Shown here: piece after piece, positions 1 to 64,000 of the stretch
Numbering within the stretch: position 1 is the first letter of the stretch
Layout: each line of letters begins with the position of its first letter
NCBI GenBank assembly: GCA_965235115.1
Contig: OZ249439.1
Location: 8,556,001-8,620,000 of the forward strand
Direction: 5' to 3'
Origin: Laetmonice hystrix
Lineage: Eukaryota
DNA length: 64,000 nucleotides
Made by a program: the position numbers and the translations under genes
Notes under the pieces: model-generated
What the model saw: the letters and a program-made list of their open reading frames with translations, nothing else
The model's database searches: none
Told to the model about the DNA's origin: nothing

Positions 1-266
1 ACGCGAATACTCGCCTTCCTTCATTAAAATGTTGGCAATAATAATTAATTATTACTATTCACTGACCAATCAGAGTTACTCGTTGATTACTTCGCTGGAA
101 TAGAGGAAATAACTTGACCACAGAATCGTAGTGGTCTACACACAGCACGGACACTGGCCCTCACTTATTGAATTATTCACGGAATGAGGCGGCTCCTTCC
201 AGTATATCACGTCAAAAAAAGATGATAGCCCCACCACATAAAACGGGTCCTATATGACCTTCTGTT

Positions 267-272
267 TTTATT
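267..272 (-). promoter_or_regulatory. Candidate polyadenylation signal (AATAAA) of the BEACH gene
   Basis: AATAAA on minus strand followed ~25 nt later by GT-rich (TTTATGTGGTGG) and T-rich tracts; alternatives at 604-609 and 1229-1234. Confidence 0.3.
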
Positions 273-2077
273 TAACATAAGAAACACGTGAACAGGTTAA
301 AAAATGTCATCCCCCGGTCTCCTTTCCGTTTCTGTTTTTGTTTCGTTAGTAGCGGCAATAATCGTCTTCTCACTCTGACAGAAGTAAGGAGTCGAAGAGG
401 CTGGCTTTACATTTTACGGTCATCAACAAAAATGTAAATAAAACAAATGTTCTTCAGCTGACCTCTTACGACCTTTGACCCCGAGATAAATTGACCAGAG
501 AATTACACGTTACCGGTACCCAATACCTCATCCAGAATGTGTCCACCCCTCTATACAGGATTCACTGATCTATCCATGCCGACTACAATATAAAGATATC
601 TCATTTATTCCGTATTTTCATACACGAGTTTTACCACGGCCTCTCCAATGTTAATTACGTTACACACCTGCACTTAGACTATAGTTTTGTGATTATTAAT
701 TGGCATCAACGACTTACTTTGCCATTAACCTCCTACATCTGAAAACTCATCCCAATCGGTTGCTCTTGCTTTTTCTTACAGTCACGTGATAAGATAAGGG
801 TAGTTGATTGGACTGTGCCGTGGTTACCATTGGTTACCCCGTGTTGTCTATGCTAATTCTTATCTCCTCAACGTGCAACGTGAGAAAGAGTTCTGTACTA
901 ATATTTAACCAACTCACAGACACTTGGTATCTTTATGAAAACAATTGCATATATCCTTTGTTAAACCTCCAGTACCTACTCGACAACTGATGGAAACCAT
1001 CTCGTCCAATCGATTTGCAAGCCGAGTTTGGAATAAAATGACCAACACAAAGTGTTGATGACATCAGAGTCTACTCTCGACAATCCCACCCGACTGACCC
1101 TTCAATTTATAAACATGGCGCCTGCTAGCGTCAGCTAGCGTGTGCTAGCGTCAGCCTCAGGGGAGTTATATCTCACAGAACTCGTGGACAAAACGAAGCG
1201 GTGGAAAGCACCCCCTCGCGTCGACGGATTTATTCACTGTTTCGTATTTAGTACTCACAGCCAACGTACAACGTAGGTGGCGCCACGACGTGCGTCGGTT
1301 TATGCTAACAATGTCGTATCATTTCATGGTGGCCACTGGATCTGTCGCCAGCTCAGTTAAAATCTATCTATTATTATAAAGGGTCGGTGCCTGTAAGGTG
1401 ACACTGGTATGTACATAGTATACAATATATACCGATAAACATTGTCTGGTTAGGTACTTTGTGTCTCCAACCCACGCCTCTTGCACGTCGGTTGAGCGTG
1501 ATTTCAGGTTAGAATTTCCTAGCGTGTCTCCTACACGACACACTACATACCGGACTGTTATGTTCTCCAGGTAAAAACGGCGTCAAGGTATAAATCTACA
1601 GAGTTCAACAAGTATCCATCACAAGTTACCCCCACCGCTGTGATGACGTATTCAGGCAGGTTCTCCCCCAGCACTCTAACAGTCCTGTCCCAGGTACCAC
1701 ATCAATACTGGCATTTACAACATGTCACTCACGGTCCTCTTACTGTTAAAGATATAACATTTATAAACTTGTTTAATTCACACTTGTTTGATGTGTCACT
1801 CCTCTACCCATCTCTTTACTTCATCTCTTCTCTTGACGTCCCAGAAAACTGAAAGCGTTGCATCACAATGAGCTATAACATTTCATTTTCTTGGACTGGT
1901 CCTCAGGTATGTATCTGCCCCTGTATACTCGTTGCCATACTACATCTCATTACGGACCAGTCGACTCTGTCTGATGTATGTAACTATGTATACATGATAT
2001 AGAGGCGTGAAGCCTGACGTCCCAGTGCGGGTCAGAGTTCAGACTGTGCGGGTCTGCTGGAAGGCCATGGCCTGCTA

Positions 2078-2171
2078 CTAGTGATAGCGGTCTTGAAATT
2101 CGTGATGCCACTTGTTAAAGTCGATGTTAAAAACGATAAGACACCCAGTCGCTAGTCCGGCCATCAGATAT
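2078..2171 (-). CDS. NBEA: BEACH gene last coding exon
   Basis: CTCTCCCAG|A TAT CTG...; [33 protein letters not shown] at 2078-2080 followed by a second TAG. Confidence 0.95.
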
Positions 2172-2579
2172 CTGGGAGAGAAAAAAAAATAAAATAAAAA
2201 TTAGTTGTGGATCAACTAGAAAACTCCACTCATCCGTGTATTTAAGGTATCCCGTACATTACAACGAACCACACTCAGAGAAACAAAAAGAAGGCCCTGA
2301 TCCATTAAGACGATTTCCCTTGCGACGGCCAGGCGATTTTTTTATTTCATGATGGAATTTCACTCTGTAACTTTTCCTGGCTGGCCTTCCCTGTTTCTGG
2401 AAATGGGTTCCATCCTTTAATCTTAAAAATCCCAGTAAAATAACAGGGTGATGCCAAAATCGCATTGACATCACAAGGACAATCGCCTCAGTAGATCAGG
2501 GCCTTAACTGTCTCAACTTTTTTCTTTCCAAACTAGAGTGGTAAAATAACGAAGGATTTCTTGATTACGTGTGACCTAC

Positions 2580-2731
2580 TTTTGATCGTGTGAAAGGGCG
2601 AGCGAGCGGACGCTCGAGTCACAGGTAGGGTAGGTGTAGAGGACATTCAGGTCGTGTGTCCGCCAAACCTCGACGATACCGTTATCACCTCCCAACATGA
2701 CGTACTGCCCGTCACGTGACATAATCATACA
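2580..2731 (-). CDS. NBEA: WD40 exon
   Basis: TTTCAG|TGT...CAAAA|GTAGGT; [51 protein letters not shown]; not in ORF track (<60 aa). Confidence 0.94.
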
Positions 2732-2998
2732 CTGAAATCACACCAGAGGGCGCACAAGTCAGCACATGGAATACAACCACCGGATCCCAATCTCAAATTG
2801 GTGGGTCAAAACGGTGTTGAAAAAAAATTGTTGAAACAATGTATTCTTTAAAATATATATTAACACAAGCTGGTTAAAACTTACATTATTAAAGCATAAG
2901 GCACTCTTATCGACCGGGTCCAAATCTTGGCTATTATAACACCATAATACATTCCCTATGCCCGCACTTCATACCGACCGAAGTCTGAGCACACCCAC

Positions 2999-3195
2999 CT
3001 GGACATTGTCGTTGTGAGCGACGTGTCGCAGTAGTTTGCCGTTGATGCCAAACGAACAGAGGGCACCCTTGTCGTAGTTCACGATGATGTAGCCCTCTCG
3101 TGTCATTGTCAGGAACTTCGGCGAGCGGTACACATCTGGTGGTTCTAACGACCGCAAGAGGTCGCCAGTGTTCGAGTGGATCAGGCACGGTCCAT
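2999..3195 (-). CDS. NBEA: WD40 exon
   Basis: TCTTCCAG|AT...CAG|GTGGGT; DGPCLIHSNTGDLLRSLEPPDVYRSPKFLTMTREGYIIVNYDKGALCSFGINGKLLRHVAHNDNVQ. Confidence 0.94.
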
Positions 3196-3364
3196 CTGGA
3201 AGATAGCAAATTGCTGGTGTCAAATTGCTTACAATCTGAGAACGTTCATTTCTTTACCCAGTGGTGTCTGGTGGGAAGATTCTAAAGATGCTTTCGTCAT
3301 TTGCTGTATTTTGCCAGTTGTTACTGTGCCGTCCGTTAGTCAAAGAATGGTTTTATTAGATCCC

Positions 3365-3950
3365 CTGACCACTATAGCAAGTCTTACGTTGTGAGCCACT
3401 GACCACTATAGCAAGTCTTACCTTGTGAGCCACTGACCACTATAGCAAGTCTTACCTTGTGAGCCACTGACCACTATAGCAAGTCTTACCTTGTGAGCCA
3501 CTGACCACTATAGCAAGTCTTACCTTGTGAGCCACTGACCACTATAGCAAGTCTTACCTTGTGAGCCACTGACCACTATAGCAAGTCTTACCTTGTGAGC
3601 CACTGACCACTATAGCAAGCCTTACCTTGTGAGCCACTGACCACTATAGCAAGTCTTACCTTGTGAGCCACTGACCACTATAGCAAGTCTTACCTTGTGA
3701 GCCACTGACCACTATAGCAAGTCTTACCTTGTGAGCCACTGACCACTATAGCAAGTCTTACCTTGTGAGCCACTGACCACTATAGCAAGTCTTACCTTGT
3801 GAGCCACTGACCACTATAGCAAGTCTTACCTTGTGAGCCACTGACCACTATAGCAAGTCTTACCTTGTGAGCCACTGACCACTATAGCAAGTCTTACCTT
3901 GTGAGCCACTGACCACTATAGCAAGTCTTACCTTGTGAGCCACTGACCAC
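3365..3950. repeat. 34-bp minisatellite, ~17 copies, spanning exon 3' end + 5' splice site
   Basis: Unit CTTGTGAGCCACTGACCACTATAGCAAGTCTTAC; 19 nt exon + 15 nt intron on minus strand. Confidence 0.97.
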
Positions 3951-4036
3951 GATACCAAGCTCTGCCGACACTACTACACACGTCACTTCAGATTGATGCC
4001 CGGTCAATGTTGCTTTAGGGGTAGGATCTTCTATAC
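3932..4036 (-). CDS. NBEA: WD40 exon (donor amplified 17x downstream)
   Basis: TTTTCAG|GT...CAAG|GTAAGA; [35 protein letters not shown]. Confidence 0.93.
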
Positions 4037-4395
4037 CTGAAAACGTTTGGGCACACTTGTACGACATGTTACACTCGACTTGACTATGACTGGACTGTGT
4101 GATTGTTTAACACGGTAAAAGACGTGTTTGGGAATAACTTATGCTTAACTAAAAAATTATGCATTCTGTTATTATTACGATAGAAATCACTTTTTAAGTT
4201 CTTATAAAAAAACACACACAAAAACACCAAGGTGACACTTCTGTAAACCCCTAAATTAACGACCTTTTATAGTTTCGCAATTCTTTCACAATTTTGTACC
4301 TAAAGCTTCACGTTTTTCCCGTTCTACCTATTTCACAAAACTTTCATACACTGCCAAAACCGCGAATCAAGGGAACCAAACAGTGTTGTCCTTAC

Positions 4396-4563
4396 TTCCA
4401 TTGTCTCCTAGAATACTCTGCTGTTTGGCATTCCAGTGCCAGACCATGACTGTACAGTCCTTGGAGCCGGTGACGACGTAACAGTCCTGGTTAATGTTAC
4501 ACTCAGACCGTCCTATACACGTCACCACGTCAAAGTGACCATACACCACCTGGCATACCTTGG
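4396..4563 (-). CDS. NBEA: WD40 exon (proximal-acceptor form; 9 more in-frame acceptors up to 5346)
   Basis: TTTACAG|CC...GGAA|GTAAGG; [56 protein letters not shown]. Confidence 0.92.
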
Positions 4564-5368
4564 CTGTAAACAAGTAAAAACGGTTACACTCAGACCGTCC
4601 TATACATGTCACCACGTCAAAGTGACCATACACCACCTGGCATACCTTGGCTGTAAACAAGTAAAAACGGTTACACTCAGACCGTCCTATACACGTCACC
4701 ACGTCAAAGTGACCATACACCACCTGGCATACCTTGGCTGTAAACAAGTAAAAACGGTTACACTCAGACCGTCCTATACACGTCACCACGTCAAAGTGAC
4801 CATACACCACCTGGCATACCTTGGCTGTAAACAAGTAAAAACGGTTACACTCAGACCGTCCTATACACGTCACCACGTCAAAGTGACCATACACCACCTG
4901 GCATACCTTGGCTGTAAACAAGTAAAAACGGTTACACTCAGACCGTCCTATACACGTCACCACGTCAAAGTGACCATACACCACCTGGCATACCTTGGCT
5001 GTAAACAAGTAAAAACGGTTACACTCAGACCGTCCTATACACGTCACCACGTCAAAGTGACCATACACCACCTGGCATACCTTGGCTGTAAACAAGTAAA
5101 AACGGTTACACTCAGACCGTCCTATACACGTCACCACGTCAAAGTGACCATACACCACCTGGCATACCTTGGCTGTAAACAAGTAAAAACGGTTACACTC
5201 AGACCGTCCTATACACGTCACCACGTCAAAGTGACCATACACCACCTGGCATACCTTGGCTGTAAACAAGTAAAAACGGTTACACTCAGACCGTCCTATA
5301 CACGTCACCACGTCAAAGTGACCATACACCACCTGGCATACCTTGGCTGTAAACAAGTAAAAACGGTT
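4496..5368. repeat. 87-bp tandem array, 10 copies, spanning 3' splice site + 68 nt of exon
   Basis: Period 87 (4496, 4583 ... ), near-identical copies, 29-aa repeat in ORF 4367..5371. Confidence 0.97.
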
Positions 5369-5653
5369 CAAATACCGGATTCTGTAACGGGGGACGGGGG
5401 TGGGAAGGGTAAGAGTACACAGGAGGGGGGGGGGCTGCTGTCTGAGACCTTTCTTTACAGGGTCTGAGGTAATTTCCCCCTAAAAGTTGAATTTTAGCAA
5501 GTCAACTGGATCCGGTCCTAATGATATACATGTATCACAAAAAAAGCTCACAAACTTCTTGATATTAATATGTTATTGTCCATCTGTAGTTTTGTTATAT
5601 CGTTTGTGATTGGTTAGGCTGTACGTAAAGGTAATGTGCTCGGAATGCCCTAC

Positions 5654-5809
5654 CAGACTCAGACGAGAAGAGCCGGAAACTCTTATCCCAGAATCCCGCA
5701 GCGAGAATGAACCGATTGTCGGCAGTCGTGATGAACGATGAGTGCGCCACCTTGAGGCGCTGGTCGAAGTTATTACCCAGGGACCGTCGGTGGAGTCCGT
5801 GACCAAACA
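5654..5809 (-). CDS. NBEA: WD40 exon
   Basis: GTTGCAG|TG...TCTG|GTAGGG; VFGHGLHRRSLGNNFDQRLKVAHSSFITTADNRFILAAGFWDKSFRLFSSES. Confidence 0.93.
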
Positions 5810-8082
5810 CTGCAACATGATTGGACGATGTAATCAACCAATCAGCAAACGTCACCGCTATCTCTCCCCTTCCGTGTCTAACGTTGGGAGAATTGTTCCT
5901 CCAAGGTCTAACATATATTTATATAATTTACATGTATATGACAATAGAGAGAAATATATAGGGCTTAATTCTGGATCAATTACTCATAAATAACTTTAGT
6001 AACCATCTTTTCTTATAAATGAAATGAAGATAAGATATAAAGAAGTCTCAATAGAAGCATGCACAAAATATAATTATAAGATAAGAATTTTAATGACAGT
6101 GATAAGAAATCAATAAAATGTCCCAATGGGCTCGCCTCTTCTGTTCTACTTTGTTCCAGATATGAATAATATGTTGATCGTTGGAAACAAACTTTCTGAA
6201 AGCTTCCTTGTGCCCCACATATAAATAAGTCCAGAGCCTCCCTATCGACCTGTAACGGGACCATCGGGTTGGGTAGGCCGGGCAGCTCCCGGGAATAGTT
6301 CGGGAAAACCGGTAATGCTAGCGGGAAAACACACCACCAATTTCTGGGGATGGATGGAGTGTTCATCCATCAAGTGTTCCGACGCTAGCCCAGGAAAAGT
6401 TTGGATTCGACTGCCGATGTAACTGGATTCAGATGGTATCAAAATCTAGGCAGCATGATGCATTGCGTTAGTGTTATTTCAGCAGTACATTTATCCGCGG
6501 TCAGTGGTTTTGATACCAATCTGAACCCTTTTCTTACCTCGCAACATGCAATATAATCCATAGACGGGAATTCTTAAAGTGCATTAAAGTCAGTGCCTCT
6601 GCTAGAGAGCGTGGTAGGATGTTGTCACCTGAATGACTGATATAACGTGCTGTGAGTGCAGTAGCAAAGTCAACGACACCATGAACAATGCTGATGGCAG
6701 TTGTGCAGTCTGGGTTGGACAAGACGGCCAAGCGTCAGAGGAACCGTTATGGTAATTGGATGACTTCCTAGCCAAGGCCCTTTCATCAGCCAATCATATT
6801 CGTGTACACAAACTCACACGGGACGTCATGGTGTAGACAACATGTGTTGTGTCGTAGTGTAGACGGTGTATTAATCAATAAACATTCCAGGATGGCATTC
6901 AGTCTACTCACTAATGGACGAGAGCGACAAGTCCGTCAGAGATTCAACACTCGACAGGATTATAAAGGGGTTAAACTGATGTGCAAAAAATGTGCGTAAA
7001 ACCGAGTGTATGAGGGAGAGGTGGTATAAAACTGGGAAGGTATGGACTACAGTGTTCTATAGGTATGTCTCTAAAATACACAAAGTACACAATGGAAACG
7101 GTCGCAACTGTCACAAGTCAAGATTCAACCAGAGATGGAGCATCGGAAATAGAATAAAAGATACTCTACTGGTCTAAACCAAGCCATGAACGAGTCTAGC
7201 AGGAGGGAGGTACCAACGATACTAAACATTATGCCAACGCGACATGAGACGCACGATGCTACTGGACGCAACTATCAACCAATGAAAACCCATGTAACAT
7301 AACGCTGCGTCACTCGACGCACACGTCGGGAGTCACGCATGCGCAAACCAATACCTGTCGACTCATCTTTGGGGGGAATGAAAACGAGGTCGAGGATGAA
7401 AAAGAAAAGAGAACAAATGCCATTCAATACAAAACATAAAGTACGTTTGTTGTATTGTGTTGTGACCAGTAAACGTGCAGAGATACTGTATTTTCATGAA
7501 TGCAAGGACGTTACAAACTGGTACAACCCAGTCACAGTTACATTACGGAAAGAAAACACGCCACACGACCACGACAAGGACAAGTTCCTCTTCCACATTT
7601 ACTACATGTTTTCAAACGTTTTGTTCTCCTGACAAGTATGGGACTGTGTTTCTGTGTGTTATCAAACGACCTGGGTTTTTCCTTATCGCCCCATGCACAA
7701 TTAGTTCGTGCCTGACATCGTGTCGATGGAAAACTCCAACTTTTCCCATCGAAACTCGACTTGATATGCTGAACTGCTGGACAGACACAATAATTCCTAA
7801 GCAGAACACAAGGTGGCGCTTCCATCTTATTCTTAAAATACAAATTAAATGCAAACACAACGCAGCTCAGGCTCTAATAAAGCTATTTAATGAATATAAT
7901 CATTGACAAAAATATACTTTTTAGGACATGGTTGCTTGCAATTAGTGATCACTTTGTTGACATACACTTCTGGTTTATAATATAAAATATCTCACCAAGA
8001 ATTGGCAGTTTCTCAGAAATGTTTGTCATTTTTCCCCAGACAACAAATACTCAGGTTCTTTGGTGGTACGGTGCCCACTTAC

Positions 8083-8154
8083 CGAGTAGCTGGTCCATGG
8101 AGAGAGGAAGCTGTGGCTGAGAGTCCGTCTTCTCCGTGTAACTTGGGGATGGTG
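8083..8154 (-). CDS. NBEA: BEACH-WD40 linker exon
   Basis: TTCTCCAG|CA...CTCG|GTAAGT; APSPSYTEKTDSQPQLPLSMDQLL; phase 1-1, aligns positionally with vertebrate ...HLPIEMDPLI... Confidence 0.85.
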
Positions 8155-8180
8155 CTGGAGAATTGGCTGTTGGTAACAAC

Positions 8181-8730
8181 AATCACGTGTCACATCCCAG
8201 CCAATCAACCACATTCACACATCAACCAATAATCACGTGTCACATCCCAGCCAATCAACCGCATTCATACATCAACCAATAATCACGTGTCACATCCCAA
8301 CCAATCAACCACATTCATACATCAACCAATAATCACGTGTCACATCCCAGCCAATCAACCGCATTCACACATCAACCAGTAATCACGTGTCACATCCTAG
8401 CCAATCAACCACATTCACACATCAACCAATAATCACGTGTCACATCCCAGCCAATCAACCGCATTCACACATCAACCAATAATCACGTGTCACATCCTAG
8501 CCAATCAACCACATTCACACATCAACCAAAAATCACGTGTCACATCCCAGCCAATCAACCACATTCACACATCAACCAATAATCACGTGTCACATCCCAG
8601 CCAATCAACCACATTCACACATCAACCAATAATCACGTGTCACATCCTAGCCAATCAACCACATTCACACATCAACCAATAATCACGTGTCACATCCCAG
8701 CCAATCAACCACATTCATACATCAACCAAT
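8181..8730. repeat. 50-bp minisatellite, 11 copies
   Basis: Unit AATCACGTGTCACATCCCAGCCAATCAACCACATTCACACATCAACCAAT. Confidence 0.96.
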
Positions 8731-9072
8731 CACATCCCTGCTTCCACGTCGAAACGCCAGGAAACCGTGTCTCTTGTCAAAACGCCACATAGATACATAA
8801 ATACATTCACAGCATGTTCCTTCGCTAGTGCTTAAAGAGAGCTACTGCATGACAATTTACAAGTCTGCATTACAAGTAAAAAACTCATTCTAATTACAAA
8901 AGCAAACAGTTTGTGCCAGTTGAATGTATAATTATTGTAACTATCTAGAGAGCTGCTGCCAGGCGGTTCAAACAATGGAGAGATAGATCGCAGAAGTTGT
9001 GTGTTTTAGGAGTATGGTGTGCGCCAGACGAGGGTGGGGGTTAGGTGGGGGTGGGTGGGTGGGATGACGTAC

Positions 9073-9253
9073 CTTTGCCGGCGTTGTGGTTCCACTTATT
9101 GACGGCGAAGTTGTGATTACACGTGATTGTAATGACGGCCGGGGTGGGCACGGCTGGGTGGGTGTTTGCCGACAGGTGGGTGACCGGAGAGTTGGAGAGG
9201 AACTTCATGATCATACACACGTCATCAGGTACCGTCGAGAACATCATTGGAGA
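9073..9253 (-). CDS. NBEA: Linker/WD exon (acceptor amplified 10x upstream)
   Basis: TACTCAG|TCT...AAAG|GTACGT; SPMMFSTVPDDVCMIMKFLSNSPVTHLSANTHPAVPTPAVITITCNHNFAVNKWNHNAGK. Confidence 0.93.
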
Positions 9254-10003
9254 CTGAGTATGTGAAAACATAAACCGACCATCAGATACCTCAGTCTGTA
9301 TCAAGTTCTTAGGTTCTCTGAGATCGGAGACTGAGTACGTGAAACATAAACCGACCATCAGATACCTCAGTCTGTATCAAGTTATTAGGTTCTCTGAGAT
9401 CGGAGACTGAGTACGTGAAAACATAAACCGACCATCAGATACCTCAGTCTGTATCAAGTTCTTAGGTTCTCTGAGATCGGAGACTGAGTATGTGAAAACA
9501 TAAACCGACCATCAGATACCTCAGTCTGTATCAAGTTATTAGGTTCTCGGAGATCGGAGACTGAGTACGTGAAAACATAAACCGACCATCAGATACCTCA
9601 GTCTGTATCAAGTTATTAGGTTCTCTGAGATCGGAGACTGAGTACGTGAAAACATAAACCGACCATCAGATACCTCAGTCTCTATCAAGTTATTAGGTTC
9701 TCTGAGATCGGAGACTGAGTACGTGAAAACATAAACCGACCATCAGATACCTCAGTCTCTATCAAGTTATTAGGTTCTCTGAGATCGGAGACTGAGTACG
9801 TGAAAACATAAACCGACCATCAGATACCTCAGTCTGTATCAAGTTCTTAGGTTCTCTGAGATCGAAAACTGAGTACGTGAAAACATAAACCGACCATCAG
9901 ATACCTCAGTCTGTATTGGTTCTCTGAGATCGGAGACTGAGTACGTGAAAACATAAACCGACTATCAGATACCTCAGTCTGTATCAAGTTCTTAGGTTCT
10001 CTG
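9249..10003. repeat. 77-bp tandem array, ~10 copies, spanning 3' splice site + 5 nt of exon
   Basis: Acceptor CT(plus) at 9254, 9331, 9407, 9484, 9561, 9638, 9715, 9792, 9869, 9937. Confidence 0.96.
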
Positions 10004-10209
10004 ACATACCGCGACCAGAACAGCTCGCAATCACAAACATTTTTTCTCCTTTCAACGACCTGTATTTCGTTTTCCTCATTACGATTTTCCACACTATGAA
10101 TCTGAGTTTTATTTAATTGACCTCAATCAGAACTCAATACATATATTGACATCTCCTTGACTTGTGAATGACTGGAGTTCAATTTTAAGTGAATACTGAA
10201 CTAACTTAC

Positions 10210-10299
10210 GATATGCATGACTGAGTTGCGCGGAGGGTGTGGTTCCGTGAGGAGTTGGGCAGGCGTTTGACCAAAACTACGTATCTGATTCTCTAACGC
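10210..10299 (-). CDS. NBEA: BEACH C-terminal exon
   Basis: TTTTGCAG|GCG...ATC|GTAAGT; [30 protein letters not shown]. Confidence 0.95.
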
Positions 10300-10311
10300 C
10301 TGCAAAACATC

Positions 10312-10486
10312 ATCAACATATTCTTCTTCAAATATCAACATGTTCTTCTTCAAATATCAACATGTTCTTCTTCAATTATCAACATGTTCTTCAATTATCA
10401 ACATGTTCTTCTTTAAATATCAACATGTTCTTCTTCAAATATCAACATGTTCTTCTTCAAATATCAACATGTTCTTCTTCAATTAT
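10312..10486. repeat. ~22-bp minisatellite, ~8 copies
   Basis: Unit ATCAACATGTTCTTCTTCAAAT. Confidence 0.92.
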
Positions 10487-10599
10487 AATTATAGTCGCTT
10501 ACCCTTGTACTTTGGACAATAAAATATTCAACATAATACGGATTTATAGTTAGGGTGGCACAGTGTCAGAGGATTGGGGAATTGTCTCTACCCGCGTCA

Positions 10600-10884
<285 letters not shown>

Positions 10885-10890
10885 TTAACG

Positions 10891-11686
10891 CTGGTCCAAA
10901 CACACATTTCGTAACACCTCCCTGACATATACCATCCACAGCTGACCGTTACACTTACTGGTCCAAACACACACTTCGTAACACCTCCCTGACATATATA
11001 TACCATCCCACAGCTGACTGATACACTTACTGGTCCAAACACACCGTAACACCTCCCTGACATATACCATCCCACAGCTGACCGTTACACTTACTGGCCC
11101 AAACACACACTCATACCTGCCAACATTTGGTCGACGGAATCCGGATTCATCCCAAAGTGACTTTTGATACTCTCTCTATGGGCCCCTTTCTTTTATCCAT
11201 CTCTCTCTATTCCTCTCCATTACTGACAGAAAGCACAACTCTGATTTACTAAACTTAGTGTAGAGATCTAGTTATATGGCAGGGACCATAAACGATCTTT
11301 TTGCCAGTGAAACTCTGCCATAAGCGAGAGATTTAACATGTATTTGGAGGGAATCTATACTTATTCTGTAAATTTCATGATTCCGTAATATTTAGAGAGT
11401 AATCCGGAATGCGGAATACCTCATTCAAATGCGGAAAGATTCCGCAGAATGCGGAAGGGTTGGCAGGTATGCACACTTCGTAATACCTCCCTGACATATA
11501 CCATCCCACAGCTGACCGTTACACTTACTGGTCCAAACACACACTTCGTAACACTTCCCTGACATATACCATCCCACAGCTGACCGTTACACTTACTGGC
11601 TCAAACACACACTTCGTAACACCTCCCTGACATATACCATCCCACAGCTGACCGTTACATTTACTGGTCCAAACACACACTTCGTA
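10891..11686. repeat. ~68-bp minisatellite, ~7 copies, interrupted by a MITE
   Basis: Unit GGTCCAAACACACACTTCGTAACACCTCCCTGACATATACCATCCCACAGCTGACCGTTACACTTACT. Confidence 0.94.
11112..11471. mobile_element. Non-autonomous DNA transposon (MITE), 360 bp
   Basis: Perfect 13-bp TIRs CATACCTGCCAAC / GTTGGCAGGTATG; CACACT duplicated on both flanks relative to the uninterrupted repeat unit; subterminal TGCGGAA/TCCGGA motifs. Confidence 0.88.
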
Positions 11687-11823
11687 AATTCTACAATATT
11701 TGTGAACTCTTTTATAACCTCCTTTTACTAAACACCAAATAGTCCCCCCAAATCCCCAGTCGTGGTGGCCCAGAGTGTGGACGTTTCAGACAATTCAGAA
11801 AGTTATTAGGATATAAGACTGAC

Positions 11824-11976
11824 CATTCTGTTCATCCGTACGAAGTCCTCCGCACTGCCGGCCCATGGCGGTAGTTCCACGTTACCGATGTCTACCATCT
11901 CCTCCGTCTTACCCAGATTGTAGCTATTGTTGTTGGTGAACATGTCGGGCAGATAGTAAAACTCTGGGACTAACTC
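11824..11976 (-). CDS. NBEA: BEACH exon (acceptor duplicated at 12056)
   Basis: ATTACAG|GAG...ATG|GTCAGT; ELVPEFYYLPDMFTNNNSYNLGKTEEMVDIGNVELPPWAGSAEDFVRMNRM. Confidence 0.95.
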
Positions 11977-12080
11977 CTGTAATAAACCATACTCGACTCG
12001 TAGCTATTGTTGTTGGTGAACATGTCGGGCAGGTAGTAAAACTCAGGGACTAACTCCTGTAATAAACCATACTCGACTCG
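11921..12080. repeat. 80-bp direct duplication spanning 3' splice site + 56 nt of exon
   Basis: Two copies, 2 differences. Confidence 0.95.
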
Positions 12081-12269
12081 TAAACTAGAACCTTTATGTA
12101 ACAGTGATGTTATAACTTAGGTAGATAGAGGACTCCATCACGGCCCCAGGGTTACGGCAGTATAAGAGTTTTCAGATTATACATTGCTAACCCTGCTGGT
12201 ACTTGTGTAAACCCGACCCCAGCCCAGTAAACCTAGGTTTACGTTCTCACCCCGGTGTGTGTCACTAAC

Positions 12270-12389
12270 CTTGACGTCCGAGGTATCTCTCTGACAGTTT
12301 TTCCACGCTGCTGCCACTGAGTGGAAGGTTCGGTTAGCGTGATCAAACTTTCCACCCTGTAGGTGGAGGAAGAATGACGTGAAGGGTTC
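12270..12389 (-). CDS. NBEA: BEACH exon
   Basis: GTTCCAG|GAA...AAG|GTTAGT; [40 protein letters not shown]. Confidence 0.96.
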
Positions 12390-12694
12390 CTGGAACAATC
12401 ACAAGTCAATCGTAACCATTGACTGGGGAGAGCGAGAGGGACGCAACAAATTCAACTTTTCCTGTACTACTCATACACTGCCTGCTTCCAGCGACCAATT
12501 CCATATACTACTTGGCAACGACTGACCGCATGGGCAGACCTACCTGACAATGATGCGACTTTTTAAAAACAAAAAAAAAACCCTCCCTTGGAAATTGCTG
12601 ATATCGATCAGTTCTTTCCCTACTTGAAGTTGTGCGTTTGATATTTCAGATCCTGTTTGAGGGTGTGAATTTACTGGTTTCCATGGTAACATAC

Positions 12695-12835
12695 CAGTCG
12701 GATGAGCCAGTTGAGAGTGAAGGCGGCTGTCGAGTAGTGAGTACCGTAATGGAATGGTGGGATCTGGTCGTGCTCCCACTGCTGGTAACGTTCTTCAAAG
12801 AACGCCTTCCGAGTCGGGTTGAGGGCTCCGATCGG
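12695..12835 (-). CDS. NBEA: BEACH exon
   Basis: TTGCCAG|CCG...CTG|GTATGT; [47 protein letters not shown]. Confidence 0.96.
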
Positions 12836-13162
12836 CTGGCAACATAACGAACGCCGGTCAACAACCACAACAACCATAACCACAACCGCAACAACAATAT
12901 CACCATGATTCTTGCAAACGATAATGATAAAATATCAATGGTAATAACATCCCATACAATCCGATACCAATCTTTCTATTATGTATTTTTGCCCACGTTA
13001 TTACACAAAGTCTCTGTACGGTGAAACCCCTGGAGAACTGCATTATGAACTTGTAATCGGAAAACTAACCTGAAAAATCTTGAAATCTTTTTTGAAAGGG
13101 AGTTGGTGGTAATATGAGAAAACATGACAAAACCACTCAACTACATCATAAAATTAAAACTA

Positions 13163-13521
<359 letters not shown>

Positions 13522-13599
13522 CGGTACATCAATCAATTCATGTCTAGCCAAGAAAACCTCAGCGAGTGACACTCCTGGTCTGGCGGTGTTTAAATCAAT

Positions 13600-13613
13600 C
13601 CACTAGGTGGCGC
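13600..13613 (+). promoter_or_regulatory. CTCF-like motif
   Basis: CCACTAGGTGGCGC, full match to CCASYAGRKGGCRS. Confidence 0.55.
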
Positions 13614-13829
13614 TATGGGTTTGAACTGGGATCTGCGGTGTCGCCCCCTACCAGCATTTACATGGACTATCGTCTGCACAGTCCTGCTGTTCCGAACCAC
13701 ATACCCTGCCCGTTACTGCCTTATTTAGAAACACCCTGGAGAACAGGGGTCGGGGAGAATAGGGATCATGTAACACCGCTCCCCCTATCTCTCTACCCCC
13801 CCCCCCCCGGCCGCCCAAACTGTCCGTAC

Positions 13830-13932
13830 CTGGTCTGAGGCAGTCCATACTTGACCCCGACCCCGACACGGGGCAGGGCGCTGTTGACCTTCTTGGCCGT
13901 GGCCTGGTCCGGGAAGGCAAACATGACGGCAG
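13830..13932 (-). CDS. NBEA: PH-domain exon
   Basis: TCTTCCAG|CT...CCAG|GTACGG; [35 protein letters not shown]. Confidence 0.95.
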
Positions 13933-15027
13933 CTGGAAGAAATCATCCATGACATGGTTACTCTAAAAACTCTATTTCATAGAAAGTGAGAAAGTGCTAC
14001 TACTAATTTCGACGCAGCATCAGTCACGTTTAGAAAGAGAAATCCTTTCCAGGGATTTATTTTTATTTCCCTTTTATTTCCTTTAACAGAAAATGTTTCG
14101 ACGGCTCTGTAGGTCCTAGGGCTATAAGGGTTCCACAATCTTGATAGCTAAAATGGTGTTTTATTATGCTATAAATGTACACACACTACGTACATACTGA
14201 AACATAACGATTAAATCGGTGTTCGCCCAACATGGCATGATGATATAAGTTGCATGTTCATGACACCGCACATTGTCTCGATGTCATGATAACCACTTCT
14301 CACACCAGAGGGCACCACAGTACGACACTGTGCGACATAAACCGGCGACCAACCATCGCCAAGGTCACAGAGGTCGAATCCTCTTGGCAGACGAGGTAAT
14401 ACTAGTACATTGGGTCGTAACTCTGCATGCCAAGAGTTGTTTGAAGATAACTTCCTGTCAGCAAGTGGCGGGAAGGATCCCAAATGTTCACTTGACACGT
14501 TACCATGTTGGGTCGCCTCCAAGAGTCACGATAAGGATCTCAGTAGTACGATACTAGCTTGTCGTCTGGGTGCTCTCTAATAGGGAGGTGTGACAAAGGT
14601 TAAACATGTCGAGAAAGTCTGCCATCCTTGGTTACTATGGGAACCCTGACTAGAACGTTGTGTGACACGGACATTTGGAACGCAAGTCTTCCCCAAACCG
14701 AGGCCAGCTGACATCCAGCCAGTCCTTGGGAAGCCTGAACCATAAAGTTTAACGAGGGACATGGTTTGTCATCTCTTCTTGGAAACATCTCTGTAAAATG
14801 GCACTTTCAAAGAAATACTCCTGCAGGTCCACGTATTCTTATCTTATTTTCCTAATTATCCTAATTGCCCACAAACCTCGCCCAAGAGCATTCAAAGGTT
14901 AATGACATAGAAACAGGAAAATGTAATACACACATTATTCTATTGCCCCCTCTGATATTATACCATTTGAAGTGCTTCCACCCCCCCCCCCCCCCCTCCA
15001 CCCGCCGGTCTCAGGGACGTCACTTAC

Positions 15028-15145
15028 TCCGCGAAGCCATGAAGATCTCGATGGCCGTGTTCTGTAGAAGGTATCGTCGGGAGAAGATGGCGCGGATCTC
15101 GTTGAAATGCCATTTTCCGTGTAAATGATCGACGTAGGCCAACAC
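15028..15145 (-). CDS. NBEA: PH-domain exon (acceptor duplicated at 15241)
   Basis: GTTACAG|GTG...CGGA|GTAAGT; [39 protein letters not shown]. Confidence 0.95.
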
Positions 15146-15316
15146 CTGTAACACACGAACAGACAGATCCTGGTAAGGTCAGCAGAGGGACAATGAACAT
15201 TATGACATCACAAACAATGCATGATCGACGTAGGCCAACACCTGTAACACACGAACAGACAGATCCTGGTAAGGTCAGCAGAGGGACAATGAACATTATG
15301 ACATCACAAACAATGC
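15125..15316. repeat. 96-bp direct duplication spanning 3' splice site + 21 nt of exon
   Basis: Two identical copies starting 15125 and 15221. Confidence 0.95.
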
Positions 15317-17962
15317 ATTCTTTCGTTCCAAACGGACTCTATCGAGGGAACGCATAGAAAGTATTGGAACCCAGCTGGTGGCGCCTCCACGCGAGCACCT
15401 CGGTACTAACGCCACACAAAAACCCAGGCCTCCCGACATTTTATTTTTTCACCAAGTATTGTACACGGTTTGTAATAGTCAGTAATTATCATGAAAACAT
15501 AAACCCTACTTGACTGATCAAAAAAGATCTACTCGGTGATTTCTTTGACTAGCGGCCATACATTAAACCTAAAAACGTTGAAAGAGCTCCAGTCCAACCA
15601 GATACGATTGACAACTTAAATTTCTCCTGACATATTATATAGACAACCCTCCAGCTTTACACGTGGCTCTCCCCGGCAGCCAGGAGCCATTCTATGATCT
15701 CAGACAGATTAGCCAATCCTACCAACCACCTAAATCTGCTCCATTATATCTACTCTATATAGAAACCCCTCCCCAGACGAGACCACAGAGTGAGAGGTTT
15801 ACAGGGACCGGCGAGTTGTATGTAACGATCAGCGGAGATCCATCACCAGGTCTGATGACAGTGATGGAGAGAGTTGGATCTCTCATAGTTTAACCTCAAA
15901 CACGACCATCAATCACCATAGATATGACAGATCACCTGTCAGTCCGCCGTCCAGGGACCAGTACCGTCCGCTGCCACCAGAGGGAGCCCCACCAGGGAGA
16001 CGCCGTCTTATTTTTACGCACGGAAACGTCATTTTTTAATGCCCTATTAAATTGTGATTCTATGGCCCTGAGAGTTATGCATTCACGGTCCCAGGATCAG
16101 TTTATGGCATGTATAAAGGGGTAAAAATATTCACCCTTTGGGAAGTTCTGACCAAAGCGGATGTTGTGCTGGCGTGCATCCTCATGGTGTGGCATAACCA
16201 ATATTCATCAGCTAATTGGTTGAATTATCTGCCGGTAATATATACCCGTAGATAGAATTACCACTCTCTGTACAGATTCGTCACCTTCCTAACAACCCGT
16301 GGCATACTCTGCCTCTTCCAGTCGGCCGTCCAATATTTTGACACGACCAGTAACCGACCCGCGTGTAAGAACGCTGTCAAAAAACACGTGCGCGCCACAT
16401 TTCGCGCCCATTTTCCAAGGAGCAGACGACCCAAGAGTCTAACCCATTGAGCGAGCAAGGCGGCACGAGCGCGTTTGTTTATTTGCGCGGACTCTCTTGT
16501 TGCGCGCAGACCAGCAGTGCTATCCGTCAACCAAGTCGTTACCCAGGTTACCAACACAAACAGTGCCCACACTGATGGCATACACATTTTGTAGCCACAA
16601 CACAACGTTCAACCGAGGGGCGATCATGAGCCGAGACACCGCTACATCCTGTACGACCCTATAGGAACGCTATAGAAAAATACGAGCCTTCTCGCCACAC
16701 CCTATAAAATGGGACTCGACATTTACAACCCAATGTTTTAACAGCTTGAGTGCGGTATTTTCAAATGTAAAAGCAATCGTGACCAAAAAAAAGAAGAAAA
16801 AAATAGAAAACATTCCTAATTTGACTGTAGAGTCATACTAGCCCCCTTTTTGCTGTTGTCGGTCGTGGTGAAAGGTTTCCATTCCCACGGGCGAACGCTC
16901 TAGCCGGAAGTCGGAGTGCGGAGAGAGATGTATAGCGTCTGGTATACTTGTGGTATGTTATCATCATAACGAAGTTAAATCGTTATCTCTAGAGCCCGGA
17001 GACGGGTGTTCCTACCTCAGCGTGGCTATGATTTCTCAAGGATATATTACATGGGAGTATACGTTACCCTGGGTCGTATCGCTCTAACAAAAACAAGCCA
17101 GTAAAAACAGAACAGTTGCAAGTTTTGTTGTTATTGAATCACTCAATTGTCAGTGCCGACAGGTCTTTGTAAATGGAAACGACGTCTGCATTTACCTTTA
17201 TAATCATAGTCATATTGAGCGAGGATAAAAATGAACTATGTCTGCCCCACCTGGACACTAGACAGGTGCGGCTTTATATCCCAGACGATAACAGTTCAGG
17301 CTTTTGGATCCTTATCTGGGCTGGATGATTACATCATGAGGACTGTGGTTGGCATTGTGTTGTCTTCACCGGACAATGAGACAACGATGCAATTACATCT
17401 AGTTTTCGTCCACTGAGAGTTCTATCAAAGGAGCCCCGGAAACCGGTGCTACAGTATCCAGCCTTCCTTGCTAACAGGCAATGCATCACTGTGGTATCAG
17501 TAATTACCTCTCTCGTTAAAAAAAAACAAAGAAAAAAGCTTTTCAACCCAGCCACCAAAATCTGCTGAGCTTCCAAATCCTATAGTTATCTATATCTGTG
17601 ACTAGCGCTATTGTTAGACGGATTTAGTTGTGGGTCCTGTAATCAAGCGATGGACTGGCTGGCCGATTACAGCGCCATCTGGACGCGGTGCGGGTTTGAC
17701 CCAAACCGAGCGAGACCTCCGTCCCCCTAGTGGCGACCGGTAGGCCCAATTAGAGCCCACTTACACCGGTCCACTTTACTGTGATTAGCTTCAGTTAACT
17801 AAACACCGATCCTGCTTCAAACACACGCCCAGACACCGCGCCTTGTTCCTAGACCCTCTTATTAAACAACGACTACAACGACACGTTTACACATCAAACC
17901 GTCAAATACGGAAAAATCACTATCATTTAAACAGATCGAGGCAATCAAGGTTTTAACTGGAG

Positions 17963-18088
17963 AAAACGAGACAGAAGCTGACCAAAACGAGACAGAAGCT
18001 GGCCAAAACGAGACAGAAGCTGGCCAAAACGAGACAGAAGCTGGCCAAAACGAGACAGAAGCTGGCCAAAACGAGACAGAAGCTGACC
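17963..18088. repeat. 21-bp minisatellite, 6 copies
   Basis: Unit AAAACGAGACAGAAGCTGGCC. Confidence 0.92.
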
Positions 18089-18329
18089 GTTATATCAAAC
18101 GTTCAGTCTGTCCATCTATACCAGCCCGGCCCCACAGACACAACCCGGCTGGGTCAGCTTGTGACCCGTACCAGAGAGGTTAAGGTTAATTTGATTAATA
18201 GTCTCTAAATGCCTCTTACTGCCACAATCATCCGGGCATCAAGATAACAAGGGATTACCCTTTGAAACCGCACGTAAAAACCCCGGCAGAAAAAGCGCAT
18301 TTTCTCATTACCTTGACAAAACGTCTATA

Positions 18330-18500
18330 TATACGACACAACGGGTGTCTTTAAATATGAGACAACGGTTGTCTTAACATATGAGACAACGGTTGTCTTA
18401 ACATATGAGACAAAGGCTGTCTTAACATATGAGACAAAGGTTGTCTTAACATATGAGACAAAGGTTGTCTTTACACACGAGACAAAGGGGGTTTTAAGAC
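18330..18500. repeat. 24-bp quasi-palindromic minisatellite, ~7 copies
   Basis: Unit ATATGAGACAACGGTTGTCTTAAC. Confidence 0.9.
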
Positions 18501-19582
18501 AATGATTCAGAGCCTATACTGGTAGGTGGAAGTTTTGTCATGGCTGATGAAGATGTCTTTTCTCTAAAGACGAGGATCTCTTTTCTCTGAGCCCCCCCCT
18601 TCCGTACTAAACTAAAAGACCCGAGTATAAGTACAAAGAAGGCTATGACCGGTCGTGGCCTGAACTTGGCCCGGTCAGACGTTACCTCACGTGCGTGTAT
18701 ATGACTGTCGTTCAGTCACACAGGTGATACATCATATACACTGTAATGATGGGGACGGCCGACACCATGTGCTCAGGTAGATCTATTGTAGTGTCAACAA
18801 AACCCAGCCGTCAATGCCTGTAGTTGACAGAGGGTAAAATGGGCCTACAGGTGGAATGTTAGATATGGCAATAAGGTGTGGAGGTGGAGGAGGGGGGCGG
18901 AAGGTCAGCCATGTTGGTGACGGGTCACGTGACTGACCACGTGATTGATTATTGCCACCTCCGGTACACGGCATGCCGGGATTGTTGGTGTATTAATTAT
19001 ATACCAGCCAGACACCTCATATTGTACAGCATATACATTATAGTGTGTGTCTGTATTATAGAGCGAGAGGTAGGGTCGCACCCTAGTCAAAGGTTGACAT
19101 TTCTCACAGCATCATTATCGCTTCATGACATGGCATATATCTGTTCCTATACATCCAGTACACCAAGTACTGTTGGTTTAAATAGTTGGTCTTGAACCGA
19201 TGGACTATTCATTCATGTGGGATGTTAAGTTTATTATAAATCTTCCATACACCTGCCGCTGAACGCTTCCTACATGTGTATGTACATAGAAAAATACTGC
19301 CATGGTATATGTCACTTTTGCATTTAGTTTACCCAGTTAGCCCTATACACAAGAGGTCCTTGAACGTTGCAGTACAACTAGACCCGAGAGCCTTACAACC
19401 CTCCTGGAAAGTCTTACAATCTTTCCCAACAGTCTACCTTCCTCGTCAATCTCACAGTCTTCAACAGTCTACCAGCCCTCCATTATAGAGCCATCTAGAT
19501 CTCGTGAACTCCACCACTTGAGGGACGCTGGGCTGGGCTGACTGGAGGCCATTATAAGAGGATCTAGTTACGGGATTGTCCT

Positions 19583-21380
19583 CAATGACTTACTTACGGT
19601 ACCCATTGTATTTGACATGTACACACCGAGTGTATACAGATACTGCTCGTTCCTATCTCTAGCATTCAGTGACTTACTTACAGTGCCCATTGTATTTGAC
19701 ATGTACACACCAAGTGTATACAGATACAGCTCGTTCCTATCTCTAGCATTCAGTGACTTACTTACAGTGCCCATTGTATTTGACATGTACACACCGAGTG
19801 TATACAGATACTGCTCGTTCCTATCTCTAGCATTCAGTGACTTACTTACAGTGCCCATTGTATTTGACATGTACACACCGAGTGTATACAGATACTGCTC
19901 GTTCCGATCTCTAGCATTCAATGACTTACAGTGCCCATTGTATTTGACATGTACACACCGAGTGTATACAGATACTGCTCGTTCCTATCTCTAGCATTCA
20001 ATGACTTACTTACAGTGCCCATTGTATCTGACATGTACACACTGAGTGTATACAGATACTGCTCGTTCCGATCTCTAGCATTCAGTGACTTACTTACAGT
20101 GCCCATTGTATTTGACATGTACACACCGAGTGTATCCAGATACTGCTCGTTCCTATCTCTAGCATTCAATGACTTACTTACAGTGCCCATTGTATTTGAC
20201 ATGTACACACCGAGTGTATACAGATACTGCTCGTTCCGATCTCTAGCATTCAATGACTTACAGTGCCCATTGTATTTGACATGTACACACTGAGTGTATA
20301 CAGATATTGCTCGTTCCGATCTCTAGCATTCAATGACTTACTTACAGTGCCCATTGTATTTGACATGTACACACCGAGTGTATACAGATACTGCTCGTTC
20401 CTATCTCTAACATTCAATGACTTACTTACAGTGCCCATTGTATTTGACATGGACACACCGAGTGTATACAGATACTGCTCGTTCTGATCTCTAGCATTCA
20501 ATGACTTACTTACAGTGCCCATTGTATTTGACATGGACACACCCAGTGTATAGAGATACTGCTCGTTCCGATCTCTAGCATTCAATGACTTACTTACAGT
20601 GCCCATTGTATTTGACATGTACACACCGAGTGTATACAGATACTGCTCGTTCCTATCTCTAGCATTCAATGACTTACTTACGGTACCCATTGTATTTGAC
20701 ATGTACCCACCGAGTGTATACAGATACTGCTCGTTCCTATCTCTAGCATTCAATGACTTACTTACAGTGCCCATTGTATCTGACATGTACACACCGAGTG
20801 TATACAGATACTGCTCGTTCCTATCTCTAGCATTCAATGACTTACTTACACTGCTCGTTCCTATCTCTAGCATTCAATGACTTACTTACACTGCTCGTTC
20901 CGATCTCTAGCATTCAATGACTTACTTACAGTGCCCATTGTATCTGACATGTACACACCGAGTGTATACAGATACTGCTCGTTCCTATCTCTAGCATTCA
21001 GTGACTTACAGTGCCCATTGTATCTGACATGTACACACCGAGTGTATACAGATACTGCTCGTTCCTATCTCTAGCATTCAATGACTTACTTACAGTACCC
21101 ATTGTATCTGACATGTACACACCGAGTGTATACAGATACTGCTCGTTCCTATCTCTAGCCTGACATGGACACACCCAGTGTATAGAGATACTGCTCGTTC
21201 CTATCTCTAGCATTCAGTGACTTATATATACAGTGCCCATTGTATTTGACATGGACACACCCAGTGTATACAGATACTGCTCGTTCCGATCTCTAGCATT
21301 CAATGACTTACTTACAGTGCCCATTGTATCTGACATGGACACACCCAGTGTATACAGATACTGCTCGTTCTATCTAACAT
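19583..21380. repeat. 84-bp (80-bp variants) tandem array, ~21 copies
   Basis: Unit CAATGACTTACTTACAGTGCCCATTGTATTTGACATGTACACACCGAGTGTATACAGATACTGCTCGTTCCTATCTCTAGCATT. Confidence 0.96.
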
Positions 21381-24300
21381 TCTCACCGTCAGGGCTGGGC
21401 TGACATGGACTTGTATTGTCCCCTTTAATCCTCTATCAGTCCCACTATACGAGCCGATTATCCGTGGAGATGACCGGTGGGGGCAGGGATACAAAGGAGA
21501 CAAACACCGACTGAGCTGAGCGATCAGTGGCCGAGATTACCTGATTGAGATAGTTATCGGTCGAGGCTGAGAACCGTGCCTGACACCGTATAGCAGGGAC
21601 ACATAGGATAGTTTGTTTGATCTGCTATCCGATGTTGAACAAATTACAGCGACCCGCCGAGTGTGAGGTGAGACTGTGGAGAGGTGGGTTAACCCTGGGT
21701 GGATGTTTAATTGGTGGTGTCGAGTTGTGGGTTAGTGGTGGAGAGAGATGTCCATGGGAACGACAGGGACACCCAGGAGAATCAATCACCTTGAGGGTCA
21801 ACTAATGGTACCGACAGGACAAACTAGAGGACAGATCCTCCTGCCATAACGTCCTACAATCACTTCCAGAAAGGTGGGACACGGAAAGGCGGGACGTCAC
21901 AAGTTGCGCTAGGAAAATTCCCTAAATAAAGTGACCTGAAATAACTCTGCTTTCAAACCCTGTACAAATTTGGAGGTAGGATGAAGCGATCTGAAATTAT
22001 TTCCCCTTTCAAAGCCAGTATTACTTGGGGTCAGGCTACACGACCGCTGAGGAGGTCCAAGTCCATATTTTCTCAGACCATGATGTGTAGGACAGTAACC
22101 GATACACGCACTTAAAGTCCGAGCTTTTCAATTAGTAGTAGCCGTGGACGATATATGTTTTCCTGACGAGGGACCGGCCCTGGCCTGGCCAGGTCTCCGG
22201 TGATATAGTATGGGCAGTCGTGACACAGGACCCTGACCGTCCGAGCTCAGCCCTCTAATCAACCAGTCAACACCTGCTGACCTGACCACGTGGTGACCCG
22301 ACCACGTGGTGACCACACCACGTGCTCGCCGCTAACCGGACTAACCGCTGCCACCCCGAGCTCGGGAAATTAGAGGCACCGTGCTCTCGGACGTCAAGGG
22401 GTGGGGTGGAGACAGGGGCGAGGGGTGGGGTGGAGACAGGAGCGAGGGGTGGACGCTACAACCACCGGCTGACGGCGCCTATACAGGCGTCAGTTTGTTC
22501 TCGTCGCACGGTTAAACCGGGCGGCACCTCGTGGGAAGACGGCAAGCAGGGCGTGTTTCCTGAGTACATTCACAGTGGCATTCATCGACTCTATACGATC
22601 TCCCGGGAATTCATAAATCATGGAGCCATGTATACTTTGTGAATCAATGCTGACTCTATAATGATATCTGAGGGCGAATATCCTATGTGACCGCCATATG
22701 ATTACAACTAAACACATCATCAGTGTACATGTATGTATATAAACGATCCCAGCATGGAATCCTCCCCTCATTATGTACACTCATGATCCATGCGTTACAG
22801 GAATGTACTAGAAGTACACATTTATATACCCAAACAGACGCCCACCGGAGTAGGTCCATACGACAGCGTTACGCCTGCTACCTCTATATATACCTGTCAT
22901 TTAATTTGGCATATGACATGTTGGCGAATCTGATTCCATTTCCGAATCCATGGATGGTGGGTGAATTAATTGTGCTTGTCGGTCGTCTGTATACATTGTG
23001 TACCATCACAACCCGTGCGGTATGCACAACGTCACACGTCCTGCCAGTTCTATACGACTGGTCCGATTACTTAGGTAAACAAACATGCATGTTATACATC
23101 CCTCCATGTACTTGGAGACGCTGACGTTTGGCCAGTCGGAGCGGAAAATCACCACCCAACCCTATTATAAACATTTCTATATGTAAACACGCAGACTACA
23201 CGGCGACTTTACGACTCGCTCAAATATGTTTACATAATTATGTATGCTTTGGTTGAGAATGAAGTGTAATGTAGTGAAATCCATTTCTAGTAAACGGAGA
23301 GTAATTCTCTTTTCATAAGGTACAACTGAGCTTGATGGGATTATGATCGTAGTTCTATATTATGGTTCCCCTTTTCACATATAACACATGTGGTTAAGGA
23401 TAAACAAAGCGAACCGCTACAGTCAATGTCAACTTTATTTAATTATTTTATACATTAATTTGTCCATCTTCCTCTATTCCGCTCTATATATTCAAGCCAC
23501 AATTACAACTTTTCCATTGCATATTCTCAATAGAGAAACCTCTATTATATCACACATGCAACTATAATATGGAAAGAGGAAGCACCATAATGATCTGAAT
23601 ATATTTTTGGGGGGTATGTTTTAATGGCCTCATTTATACTAGGGGGTATCAGAAGTGATTATAGCTCCACTTTAATAATCTCTGATGTCTGTATGATAGC
23701 GACATCTAGTGACGAGTCGCATTACTCGCAATGTCAGCGGTTCCAATTCATGGCCGTGGATTGGGTATCACTTTCAGTCTAAGACCATGTGGTCTAAATA
23801 ATGGCTCCACCTCAACGCCATCTTGGATGCCATATCCGTGTACGGTTCACATCACTTCAAAATATCCATTCACAACGTTACTATGGGCAACGGGTTACTG
23901 TGGAAACGGTTTATATACCCCATGGTGCATGGCGACAAGATTGTTTTCTCGGTCCCAGGAAATCTCTTCATAAAATCTCTTCCTTTGCTTTATCTTAAAA
24001 AGTCTAGGCCTACATTTAAATTTAAGAGCATATAGACTTGATTGTATAGATAAAATCACATTTTTAACAAAGCTGAGAAGCTGACCGGACCTTTAGTTTC
24101 TGCTAGGAGGGTGTTTCATATCCACCGACTGTCCTCAACCTATTTCCCGTCGCCAGGATACAGCACAATGTCGACGACCACAGCATGTTTTCATCGACTG
24201 CCTGTTGCCATGCAGCACGGAACATCCCACTAGGGGCGCTGAAGGTCTATAGCATCCAGAATATGTAAGCAGCATAAAACAAAAGATATGTGCATGCCCA

Positions 24301-25527
24301 TGACATGTACATATGCAGCGAGTGGGCGGGGCTTAACAAGCTAACTGACCTCAGAGCCCTCCCAGCCCCGCCTACCTCAGGTCTCACCACGATAAATCAT
24401 ATCGAGTAAGGACTGTATTCAGAAGAAAGCCCTCCAGCCACCCGGGGCTCACACACATTTCTAACGTTCTTATCAAACTACGTGTTCCCGCTCTGATCCT
24501 AAAGACGGTTGATCTTTTGAAGGTGATCGGTTTGGCGGCTTAAATGGTGAAGTTAGGAGCCACCCGAGCCGTGAAACGACCAGCCATGGTACCCGCCCTT
24601 ACCCCGTCATTTCAAGCCGTGACAAAGGGCAATTATCACGGATTTACCTGTCTGACGGGCGGCCTCACAGCGAGGGCCGGGCCGGCTTTGTGTCAGCCCA
24701 GCCCGGGTAAAGCCGTCTATAGCTCCCCTGCCTCAGGGCCCTGTCCGGGGTGTCATTAGAAGGAGTACCATGTCATTTGCCCCCTGGGTCACCAGCTGAG
24801 AGAGTCTGTCGCCTGACTTCCATACCTGCGGCCGGGGTTCATACGTCTCGACATAAAAAAGAGAGCATCCTTACTTGTGCAGCCTCCCTGCCGATTACTT
24901 GGCTTTTATTGTTTACCAGCACAATGTGGTCTGTAGTTAGCTGACTTCACACACCTCCGGTCGTGTCGTAATATTGTACAAGGCTGTGATTAGACGGGAG
25001 GTGATGACACCGCTCTCAGATCCCCCCGGCCCCTGGCCCCACACCCGCCCGGCAGGATGTACGCCCGGCCCGTACTGCGCCTTCTCCCGGTCTGTATACA
25101 CAACAAAGGCTCGCTCACGTAACACCCGGCTCATGACACTCAATCAACGGTTGTCTACTTGTTACAGCTCACTGAGCCCGTCATTACAATCCACTCGGCA
25201 GGCCGAGAATGCTCCTTACATAACGTGATGATGGGTCAAACTCACACACTCTCTCTCTGACGACAGATGCTTTCACTTTTTAATGTATTCTCAGACACAA
25301 CACAGGCTTCACACTCGTAAGCGTCGTCATAATCGACTGACTGATAAGGCCAGCGTGTTTGATCTTATCTCATCACTATACATGGCCGTTTACAAAGCAG
25401 CGAATAGCTTTGAGGCAACATCCCTCGCTGACACAACCCCAATCCTATAGTGTTATTCATGAGCGCCCCCTACAGGAGTTCTCACGAAACACACGACCGA
25501 GCCCATTCCCCCAGGCTCTACGGGAGG

Positions 25528-26185
25528 CAGGCTGGCCAACCATTCCCTGTCAGGCTGGCCAACCATTCCCTGTCAGGCTGGCCAACCATTCCCTGTCAGG
25601 CTGGTCAACCATTCCCTGCCAGGCTGGTCAACCATTCCCTGCCAGGCTGGCCAACCATTCCCTGCCAGGCTAGCCAACCGTTCCCTGTCAGGCTGGCCAA
25701 CCATTCCCTGCCAGGCTGGCCAACCATTCCCTGTCAGGCTGACCAACCATTCCCTGTCAGGCTGGCCAAGCGTTCACTCACAAGCTAGGCAACCATTCCC
25801 TGTCAGGCTGGACAACCATTCCCTGTCAGGCTGGCCAACCATTCCCTGTCAGTCTGACCAACCATTCCCTGTCAGTCTGGCCAAGCATTCACTGACAGGC
25901 TAGCCAGCCATTCCCTGCTAGGCTGGCCAACCATTCCCTGTCATGCTGGCCAACCATTCCCTGCCAGGCTGGCCAACCATTCCCTGTCAGGCTGGCCAAC
26001 CATTCCCTGCCAGGCTGGCCAACTGTTCAGACAGGCTAGCCAACCATTCCCTGTCAGGCTGGGCAACCATTCCCTGTCAGGCTGGGCAACCATTCCCTGT
26101 CAGGCTAGCCAACCATTCCCTGTCAGGTTGGCCAACCATTCCCTGTCAGGCTGGCCAACCATTCCCTGTCAGGTTGGCCAACCGT
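25528..26185. repeat. 23-bp minisatellite, ~28 copies
   Basis: Unit CAGGCTGGCCAACCATTCCCTGT. Confidence 0.95.
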
Positions 26186-28765
26186 TCAAGGCCGGCGTGG
26201 ACATCGTACTTTCCCTATACTACTGACTACCATGGCCGCCACTCATTCAATACACGCCAAGTCCATCCTTTGAGTGACTCGTCTCTTTCCGCCATATGCA
26301 GCCGGCTGACAACCCAACACATGGCAATAAAAGTAACCGATCTACACTTAGTACACTACCGTCACCACTTAACGTTCTCTGGTCGAGGATTATATGTATA
26401 GATTTACAAATATCGCCTCCACGACAAAGGCTCGGGGCGTGTCCCCAAACCGACCCCTGTAGAGCGGGGCCTTGTCTCGGGCGTACCCCCGCCGTGCCGC
26501 AGACACCATATATACAGACGGGTGCTTTCACTGACCCCCTCCGGACCCCACAGACGCTACCCCTGGCGTTCCGGGAGCTACGACCCGCCATGTTGTAGCG
26601 GCACCGAGTTGACAACCTCCCGCCTCGCCAGTGAAAGGAATCTGTTGACGAGCGGAGGATACAATCGACCGGCCACTCAGGTCTAACACCGGCGTATCAA
26701 AGACCCAAGTGTTTCTGGGGATACGATACGGACTCTAGGGTGTCACCAACAACAACATCTCAACCCAGGATGTCCATATTAACCTCACGTATATACGGCT
26801 GGCTACCTGTTCCCACCAACCGGGCCGCGTCTGGGGCGGTACCATGACAACGGCGAGGTGTACTGATTTGGTTAACCATTGTATGTTGGTGCTCTATACT
26901 TTTATACTCTAAAGTAAATCCGATTTAACCCTACATATTATAATATAGGCCTATATAATCTATTTAATTCACTCCATACTTTACTATAAAACTCATTTTT
27001 TTGAGCAGGACCATTTGCCATACTGTTTTCTGCCAAAAGACCTCGCTTAAAGTGCCCCCCGTATGATGTAAGCCTATTGTACCTCACTCTGAAAGACAAT
27101 ATTTCACAATTTGTCAGGATCTAGACAAGGGGGCGGGGCCCGTCGTGTAAACGGATAGCCCCAATCCTGGCTGGTTGACGGGTCCGGATTTCAGAGGGGA
27201 AAGGTGCGACCTGCCCCGGGCCTGGGTGCAGGGAGGGCCGGGGGCTATGCCACGCCTGGGCCGGGGTGCGGGGAGGGCCCGCCGGCTATGACACGCCCGG
27301 ACCGGGGCAGGCGGGCCCGAGTAGCGGCTGATCTCAAAGAGCTCCCTGTCAAATCCCCGGTGGTCGGAGCGACAGGGCCCCGACTGGTAAAACGATACTT
27401 TTTCATTAGAGCCTTTGTAGATTCATTGGGGCGGTCGAGTGCACGTCACTTTCAAGGGCATTATAGATTAATAGACTCTCTAACTAACGAAGAAATACTC
27501 GGTTCTTGGCCGCTGATATTAAAACATGATTATCCAATGTTATACAGTATACCATATAGGCACCTCTGGTAGACGCTTCATGTCCTATATTTCTATAATT
27601 GTGGGGAAGGTTTTTATTTGGGGTAATATTTTTTTATTTGTCATTGTGTATGGTCAGGAAGATTTACATGCCTCCATCTCCAATGTCAGACTAAAGACTA
27701 GTTATCTTAGAAGACGTCAGAGTGACAAGATAATGAAGAACAAGTACTCGTCCCTGTCCGTTTAACCAATCAGAGTCTGTGATGTAGGCTGCCATGCCGA
27801 CCGTCGTCGTTAAGGATGACAGTCAGATACGGTGCCCCTTCACCTCTGCAACGATCCACTCGGCAGCTCTCGTAAAAACGAGGTAAGAAAACGAGACCGT
27901 GGCCGGATGTGTGTAATTGGTCGGATCTGGAGTAATTAGACGTCTGCCGCCAGAGGGAGTGACGGTCGGGGGTGGAGGTGACAATCTGGGATGGGAGTGG
28001 TTCGGACCATACCGTATACCTACACGAGGCCCGCTATCGGGGTGGGGGGGGCAGTTACTCGCTACGGTTCGTCTCCATCAAGATACCGCTAAATTAGGTT
28101 TAATGATAACAGACCGACACGTGTATCTAAAAGTTGTTACCTAAAACATAATCTACATGTTTATGATATATATGGACACGGCACAAATCTTCCATGCGTA
28201 GACCCTTAGATTTAAACATGGATTTTACTCGCTGCATGTATGAGCTTATATTCCACTTAATGAAACAATACAGACGTGAACAGGAGGTCTACCGCTTGGA
28301 GAACTAAAATTTATCATTCATAACTTAGGACACGATACTGGGCGGGAGTACGAGTATTAGCCTATACACTTGTCAAGTGAAAGTAGGCCTATATATCTGC
28401 CCCCCACCCCCCACACACACACACCTGGAGCCGCAGGTGACTGACTGACGTAGCGCCCCTGTACCCACCCTGACCACACCCACAGCCAGCCGTACTCGGT
28501 GGCCGTCGCCGGGGGGACATGAACCTGGCCTGTATGGCCTGTATAACACACACCGAGCTATAGGCAATGTAAGGCGGTGTTGGTTGAGGCGTATACAGAC
28601 CGATGTTATCAGCGGTATACGGCCGGCTGTCCGGTTACCGCGCACCGACCCGGCCCGGCCGTCTGACGCCACTGGTCCCGGGTACAAAGCCACCCGCATG
28701 CTGCCCTCCACGGCTGTCCGGTCAACCTCACACTGCCGCCGTTATCTGAGCTGGCCATCTCCCCG

Positions 28766-29390
28766 GCGGCCGGCCAGCGGGCACCCGTCCGCCTACCGGC
28801 CAGCGGGCACCCGTCCGGCGGCCGGCCAGCGGTCACCCTGGTCCGTCCGGCTACCGGCCAGCGGGCACCCTGGTCCGTCCGGCTACCGGCCATGCAGCGG
28901 GAACCCTGGTCTATCCGGCTACCGGCCAGCGGGCACCCTGATCCGTCCGGCTACCGGCCAGCGGGCACCCTGGTCCGTCCGGCTACCGGCCAGCGGGCAC
29001 CCTGGTCCGTCCGGCTACCGGCCAGCGGGCACCCCGATCCGTCCGGCTACCGGCCAGCGGGCACCCCGATCCGTCCGGCTACCGGCCAGCGGGCACCCCG
29101 ATCCGTCCGACTGCCGGCCAGCGAGCACCCTGGTCCGTCTGGCTACCGGCCAGCGGGCACCCTGGTCCGTCCGGCTACCGGCCAGCGAGCACCCTGGTCC
29201 GTCCGGCTACCGGCCAGCGGGCACCCGTCCGGCTACCGGCCAGCGAACACCCTGGTCCGTCCGGCTACCGGCCAGCGGGCACCCTGGTTCGTCCGGCTAT
29301 ACCGGCCAGCGAACACCCTGGTCCGTCCGGCTACCGGCCAGCGGGCACCCTGGTCCGTCCGGCTACCGGCCAGTGGGCACCCTGGTCCGG
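28766..29390. repeat. 32-bp GC/CpG-rich minisatellite, ~19 copies
   Basis: Unit CCGGCCAGCGGGCACCCTGGTCCGTCCGGCTA. Confidence 0.95.
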
Positions 29391-29492
29391 CGGCTGAAAC
29401 ACTTCGCTATCCGTGTGTATACTCACGTCCTATACTCAACCCGGCACTCACCTGTCCATGCCCTCTCAGGACGGACTACATTCGGAGCTTAC

Positions 29493-29731
29493 CACATTTA
29501 TTTACTATATCCCACGGTTTCTGCGTGCCATCCCTCCGACTGTTCCATATCATGTTCTCATCCCATCCGTTTACTATATCCCACATTTATTTACTATATC
29601 CCACATTTATTTACTGTATCCCACATTTATTTACTATATCCCACATTTATTTACTATATCCCACATTTATTTACTATATCCCACGGTTTCTGCGTGCCAT
29701 CCCTCCGACTGTTCCATATCATGTTCTCATC
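29493..29731. repeat. Compound repeat: 20-bp AT-rich array bracketed by 50-bp direct repeats
   Basis: CACATTTATTTACTATATCC units; CACGGTTTCTGCGTG...CATGTTCTCATC at 29513-29562 and 29682-29731. Confidence 0.9.
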
Positions 29732-31034
29732 TCATCAGTTTCAAGGAAGACAGCGGGCGAGTTTTTCTCATCATTAAATGTCACTTCTATTAATTCATGT
29801 TGATAACGACCCGTTATATATGACAGCTGTATAAATGCGACGACTGATTTCTTTTCACGTTTCTTTTTGTCTCTGCAATGTTCATCACTAATAGGTCGTC
29901 TTCCTTTTCAGATTATATTTATTAGATCTCTACCTTAACATCATCATGCATGTCTGCCATCTATATTATATTTATAAATCATTCAGCGTGCGGTTAGATC
30001 CAGCTAGCTGACATTAATTTAGATGACGTTTCGATACGATACAGTCCAGTAATAATGTTTGTTTTATCCCTAACCTTGGAAACGTACACCTGACGTTTGC
30101 CACACTAACTCGGAGCGCCACCGACAGAGGGCAGTGCGGTGTTCCCCGTGCACACAACCACAGTTCAGTCGGTGGGAGAGAGGAGGGCAGCTCTGAATTA
30201 TTCACAACCGTCGGTAATAAGGCTCTATTCCACGCGCTGACGGCAAAATTCAAGATTCACTACCAGTCGTGGAATCTCCTCGCGATTAAAACCTTTACCA
30301 GTACACAGCTGATCAACGCTCGGACGCTGCGGGGGCGGGGGGTAATTCCAGCGGCGTTTTGTACTATGACTAACAGCGCTGATAGAAATAAATCAAATTA
30401 AATATTTTATACACTGTCATATTTCTGCCCACTGTTCGCAAACAAATGGTCTGATCCCATCTATACGTCTATATCTCTATCTGCTCTTTCACCAGATCCA
30501 TCATAGTAATTGTAAAATATCACCCTGGTGGACTCATTAAATCAAGCACTGCCACTTCCCAATGCCCTGTTGGAGCGGCTAACAGATTGCCTGGCTATTG
30601 AATCTGACGTGCCGCGTCCCCTTCCTTCATTATCGCCCACCCTCACGTGATCTACAGCGGGACCATCGACAACCAAGCCCGGGCAGTCAAGGCACGAGGT
30701 CCCGTTCACATATCGAACCGAGCCGGCGGTCAGGGACGAACGATGGCTGAGAGTCTACTGGTAGTGCAGGTGACGGCCGGTAAATGATAATCCCGCTCAG
30801 AGAGTGGGGAGCAAGGGAACACACACGGCCAGTACATGCTCCTATGCTAAACAATAGCTATAGCAAAGAACAACGAGTACACAGGCTGGCTGAAGTAGGA
30901 CTTGACTCAGAAGACTTCGACAATGATGTGAATCTATGCTTGCATTGGGGGGGGGGGGGGAGGGCGGACAGGAGTTGGGGGTAGGCTGGCTACCTCCGGT
31001 ATATACTTCCAACTCCTACCCCACCGACCGGTAT

Positions 31035-31782
31035 ATACTTCCAGTTGAGGAGTTGAGGGTGGGCCGGTTGGTGGGGTAGGAGTTGAGGGTGGGCCGGTTG
31101 GTGGGGTAGGAGTTGAGGGTGGGCCGGTTGGTGGGGTAGGAGTTGAGGGTGGGCCGGTTGGTGGGGTAGGACTTGAGGGTGGGCCGGTTGGTGGGGTAGG
31201 ACTTGAGGGTGGGCCGGTTGGTGGGGTAGGACTTGAGGGTGGGCCGGTTGGTGGGGTAGGAGTTGAGGGTGGGCCGGTTGGTGGGGTAGGAGTTGAGGCT
31301 GGGCCGGTTGGTGGGGTAGAAGTTGAGGCTGGGTCGGTTGGTGGGGTATGAGTTGAGGCTGGTCCGGTTGGTGGGGTATGAGTTGAGGCTGGGTCGGTTG
31401 GTGGGGTATGAGTTGAGGCTGGGCCGGTTGGTGGGGTAGGAGTTGAGGCTGGGCCGGTTGGTGGGATAGGAGTTGAGGCTGGGCCGGTTGGTGGGTAGGA
31501 GTTGAGGCTGGGTCGGTTGGTGGGGTAGGAGTTGAGGCTGGGCCGGTTGGTGGGTAGGAGTTGAGGCTGGGCCGGTTGGTGGGGTAGGAGTTGAGGCTGG
31601 GCCGGTTGGTGGGGTAGGGGGCTGGGTCGGTTGGTGGGGTAGGAGTTGAGGGTGGACCGGTTGGTGGGGTAGGAGTTGAGGCTGGGCCGGTTGGTGGGGT
31701 AGGAGGCTGGGCCGGTTGGTGGGGTAGGAGTTGAGGCAGGGCCGGTTGGTGGGGTAGGAGTTGAGGGTGGGCCGGTTGGTAG
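31035..31782. repeat. 30-bp G-rich minisatellite, ~25 copies
   Basis: Unit GTAGGAGTTGAGGGTGGGCCGGTTGGTGGG. Confidence 0.96.
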
Positions 31783-32390
31783 GACAGGTGAGGACTGACT
31801 GTAAAAGGTTCACCTGACACTCAGACACGGAACAGCTCACCGCCTCCACCACCAACCACTCCACACTTGATGAACGGCGCCACCGTTTAGGCGCCATCAG
31901 TCAGTGCGGGCGCTGACAGGGTAATACCCGACCGGCCGACTTGAGAGGGGCTCAAGGTGCCCGCACCCCCTGTAACCACCACCCGGCTGCCGCCCCAGGC
32001 TCCGGCCTGACAACTTTCTTGCTCTAATTAATTTCTGGTCTGTTTGTCTTGCGGAATGGGGCTACTGCCAGAACGGCGGCGAGTCTGGGTGTCGGCGGGG
32101 CAGTCAGTGACCGGTGACCGGGGCCAGGCAGGGTCAGACCCGGGGGTGCTGTCCGCCTGCTCCCGGGACAGGTCGCCTGGGGCGCCCGCACGAGCTTCAG
32201 GCCGGCCCCTCACAGCAGCGTCAGTGTCCCGCTGTCTCTGCATCTCGTCCACCCATGTCACACCGACCCATACACAACAAACAGGGGACTCGGCGCTGTC
32301 AATGTACCACAGGGAGACCATGCAGACCTGGTATAGCCTTCCTATACTCCGGTATCAACACCACAGTGTTCACTCGGCCTGTACTGGTCA

Positions 32391-32828
32391 GACTGGGCCC
32401 TCTGGTCTGGTCAGTTCAGAGACTGGGCCCTCTGGCCTGGTCAGTTCAAAGACTGGGCCCTCTGGTCTGGTCAGTTCAGAGACTGGACCCTCTGGTCTGG
32501 TCAGTTCAGAGACTGGGCCCTCTGGTCTGGTCAGTTCAGAGACAGGACCCTCTGGTCTGGTCAGTTCAGAGACTGGGCCCTCTGGTCTGGTCAGTTCAGA
32601 GACAGGACCCTCTGGTCTGGTCAGTTCAGAGACTGGACCCTCTGGTCTGGTCAGTTCAGAGACTGGGCCCTCTGGTCTGGTCAGTTCAGAGACTGGACCC
32701 TCTGGTCTAGTCAGTTCAGAGACTAGACCCTCTGGTCTGGTCAGTTCAGAGACTAGACCCTCTGGTCTGGTCAGTTCAGAGACTAGACCCTCTGGTCTGG
32801 TCAATTCAGAGACTAGACCCTCTGGTCT
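32391..32828. repeat. 30-bp minisatellite, ~14 copies
   Basis: Unit GACTGGGCCCTCTGGTCTGGTCAGTTCAGA. Confidence 0.96.
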
Positions 32829-33300
32829 CTATAAGAGTGGCGTACTGACAGCTCTATACCGACAGTCCCTATAGCTGGCTCGTAGGGAGGATGCCAACGT
32901 CATGGCCACAGGCAGACAGGCTCAATCGTGGACGGGGGTGAGCTGGGGTTCACAATACATATCTACCCACCTCCCCCAACATGTCCATATGAATATAATA
33001 AAGTGACTATAGTGTCTAGGCTATATCACGGTATATAAGAGGTATAATGGTGATGAGAGTGTGAGGTTCGTGCAGACAGAAAAACACGTCCGCTCTCCAC
33101 AAGGCGGTTATCTCTGAGACTTTCGTCACCTCAATGTGCCGACATTGCAAGTTAGACATTGTTCAAGCCTATAGAGTTTCCTCCGTTTCTTTTGTCCGAT
33201 GCGGCGTGTCTTTGGGTGTATACCCAGTAAATGTAACATGGCGCCGGTTAAATTGACGCGGCAGACACTCAGGCTGTCTCGGATTCACCGCCCGCTCGTC

Positions 33301-33314
33301 CTGCCCCCTGGCGG
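33301..33314 (-). promoter_or_regulatory. CTCF-like motif
   Basis: CCGCCAGGGGGCAG on minus strand. Confidence 0.5.
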
Positions 33315-35218
33315 CGAGCCGACACAACACCACACATGCAGGGGCAATCACATCCTGAAACAAAAACATCAGTCGTTCATGGCAACAAGTTTCCACGTGG
33401 AAATTGTCGCATATTAACCAACAAAACCTCGGTCGTTTCAGGTCACAGGTGTCTCTAGTGCTACACGCCGTTTTTTCTCAAAGTATACGGGCCGTCCTTA
33501 TAGGAATGCCTAATAGATCATAATTTCTACACTTAAACCTATTATGACTAGTGACTGCGCAAAGTGGAGTGGAAGGAAATGGGCGATAATTGGAAGAGCA
33601 CGTGACTAATGATGACGTATCACTGACGTAGGGTCACATGGTGTTTCCGTGACAGTAGCTGCAGGGGCCGGAGCCTGTCATCTGATCACCTCCCTCGCTT
33701 ACCCCACCACATCATGCACAGAGCCACTTTCGGCTATTTAAGCCCCAAACTAAATACCAACCGACTAACATACGGACATGGTACTGATCTTAAGAAACAC
33801 TTCCTTTAATATTCTTAATGACACGTGCATCGCTTCAATTAATCCAATTAGGCTACTCTTCAAGGAACCCGACTATTATACTCAAGTGTCAAACGTCTAG
33901 CGTCCTCAACAATTAAATAGTCAAGTCGTGACTTCAACGGTTAGCTTGGTCGGGCAGTTAAAGGAACCACGAGTTTCCAAATACCAGAGGGGGAGGTTAC
34001 TATACCTGCAATCAATGAATACAATACATAATGGAATCCTTTTGTCTAAACTCGCAGCATTCCATTCAATGTTCTGTCAAAACTAGGTCGGCGTTTGCTG
34101 CCCGATGTTTGAATACAGGATACGAACAGTAAAGTAATTATTTAAAAAGGTGGGGACGGGGGGGGGGGGGTGGATCCCCCTACCTTTTAGGGGGATCTTG
34201 AAAAAAAATCACAATTCAACTAACTCTGTAAGAGAAGTCGCCCACCCCCGCCGTTTTTCTGATTCCGACATTATACTGAGTATATGACAGACCATGTAGT
34301 TTCTGTCGGAGTCAGAGCGCCATGGATTTACTATGTCAGTAAGCACCCCACCGCCCCGTACCATACATCTGCACACATTTTGACGGCACAGACCTCCTGG
34401 GTTGATGGTTTCGACCGCCGTCTGGGCGTGAAAAACATCTCAGGTGCGGTAGCTCACCATTAACCCTCCCATCACACTGATTATTGAGCATCTTTCACAT
34501 CGCTTTTGTCACGTGGTTGTGCGGATCAGGTGCGCCGTCTGACCTTTCACCCCTCCGGTGCCCGGACCCCGTTCTGCGCATGCGTTACGGTGGCCCACTG
34601 TCGGCTCCGATGCACCCCGACACTTTTCAATGTGACGTCATCAAAGGAAGCATGACACCGAGGTGCCATTTGAACGTCACCTAGACCCGTGGTTTTAGCA
34701 CTAATAGGATGGAGTGTAAACTGCTAGCACATGTCCTGTCCTGGCCCCGGACCATGGAATCATAGTATTTTGTTGGGCGCCGTTTGACCGTGCGGCTGGC
34801 TTCCGTCGGACACGCTCTGCCCTGCCGACCTGCCCTGTTTATCTACCAATTTATCGGCCGATTGGAGTCTGGGCCGGCCTCAGCGGGCGGTGACGGCCAG
34901 ACGGTCCGGTTAGACGGGAAGGAGGCGTCACGGGCGGGAAACTGAGAAATTATCACTCCTAACTTGATCTTCTCGTCTTTCTCCACCGACTACCGTCTAT
35001 TTCAGTGTTATTAGACCTTACGGTGGGCTGGGCGGAACCAACCCGGGGGACAAGAGTTCACCCGCCAATCCGAACTCATATAACGACCGCTTCACATTAT
35101 CCTTGGGTGTAGGTCTACACTCTTCCTCTCAACACAGGAAGTATGTTGTTAAATACCCACTAGACTGGATGAGGCCCAATTCAATTATAATATAAGTAAT
35201 GTGGTCGCCAATATAGAA

Positions 35219-35697
35219 TATGGGATCGTCAATATAAGGGGCACAGGATACTGTGTTCAGATAATGGGATCGCCAATATAAGGGGCACAGGACACTGTGT
35301 TCAGATACATGGGATCGCCAATATAAGGGGCACAGGACACTGTGTTCAGATAATGGGATCGCCAATATAAGGGGCACAGGACACTGTGTTCAGATATGGG
35401 ATCGCCAATATAAGGGGCACAGGATACTGTGTTCAGATATGGGATCGCCAATATACGGGGCACAGGACACTGTGTTCAGATATGGGATCGCCAATATAAG
35501 GGGCACAGGACACTGTGTTCAGATATGGGATCGCCAATGTAAGGGCCACAGGACACTGTGTTCAGATATGGGATCGCCAATATAAGGGGCACAGGACACT
35601 GTGTTCAGATATGGGATCGCCAATATAAGGAGCACAGGACACTGTGTTCAGATATAGGATCGCCAATATAAGGGGCACAGGACACTGTGTTTAGATC
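35219..35697. repeat. 43-bp minisatellite, ~11 copies
   Basis: Unit ATGGGATCGCCAATATAAGGGGCACAGGACACTGTGTTCAGAT. Confidence 0.95.
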
Positions 35698-37884
35698 CAG
35701 CCTCCACAGTTGATGAGAGTGTACTCACCAAACATCTTTTTGTCATGAACACAATAAAACATCCAGGTAAGCTCAATTATCCATGCAAGTTCCACAATAA
35801 TTTATTACGGGGTGCTCTAAGCCAAGGTCAGAGGTCACAAACCGTCCTTGGAGGATAGGAGCAAGACCCATCACTGATGGGTAGGCATGGGGGGCGAACC
35901 AGGGCCTACCACTGATAGGTATATGTATATAGGGGCGTAGGGTGGGGCTCGGGACCTGCTGTAACCTCAGACTAGCCCAGAGACCCTAACGAAGTTCTAT
36001 AACTGTTGCTCAGTTACCCTAGACTCAGGTCATCCCATGCAGGCTTATATCTATACAATGTACATCCATACGCCGGGGGCCTGGGTGACAAATTGTACGG
36101 TGCGATATGACAGTGGCCGGCAGGCATGGACGGGGCCCGGGTTATCGGTAGTCAGGGGAGGTCGGGGGGAGTGGGATGATGTCGGGGGAGTAGGGTTAAA
36201 GACGGTCTTTATCGGTCGACGACCCACGGGGCGCCATGGACGGCGACCGCCGAGTGTGACATACGACCACGTGGTCAGACAGTGGACGGCCTACGTCACC
36301 GTCACCAACAGTCCGGGGTGAAAGGTTATCAGTGGCGTCAGGAGGCGAGAGGATGAGTGCTGGGGTGGGGTGTAGACGAGAGGGTGGACAACTTGTGGTT
36401 AATGTACCCCAGTAGGTGGGTGGGTGGGGCTAGACGGCAGGTGAAGTGGCCCACAACAGCAACCACAAAATACAACCTACAAACTAGGATTCGCCAACTC
36501 AAAACGTTTTAAAAATGTGATATCATGCTTAAGTATACATCCGATATACGCTGGGTGTCTCAAAATGTTTGCATATTTCACCTATACCGTAACTTAAGGT
36601 GTCTCACAGTGTACATGTACATCGTTTTGATAAATGCTGAAATAAGATTACTGGGGAACATAATCTAACTTTAATTCCACTAAACAAAAAACCAAAAAAA
36701 CAAAACCAAAACAAAACCTGATCGATACATGATAAATATATTGACATTGCGATTCACTAACATGCCGGCACAGGAAGGCCATGAAGTCTGAAAGTCTAGT
36801 TCGTAAACAGTTTTATTACATTTGTCCAATACTATCAACATGACCCGAGTAAGAACATATTAACTTAATACTGCGATAATAGACGACTTCCTTACAGCTG
36901 GTTCACAACAGAGTATTTCTCTGCTGCATGTAAATCTAAATCTGCTGGGTCCAATCATCGTGGCTGTGGGAGACGCTGAAACAGTGCCGAATCCAGTTAC
37001 CACTGCAGACAACGACTATTAGTGTGATAGTTAGCGGCAGGGGGCGCACCTGTCGGTCAGCGTCGATCGGGCGCACCTGACGCCGGGCACGGACGGCCGA
37101 GGCAGGGCGAACACCTGGGATACTGACACCTCGCTCACACCCTGCCGTAGCCGGACGGCAAGCCGTTGGTGTGGAGACCGGGCAGACCTGACGTCCGCGG
37201 GACGGGCGCTCATTAGTGGGAGTCCCGCCGCCGGCCGCTGGTCAGGGTCGGGCGAGCACGGGAGGGTATGATGGTTTCTCCCCCGGGGGCAGGTAACCAG
37301 GCGTGTACTTCCACGCTTCCAGGGACAGATAGAGGATTCCTGGCAGCCACAGCATACCGCCCTGGTTCAGGATCACACCGACGGGTGGACGTTGAAAGGA
37401 CCTGGGTTGTTCTGGTGAAAGCCAGGCCGGCCCTTTCTTGGGGCACTGGGGGCGTTCAAAAGACGATTCTAATTGGCCATTACACAAGGTGCGGGGTTGG
37501 GGAAGGCAGAGACCGGAGGCGAGGAAAGGACTGGCGAGGAATGGCGGCAAGGCGACGGCTAACGCCGGCAAGTTGGCAGTTGGTTGTACATGTCTGTTGA
37601 TCAAGTACACATGGTAGCTGGGGTCGGCAAGCGGGGGTGATTGGCGCTGGCACCATGAGTCTGTAACGCTACATTAGCCATGCACCGACACGCCGCGCCT
37701 CGTTCCGCGTTCACGATCGCGGCTCTCTAGATAAACCAGGAGCAAAAATACCAACATCCGTGCCATGAGCGATCAGACGGGGGCGTGTGGGTCCTCCTGC
37801 TCGTCCTCCAGCCCGGTGACTGAACACGTCCTCCAGACCGACGCTCGGGTCCTGCTGTTAGAACAAAACGGGCCGAGACGACCG

Positions 37885-37898
37885 CCACTAGGGGGCGC
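37885..37898 (+). promoter_or_regulatory. CTCF-like motif
   Basis: CCACTAGGGGGCGC, full consensus match. Confidence 0.55.
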
Positions 37899-40113
37899 GC
37901 CATGGATCTCGTATTGTCACGTGGCGGGCGAGATGTGGCTGTAAGACGGCATGGGGTTGAGGCGAGGATCGAGGGGGGCGCGGGAAGGGGGCCGAACCTG
38001 ACGAGGGTAGGAGGGTTTCGGGGAACAACTCCCTACCCGTTAATTATTCAATTAATGGGGGTAGAAATCAGAGACGCTGTCTGAGGGTAGATAAATGATG
38101 AACGCCACCGGGGTGAGGAACGCCTCTATTTGCGTTCGTGTCGTCTGAACGGCAGGGGGTGGACAGTGGGTGAGCATCTATATCAACCCCAGGTTGGGGC
38201 CCGTCTCACCCCCTACCGTCCCACCCCCCTCACCCCACCACAAACACCCTGACCCAAATTCACCCCCTGCGTTCCCAACTGTATAAATACAGTAGCTGGA
38301 GAATACCCGACATGCTCATTTTCCGGAAGTCTTGTTGCTTGCGTAACGACCAACCAGTGGGGTGTCCGAGAACTGTGTTCTGACAGTATCTAATGACTGC
38401 TGATTTTGTAACACGACGCTTTGCCTCCGAGAACACACATTCCCTAACTAACGGAAGTCCACCAGAGTAAAGTCAGATCACATGACTGCATAATTCACAC
38501 GGAAGTCATATGGTGAGAATTTTATCATGTTTTCTAATAAATGTGTATTACTAGAAACTTTGAGGCGTGAAACACGGGACAGTCGTTTGTGTATTTTTCA
38601 AGATACCTGCAAATTTTAGTAGCATCCTGTCCACTCCAAAGCTACCTCACCTCTGCAGGTAACACCTCTCTATGTTGGGCTTCGGTTCAGGGGGAAACTT
38701 TTACTTTTATGCCGACAGAAGAACTATATGTACTATAACAATACGAATTTCTTGTATAGACATGAAATCATGGTGTTTTGCATGGTGTAAGGTTGGGGGA
38801 CGTAGAGGAAACAACTGACGTGTTGGCTACCCCCCCCCCCCCCCGCCATCCTCACGATATGTGACCTGCTGTGACCGATACCCTGGCAGTGATTCCTGAT
38901 GGAAGGGTGTGTCTGACCCCCAGGTGATTTCACCCCGTCTGACCTTGAGGGGCGGGGTGGAGACAACGGACAGGGGGTACGAGGACCATGTCACCCCCCT
39001 GTGAAGCCCTGATTGACCATTGGTCAGTGGGACTGGATTCTGGGCGAGTTGACGATAAATTGACCGCAACTCTTGGCATGGCATCATTTACCATTATCAA
39101 CTTAATTAATCCTATTTGTGAACATATCATAGTTTAATTGTCCATGTGAACACATGGGTGCATACAGCAACAAACGACCCACCACAATGAACATCGTTCA
39201 ATACCGTTCTGAATTTCCAATCTTATGCATTGTAGCACTCATAGTCTCTAGTGTCAATTATATAGCAGTGTTATAGAGGAAGTGCTACCGTACAGAACCA
39301 ATCCAATCACCGACCAAACAAAGCTTCCCGTGTATATATGTCACTTATATACCATAGATCTACATAGAAAGAGGCCTAAATTCATTGTAAAAGCGCCTGT
39401 ATACTAGATGCCATTTCTGGGTAATGTACCTATAAATAATAATGCGGCTATAGAACTATCTATACCAAACCTTTCTTAACATACGACATGACCTGTGAGG
39501 AGGGGCCTTGCAAAGCTGTCGTTCACACTCCCACTGACCCCCCCGACTCCTGAGTAGTTTACTGAAAGTGTCATCCTGTAGCTGTCACACAACATACACA
39601 ACCGGAAGTAGCCAGAGCCAATCAGCGGGACGCCTGGATCATACCCGGATCTGTGCACACTGGCGCCCTCTATTGTCGTGTTTCATCAACCAGGTCTGAT
39701 CTCTGTCACCCAACACTTACAGTGGCCCCCTCACTCCCGGCGGGTCGATATCCGAGAATGTTTGTGAACAACATTGCTGTGTTCGACCACAGGACCAATT
39801 ACAGGCGTCGGCTGGCGTCAGTTGGCGTCGGGCTGGGATTGGTACTGCCAATTGTCGCAACTCTATTGTGGCAGACCGAAAGCCAAGCAGCGACCTCACC
39901 TTCTCAAGCCCCCCACCCACCCTCAAACAGGGCGACATGGCTGCCCCTCCACCGCACATCATGACCTCAAACTTCGGCTGTAATTACTCAATTAGACCTC
40001 CCGTCTTTGATGGCACATGTCAAGTGTCTAACTCCTGAGATTGAAGGCGGCGTGCCGGAAAATTCGGCGCTCGGTTGTGGCGGCTGGAGCGGGCGTTTGG
40101 CTGGAGGCCGGGC

Positions 40114-40178
40114 GGGGGTCGGTGGGGTGGGGTGGGGTGGGGTGGGGTGGAGTGGGGTGGGGTGGGGTGGGGTAGGGG
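40114..40178 (+). repeat. (GGGGT)n microsatellite, G-quadruplex-prone
   Basis: More than ten G4 tracts in tandem. Confidence 0.9.
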
Positions 40179-40978
40179 TTCGGACATGAGGCACTCCAGC
40201 ACCTCGGCACAGCTCGGCATGGCCACAAGGCGCGGGGCGGTGGGGAATACCACACAGGTGGTGCCCCCGACGGTCATTTAATACACTCCACCAGATACAA
40301 ATACACGTGCTGACCTTACATATTAATATACCTGACTAGCCTTTACTTAAATACAAGTACGGCAAAAGAAGCAACCTCCTCATTTTGCATAACCAGGGAA
40401 TATGTTCTTGAAAACGGCGACATGCCCCCGGGAACACTAGAAGTGGATGTTTTATCATTCAAGGTTTTATAGTTATGATAGGGTAACCGCAATACAAGTC
40501 TATACCCGTAACCCGTCTGCGACTGCAATACAAGTCCACATTTGTTTTACTTTACATGGGCGCCAGGACATTGACCCCTCGTCCCGAATCATGACCCCCT
40601 AAACGGTCGTACCCCTAGCCTCGGGGAATGGGGCTAGCCACACTGGGGCCCGGTGACGTCTACCCTACCCCCCCCCCCCCCCACCCTCCTCCCCAAACTC
40701 TGCAACCATCGGAGGTTGGTCTAGATGTGGCATGTATACCATCTGTACGCAAGCACTAGGTCTACTGCATATCCAACCTTTGAGATTGTCCCAACCCTTA
40801 AATAAAACAACATGCAAATGAAACACACCTGTGAAACTGTAATAATTAGTACAATCCGATGATTTCTTCTATTACAGACCAACTCATTGTTAGAGACCAC
40901 CTCATTGTTACAACTGCTGCTATCATTTCCTATCTCCAATCATTGTTCCTCATGGTCTGAATGACAACTGAACAGTGG

Positions 40979-41081
40979 GTGTAGACATTACCTCCCTGCA
41001 TGTTACCGAACGGTCAGTGTAGACATTACCTCCCTGCATGTTACCGCACAGTCGGTGTAGACATTACCTCCCTGCATGTTG
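40979..41081. repeat. 38-bp repeat, ~3 copies
   Basis: GTGTAGACATTACCTCCCTGCATGTT at 40979, 41017, 41055. Confidence 0.9.
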
Positions 41082-41127
41082 TCCCTATTATTTACCAAGG
41101 CCTAATCTAAAGGTGTATCACAGAGGT

Positions 41128-41244
41128 ACAGTGAGGAGTTTCAGGTGTGTTAACACCTGTGATTGGACAGTGAGGAGTTTCAGGTGTGTTAACACCTGTG
41201 ATTGGACAGTGAGGAGTTTCAGGTGTGTTAACACCTGTGATTGG
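41128..41244. repeat. 39-bp repeat, 3 copies
   Basis: Unit ACAGTGAGGAGTTTCAGGTGTGTTAACACCTGTGATTGG. Confidence 0.93.
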
Positions 41245-42060
41245 AGAACAATGAGCCAGGACCTCCTGGCCCCAATCTCCACGCCTCCATATCCACTGTC
41301 AACAAATGCACGCCAGCAGTGCGTGCAGATTTGAAATAGCATTAATGATACCATGTGTATTCGATTATCATACGTCATTTCATTTATTACATTACTCAAT
41401 CTGCGTTGTTAATGTAATGTGCGCGAAATTTGCAGAGATGAAATAAATTAGTGCGCGAACAATGCCCCATTATGAAAGCCAAATTGGGTAATGGCAAACG
41501 AAATGCCGTTGTGTGTAGCGAGGCTATTCTGCTCTAATGAAATCAGTCGTCTGCACCCAACCACAGGTCGAGTCGCCATTTTCTGCGGGGCATAATTGCG
41601 CATTGACCTCCTGACCTGCAGACAACAAACGCGCAGGCGGTACGCTGGTTGAGCTGCCGGATCCTGTTCGCCAAACTCACAGCCCCGTCCAGATTAATGC
41701 TAATCCAGCGTTCACATCCCACAAACTACCTACCGTTACGTGACGCCCAGGGGGTTGGAACGTTATGGTGGGGAGAATCGGTGAGATTCAGTCACGGAGC
41801 AGGGGTCAAAGGTCGGACGACAAGTTGAGCGGTTGAGTCGGGTCGGCACCACGACAATTTCATGGTCTGAGACACCGTGGGTCCCCCGCCACTGGTACCG
41901 CTACACTGCGGGTCTGCTGGTGACGGGGGTGGGGTGGGGTACACCCCCCCCCTCCCGTCCCGTCCCAACACCGGCTCGAGTACCGGCCTCCAAACTCTGC
42001 ATCTGGCTCACGTACACAGTAACTGGAGACTTGGGACACATCTTGTGCAACTCTACCACA

Positions 42061-42315
42061 ATCAGGAGGCATAGGAAGATATTATACTGACGGCCTCTAT
42101 GGCGATCAGGAGGCATAGGGAGATATATTGACTGAATGCATGACGATCAGGAGGCATAGGAAGATATACTGACTGCCTCTATGACGATCAGGAGGCATAG
42201 GAAGATATTATATTGACTGCCTCTATGACGATCAGGAGGCATAGGAAGTTATTATATTGACTGCCTCTATGGCGATCAGGAAGCATAGGAACATATACTG
42301 ACTGCCTGCATGACG
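42061..42315. repeat. ~44-bp minisatellite, ~6 copies
   Basis: Unit ATCAGGAGGCATAGGAAGATATTATATTGACTGCCTCTATGACG with indels. Confidence 0.9.
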
Positions 42316-42344
42316 GAGGCATATAGATTGACAGGCTGTCAAAG

Positions 42345-42684
42345 ACAAGCTCGGGGGCCAGAGTATCTTTTGGCCCCCTCCCCCCACTTTTTCCCTCCCC
42401 TTGACTTTTGCCATTGGAAGTGTATGGAAGTCTATGGGGGGGGAGGGTATTTTCTCATATTTCAGACCTTATTTTGTGCTCTAAGATGCACCAAATGTCA
42501 CCAAATTACACTATAAATTTCAAAATTTTTCGGGGGGGGGGGGGCATGCCCCGGACCCCCTAGCATGGCTTCGCGCCTTCGGCGCTCGCCCAGTCCCCCC
42601 GCCAAACTGTAATCCCCCTCGAAAAGTCCTGCGCATGGCCCTGTTGGCCCCCCCCACTTTTAAAGTGCTTCCTACGCCCCTGCT
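42345..42684. mobile_element. Fragment of a common non-autonomous DNA-transposon-like repeat
   Basis: G-tract-GCATGCCCCGGACCCCCTAG, GC hairpin GCGCC-TTC-GGCGC (42573-42585) and terminus-like CTTCCTACGCCCCTG; this style resembles widespread invertebrate MITE-like repeats from memory; partner TIR not seen. Confidence 0.45.
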
Positions 42685-45657
42685 TTAGAACACATGCAAT
42701 GCCTATATATGAATGAGATTATCCTATTTTACTTTCATTTCGCTCTCCTTCCACACAAGCAACGCTATCTGCTATAATCAGCGTACTGCAAGATATAGCC
42801 CAGGCCATAAACACTGCCTCCGGGAAGGGGGATGATGGGAGGGTAGAAGGCTAAACTGATACATGTGTATACGATATGGCAACTACTGTCGCATGTGGCA
42901 CAGCACGCAGTCAAGCGCATAGACAGCATTCCACCTAATTCTGCTGCCCGGCCCAATACTAGGAAGCAGCTGCTGGTTTGGCGCTTGGCTGGACAAGGAA
43001 GTGAGCCGAGACGGAGGCGCCTCTACTAGCGTCAGGCTGGATCAGTGTGATGGCCGCATCTTCATTATCCTCGCATCCTCCCACCCAAACACAATTCCAG
43101 GCCAATAGAGGGCGCTCTCAAGGTCATTTTCGACTTGGGCGACCTTCTAATTTCCGTGGTTCACTAGTGACAAAGTAGACATGGCATTCCGCGGTTTGAC
43201 TGGATAAAGTCACGTTGAGCTCATGGAGGTGGGTGGTACTGTGTGCTCTCCTAAAATAACAGTTAGGAAAAAAAATGTTCCCGAACCAATGGAGCTAGAG
43301 CTCGCCGACATAATCCTTCGACTTCAGACATCTGTCTCCGTATCCTTTGTCATACTCGCTTCTCTGCCTCTGTCCAACCATGGTAGGCCTATATATTGGA
43401 GCTCCACATTTCAGTGTCATGTCCTCTTGTAATATTCATAATGTTAATGGTCAACTAACGCTCCATACAGAACAATATGTGAAAGTGCATCCATGGCGGA
43501 ACAAAAATAAACAAATAAGAAAAAGAGAATAAGAGTTTCAGAAATTTCTAAAAGCACAAGCACCGTTGTATTTTTTTCTATATACCAGGACAGGTGTCAT
43601 GAGTACCGTGGGTCACACGGCAGGGGAACGTTAGATACAGGTCTAAATCCGGCTTATATAGCGCGTCCCATTGTCTACAGTCGGCTCCGCTCCACACACA
43701 AGGCAGATGTCCCAGGGTAGCGTTGAGTGACTTATTAACTTAGGAAACACATCTAATTCTCCGTGCATTCCTCACTCTCATTCAGGACATTAGCAGCTTA
43801 ATGTCCGATGTCCACAGAAACGTGACGGCCTTATTCAGCTTCCTCAGACTCTCACTTAATAAGATGTTAAAATGCTTGCCTGATTGCCATCGAGTGATGC
43901 CAAAGACAATTACGAGCAGTATTAGTTGATTTTTCCGGGCGACCCCATTAGTAGGCAGGCTGGCCGCTAGGCGGCGCGCACGATGGGTCGGCGATGGAGC
44001 GTACACGGCAGATGGTGGATGCCTTCTGGTCGGAAACTCTTCCTCCCCGGGGATCAGATAGCTACACTGCAGGACCCGCGGATGGCGGATCTACTACTGT
44101 CAGAATACTACGGCTGAAAGCCAGCCGTGACACACAAACACTGCTTGTATTACTGAGCCAAGGCGCCCATCATGTCCTGAAATATCCTTACATAATTATA
44201 GACTAGATCTATTCAAGAGTTCCTGCCGTGTACATAGTTGCATATGCCGACCTTGGCTATAGAGAAAGGTCTTGATATTGTTTACATATGACCTCAGCGT
44301 AACGGACACTTATAATATTATGTAACTTTGGTGACATTTAGCAGTTATGATGTATCTCCTAAATAAACAATATGTATGCCCGGTAGCGACGTACTCTGAC
44401 AGCGATGTTTCGGGAGCGGTCAGATAAGGCCCTGCCCCACGAATACTGTTCGTTGGCAACCGTCAGCGGAGACGTGGGAATATAGGATAATCTCAAAGAT
44501 CAGACAGATCTGTTGACAAACGAAGAATACCAAAAGATTTCCTAAACAATGTGCAACCGCTTGTCTTGTCCCTAATAAGCATACGCCCTCTAGCGGCCAC
44601 TGCGGTTGTAGAAGCAGCTTTGGGTGTTGTCACAGCAGCACCGTGAAATGCCGTTAGACTAGAGAACAGGCAGTGCAGACGGGCACACCACGTGGGAACT
44701 GTGCCGGAAGGCAGGCGGGTAGACAGGCGGGACACGATGATGCTGCCTAGCCTCGGGTAAAGTAAGATGCCAATATGGCGAGACTACCATAACATTGACA
44801 CAAGCAACGTGCGCAGCCGGCAGGCGCAGGGCGGAAAACACGTGACCTGTTCACTTCCGCCGTGTTTCCAAACAACCCAGCCAGCGCTCCACGCAGCTGG
44901 CTGTGTCAATTCTGTGTACAAACCCGGGCAAAGTCAAAGGAACGTTGTCAGCACCATAACGTGTCAATTACACCTCAACTATAGCCATCAAATGACCCGG
45001 GAAATGGCAGAGTTTCAAAACCAACTTCAAACGTGCGCCACCCAAAAGCACAAAATCTTAAAATAACTCGAAAAAGAATGTTTTGAATATTTCTTTCAGA
45101 CAACGAAGTAAAAATCCGGTTATTGAGAGGTACAGCTCATATCCTGCCTTCTGTAATGGTCGTAAAAACGTGGTGGCCTTCAGTGGTGGGTCTACTAATG
45201 TATCCAGCTTGTGGTGGTGGTGGTCGGTGGGGTGGGGCTGTCAGACCCGAGTCTGCCAGGTCCCCGAGGAGCCACCAACTGATGACAGCTGACAACAATA
45301 TGGCCGACATTGTTCTCTCTCTGCCGTACTCCAGGGACGAGTGCCAGTCCTGGCCCCTCCTGCCCCTCCTCCTGTGTCGTGCATTAAGACGACCTCTCGG
45401 GAATTCCCCTAATGGGTTTTCCATGGCCGCCACGCGCTCCAGTCACCTAGCCACGCCGCCATCAGTCACCTCGGCAGCTGAGCGCACGTGCTTCTAACCA
45501 CAGATATTTCCATGCTAGCCAAGGAAAATACTCTCACATGATTTATATAGGGACTAGCAAATATTCACAAAAAGTCACTTCTAGCTTTAATCAGGACGGT
45601 GTTTTTGTAATACAGCTATGCTGAATGCACACAGGGTCTGGTGGCAATAAAGGGCAT

Positions 45658-45789
45658 GCAGCGGCGGAGGCAAGGGGTTTAGGGGGAGGGCACCAATTTT
45701 TTTAATTTTTTTTTTCATAGAGATAACTCAATTGACCTCGTTGGGCTCGCCTTGCCAGATCCCCCTCCTGTCCAAAATCCGGCCCCTGT
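45658..45789. mobile_element. Possible short MITE-like remnant
   Basis: Imperfect termini CAGCGGCGGA ... TCCGGCCCCTG with G-rich/C-rich subtermini; no clear TSD. Confidence 0.3.
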
Positions 45790-45919
45790 ATAAGTTACTG
45801 GGGATCCGTATATCTATAGCTACGGCTAGCAGTCCGTGCTCGTCGTAAGCCATCCCCCACCAGTAGACGTATCGGTGGTGGGGATAGGTCCGATTGAACG
45901 GTGAACAGATGAATGTAAA

Positions 45920-46174
45920 CTGTAAGGTAGACAGGTGATCGTGGTGCAAGGGCCTAACGAGGGCAGACCACTGTAAGGTAGACAGGTGATCGTGGTGTAA
46001 GGTACTAACGAGGGCAGACCACTGTAAGGTAGACAGGTGATCGTGGTGTAAGGGCCTAACGAGGGCAGACCACTGTAAGGTAGACAGGTGATCGTGGTGT
46101 AAGGGCCTAACGAGGGCAGACCACTGTAAGGTAGACAGGTGATCGTGGTGTAAGGGCCTAACGAGGGCAGACCA
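45920..46174. repeat. 51-bp minisatellite, 5 copies
   Basis: Unit CTGTAAGGTAGACAGGTGATCGTGGTGTAAGGGCCTAACGAGGGCAGACCA; followed by (TCC)n at ~46233-46290. Confidence 0.95.
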
Positions 46175-46834
46175 CAGGGGTACCACAGCTTGCCATCATT
46201 TGTATGCACACACCTCAGCCGGACCTCCTCCCCATCCTCCTCCCTATCCTCCTCCTCCTCCTCCTCCTCCTCCTCCTCCTCCTCCTCCTCCATACCCGCA
46301 TCCACCGGTAACAACAGCTGTTATAAACACGGCATGGATGTAAATTACCACCAAGAACTAAAGGTGTGAGAATGTGGCAGACAGATACACAAATACTATA
46401 GCCACGGATCCATCGACTGCAACGTTTGCAATGTACATGTATAATATTACAAAATACACATGTATATACATGCCAGCATTCATTTATTCATATCGTTCAT
46501 TCAAATATATAAATTATTGCAGACATGTATCACGTTCAAATATTATATAGAGAAAGTAAGAACACTATAGATATATGAATGGAGCTGGAAGGTTCCCACG
46601 GTACCAAAAAACACGGTACCTCTAGAACACATACCTGAGCAGGCAGCAGACAGGCGCAATGACAGGTAGCAGCGTAATTAGGTCAATAATGACTCTTTCT
46701 ATTGTAGCGCCAGGCATCAGATTGTCTGGGCTGTCTTGTCATCTTCTGACCCGCCCCCTAATAAGACTTGAGAGGCGTCAGACTCGGCGGATCGGGCGGC
46801 AGTGGGCGGACAATGGACGCCATCAATATTAGCC

Positions 46835-47388
46835 ACTGACCGTTATATGTATACTGACAGGGCTGACCGTGACGCAGACATCGTCTGTGTGTTAGAGGTG
46901 ACCGGACAGTATGGGATACTCTGTGTGACAGGGGACTACAGCCTGACTGACCGTTATATGTATACTGACACGTCTGACCGTGACGCAGACATCGTCTGTG
47001 TTAAAGGTGACCGGACAGTATGGAGGGATACTCTGTGTGACAGGGGACTACAGCCTGACTGACCGTTATATGTATACTGACAGGGCTGACCGTGACGCAG
47101 ACATCGTCTGTGTTAAAGGTGACCGGACAGTATGGAGGGATACTCTGTGTGACAGGGGACTACAGCCTGACTGACCGTTATATGTATACTGACAGGGCTG
47201 ACTGTGACGCAGACATCGTCTGTGTTAAAGGGGACCGGACAGTATGGAGGGATACTCTGTGTGACAGGGGACTACAGCCTGACTGACCGTTATATGTATA
47301 CTGACAGGGCTGACCGTGACGCAGACATCGTCTGTGTTAGAGGTGACCGGACAGTATGGAGGGATACTCTGTGTGTGACAGGGGACTA
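46835..47388. repeat. 112-bp tandem array, 5 copies
   Basis: Period 112 (ORF starts 46980, 47092, 47204). Confidence 0.95.
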
Positions 47389-50300
47389 ACAGCATGTATG
47401 TCGAGTACTAAAATGTAAAGGATTTTATAAAACGCCTTTATGTCATTGTAAAATACTTTGGGCGACCAGGGCGACAATAAATGTCCTACAATATTATGAT
47501 GTACAGTTCAGATATAACCCACGAGTTGGTATATAAAGGGTATATTCCGTGTTTAAAAACTTGATACCAATGTGAACCCCCTGCCAAGGACGACAAGTTA
47601 TCTACAGGTAAGGACGCCGATAAGCCGTGGTATACCTTGGGGTCACCTTGCAATGGTCGGATCATGACCAGGCCGTGCAACACGACACTAGAACTCCTTA
47701 TCTTACACCTTAACTCCACCACCGGATGGTTTATCGTCAGCTTCATGAGCTCCGTATAAAGTATGACCCACGCCCGGACATCACCGAGAACATGCACCAA
47801 GATATCGGCCATATGGTTTAGGATATCGGCGATATGGTTTTAGATATCGGCGATAGGTTTGGCGTGCTTATCTGTACACGTTACGCTGCATTAAGCCATG
47901 GGTGGGACAGCCATACGTCACGGCAGAGCTTTGTCACATGGGCAGGCTCCGGGACGTCTTCTTTTGTGTGGGTTATTGCAGTGTCGGAGCCGCTCTCATA
48001 TAGTAAACTCTCCTTTCTCTTCTTTAGGTCGGCCTTACACACGTACATGGTACCAGATGCGGGACGAGCAAGGCAAGCCCAGCCGTTGATATTCTAGAAG
48101 AAATATAGGGATGGTGTACGGGGAAAAGATTGCCCAATTTACACGTTCAGCGAGAGGTTGTAAACTTAGCGTGTTGTTTTACACGCAGTGTTTGCGCCTG
48201 GCAGCCTCCATGGGGCCCGAGTGGAGGGTGGTGTGTGAGAGCCGTCCCCGGTGGTCCGTCCTGGCCTCGAGTTGGATACGAACTGTGGATAACCAGCCGG
48301 AGATACACACCTGCCGACTGTCGGCGCCGACACTCCGGGAGAAGTTGAAACATTAAACTTCTCTCTCCCACAGGAGGCGATTCGGCCCGCCCTTCTCCCC
48401 TGGAGCCGCGCGCCTCCTGGGCAGACCCGTGACATGGACCGACGGAATTCGGCGACCTTCTGGGGTCTCCGGCGGCGGACTGGGGTACTCGAGGAGCTGG
48501 GCGACGGATGGGGGAAGGGACAGGGCTACGACATGGAGAGACTGTAAGGGACGGCCTATAGAACTGGGAAAGGGACAGGGGAATAGGTCAGGGAGGGACA
48601 GGGACCACGTAGCCGGTAGAAGGGAAGGGCCGACAGGCGGACCAGATGAAGACGGGGTAAGGACCGCCGAACAGACTAGGAAGGGTGAAGGGTCAGGGGG
48701 GTACGAGGCAGGGACCGAGAGAGTCTGTCCCCCTGCCCCTCTTGGGTTCGTCCAATAAGGCGTGATCCTCGCGCCGAGACTTGACCTCATCACCGACCGC
48801 CGGAGTTCTGGAGCCAGCCGTATCAGTTCGGATGGCGTGTGCCGACTTGCTGCAAGAAAGCATTGCGTCAGGCAAGCTTCCAGCAAATTATTCCCGGCAT
48901 CTGTCTCGGCAGGGGGTCTGTGATACCTGCTGGGGGTACATTAACAAGTCGGATACACATCGCTCTAGATTTCCACCTAGGATTACGCATGTTCTCCGGG
49001 AACCAGTATCCGTGAGATATAATGTCGGAGAGCTTTACATAATGCACTATATAACTAGATGTCGTTTCCGACCACTCTCTGATGTTCCCAGCATCTTGCT
49101 CTTTTTCTCATCAGGATAAAAACAGCTCACTTTAATTAAGAAATTGTATATGACAGGCGGAGGGCTTCGGCCCTGCTGCGCAATAATTCAAGGCCTTACA
49201 GGTATGAAACGCATGGCTATACATTTATCATTATTATGATTTTTTTTTACTTACTACGTAGGATCCAGTAAAAACCTCCAATACACCAGTTTTGTGAGTC
49301 ATGGATAGTCTTATAGCTATAGTTTTTGTTAAATCCAGTTTGGTGTGAGGGATCCTATACAGAGACCAAAGAATCTTGACGTTTTTGTGACTACACTTCA
49401 TACATCGATAAATGACCTGTTAATAAATCCACGTTCATTGTGGAATTCCCGGAGGTAGTTTGCTATTTAACTCAACTTAACCCTCGTGAGGGTGCTAGCA
49501 TGTACAAGGAGCTGTGCGGCCGGGGACCGTGGAAGAAGACGTATGACTGTGAGGGCACTCGGCCGGTAGCGCCCCCGGGGAGGGCCGTGGTGGGTGCCGG
49601 TCGTGATGGATAAGGCCCGGGGTCAGGCCACGCCCGCCCGTCCCTCCTCATCGTCCCTCCCGCCGGGCCAACGGTTGTCACATTGGGGATCATATTCCTG
49701 ATCGCCTTCACCGAGCGACCATCAATCTTAAGCCGTACCCGGGGGGCCAGGCCCTCCCGCCGACCCTCCCTGGGGCGGTCCCCCGCGCCGCCGGCCCTCA
49801 CCTGATCCCTGCGGACCCCAGTCGACACGATAACCGGGCCGGGCCGGTCAGCAGGCCCACCTTTCTACATGTCTTCAACATTTTCTTAGATAAACAAAGA
49901 AGTAAATCGGTGGCGTGGACGGCGCCGTGTGATGAGACGCACTCGGCACGCCCTGCCGGGACCCCCGTCACCCCCTGCCCGACACCACCCCCTACATACC
50001 CCAAACATCTCCTAATTATAACTCAGAGATGGAACAGGGCTCTGACCTCCTGACTGGAAATCTACGCGTATATAATTTCTCTTCATTTAATATCTGTGGC
50101 CATACATCATACCTGAGGTATCTATATATAAACCGGCGAGGTGCAAGAAACTGTGCATCAGGTAAAACACACTAATCTCTCATACCATGAATCAACACGG
50201 TATCCGTACATTACAACATGAAGGCCAGGCATCACCTTATAGTCTATGTAATCTTCTCAAGTCAAAGTCACAGTATCTTATTCCAAACTTGTCATTACAA

Positions 50301-50413
50301 CATATCTAATATTGAATTTAATCTGGATGTTTTTGGGTATAATATACAAGCACATAAATACCGAATCCAGTAATTGTGATATGTATCCCTGAAAGCCGGA
50401 AATGAAGTAAGGC

Positions 50414-50685
50414 GTTCCGGAAGTTGTTTGCTAAATGAGAAGTAACAGGACATTTCGAAACTTGTCCACATTCGCCATGAGCAAACAACAGCCAATGTCT
50501 CAATGTTCCGAAAGTTGTTTGCTAAATGAGAAGTAACAGGACATTTCGAAACTTGTCCACATTCGCCATGAGCAAACAACAGCCAATGTCTCAATGTTCC
50601 GAAAGTTGTTTGCTAAATGAGAAGTAACAGGACATTTCGAAACTTGTCCACATTCGCCATGAGCAAACAACAGCCAATGTCTCAA
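50414..50685. repeat. 91-bp tandem array, 3 copies, each with internal inverted repeats
   Basis: Starts 50414, 50505, 50596. Confidence 0.95.
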
Positions 50686-51896
50686 GCTACATTAATGATA
50701 GTCCCTCCAAGGTTTCAGATACACTACTGGCACTATTTACTCCAGGACTTCTTTCACAGCATATGAATACAAGGGCATTGAGGTATTTCAACTTCCGGTG
50801 TATTTTTGACGCACCCATTTCGGCCCTCCTAACCAGGGGAGGGCTTTATATGTCGCGAAGAAACCTGATTTGCATGTGGATTGCGTGTGGGTTAATATTT
50901 TTCCAATCTCTTAGTCTACCCCAAACTATCCGCAGTCGGTGCGGGTACATATCCCTACCCTGATCTACCACTATACATGATGATAAGATCGAGGATGGAG
51001 ACGAAGCCAGCTGTCTGACCTTCTTTGAGCACCCAAGGGTAGTCTATATAAATGACTTACTTTGCACCTTGGACATACGACAAGAAATATCCATTTTCTG
51101 GAAACCATATGTCATCATGGTTGGCGTGACGGCTCCGTTGTTTACCTGTTGGTGGGTGGCGAGGGGGGAGGCGACGCTGTCTGTCGGAGTTCTGGCCATG
51201 TTTTATGGTGCTGTGTCGTCTTCAAGTACTAACCGATGGCTAAGATACGATTGGGGCCATTTGAAGAGGTCGGTTGGCCGAAAGCCTGCCTGACGCCAGC
51301 CGCATTGTCCCCGCTTTCAGTGCGGCCTGCTTGGCCCCGTATACAGGGATCCAATCAGGGCTGGGGACTTGGTGGGGTCATGGGGTCAGACGATATAATC
51401 GCGACCAGCTAGCGTGGCGTGATGGGTGTCTCAATGCTATCTGATCGGGTTGGAGTCACTCTCAAATGTCGTGCTCTGTTACCCTCTCAGCCTCATACCC
51501 TACCCTCTCAACCTCTATCCAAGCCGCTTATATATACCCTCTACTCCATCCTATACCACACCCTTCCAAACTCTACCCCATCCTGTCAAACTCTATCCCA
51601 TCCTCTCAAAATCTGTCAACCCCATCTCTGCCCTATAGGTCTGTTCCTTGAACCCACTCGTTCACCCTGTATCCCACCCCCTAACCATGTACCCAACCCT
51701 TAACCCTGTACCCCCTTCTCACTCTCTACCCACCCTCTCACCCCCTGAGGACCCTGTAAGTACACCACATATGATTTTACCCCTAACGCTCCAAGCATCC
51801 TGCAGGTCCCTTCTGTCTTCAGCCAGAGACTTGCCTCCGTCCTCCCGCAAGGATCATGAGCCCATATCCTCCTGGCCGTCCCCTCCAAAACCCGAC

Positions 51897-52106
51897 CACC
51901 TTCCTTGCCATCCCTCAAACAATGTCACAGCCACACCCAGAAGTTCTCCTTTCATCCTGACAGGAGACGCTTCATCTGCTCCTATAGCAGAGTTTAAAAC
52001 CCTCTCACCTTCCTTGCCATCCCTCAAACAATGTCACCACCACACCCAGAAGTTCTCCTTTCATCCTGACAGGAGACGCTTCATCTGCTCCTATAGCAGA
52101 GTTTTA
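51897..52106. repeat. 110-bp direct duplication
   Basis: TTCCTTGCCATCCCTCAAAC... at 51901 and 52011. Confidence 0.92.
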
Positions 52107-52440
52107 CATATACCGGTATAGATATAGCAGTCGTGCCTTCCTACGTAGTTTCCTGCGTAATTACCTATAACTTACCTACAATTATAATCGCATACGACCA
52201 CATAAAAAAATCTGTCTTCGGTGATAAATTGTACATGAGCGGTTGAATGGAATAGTCCATGATAATCATTACATTTACAGTCGGTATTTTGTTCGGAGGT
52301 AACAATAGACACGTTCATCGCCAAGTCTATCTGAGAAAAAATATCGACGGAATCTGTGCTAGATCCCCCATTATATACAATCTCCACGAAATCTGCGGGT
52401 AGGAACTGACAATCACGATTCCAGGCCCCAAGGTCCTAAT

Positions 52441-53105
52441 CCCGGTCCCCTGATCTCCAAAACACTTATCCCTACCCCATGATCTCTCCCTGACACTAAC
52501 CCCTACTCCCGGTCCCCTGACCTCCAACAAACTTATCCCTACCCCATGATCTCTCCCTTACACTAACCCCTACTCCCGGTCCCCTGACCTCAAAAAAACT
52601 TATCCCTACCCCATGATCTCTCCCTGACACTAACCCCTACTCCCGGTCCCCAGACCTCAAAAAAACTTATCCCTACCCCATGATCTCTCCTGTACACTAA
52701 CCCCTACTCCCGGTCCCCTGATCTCCAAAAAAACGTATCCCTACCCCATGATCTCTCCTGTACACTAACCCCTACTCCCGGTCCCCTGATCTCCAAAAAA
52801 ACGTATCCCTACCCCATGATCTCTCTCTTACACTAACCCCTACTCCCGGTCCCCAGACCTCCAAAAAACGTATCCCTACCCCATGACCTCTCCCTGACAC
52901 TAACCCCTACTCCCGGTCCCCAGACCTCAAAAAAGCTTATCCCTACCCCATGATCTCTCCCTGACGCTAACCCCTACTCCCGGTCCCCAGACCTCAAAAA
53001 AACTTATCCCTACCCCATGATCTCTCCCTTACACTAACCCCTACTCCCGGTCCCCTGACCTCAAAACAACTTATCCCTACCCCATGATCTATCCCTGACA
53101 CTAAT
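52441..53105. repeat. 67-bp C-rich minisatellite, ~10 copies
   Basis: CCCGGTCCCC at 52441, 52508 ... Confidence 0.94.
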
Positions 53106-56100
53106 CCCAACCCCCAATTCCGTGAAATGTCACCATGAGGTATGACGTTTGGTGTATTCAGCCTGCCAGACTGCCAGCAGACCCCACACCAATGTAACAA
53201 TGCCCTCGGGACACACTTAAAACTCGATTAATCTTTATTTGCCCGATCCTCCTTGACACTTGCCAACACCAGCCCACATATGATCCTAATATATTATGTT
53301 TACTACCATGCCTAAAGGCGGCGACGACTTTCGATGAAGACATGAAAAAGAAGAAAAAAGTTCATTTACGAGAACCACCGGCGTCTGCCTCGCTCTCATG
53401 AACGCTCTGACCAGTGGCGAACGAACGTCTGACTGACCTCTGACCCGACAGTCCCACAGTCCCTATACCTAGATGTTTATAGGTCGGCTGGTAGCCCTTA
53501 CGACTGGTAGCCCTCATACTTCTCCCTCATTCCCCATCCTAACCCTTCAGGGATATCCCGGATGCCTAGATGATAAGTTTGACATAACGTCTGTGTCCAT
53601 ATCCCCGCCCTTCACCGCTAGCATGTCATGTGAATGTAATGTAGACATGGACCAGTCAGATAGAGGCCAAACATTTTCCTTATAATTACAAGGACTCTAC
53701 ATTGCTTATAGTTTTCGGCATTTTTGGACGCTACAAATCCTCCGGTTCACGCTGAAAATATCAATGTTGGGACACTGAAGAAAGAGTTGCACGAAAATGG
53801 GACAAGGTAAAAACCCAGGGGCAATTCTCATCTCTTTTCCTGTAAGTATACTTTTACTATTATAGCGCAAAAATAATAAAAAGAAACAAAAATACAGTCA
53901 TTTAGTCAAAAAGTGTCCTCTATTCTACTCTTTGTACCGTAGAACATCATCGTGTGTAATGGGACAGCGAGCGCTCGGAGCGGGTTTCGTCAAAACTAGG
54001 TCAAGTGGAAGCAGACGACACAATTCCGCATTCCACGTTCTCCGCAGTACGTCACCCAAAAAAACATCTCTTCATTGACGCTTTTACTCCATCAACCACT
54101 TGATGGTCAACGAGGAAGTCACTCGGTATAACTTTTACTGGAGATAAACATACTCCTTGAGATATGGCGGTGTATACTAGCCAACCCTGGCCTCATTACG
54201 TAATTGTTTCGAAGAGTACGTACCGGGCGGACGAATAATGTACTGCGTCTATAAGGACACTTAAATCTCTCTCGGTGAGCAACTGTCGCGCCCGTATTTT
54301 CTGCTCAGAAGATAGAAAAAAAATTGGCTTCAAATAACGATGAAAAAGGATAATTGTAAGCCGCGCCCACTTTCAAACTGTTTGTGTCTACTCCTACCAT
54401 GTGTTGGTCCTATCTCCTTGCGGGTTATGTCAGCATCATCATCAATAAGGCTGCTTTGATAAAACGTTTTCACTAATGGCGAGGGCCTGTGAAGTGGGCC
54501 CTAATCTCGCCGAGTGCGGAGGACGCGTTGATGGGCCAGAGAGATAACATGTCAAAACGAGGCAGTTTCACTCGCCGGGTCGGGTTCATAGAGAGCCACG
54601 TCACGCCGAACGCCAGTCGGACGCCGACGTCGGCTGTCGACCGGAAGTGTCTCGAGAATCTCGTGTCAAACGGGATCCGTCAGCGAGAGACCCTCGTCTG
54701 CCGTCTGCCACCTCTATCTATACGTTCTCGGAGATCGGACTCGAGAATCTATACTCCAGTTGTTCTTGCGCTTAGAGCAAGTTAAAGTTTGCAATTCAAT
54801 ATCTAGATCTATTTCCACGATATAGTTATCAAGATTAGCTTTTATTCGTGAAAAGATGGCAGACAGACAGGAGTTACGTATTTATGCTACATAAACTTTG
54901 GGATGGGGGAGGATGTACATTTTTTGTACCTCGTTCTAGATCTCTGCCTCCTTGTCTTGTCGTGGGGAAGCATGGGTGAAATGGATCAGAAATAGCAATT
55001 TGATCCTTAAGATCCAATAATTTACCAGAATATAGGCCTACTTCCGAGAACATATAAGCCCAAGTTTTGGTGGTTAAACCGGTCAGTTTCTCCGGTAGTT
55101 GGTGTGGTATAGTGACCGCCAGGTTTGTTCATGAGAGGTGGGTGAGCGAGTGTTCGGTGGTGTGCAGGGTGGGGGTGGGGGGGGGGGGGTAAGTGTAGGA
55201 GTTGGTGCGTGTTGGGTATATATGTGGCTGGGGGAGGGAGGGGGTGGGTGCGGTGGCCAGACACGGGGAGCCCGGGGGAGTCGTGGGGTCGGGCCGGTGG
55301 CGCCAGAGCGGGCGGCCGAGGCCCTGTGCCCGCCCCGGCCTGTCACCTCCAATGTCCATCATGCTCACCGACTTAACACACAGCTAGTATAACACTCTCC
55401 CCCGCCATACTATATCAAAAGCACGCATAAAGCGTGTTTCTGTGCAAAGTCCGCATTTAACTTGGTATCGAGTAGGCAACCTCCTCTGACCCCTCCAAAA
55501 ACCTCCTGTGAAGGACAAACAATGACTGGTGTCCGTGTGGTTAGTAGGTGAGCAGCTATAGGCTGCGTGTTGTTTGAGCATTAAACTTCCACCTGACTGC
55601 CTGCCCCTCTGCTGGCCCCTTATCGGCCCCATCGCTCCACTATACTCTAATCAACCTGGACCTGAGCTACACTTTGAAGCTATCACAGACGTAATGGGAT
55701 TTTAAACCTCTCCTCTATACTAGAATCCAAAAACTTTCTCCTCTCACATGGTATAATGTACATTTTATACACAAAATCATCGGTGACATTTCAGTCGGAA
55801 TCTTTGAACAAATAATACAGACGCAAAGCAATCACCTAACTCGGACGTTACGAAGAGTGTGTAGAAAAAGTGAAGGCTAGGTTGACCCTGTTTGGTCAGC
55901 TCTTGGAGGGTTAGAGGGGCTAGGATTAGCCATTCCTTCATGGAGTACAAGAGGTCTATCCTAAAACCCCGCAGCCTCTGTGGGATACTGTGATATCCAT
56001 CACCGGTTTAAAAAGAGAACGTTGTTGTATCCATTTATCGATTCACACAGACTGATTGCATGAAATAACTGCAATATGTTCCTCATCTGTCACTCCGTGT

Positions 56101-56494
56101 TAGCAAAAAAACACAGCAACTGTATTAAAGATAGCTGTTGGCTATTAATTGATTTGATCACTTAATGACTGAAAAGTTTGATAAATTAGACAGTATGGAG
56201 TAAAGTCGGTGAAGGATTGTGTCAGGACTGGGGCAGTGGATGATTTGTAGACTCCGGGTTTGCAGGCTCGTATATCAACCCTTTAATTTCTATTGTAAAC
56301 GGCTGACAAAGGACCCCACCGGTTTATATAGGCCCAGGCAGGCCCCACCGTCAGGCCGCACCTGCTGGTCGTGGCAATCAGGAACCATGACTCTGGTCAC
56401 ATATACCAAATGCCACGACTGTGACTACATGGCAAGTATACCATGGGTTCAACGTGGTCGAATAACATGGGTCAAGCACCATTCGGATATACAG

Positions 56495-57107
56495 ATATAA
56501 CAGACAGGCCGGATAACATGGGTCCAGCTGCATTCTGATATGACAGACAGGTCGGATAACATGGGCCCAGCAACATTCTGATATGACAGACAGGTCGGAT
56601 AACATGGGCCCAGCAACATTCTGATATGACAGACAGGTCGGATAACATGGGCCCAGCAACATTCTGATATGACAGACAGGCCGGATAACATGGGCCCAGC
56701 AACATTCTGATATGACAGACAGGTCGGATAACATGGGTCCAGCAACATTCTGATGTATGACAGACAGACCGGATAACATGGGCCCAGCAACATTCTGATA
56801 TGACAGACAGGCCGGATAACATGGGCCCAGCAACATTCTGATATGACAGACAGGCCGGATAACATGGGCCCAGCAACATTCTGATATGACAGACAGGCCG
56901 GATAACATGGGCCCAGCAACATTCTGATATGACAGACAGGCCGGATAACATGGGCCCAGCAACATTCTGATATGACAGACAGACCGCACAACATGGGCCC
57001 AGCAACATTCTGATATGACAGACAGACCGCACAACATGGGCCCAGCAACATTCTGATATGACAGACAGGTCGGATAACATGGGTCCAGCAGCATTCTGAT
57101 ATGACAG
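56495..57107. repeat. 43-bp minisatellite, ~14 copies
   Basis: Unit ATATGACAGACAGGTCGGATAACATGGGCCCAGCAACATTCTG. Confidence 0.95.
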
Positions 57108-57969
57108 ACCCAACCATTATGGCAGATTGTGCAACACTGACCCAAAAGGAACTTGAATATCTTATATTTTACATATCCCCATTCGCGCATAATTACAAAG
57201 CTCCCCCTATTCATTTCTCCTTCCTCCCCCCACCCCTTCCTCCTTCCACTTCTGAATTTCTTCATTCACACGTCTCCGTGTACGCGTCCATATAGCCCTG
57301 ATATCCGGGGGTGGGGGTTGTTCCGTATCTCCGTGGCGTCAGGAGACCGTCTGTTTTTGAGTTATCCCACCAGGGTCCGGCGGGGGCCAGGTCCGGCCCA
57401 CCCGGCCCTCCCGGCCCTCCCGCCCCGTTACGTCTCGGCTCACGATATGCCGAGACGGTCGTGCCGTGCATGGCGCGCTGCTACACATTCAGTATAACGT
57501 TACCTCCATGCCACCCAACGTAAACAACACCAGGCAGCCCCCCCCCCCCCCCATCATTGGCAAGTAGCAGGGGCTCAGCATCAACTTACTCCTTCCCACC
57601 AGGTGTAGACCTGTGGCAAGTCTCATATTGTCATCTTACATTTTCAACACCGTAAACCCCTACATATACCTGTAATAAAATATCACCTTAATTTGGCAAT
57701 ATGTCTCAAGTAAATCACCGACTGGATTAAGGCCTTCTGATCGGTCATAACAGTGGAAATCTATGGCAATTCCGCTAGGTGTGAGCGGGGGACCCTATTG
57801 CCTTCCGTTCTGATGACCTTAATGTGATTGAGTATAAAACACTTCACGCGCAGGATACAGATAGCTGGGACTGGGAGTTCAGAACAACCGGGTTTGGTCC
57901 TAACATGGTCATGCAGAGCTATACAAGAGGTTTACAGAGCTATACAAACATACTCCATACCGTGTATTA

Positions 57970-58380
57970 ATAGAGTATCATTGCCAGCCCTCATTATGTA
58001 TATCAATGGCTTTACAACAACCCCCGTCTTCATGCCAATACATAGAGTATCATTGCCATCCCTCATTATGTATCATTGGGTTTAACAAATCCTGTCTTCA
58101 TGCCAATACATAGAGTATCATTGCCATCCTTCACTATGTATCATTGGTTTTACAACCCTGTCTTCATGCCAATACATAGAGTATCATTGCCATCCTTCAC
58201 TATGTATCATTGGTTTTACAACCCTGTCTTCATGCCAATACATAGAGTATCATTGCCATCCTTCACTATGTATCATTGGTTTTACAAACCTGTCTTCATG
58301 CCAATACATAGAGTATCATTGCCATCCTTCACTATGTATCATTGGTTTTACAACAGATCCTGTCTTCATGTTAATACATA
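57970..58380. repeat. 66-bp minisatellite, ~6 copies
   Basis: 22-codon period in ORF 58076..58510. Confidence 0.93.
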
Positions 58381-61300
58381 CTCCGGCAGGAAATACCCGA
58401 CCTCGTACCCAAAGATTTCCCCACCATATCAAACACCCCGTGTTTCCCACACATTACCACCTCATACCCACACTTACCCCATCTCAAACCCCTACTGGCC
58501 TCCACACTAACCCACGTCAGTACCACACATTATACCATGAACCTCTTCCCCAGACCTTTTCACAGATACTTACTCCTCCACCTACCCGATCCACTAACTC
58601 ACACACCACTCAGCTATAACTGCTGCTCCTCTTGCCCGGAGGTATATTTGTTCCCGTCATATCTTTTCCCGCCTATGTCTACGGGGTGTTAAAAGGCCAT
58701 GGCTACAAATTACTTTCTCGTTTACATTTTAATTGCGTTAATATCCACAAGAGGTTCACTAAGATAAGGGTCACAGTGGAAAAGTACACATGAGAAGATG
58801 TTCAGAATAGCATCAAGTTTGATATATGAATATTTTGCCCTACTTCTTTATTTTTGTTTTGTTTCTGGGCTCTTTGAATTCCTAAAACTATCTTTACCCT
58901 GTGGCTCGCTATAAACTGTAATTATTTACGCAAACATTCAGCACCAAGAAACCTAGCACATCGATTTAAGTTTTTCTTGTCTTAAAGGAACCGTGTTCAT
59001 CCTTATGATGGTTGAAGAAAAGTTGGGGAAACAGCTGCCAGCTGAGGGTGTTGTCAGTCGACGGGTGGAGGGGAAGGGGGGTGTGGACATGAAAGGGGTC
59101 CGTGAGTCGGGGCGGGGAGAGGAGGCCGCCGGCGCCGGTCGACCACACCAACCCGGCGCCGCTACTAATAGTGCTTTAATACGTTGATAGATGGCGCTAC
59201 GTCATGACGTAATTGTCCAAGTCGACACGGAATGTATGTGGTGGTGTAATGGGAGCAGGGTATAGAGTGGGGTATATACGCTGACTGTGGACGGGGTAGA
59301 TAGCCGTGAGAGGGGGAGTGGAGGGGGTGTTTATAACGACAGGGGCGTGCAGAGAGTACATCTGTCATATATATGACGGACGCTGAAGCACATGGTCGAC
59401 ATAATCTTTGGCAAGCGACCATCTAGAGACATGATTACAGAGGTTGTTAAGTAAATGCTGCTGCTAATAAGTCAAGTTTTTGAGTACATATTAATCAATC
59501 AAAAGAAAACACCAAAACATGACTTCATTCTGTCTTAAAATGTAACAAAGTAAAACAACACTTTTTATTCTTCTTATCTCCTTGAAGTAACCTTGAGTGG
59601 CAGTCACAAAAGGAGATGACACACACATAATAGCAATAAACTTGGAGCTATTGTCACACACGAACAATCAGACACGCTGACTCCATGGCTCAGTCCTGTT
59701 TACCTGGTCGTGGACGTATCCAGTGACACTAAACTTGCTGGAGGCACCCCCACCCTCACCCCACCCCTCACCCCACCCCTCACCCCCACCCTCACCCCAC
59801 CCCTCACCCCGGGCCGGGGCGGGGTAAAGGCGGGGGGACAGGTAGGGTCCTCAGGTATGAGGTATGGGCCTGTCGAGGTGACGAACGCTATAATTGAAAG
59901 GGGTGAGTTGTCACCCCCCCTCTCCGACCCCCCCCCCCCCCCCCCCCCCAGTCCGGCGCGTCCAACGTGCTGTATACAGGCGCCCGCGGCCATACGTGCC
60001 GTGGCCGATCGAGGCGCCACTTAGCGCCACTTACAGCGCCACAGGTAGGACAAGGGACGCTTCACGGCCGTGACGCCTGGTGACGCTAGCCCCGGTCCCT
60101 GGCCAGCCAGTGGAGTGAGACGCTCGCCTGGCAGCCTGTGTGGGGACCGGGTAGGGGGTACGATACCTATCGGCCCAATTATCGCCCGCCGTGTTGTGTG
60201 GAACGTTTTGACTCGGGTTTAATACGGGCCACTTGGCTCTCATTACGTGCTGCTCTAGTCCTTACACCAGGGTAAACGGGAGAACACTCGTTACTCTACA
60301 CACTCGTGTTACTACACTTCTATATGACGACCTGCTGTTGGCTGGAGCCGGTCCTACCAACCACAGCCGCTGGATGGCTTCACAGTCACAGCCACAAAAC
60401 GGGGACAGATCCCGAAACCATGACTCGAGTATTGCCCGACGTTTCCCCCCGGCTGTCTCCGCCTGCCTGCTGGACGCGATCCGGGGTCTACTTGAGACGT
60501 CAGCGAGTTCCGTGTCTGGGGGTAGCGTCTACAAGCAGGCCCCCAGTCCATGGTAGTCGGAGCCCGTTAATGTGGCCTGCCGCCGTGAACCGCCTGGCCG
60601 CCCCAAGTCTGGCGCCACGCCACTGAACACCAAAGCGCCGCACCAAATGTACCATTGCGGCATCAATTTCTCCACTAAATTTTTGCCACATGTAGCGGTT
60701 CGGTCAAAGTCGAACTAAATGGTGCTATATGTGCCGGCATAGCTTCTACTGCTACTCTAATTAGGTTCCAATTAAAGTGGCTTGGGGGTAGATTAAAACA
60801 AACATCAGTAATATAATACGGAGTGTCTCGCTCTAGTCTGTCACTTCTTATATAAACCAGGAGCAAAAGGCCATACTCAAGTAGCGCGCCGGCTAACTGA
60901 TACCATGTGATCGGCAAATATTGCGCATTTTCACATGGCACTCCGTCTACCGTGGGGTTGTGCCGGCGGGCGGGCGGGCAGATCGGCCGGCGGCTGTCGA
61001 CTGTCGCGCCGCCAGGAGGGGTGGGGTGCCGAGCGGAGCTGTCAGGATCCGCCGACACCGTGGCTACAGCCGGCGGGCGGCCCCCCGCCCCCACCCCTGG
61101 CTCCACGGTCCGGGACCCGATGATCTACCACTCGCCTGCACCACAGTTTACGGTCAGTCTGAGACTGCTTAGATCCTCACCTTCATGGCCACTCTCCGCC
61201 CTCCCCGTGCCCGCTGACTGCAGCCCTTAGATTGGCTCCAGAAATCCTCCAACCTCAAGTAGTAATGTTTCCCAGTGGGCCGGCTTGGTTCCTATAGCGC

Positions 61301-61917
61301 TGACTGGGACACGGTAACCCGAGCCCTACATTACCCCGGCCCCAGTGCCCCCGAGCCCCGTCGAGTTAAACTGCATGTTAACCGGGGAGAGGTCTCAAGT
61401 CAATGCGTGGTTGTAAGAGCACAGTGATACCAGCTGGCTTCGTTACCAGACCTCAACCTCTCTACCAAACTTTCTTCACCTTCTCCACGACAGAATCATT
61501 TATAACACCCCGCCTCCGGCAGCACCCTCTCCCACCCACCCCTCCGGTCTTACGCACACCCTCCGAGAAGACCCGTCTACTTGATTAAAGAACCGTGCAA
61601 CTCAAAGAGCACTGATGTACCCTGTTCATGCGCTATTTACTTTTTCTCCATCTCCACTGTACATACCGTTTATCGTACGGTGTGTCGGGATTTGACGGAC
61701 TCAGATTTCGGCTTAGATTGACACCACTGATGAACCTTACGGTGTAACAAATGTAGCGGGTCGGCCCTGCTGACATCACACTATACACCACCACCGACGT
61801 ACGGTAATACACATATAGCATGGAGTAAAATACACATGCCAGCTGACAACCACTGTAAAATACACATACAATGTCTGCCTCATCAGTCCACTCTATCGTA
61901 TCCATTCCGGGTACACA

Positions 61918-62670
61918 TAACCAGTCACACAACATGACCTGACCAGTCAAACAACATACCCACAACGTGCTCTCTGTCTGACCAGTCACACAACACACAC
62001 TAACCAGTCACACAACATACCCACAACGTGCACTGACCAGTCACACAACACACCCACAACGTGCTCTCTGTCTGACCAGTCACACAACATGACCTGACCA
62101 GTCACACAACATACCCACAACGTGCTCTCTGTCTGACCAGTCACACAACATACCCACAACGTGCTCTCTGTCTGACCAGTCACACAACATACCCACAACA
62201 TGCTCTCTGTCTGACCAGTCACACAACACACCCACAACATGCTCTCTGTCTGACCAGTCACACAACATACCCACAACGTGCTCTCTGTCTGACCAGTCAC
62301 ACAACATACACTGACCAGTCACAAAACATACCCACAACATGCTCTCTGTCTGACCAGTCACACAACATGCACTGACCAGTCACAAAACATACCCACAACG
62401 TGCTCTCTGTCTGACCAGTCACACAACACACCCACAACATGCTCTCTGTTTGACCAGTCACACAACACACCCACAACGTGCTCTCTGTCTGACCAGTCAC
62501 ACAACACACCCACAACATGCTCTCTGTCTGACCAGTCACACTAAACACCCACAACGTCTGACCATGCAGTCACACAACATTCCCACACCAGCTCTGTCTG
62601 ACCAATCACAAAAAAACACACTTCACACTGACCAGTCTCACAACATTAACCCCACACTGACCAGTCATAT
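61918..62670. repeat. 39-bp minisatellite with truncated variants, ~18 copies
   Basis: Unit CTGACCAGTCACACAACATACCCACAACGTGCTCTCTGT. Confidence 0.93.
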
Positions 62671-64000
62671 ATATACACATACACCTAAAAGGTTTCCACT
62701 TTCTGACCAGTCACACCGTATCCTGTCCCTCCTGAGGCCGACACGATAGCGCACAGCATCTATTTCATCCAAAAGACACAGACATCAGAGATCTATCTCT
62801 AAAAGTACCTCAGACATTAAAGAAAACAGATCCATACTACTGTCGTCTCAAGAAGTTACCACCATGAAGATTAAGATGAACAAAGCCCATGATATGTGAC
62901 CTACATCTATGAGGTGACCTATATACCATAGGAATTCTATACCTAAACGAGCTGTCCAGTAATGGCCTAGATTTTGTCACCAAACCAATCACAGAAAATA
63001 CATACTTCTCCCCTTCACGGGAACAGTCACTAACGGGGCACATACTTCTTCGTCTTAGTCCCAATCAAAAATCTTTATTTTCACAAAATAAGTTGACGTC
63101 TCTCCATGTTATGTACAGCGTAAAGATTGTAGTTTTGTCTCACGATTATCCAAGTACAAAAAATGTACATTGTACAGCGTTCGCTATTTCTGATAATTTG
63201 TCGTTATTCTAATCTTTGTAGGTTTCACCTGACACCTACACACATATCCTAAATTTGATACAGTCTTGTAAAGAAAGAATAAAATACTGTCCCTCGACTA
63301 AAAATGTATACTACAACTTATAACGTTTATGGCCAGCGTACGGTTTTGTAACCAGAAACTTTTTATACCTAACCATGACCAGGAGCTGTGATGTAATAAT
63401 GAAAGTGCATGCAGACTCCCTCTCACCTGTAAACACCTGCGTCAATCAAAGTGCATCTCCATTTTTTCAAAGGTAAACATCTCTAACACATCTAGGTCTC
63501 AGTGAGTCCCGCACGCACACATACAATCACACACCTACAATCACACCTGTCTGGCAGACTTCCCCCACGCACACCTCATTCTGACAGTGATTTGGGGCAG
63601 ACCTCAGGTTTCTGCGGACACCAGCCAGAGTACAGGCATCTGTATCACCTGAGCTTGACTAAAAGTGTTACTCGATCGAATCCGATTAAAAGTAAACATT
63701 TAAATCAGCCCTCCACGCCAGATTACCCTCATTGTGCCGCGGTCGGCGGGGGTTGGAGAGGGTGAGGGTATGGCAGGGTGTGTGAGAACGCCCCCCGCTG
63801 CGTCCCACCGACCTTCATTCACCACCTGTATATGTCACGGCCATCTATTAACAACATCCACGCTCCCACATAAAGCAGCCACCGTTTTGTTGTCGAGTCA
63901 TACCGATCGCCCTTGATGGCTGTTCATACGAGTGCACTCATTCAGGCTGTGAGCACCCTGGGTCGGACCGTGCGGAACCAATATTAGCAGTGCAATCGGT

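Follow-up and report, generated by a model that had tools for sequence, protein, structure and literature searches.

Exon/Intron Junctions Multiplied by Tandem Arrays in a Neurobeachin/LRBA-Like Gene of Laetmonice hystrix, Most Likely Tolerated By-Products of a Repeat-Rich Genome

Introduction

Tandem arrays whose repeat unit spans an exon/intron boundary have been named 'mirage' minisatellites in amphioxus, where they are reported from Adh3, troponin C, the globins BflGb6 and BflGb9, and PGBD5 (PMC3087553, PMC3902484). There, the extra copies leave splicing undisturbed (PMC3087553, PMC3902484), and PMC3087553 discusses them as raw material for intron gain. A donor case has been dissected in humans. 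In the 37-bp VNTR of intron 7 of F7 (IVS7), only the most upstream donor is used, and analysis of 50 constructs revealed that donor choice follows 5'-to-3' scanning (Borensztajn et al., 2006, PMC1557585). A third system is the Rogers model of intron gain, in which an AGGT-containing exon segment is duplicated in tandem and a new intron results (Hellsten et al., 2011, for ATP2A1).

The arrays considered here are found in Laetmonice hystrix, in a window of 64,000 nucleotides of contig OZ249439.1. A sequence-only reading of this window had pointed out five tandem duplications over the junctions of one BEACH gene and knew of no named system of the kind; amphioxus mirages and the human F7 VNTR are such systems. 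Its suggestion that the arrays provide raw material for intron gain agrees with the discussion of mirages in PMC3087553.

The Host Gene

All five arrays are situated in a neurobeachin/LRBA-like gene (PH-BEACH-WD40) on the minus strand, the strand of every feature described below. Exon ends were placed by tblastn of full-length BEACH homologues followed by splice refinement. With homologues P0020, P0024, P0016, and P0008, and with support from Pfam and the genome location, the last 15 exons, which encode PH_BEACH, BEACH, the WD40 propeller, and the stop codon, were assigned to positions 2081..15145. The exons are collinear with homologues of 2,300-3,400 amino acids, at 50-85% identity per exon. 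Pfam scores were 6.4e-13 for PH_BEACH and 4e-28, 2.5e-20, and 1.7e-10 for Beach, with a weak score for NBCH_WD40; the order PH_BEACH, BEACH, C-terminal WD40 propeller is that of the neurobeachin/LRBA group. The preceding exon lies ~110 kb upstream, outside the window, and the complete gene comprises 42 or more exons in ~160 kb. The 16 exons counted previously become 15 placeable ones (29 junctions) in the window, and the five junction arrays stand. A search for nested genes between 16 and 64 kb of the window found long ORFs of repeat origin and no credible Pfam match.

Five Arrays over Exon/Intron Junctions

TRF recovered all five arrays, here called A1 to A5, where they had first been noticed, and a view of the unit register on the minus strand agrees. 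Together with the exon placement, this confirms tandem duplications with units of 34, 87, 77, 80, and 96 bp over junctions of the BEACH gene. As in mirage minisatellites, the copies (2 to 17.5 per array) are arranged head-to-tail at 94-100% identity, and each unit holds the true junction with its splice consensus, as judged by homologue alignment and splice refinement, with A3 a marginal case. One donor and four acceptors are multiplied. The exon contributes 19, 67-68, 5-8, 56, and 19-21 nt to the units of A1 to A5, respectively.

A1 (3365..3959; 34-bp unit, 17.5 copies, 99% identity; TRF, unit-register reading, and splice refinement) multiplies the donor of a WD40 exon (3932..4036; tblastn and splice refinement). 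Its unit consists of the last 19 nt of the exon and 15 nt of intron with the donor CAAG|GTAAG. The true site is located at the exon end, 3932, and the decoys are spaced at 34 nt downstream in the intron. The sequence-only reading had counted 17 donors; these divide into the true donor, 15 intact decoys, and one weakened decoy (AAC|GT).

A2 (4496..5368; 87-bp unit, 10 copies, 99%; TRF, the ORF list, unit-register reading, and tblastn) multiplies the acceptor of another WD40 exon (4396..4563; tblastn). Its unit comprises the last 20 nt of the intron (pyrimidine tract and CAG) and the first 67-68 nt of the exon, so that nine decoy acceptors precede the true one at the exon start, 4563. The unit corresponds to 29 codons, is in frame and free of stops, and gives rise to an ORF of 334 amino acids.

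A3 (9249..10004; 77-bp unit, 9.9 copies, 94%) and A5 (15125..15318; 96-bp unit, 2 copies, 100%) were both delimited by TRF, unit-register reading, and splice refinement. The A3 unit has 69-72 nt of intron and merely 5-8 nt of exon (exon start 9253), so that the junction is barely straddled; the array holds about ten copies of a CTCAG acceptor. The A5 unit has 77 nt of intron and 19-21 nt of the PH_BEACH exon (exon start 15145). Its two copies are identical, and its decoy acceptor leads to a stop after 13 codons. A4 (11920..12082; 80-bp unit, 2 copies, 97%), for which contigs were used in addition to these three methods, has 24 nt of intron and 56 nt of exon in its unit (exon start 11976). Its copies differ at two synonymous sites, and the ends of the duplication share a 3-nt microhomology (TAC). 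Short microhomologies were also read from the unit register at the ends of A2 and A5. The offset of the junction inside the unit is variable, and none of the arrays has a unit end that coincides with the junction.

The decoy sites are identical in sequence to the true sites in the register view and lie on the intron side of them. Of the copies, only that attached to the exon body preserves the frame, save where A2 stays open: the earlier statements on reading frame are confirmed, A2 being in frame and open and the decoys of A1, A3, A4, and A5 leading to a frameshift or an early stop. Among acceptor arrays in the whole data set, 2/8 are in frame and open, a fraction that is about the chance expectation. 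The idea that the in-frame state of A2 is under selection was rejected on this ground.

Three further repeats end shortly upstream of acceptors in the BEACH gene without spanning the junctions. For the exon starting at 10299, the gap between a 22-bp array (10312..10486; TRF and tblastn) and the acceptor is 13 nt. A 64-bp array of a very high-copy repeat family (10891..11108; TRF, tblastn, and contigs) ends 31 nt before the acceptor at 10860, and a (CAAT)n microsatellite (13487..13521; TRF, tblastn, and splice refinement) 11 nt before that of the main BEACH exon, which starts at 13475.

Comparison with Known Systems

The arrays resemble amphioxus mirages in that the unit spans an exon/intron boundary and multiplies AG or GT signals, in that both donor and acceptor boundaries are affected, and in the size (tens to ~160 bp) and near-identity of the units. 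Both have been discussed as a source of new introns (PMC3087553, PMC3902484). They differ in that Laetmonice hystrix belongs to a different animal lineage and that many arrays occur per gene, seven in the BEACH gene. Normal splicing and length instability are features of the amphioxus mirages, whereas the arrays described here are known from sequence alone. We found no comparable per-junction frequency for amphioxus mirages in the literature; the rough value obtained here is ~4%.

A1, with its 34-bp unit, has the layout of the F7 VNTR: a first element that spans the boundary and carries the authentic donor, followed by 15 identical pseudo-donors and one weakened decoy. Donor choice in F7 was established with constructs, whereas the use of the first donor in A1 is suggested by analogy. 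For acceptor arrays, the majority of those described here, F7 provides no model.

In the Rogers model, as here, tandem duplication yields repeated splice signals, and what lies between these is spliced out as intron. However, that duplication lies inside an exon, whereas here an existing intron end is included and the intron is merely lengthened. Strict Rogers-type intron gain was rejected, since every unit contains an existing intron end (a pyrimidine tract and AG, or GTAAG and intron sequence). No unit is purely exonic, and the arrays create no new intron positions. In all, these junction arrays are of an already described kind, in a very repeat-rich genome, and are most likely tolerated rather than useful.

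Origin and Tolerance of the Arrays

Tandem repeats are abundant around the BEACH gene, where 111 arrays make up 21% of 174 kb. The upstream part of the gene carries two more junction arrays, an acceptor array with three copies of a 51-bp unit and a donor array with ~40 copies of a 35-nt unit, which brings the total for the gene to seven. Junction arrays were also found at 3/70 junctions of myosin-head exons picked blind, and one is present in a BEACH paralogue on another chromosome. The same architecture thus recurs at several loci, unrelated genes included.

We favor the view, with a probability of roughly 0.7, that the five arrays are mirage-type minisatellites, that is, ordinary tandem duplications that happened to include junctions and are a by-product rather than a device. 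This joint reading includes the proposal, held at the same strength, that the five clustered in the window represent the upper extreme of a background found throughout the genome at ~4% of junctions. In a genome in which about one fifth of the local DNA is minisatellite, some units would include an exon/intron junction. The duplications may have been born at microhomologies of 2-3 nt, and slippage or unequal exchange may have enlarged them later; the similarity of the copies and the short microhomologies at the ends of A2, A4, and A5 suggest that the arrays are recent. The copies grow into the intron, so that the true donor stays most upstream and the true acceptor most downstream, both contiguous with the exon body. 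Splicing would then keep to the exon-contiguous site, for donors probably by 5'-to-3' scanning as in human F7, and for acceptors presumably likewise, as the amphioxus globins point to. Occasional use of a decoy would cause a frameshift or a stop, and such transcripts would be removed by nonsense-mediated decay; the arrays would thereby be nearly neutral and could persist. That selection tolerates the decoys, as had been proposed, is plausible, because they lie on the intron side and splicing to them would in most cases introduce a premature stop.

With 16-24 nt of intron per unit in A2, A4, and the 51-bp array, the native branch point probably remains 5' to the first copy. For this reason, use of the last acceptor is not self-evident in these three arrays.

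Frequency and Placement of the Arrays

The sequence-only reading had also considered a mutational process that targets junctions. Duplications would then arise preferentially at or next to junctions, for instance through polymerase pausing, R-loops, exon-positioned nucleosomes, or fragile pyrimidine tracts, so that mirages would be over-produced and still functionless. We regard this as unlikely, though it is the strongest of the alternatives. In its favor, 5/29 junctions in the window carry arrays against 5.8% expected from unit coverage in the gene's own introns (P ~0.02), in a region picked as striking. Elsewhere in the gene, the frequency is that of the background (2/54 junctions against 4.2% expected). 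Independent material came from the myosin exons, the upstream half of the BEACH gene, and one BEACH paralogue; the pooled count was 5/124 junctions against 2.3-2.6% expected, which is non-significant (P 0.11-0.17). The frequency in this unbiased sample is ~4%, with a 95% interval of 1.6-9.4%. An enrichment beyond what the minisatellite density predicts is significant for the window and not for the independent junctions; part of the excess in the window stems from the way the region was selected.

The placement of arrays near junctions gives a different picture. In the unbiased sample, 12 arrays start within 100 nt of junctions where 5.8 are expected, about twofold (P 0.016); straddling arrays and those within 60 nt together number 15 against 6.2 expected (P 0.002); and array starts are 2.9 times as dense in the first 60 nt from a junction as at distances above 100 nt. 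One donor-adjacent array contains decayed donor copies (GT to TT), which marks it as a former straddler, and some of the 'near' arrays may have this origin. The exon share of the unit is 17-21 nt in 6/11 cases (look-elsewhere P ~0.004), a post hoc pattern with n = 11. The crowding near junctions and the recurrent exon share suggest that array placement is not fully random. Junction-targeted mutation would take the form of a ~2-3 fold bias in the 60 nt around junctions, one of the breakpoints tending to fall 17-21 nt into the exon, and this too is doubtful: the profile of array positions is flat in the upstream half of the BEACH gene, the junction offset varies within units, no unit end falls at a junction, and the far-intron rate used for comparison may be too low, with unknown exons and locus edges in that zone. 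For the earlier proposal, the crowding within 60-100 nt speaks in its favor, and the strict count of junctions in independent exons is not significant.

That four of the five arrays in the window are at 3' splice sites had been pointed out. This is not general, the split over all 11 cases being 8 acceptors and 3 donors (P 0.23), and a preference for acceptors was rejected.

Other Explanations

Very improbable, in our estimate, is a function of the decoys, either as a splicing/NMD rheostat in which copy number tunes the share of productive mRNA or, for A2, as a variable 29-residue insert in the WD40 propeller. The decoys are identical in sequence to the true sites, and the reading frame stays open through A2 and through the upstream 51-bp array. 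However, the in-frame fraction is at the chance level, and the 29 residues of the unit combine part of a WD40 blade with translated intron, nine inserts of which would probably break the propeller. In addition, the arrays appear to be young (94-100% identical) and have a different unit at every site, arrays like them are found at ~4% of junctions in unrelated genes, and decoys are silent in the known cases, amphioxus mirages and human F7. The rheostat proposed earlier is unsupported and superfluous for explaining the arrays.

An assembly artefact, in which the assembler made the extra copies or their number, is just as improbable: the Logan contigs available for comparison are of genomic type, come from one and the same sample, break inside the arrays, and cannot count copies, but the assembly is chromosome-scale (35 contigs, 627 Mb), the arrays are shorter than 1 kb, the independently built contigs match the array sequence with at least 95% identity, a single-copy joint across A4 or A5 is present in none of them, and the same architecture occurs at many loci. 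A second haplotype is visible in these contigs, and in one of them a joint runs from 12115 back to 12049, at the A4 edge.

Significance

As a single locus, the BEACH gene adds little to what is known, since arrays of this kind have been described. The scale is worth keeping: the unbiased sample suggests that ~4% of junctions (1.6-9.4%) carry stacks of identical decoys. This would mean thousands of natural competition experiments on the choice of 5' and especially 3' splice sites; for the latter, to our knowledge, no rule comparable to F7 scanning has been shown. The crowding near junctions and the exon stub of 17-21 nt are weak signs for which a genome-wide test would be cheap. If the junction bias is true, it points to a chromatin-, transcription-, or splicing-coupled mutational mechanism, and with about 1/25 junctions bearing identical decoys, the genome would be a natural genome-wide experiment on site choice by the spliceosome. 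The arrays also constitute a large standing pool for intron lengthening, exon extension, or intron gain.

Repeated Splice Sites in a BEACH Gene

The tandem arrays across exon/intron junctions in the window are real, and they belong to an already described kind of repeat. Their host comprises the last 15 exons (window 15145 to 2081, minus strand) of a neurobeachin/LRBA-group gene with the domain order PH_BEACH-BEACH-WD40, recognized by collinearity with homologues and by Pfam. A search starting from one exon yielded homologues of 2,300-3,400 residues with collinear exon order, and the predicted exons match PH_BEACH (6.4e-13), Beach (4e-28) and, weakly, the neurobeachin propeller. Exon ends were set by splice-site scoring and phase compatibility, and a few were then corrected by hand. 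At least 42 exons can be recognized in the whole gene, which extends over ~160 kb of a 627-Mb assembly of 35 contigs (window, G000:C4:8556001-8620000). The next upstream exon lies ~110 kb from the PH_BEACH exon, so that window 15.2-64 kb is a single giant intron; Pfam found no credible gene in 16-64 kb. This ~110-kb intron (window 15146-64000 and loci L001-L007) is packed with minisatellites, from which its long ORFs derive.

TRF reports five arrays, all read here on the minus strand, exactly where the sequence-only reading had placed them, and a coding-strand view in unit register shows that each unit holds a real junction. A1 (window 3365-3959; 34 bp x 17.5) repeats a donor, its unit combining 19 nt of the end of a WD40 exon with 15 nt of intron; besides the true site, it contains 15 intact decoys (extra copies of the splice site) and one weakened decoy. 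The other four repeat acceptors: A2 (window 4496-5368; 87 bp x 10) with 20 nt of intron end and 67-68 nt of exon, A3 (window 9249-10004; 77 bp x 9.9), nearly wholly intronic with 5-8 nt of exon, A4 (window 11920-12082; 80 bp x 2) with 24 nt of intron and 56 nt of exon, and A5 (window 15125-15318; 96 bp x 2) with 77 nt of intron and 19-21 nt of exon. The earlier assignment of reading frames was also correct: decoys of A1, A3, A4 and A5 lead to a frameshift or early stop, and the A2 unit, of 29 codons, is in frame and open (334-aa ORF). Read in unit register, the ends of A2, A4 and A5 share microhomologies of 2-3 nt. Such short end microhomology is what duplications of the slippage type usually leave.

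Relation to Known Repeats

In their sequence layout, A1-A5 match the amphioxus mirages, minisatellites whose repeat unit spans an intron/exon boundary. Reports on amphioxus describe such boundaries at either exon end, in Adh3, troponin C, two globin genes and PGBD5, with normal splicing by RT-PCR, haplotypes that differ in copy number, and a model tying mirages to intron gain (PMC3087553, PMC3902484). A1 has the same donor layout as the 37-bp VNTR in intron 7 of human F7. In that case, tests of 50 constructs found the pseudo-donors to be functional, although only the donor farthest upstream is chosen, by 5'-to-3' scanning (PMC1557585). The view that the arrays represent a new system without a name is not supported, since these repeats have the same structure. 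The Rogers/Hellsten route (PMC3265369) was ruled out; it concerns intron birth, whereas the end of a pre-existing intron is part of every unit of A1-A5.

Further arrays of this kind occur outside the window. Within the gene itself, the upstream half carries an acceptor array of 51 bp x 3, in frame and open (L008:2939-3095; window-scale 136939-137095), and a donor array of 35 nt x ~40, reported by TRF with period 105 (L008:4465-5863; window-scale 138465-139863), both absent from the sequence-only reading. Blind-picked myosin-head exons contributed a donor array of 34 bp x 14 (L032, C12:11020408-11023599), whose decoys have an in-frame TAG directly before GT, and acceptor arrays of ~54 bp x 7 (L039, C18:5563968-5567165) and 59 bp x 5.6 (L033, C20:22391381-22394590). 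In a BEACH paralogue on another chromosome, a 162-bp x 2 acceptor duplication including 18 nt of exon (L016 ~708-1025, C1:12050708-12051025) sits in a region with merely 4.8% tandem repeats. A 41-bp x 26 array (L007:5957-7030; window-scale 129957-131030) begins 21 nt past a donor, and its units resemble degenerate versions of the donor region in which TT has replaced GT. The array is possibly a former mirage with inactivated decoys, and some arrays near junctions may once have straddled them. In the insect Homalodisca vitripennis (GCA_019364655.1), a 158-bp x 5 array (L051:8067-8854) covers the 3' end of the orthologous exon together with its donor plus 52 nt of intron, and the gene model of P0001, the protein that best matches the BEACH exon, reads through it. 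This array borders an N run in a draft genome and may partly be an assembly effect.

Frequency Against the Repeat Background

Tandem repeats (111 arrays) occupy 21% of the 174 kb around the gene on C4, more than fourfold the 4.8% found in 90 kb of C1, so the chance expectation must be local. As background, each array was collapsed to a single unit, and the share of intron positions covered by one unit was compared with junction coverage. In the window, 5 of 29 junctions are overlapped (17%) against 6.4% (P ~0.02); this is the discovery set, picked for its striking look. The 27 upstream exons of the same gene are at background (2/54 junctions, 3.7% against 4.2%), and a blind sample from a genome search with Pfam Myosin_head (22 segments, 82 kb) gave 3 of 70 junctions against 1.4-1.8% (P 0.05-0.10). 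The excess over repeat density seen in the window is not significant in the pooled independent data, with 5/124 junctions (4.0%) against 2.3-2.6% (P 0.11-0.17); including the BEACH paralogue, the count is ~6/136 (4.4%; 95% interval 1.6-9.4%). The cluster of five is therefore mostly the upper end of what a high background yields.

Two weaker, residual signals speak for a possible targeting of mutation to junctions, one of the alternatives that the sequence-only reading had proposed. In the independent set, arrays starting within 100 nt of a junction number 12, about twice the 5.8 expected from the deeper-intron rate (P 0.016), and those straddling a junction or within 60 nt of it number 15 against 6.2 expected (P 0.002). 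In six of the 11 junction-spanning arrays (window, L008, L016, L032, L033 and L039; units 34-162 bp), exon makes up 17-21 nt of the unit, independently of unit length, where ~1.1 such arrays would be expected; this is a post hoc observation at small n with a look-elsewhere P of ~0.004. The pooled junction count argues against such targeting, whose effect size would be modest.

That the extra copies are an assembly artefact is unlikely: the arrays are shorter than 1 kb in a chromosome-scale assembly, and contigs from three runs of one sample (none RNA), compared over window 9400-15399, match the arrays with an identity of at least 95%, and none bridges A4 or A5 with a single-copy joint, although these contigs, being built from k-mers, end within repeats and cannot confirm copy numbers. 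One contig connects 12115 back to 12049, at the edge of A4. Contigs of run X2 reveal a second haplotype, ~2% divergent (28 substitutions and several indels in 1.5 kb, window 13666-15154); heterozygosity in the sequenced animal is therefore high. Separately, the 64/68-bp arrays and intervening DNA at window 10891-11687 form a very high-copy family, with a contig word depth of 10,000-95,000 against ~50 in the flanks, and one haplotype contig omits 10987-11686.

Probable Splicing Through the Arrays

Every extra copy produced by a junction-spanning duplication falls on the intron side, so that the true site comes first among the donors and last among the acceptors; the exon-joined site is the only copy that keeps the frame, apart from A2, whose unit is itself in frame. 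The spliceosome would continue with this exon-joined site, for donors perhaps by an F7-type scanning rule, and for acceptors because enhancers of the full exon body may favour the closest acceptor upstream. Transcripts spliced at decoys would be cleared by nonsense-mediated decay; as nearly neutral passengers, the arrays would then change in copy number by drift. In A2, A4 and the 51-bp array, a unit has just 16-24 nt of intron, which probably leaves the native branch point behind, upstream of the first copy. A branch-point-like motif in the part of the unit derived from exon may then substitute; alternatively, the first acceptor may be used, and A2 would in that event insert nine segments of 29 residues into the propeller. 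The main residual value of these observations is an estimate of frequency: about 1 junction in 25 carries decoy stacks.

Follow-up and report, generated by a model that had tools for sequence, protein, structure and literature searches.

An in-frame minisatellite spanning a splice acceptor in a neurobeachin/LRBA-like gene of Laetmonice hystrix

Minisatellites whose repeat unit straddles an exon-intron boundary, multiplying the splice site that lies within it, have been described in amphioxus, where they are termed mirages. In the Adh3, globin (BflGb6 and BflGb9), troponin C (TnC) and PGBD5 genes the splice sites are duplicated and the mRNA is left undisturbed (PMC3087553, PMC3902484); the Adh3 example is that of Canestro et al. 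2002, in the form in which it is reported in PMC3087553 and PMC3902484. Both acceptor- and donor-side cases exist among these arrays, their units range from tens of base pairs to about 160 bp with up to 100% identity, several arrays may occur in one gene, and normal mRNA is produced from the authentic site. A comparable situation is found in intron 7 of the human F7 gene, which contains a 37-bp VNTR whose first unit spans the boundary, such that 5-9 identical donors are present; only the authentic first donor is used, and the pseudo-sites are functional (PMC1557585). Tandem duplication of a segment containing AG|GT has also been proposed as a route to intron gain, the Rogers model (PMC3265369, PMC2891723, PMC4974935; also PMC3087553, Figure 7), a link that has already been drawn for the amphioxus mirages.

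We analysed a 64-kb stretch of the genome of Laetmonice hystrix (the window) in which an 87-bp acceptor-side array occupies an intron-exon junction of a neurobeachin/LRBA-like gene (Table 1), and the presence of this array in a gene of neurobeachin type is confirmed. It resembles the amphioxus mirages in the position of its unit across the boundary, in unit size and identity, in the occurrence of both acceptor- and donor-side arrays, and in the presence of several arrays in the same gene. Unlike them it resides in a host that is not a cephalochordate, the encoded protein sharing only 59% of its residues with the Branchiostoma orthologue against 69-74% with bivalve sequences, and its acceptor array keeps the reading frame exactly, with no stop; in addition, normal splicing at its junction is here something that we infer. 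The F7 repeat is a donor-side array, directly comparable to the 34-bp donor array that lies close by in the same L. hystrix gene (first donor used), whereas the 87-bp array is on the acceptor side, where scanning in the 5' to 3' direction does not obviously pick out the authentic site, which is the last. Like the segments considered in the Rogers model, each 87-bp unit contains CCAAG|GTATGC, and whole units would be excised precisely if the GT of one were spliced to the AAG|G of another farther along; unlike that model, no new intron is present, as the duplicated segment already includes a real acceptor and its copies merely lengthen an existing intron.

Table 1. Coordinates (window positions) of the gene segments, splice sites and junction-containing tandem arrays discussed in the text.
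Feature	Position	Strand	Description
3' part of neurobeachin/LRBA-like gene	2078..15145	-	16 exons: end of PH-BEACH, BEACH domain, WD40 propeller; 752 aa to stop
Exon A	5654..5809	-	upstream of the array; donor at 5653 faces ten acceptors
Exon B, authentic	4396..4563	-	168 nt, one WD40 repeat; acceptor is the last of the array; donor GTAAGG at 4395
Exon C	3932..4036	-	next WD40 exon; orthologue alignment, splice signals, RNA-like contig
87-bp x 10 array	4496..5368	-	unit comprises 19-22 nt from the end of intron A-B, with its polypyrimidine tract and CAG, and 65-68 nt from the start of exon B
Nine extra acceptor-like sites	first exon-like base 4650, 4737, ... 5346	-	CAG|CC copies
34-bp x 17.5 array	3365..3959	-	last 19 nt of exon C and first 15 nt of intron (CAAG|GTAAGA); ~17 donor copies; 99% matches
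77-bp x 9.9 array	9249..10004	-	ends with acceptor and first 5 nt of the exon starting 9253; 94% matches
80-bp x 2 duplication	11920..12082	-	acceptor and 56 nt of the exon starting 11976; TAC microhomology
96-bp x 2 exact duplication	15125..15318	-	75 nt of intron end and 21 nt of the exon starting 15145

Identification of the host gene was based on a 76-aa BEACH exon, which was searched against 1.84 billion representative sequences and matched neurobeachin/LRBA proteins, including Saccoglossus XP_006812132, Branchiostoma XP_078683647, an Ixodes sequence and P0010, a 1440-aa transcript-derived protein whose nearest named relative is from the bivalve Solemya. The gene model was obtained by tblastn of orthologues against the window and refined by splice signals. 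When the last acceptor of the array (4563) is taken as the start of exon B, all 16 exons are bounded by AG/GT and form a single open frame of 752 aa that ends in a stop. Over 751 columns, two of them gap columns, the product shows 74% identity to P0010; it is 69% and 66% identical to the Solemya and Ixodes proteins, respectively. Together with the 59% for Branchiostoma, these values set the genome apart from amphioxus and make a lophotrochozoan affinity probable. Pfam recognises a Beach domain on the exon at 13247-13474 (E 1.5e-27), and on exon B a single WD40 repeat (PF00400, positions 4-38 of 39, E 4e-5) together with NBCH_WD40 (E 2e-5). The order of domains, BEACH followed by C-terminal WD40, and the end-to-end alignment of the 752 residues with proteins named neurobeachin or LRBA place the gene in this family. 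A sequence search of the PDB returned generic WD40 proteins only and no neurobeachin propeller. A collection of transcript-derived proteins queried with residues 1000-1300 of P0010 gave no protein from L. hystrix itself, the best identity to the window being 72%, and a search for contigs encoding P0010 found none. A repeat of related appearance was seen in an insect: P0001 (KAG8331799.1, a hypothetical protein of Homalodisca vitripennis) is a 337-aa ORF with five tandem copies of the end of the BEACH exon, some with intron-like sequence between them. Either an array of mirage type or an error of assembly in the neurobeachin gene of this insect would account for it.

In the four orthologues aligned (the bivalve-like transcript product P0010, the tick Ixodes, the hemichordate Saccoglossus and the amphioxus Branchiostoma) the segment that is repeated in L. 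hystrix occurs once, and it continues without a break into the unique part of exon B, as SECN|INQDCY in our sequence and SECN|LNQDCY in P0010. Only with the last acceptor, 4563, is the conserved protein recovered.

The array has a period of 87 and 10.0 copies, with 99% matches and a score of 1739 (TRF). Each repeat unit consists of AACCGTTTTTACTTGTTTACAG followed by 65 nt of the start of the coding exon (minus strand). AAC occurs again directly after the last unit, and a 3-nt microhomology therefore bounds the duplicated segment; for the same reason the division of the unit between intron and exon may be written either as 19+68 or as 22+65. When the units are placed in register nine of the ten are identical, the remaining one (4586-4672) carrying a single G>A at 4607 that converts ACG to ACA, a synonymous change and a CpG transition. 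This amounts to one substitution in 870 nt, and because the copies are 99.9% identical the array must be very young, with no sign of selection discernible in its sequence. The length of the unit is a multiple of three (29 codons) and it is free of stops in the frame of exon B, the other two frames being closed by stops, so that a stop-to-stop frame of 370 codons (4370-5479) runs through the array. The GTATGC of the AG|GT motif, which is present in every unit, resembles a true donor of the same gene, GTATGT at 12694. A search of the whole assembly (627 Mb, 35 contigs) with the 87-bp unit detected no locus beyond the array in the window. Pfam assignments of the array ORF to SH3_ISE2 and PHAX were rejected as artefacts of summing over repeats, no single stretch being significant.

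Much of this anatomy had been set out in an earlier note on the same DNA, and stands: the ten copies of 87 bp, recovered by TRF with units in register; a composition of 19 nt of polypyrimidine tract and acceptor plus 68 nt of exon, for which AAC makes 22+65 an equally valid description; the multiple-of-three, stop-free unit, seen again on reading all three frames; the lone synonymous variant in copy 2 (the second when counted from the authentic exon); acceptors at 4563+87n up to 5346, all of them CAG|CC sites; and the AG|GT proto-splice site CCAAG|GTATGC in every unit. Its assignment of the unit to the GH segment of a WD40 repeat in a BEACH-WD40 gene agrees with the Pfam matches (WD40, NBCH_WD40 and Beach) and the orthologue alignment. 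One small correction concerns exon B, which ends at 4396, with the donor GT at 4395-4394.

An array of near-identical units might be a product of the assembler, a single true copy having been inflated to ten. We examined this with k=31 contigs and unitigs from three DNA runs (X1, X2 and X3) of one sample, which may be the assembly's own source and are therefore not fully independent of it. The contig of the unique exon ends at 4525, 30 nt inside the repeat from its 3' edge, and that of the upstream intron at 5339, 30 nt inside the repeat from its 5' edge; both breaks match the k=31 prediction for the edges of a tandem repeat. Between them the repeat collapses to a single unitig of 90 nt (X1, X2) or 117 nt (X3), the latter (5234-5350) including a junction between units, and the G/A variant acts as a bubble in the short-word contigs. 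The collapsed unitig has depths of 274, 477 and 154 in the three runs against flanks of about 52, 60 and 42, a ratio of roughly 4-8 that falls below 10 and in this respect is what an inflated array would give, but that may reflect fewer copies on the second haplotype or the limited precision of contig depth, which is not copy number. Collapse of the array to one copy, which the earlier note proposed to look for in raw reads, is not seen in these contigs, given the breaks at both edges, the junction unitig and the several-fold depth of the unit in all three runs. The assembly is moreover of chromosome scale (35 contigs for 627 Mb), and an 873-bp array should fit inside single long reads. We therefore regard an assembly artefact as extremely improbable. 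Local heterozygosity in the intron at 4273-4397 is about 4%, as 5 of 125 positions differ between two DNA unitigs of the same length, both with roughly half the depth of the flanks.

The array is composed of head-to-tail units of minisatellite size, and the unit encloses a true exon-intron junction of the gene in which it lies. It is very probable, in our estimation, that it is a young boundary-spanning mirage minisatellite, that its extra copies are functionally intron with the last acceptor the one expected to be used, and that its open frame is coincidental. Such an array would have begun when 87 bp across the junction of intron A-B with exon B were duplicated in tandem, probably via slippage at the 3-nt microhomology AAC, and would then have grown to about ten copies through further slippage or unequal exchange, in a genome in which arrays of this kind are very frequent. 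The nine extra copies would behave as intron, and the spliceosome would pair the donor of exon A with the last acceptor via exon definition, giving a normal, single-copy WD40 repeat. This origin, and the predominant use of the last acceptor, are presumed from the structure of the locus.

For more than 87 nt upstream the authentic acceptor and the eight internal decoys are identical in sequence, motif, pyrimidine tract and AG included, so that nothing on this side marks out the authentic site. Where two units meet (GAGTGT|AACCG), a branch-point-like UGUAAC motif is formed 21 nt upstream of 4563 and of each of the eight internal acceptors; the first copy of the array has UUUGAAC in its place. 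GTAAC-like motifs are also found at -27 and -31 in two other introns of the gene, and it is possible that motifs of the UGUAAC type act as branch points. Judged by its motifs, each unit would be a self-contained 3' splice-site module with a branch-point-like element of its own. Nothing local excludes the eight internal decoys, and transcripts that used upstream acceptors in frame would escape nonsense-mediated decay. In classical experiments with duplicated sites, as far as these are cited in PMC1557585, it was the proximal copy that was used. What distinguishes the authentic acceptor is that it alone has a complete exon behind it, with the donor GTAAGG 168 nt downstream, and we infer that exon definition selects it. 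The choice of the last acceptor would mirror the choice of the first donor in the neighbouring 34-bp array, as both yield the smallest exon.

Run searches found four runs, all from one sample and none registered as RNA, of which one (X4) behaves as cDNA. A 2880-nt contig from X4 joins 4396 to 4036 (GT..AG, minus strand), leaves exon C at 3932 and continues into exon D, of which it carries the first 30 nt (3195 onward). This contig passes directly from 3932 to 3195 and hence uses only the first, authentic donor of the 34-bp array. A second X4 contig covers 5697-5810 and is joined to an upstream exon that ends at 8083. The contigs stop at 4508 and 5697, and the interval 4509-5696, which includes the exon A-exon B junction, has no X4 contig. 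Because some mRNA must exist across this interval the gap is uninformative; it is technical and says nothing on acceptor choice. Its two ends (4508 = 4478+30; 5697 = 5727-30) are where k=31 bubbles at third-codon CpG positions would place them, and are not effects of the array. The breaks thus lie 30 nt from the CpG sites 4478 and 5727, as if the RNA sample were variant at these positions, while the DNA unitig 4368-4525, which carries the same sample code, looks homozygous; a different individual or a technical effect may be responsible.

A variation on the mirage interpretation allows for slight use of some among the nine upstream acceptors, producing a minor, non-adaptive ladder of in-frame transcripts with 29n additional codons, or transcripts that are subsequently repaired when CCAAG|GTATGC is spliced to the CCAAG|G of a unit further downstream. 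The internal acceptors are identical in sequence as modules (UGUAAC at -21, T-rich tract and CAG), the open frame would spare their products from nonsense-mediated decay, GTATGC is similar to the donor at 12694, and the RNA-like contigs do not span the exon A-exon B junction. No transcript of either kind was observed. In mRNA the join GAGTGTAAC|ATTAACC represents the authentic continuation of exon B, and GAGTGTAAC|CGTTTTT would appear only through use of an upstream acceptor or retention of the intron. The authentic site is the only one used in the neighbouring donor array, and the same holds for F7 (PMC1557585) and for the mirages that have been published (PMC3087553, PMC3902484); we consider leaky use, with or without repair, to be unlikely. 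The prospect that the nine decoys are used to a measurable extent, so that the open frame gives rise to stable neurobeachin transcripts graded in length by 87 nt, is likewise slim.

The earlier note had gone further and proposed ten isoforms with a WD40 insert of variable length. In its strongest form this would make the array a functional device whose ten acceptors yield neurobeachin isoforms differing in the number of partial WD40 blades, and the unit does have a length divisible by three, is open in the coding frame and contains the GH segment and first strand of a WD40 repeat. We find no support for this proposal, as nothing shows that longer proteins are made from the nine extra acceptors. 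The segment is single copy in all orthologues examined, and the 99.9% identity of the units implies no history of selection, their lone difference being a CpG transition. Each unit contributes 22-23 residues of a repeat of about 40, together with seven intron-derived residues (NRFYLFT), and would be unable to form a blade; a Pfam WD40 repeat is recognised at the last copy of the array only. An open frame is expected by our estimate about one time in four (1/3 for length multiplied by about 0.7 for the seven intron-derived codons), and that of the 87-bp array looks like chance, since only two of the five junction-containing units in this gene (87 and 96 bp) are multiples of three and the 96-bp unit has a stop in the coding frame. 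The 87-bp unit is the only open one; three of its four sister arrays are out of frame. Splicing at the neighbouring 34-bp donor array takes place only at the authentic site in the one RNA-like data set, and the described precedents keep normal splicing (PMC3087553, PMC3902484, PMC1557585). A device of this kind is accordingly very hard to credit.

The mirage interpretation accommodates the wider setting of the array, which is only one of several in the gene. Five of the nine tandem arrays in the gene contain a splice junction (units of 96, 80, 77, 87 and 34 bp). The 34-bp unit, whose length is not divisible by three, is closed by stops in every frame, and the 77-bp array, with its lower proportion of matches, is older than the 87-bp array. 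Microhomology of 2-3 nt (AAC, TAC, AT) is present at the ends of the arrays, which fits duplication of a slippage type. When units were placed at random in the de-amplified gene, 1.8-2.0 junction-spanning arrays were expected against the five observed (P ~0.015-0.026); omission of the 77-bp array, which includes only 5 nt of exon, leaves four observed (P ~0.07-0.11). Coming from a single gene chosen post hoc, this enrichment is a hint, and it is a possibility that splice junctions are favoured birthplaces of minisatellites in the L. hystrix genome. The region, or the genome, is exceptionally rich in minisatellites: the window contains 43 distinct tandem arrays that make up 21.7% of its length, most of them with units of 20-112 bp and identities of 90-100%. 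Elsewhere in the window there is a GC-rich block (24000-32000, 52-57% GC) with a 30-bp x 25 array at 30937-31900; no minus-strand frame of this array is closed by a stop, and the three would read as proline-rich repeats of PTNRPSLNSY type over 276-294 codons.

Splice-junction minisatellites are thus a repeat class that has already been described, as mirages, and what is new here is the host, which lies outside the cephalochordates. Taken alone, the 87-bp array is an ordinary, if tidy, example of this class. For annotation of the gene the array should be treated as intron and not as a 370-codon 'exon'. Ten identical in-frame acceptors that are not subject to nonsense-mediated decay provide a natural substrate for studying both the choice of 3' splice site and the initial step of intron gain by duplication; if the decoys were used to a measurable extent, the locus would complement the human F7 model from the acceptor side, as a natural system in which to study selection among identical 3' splice sites. 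The array is a further indication that mirages are not restricted to amphioxus and are present wherever minisatellites exist in great number.
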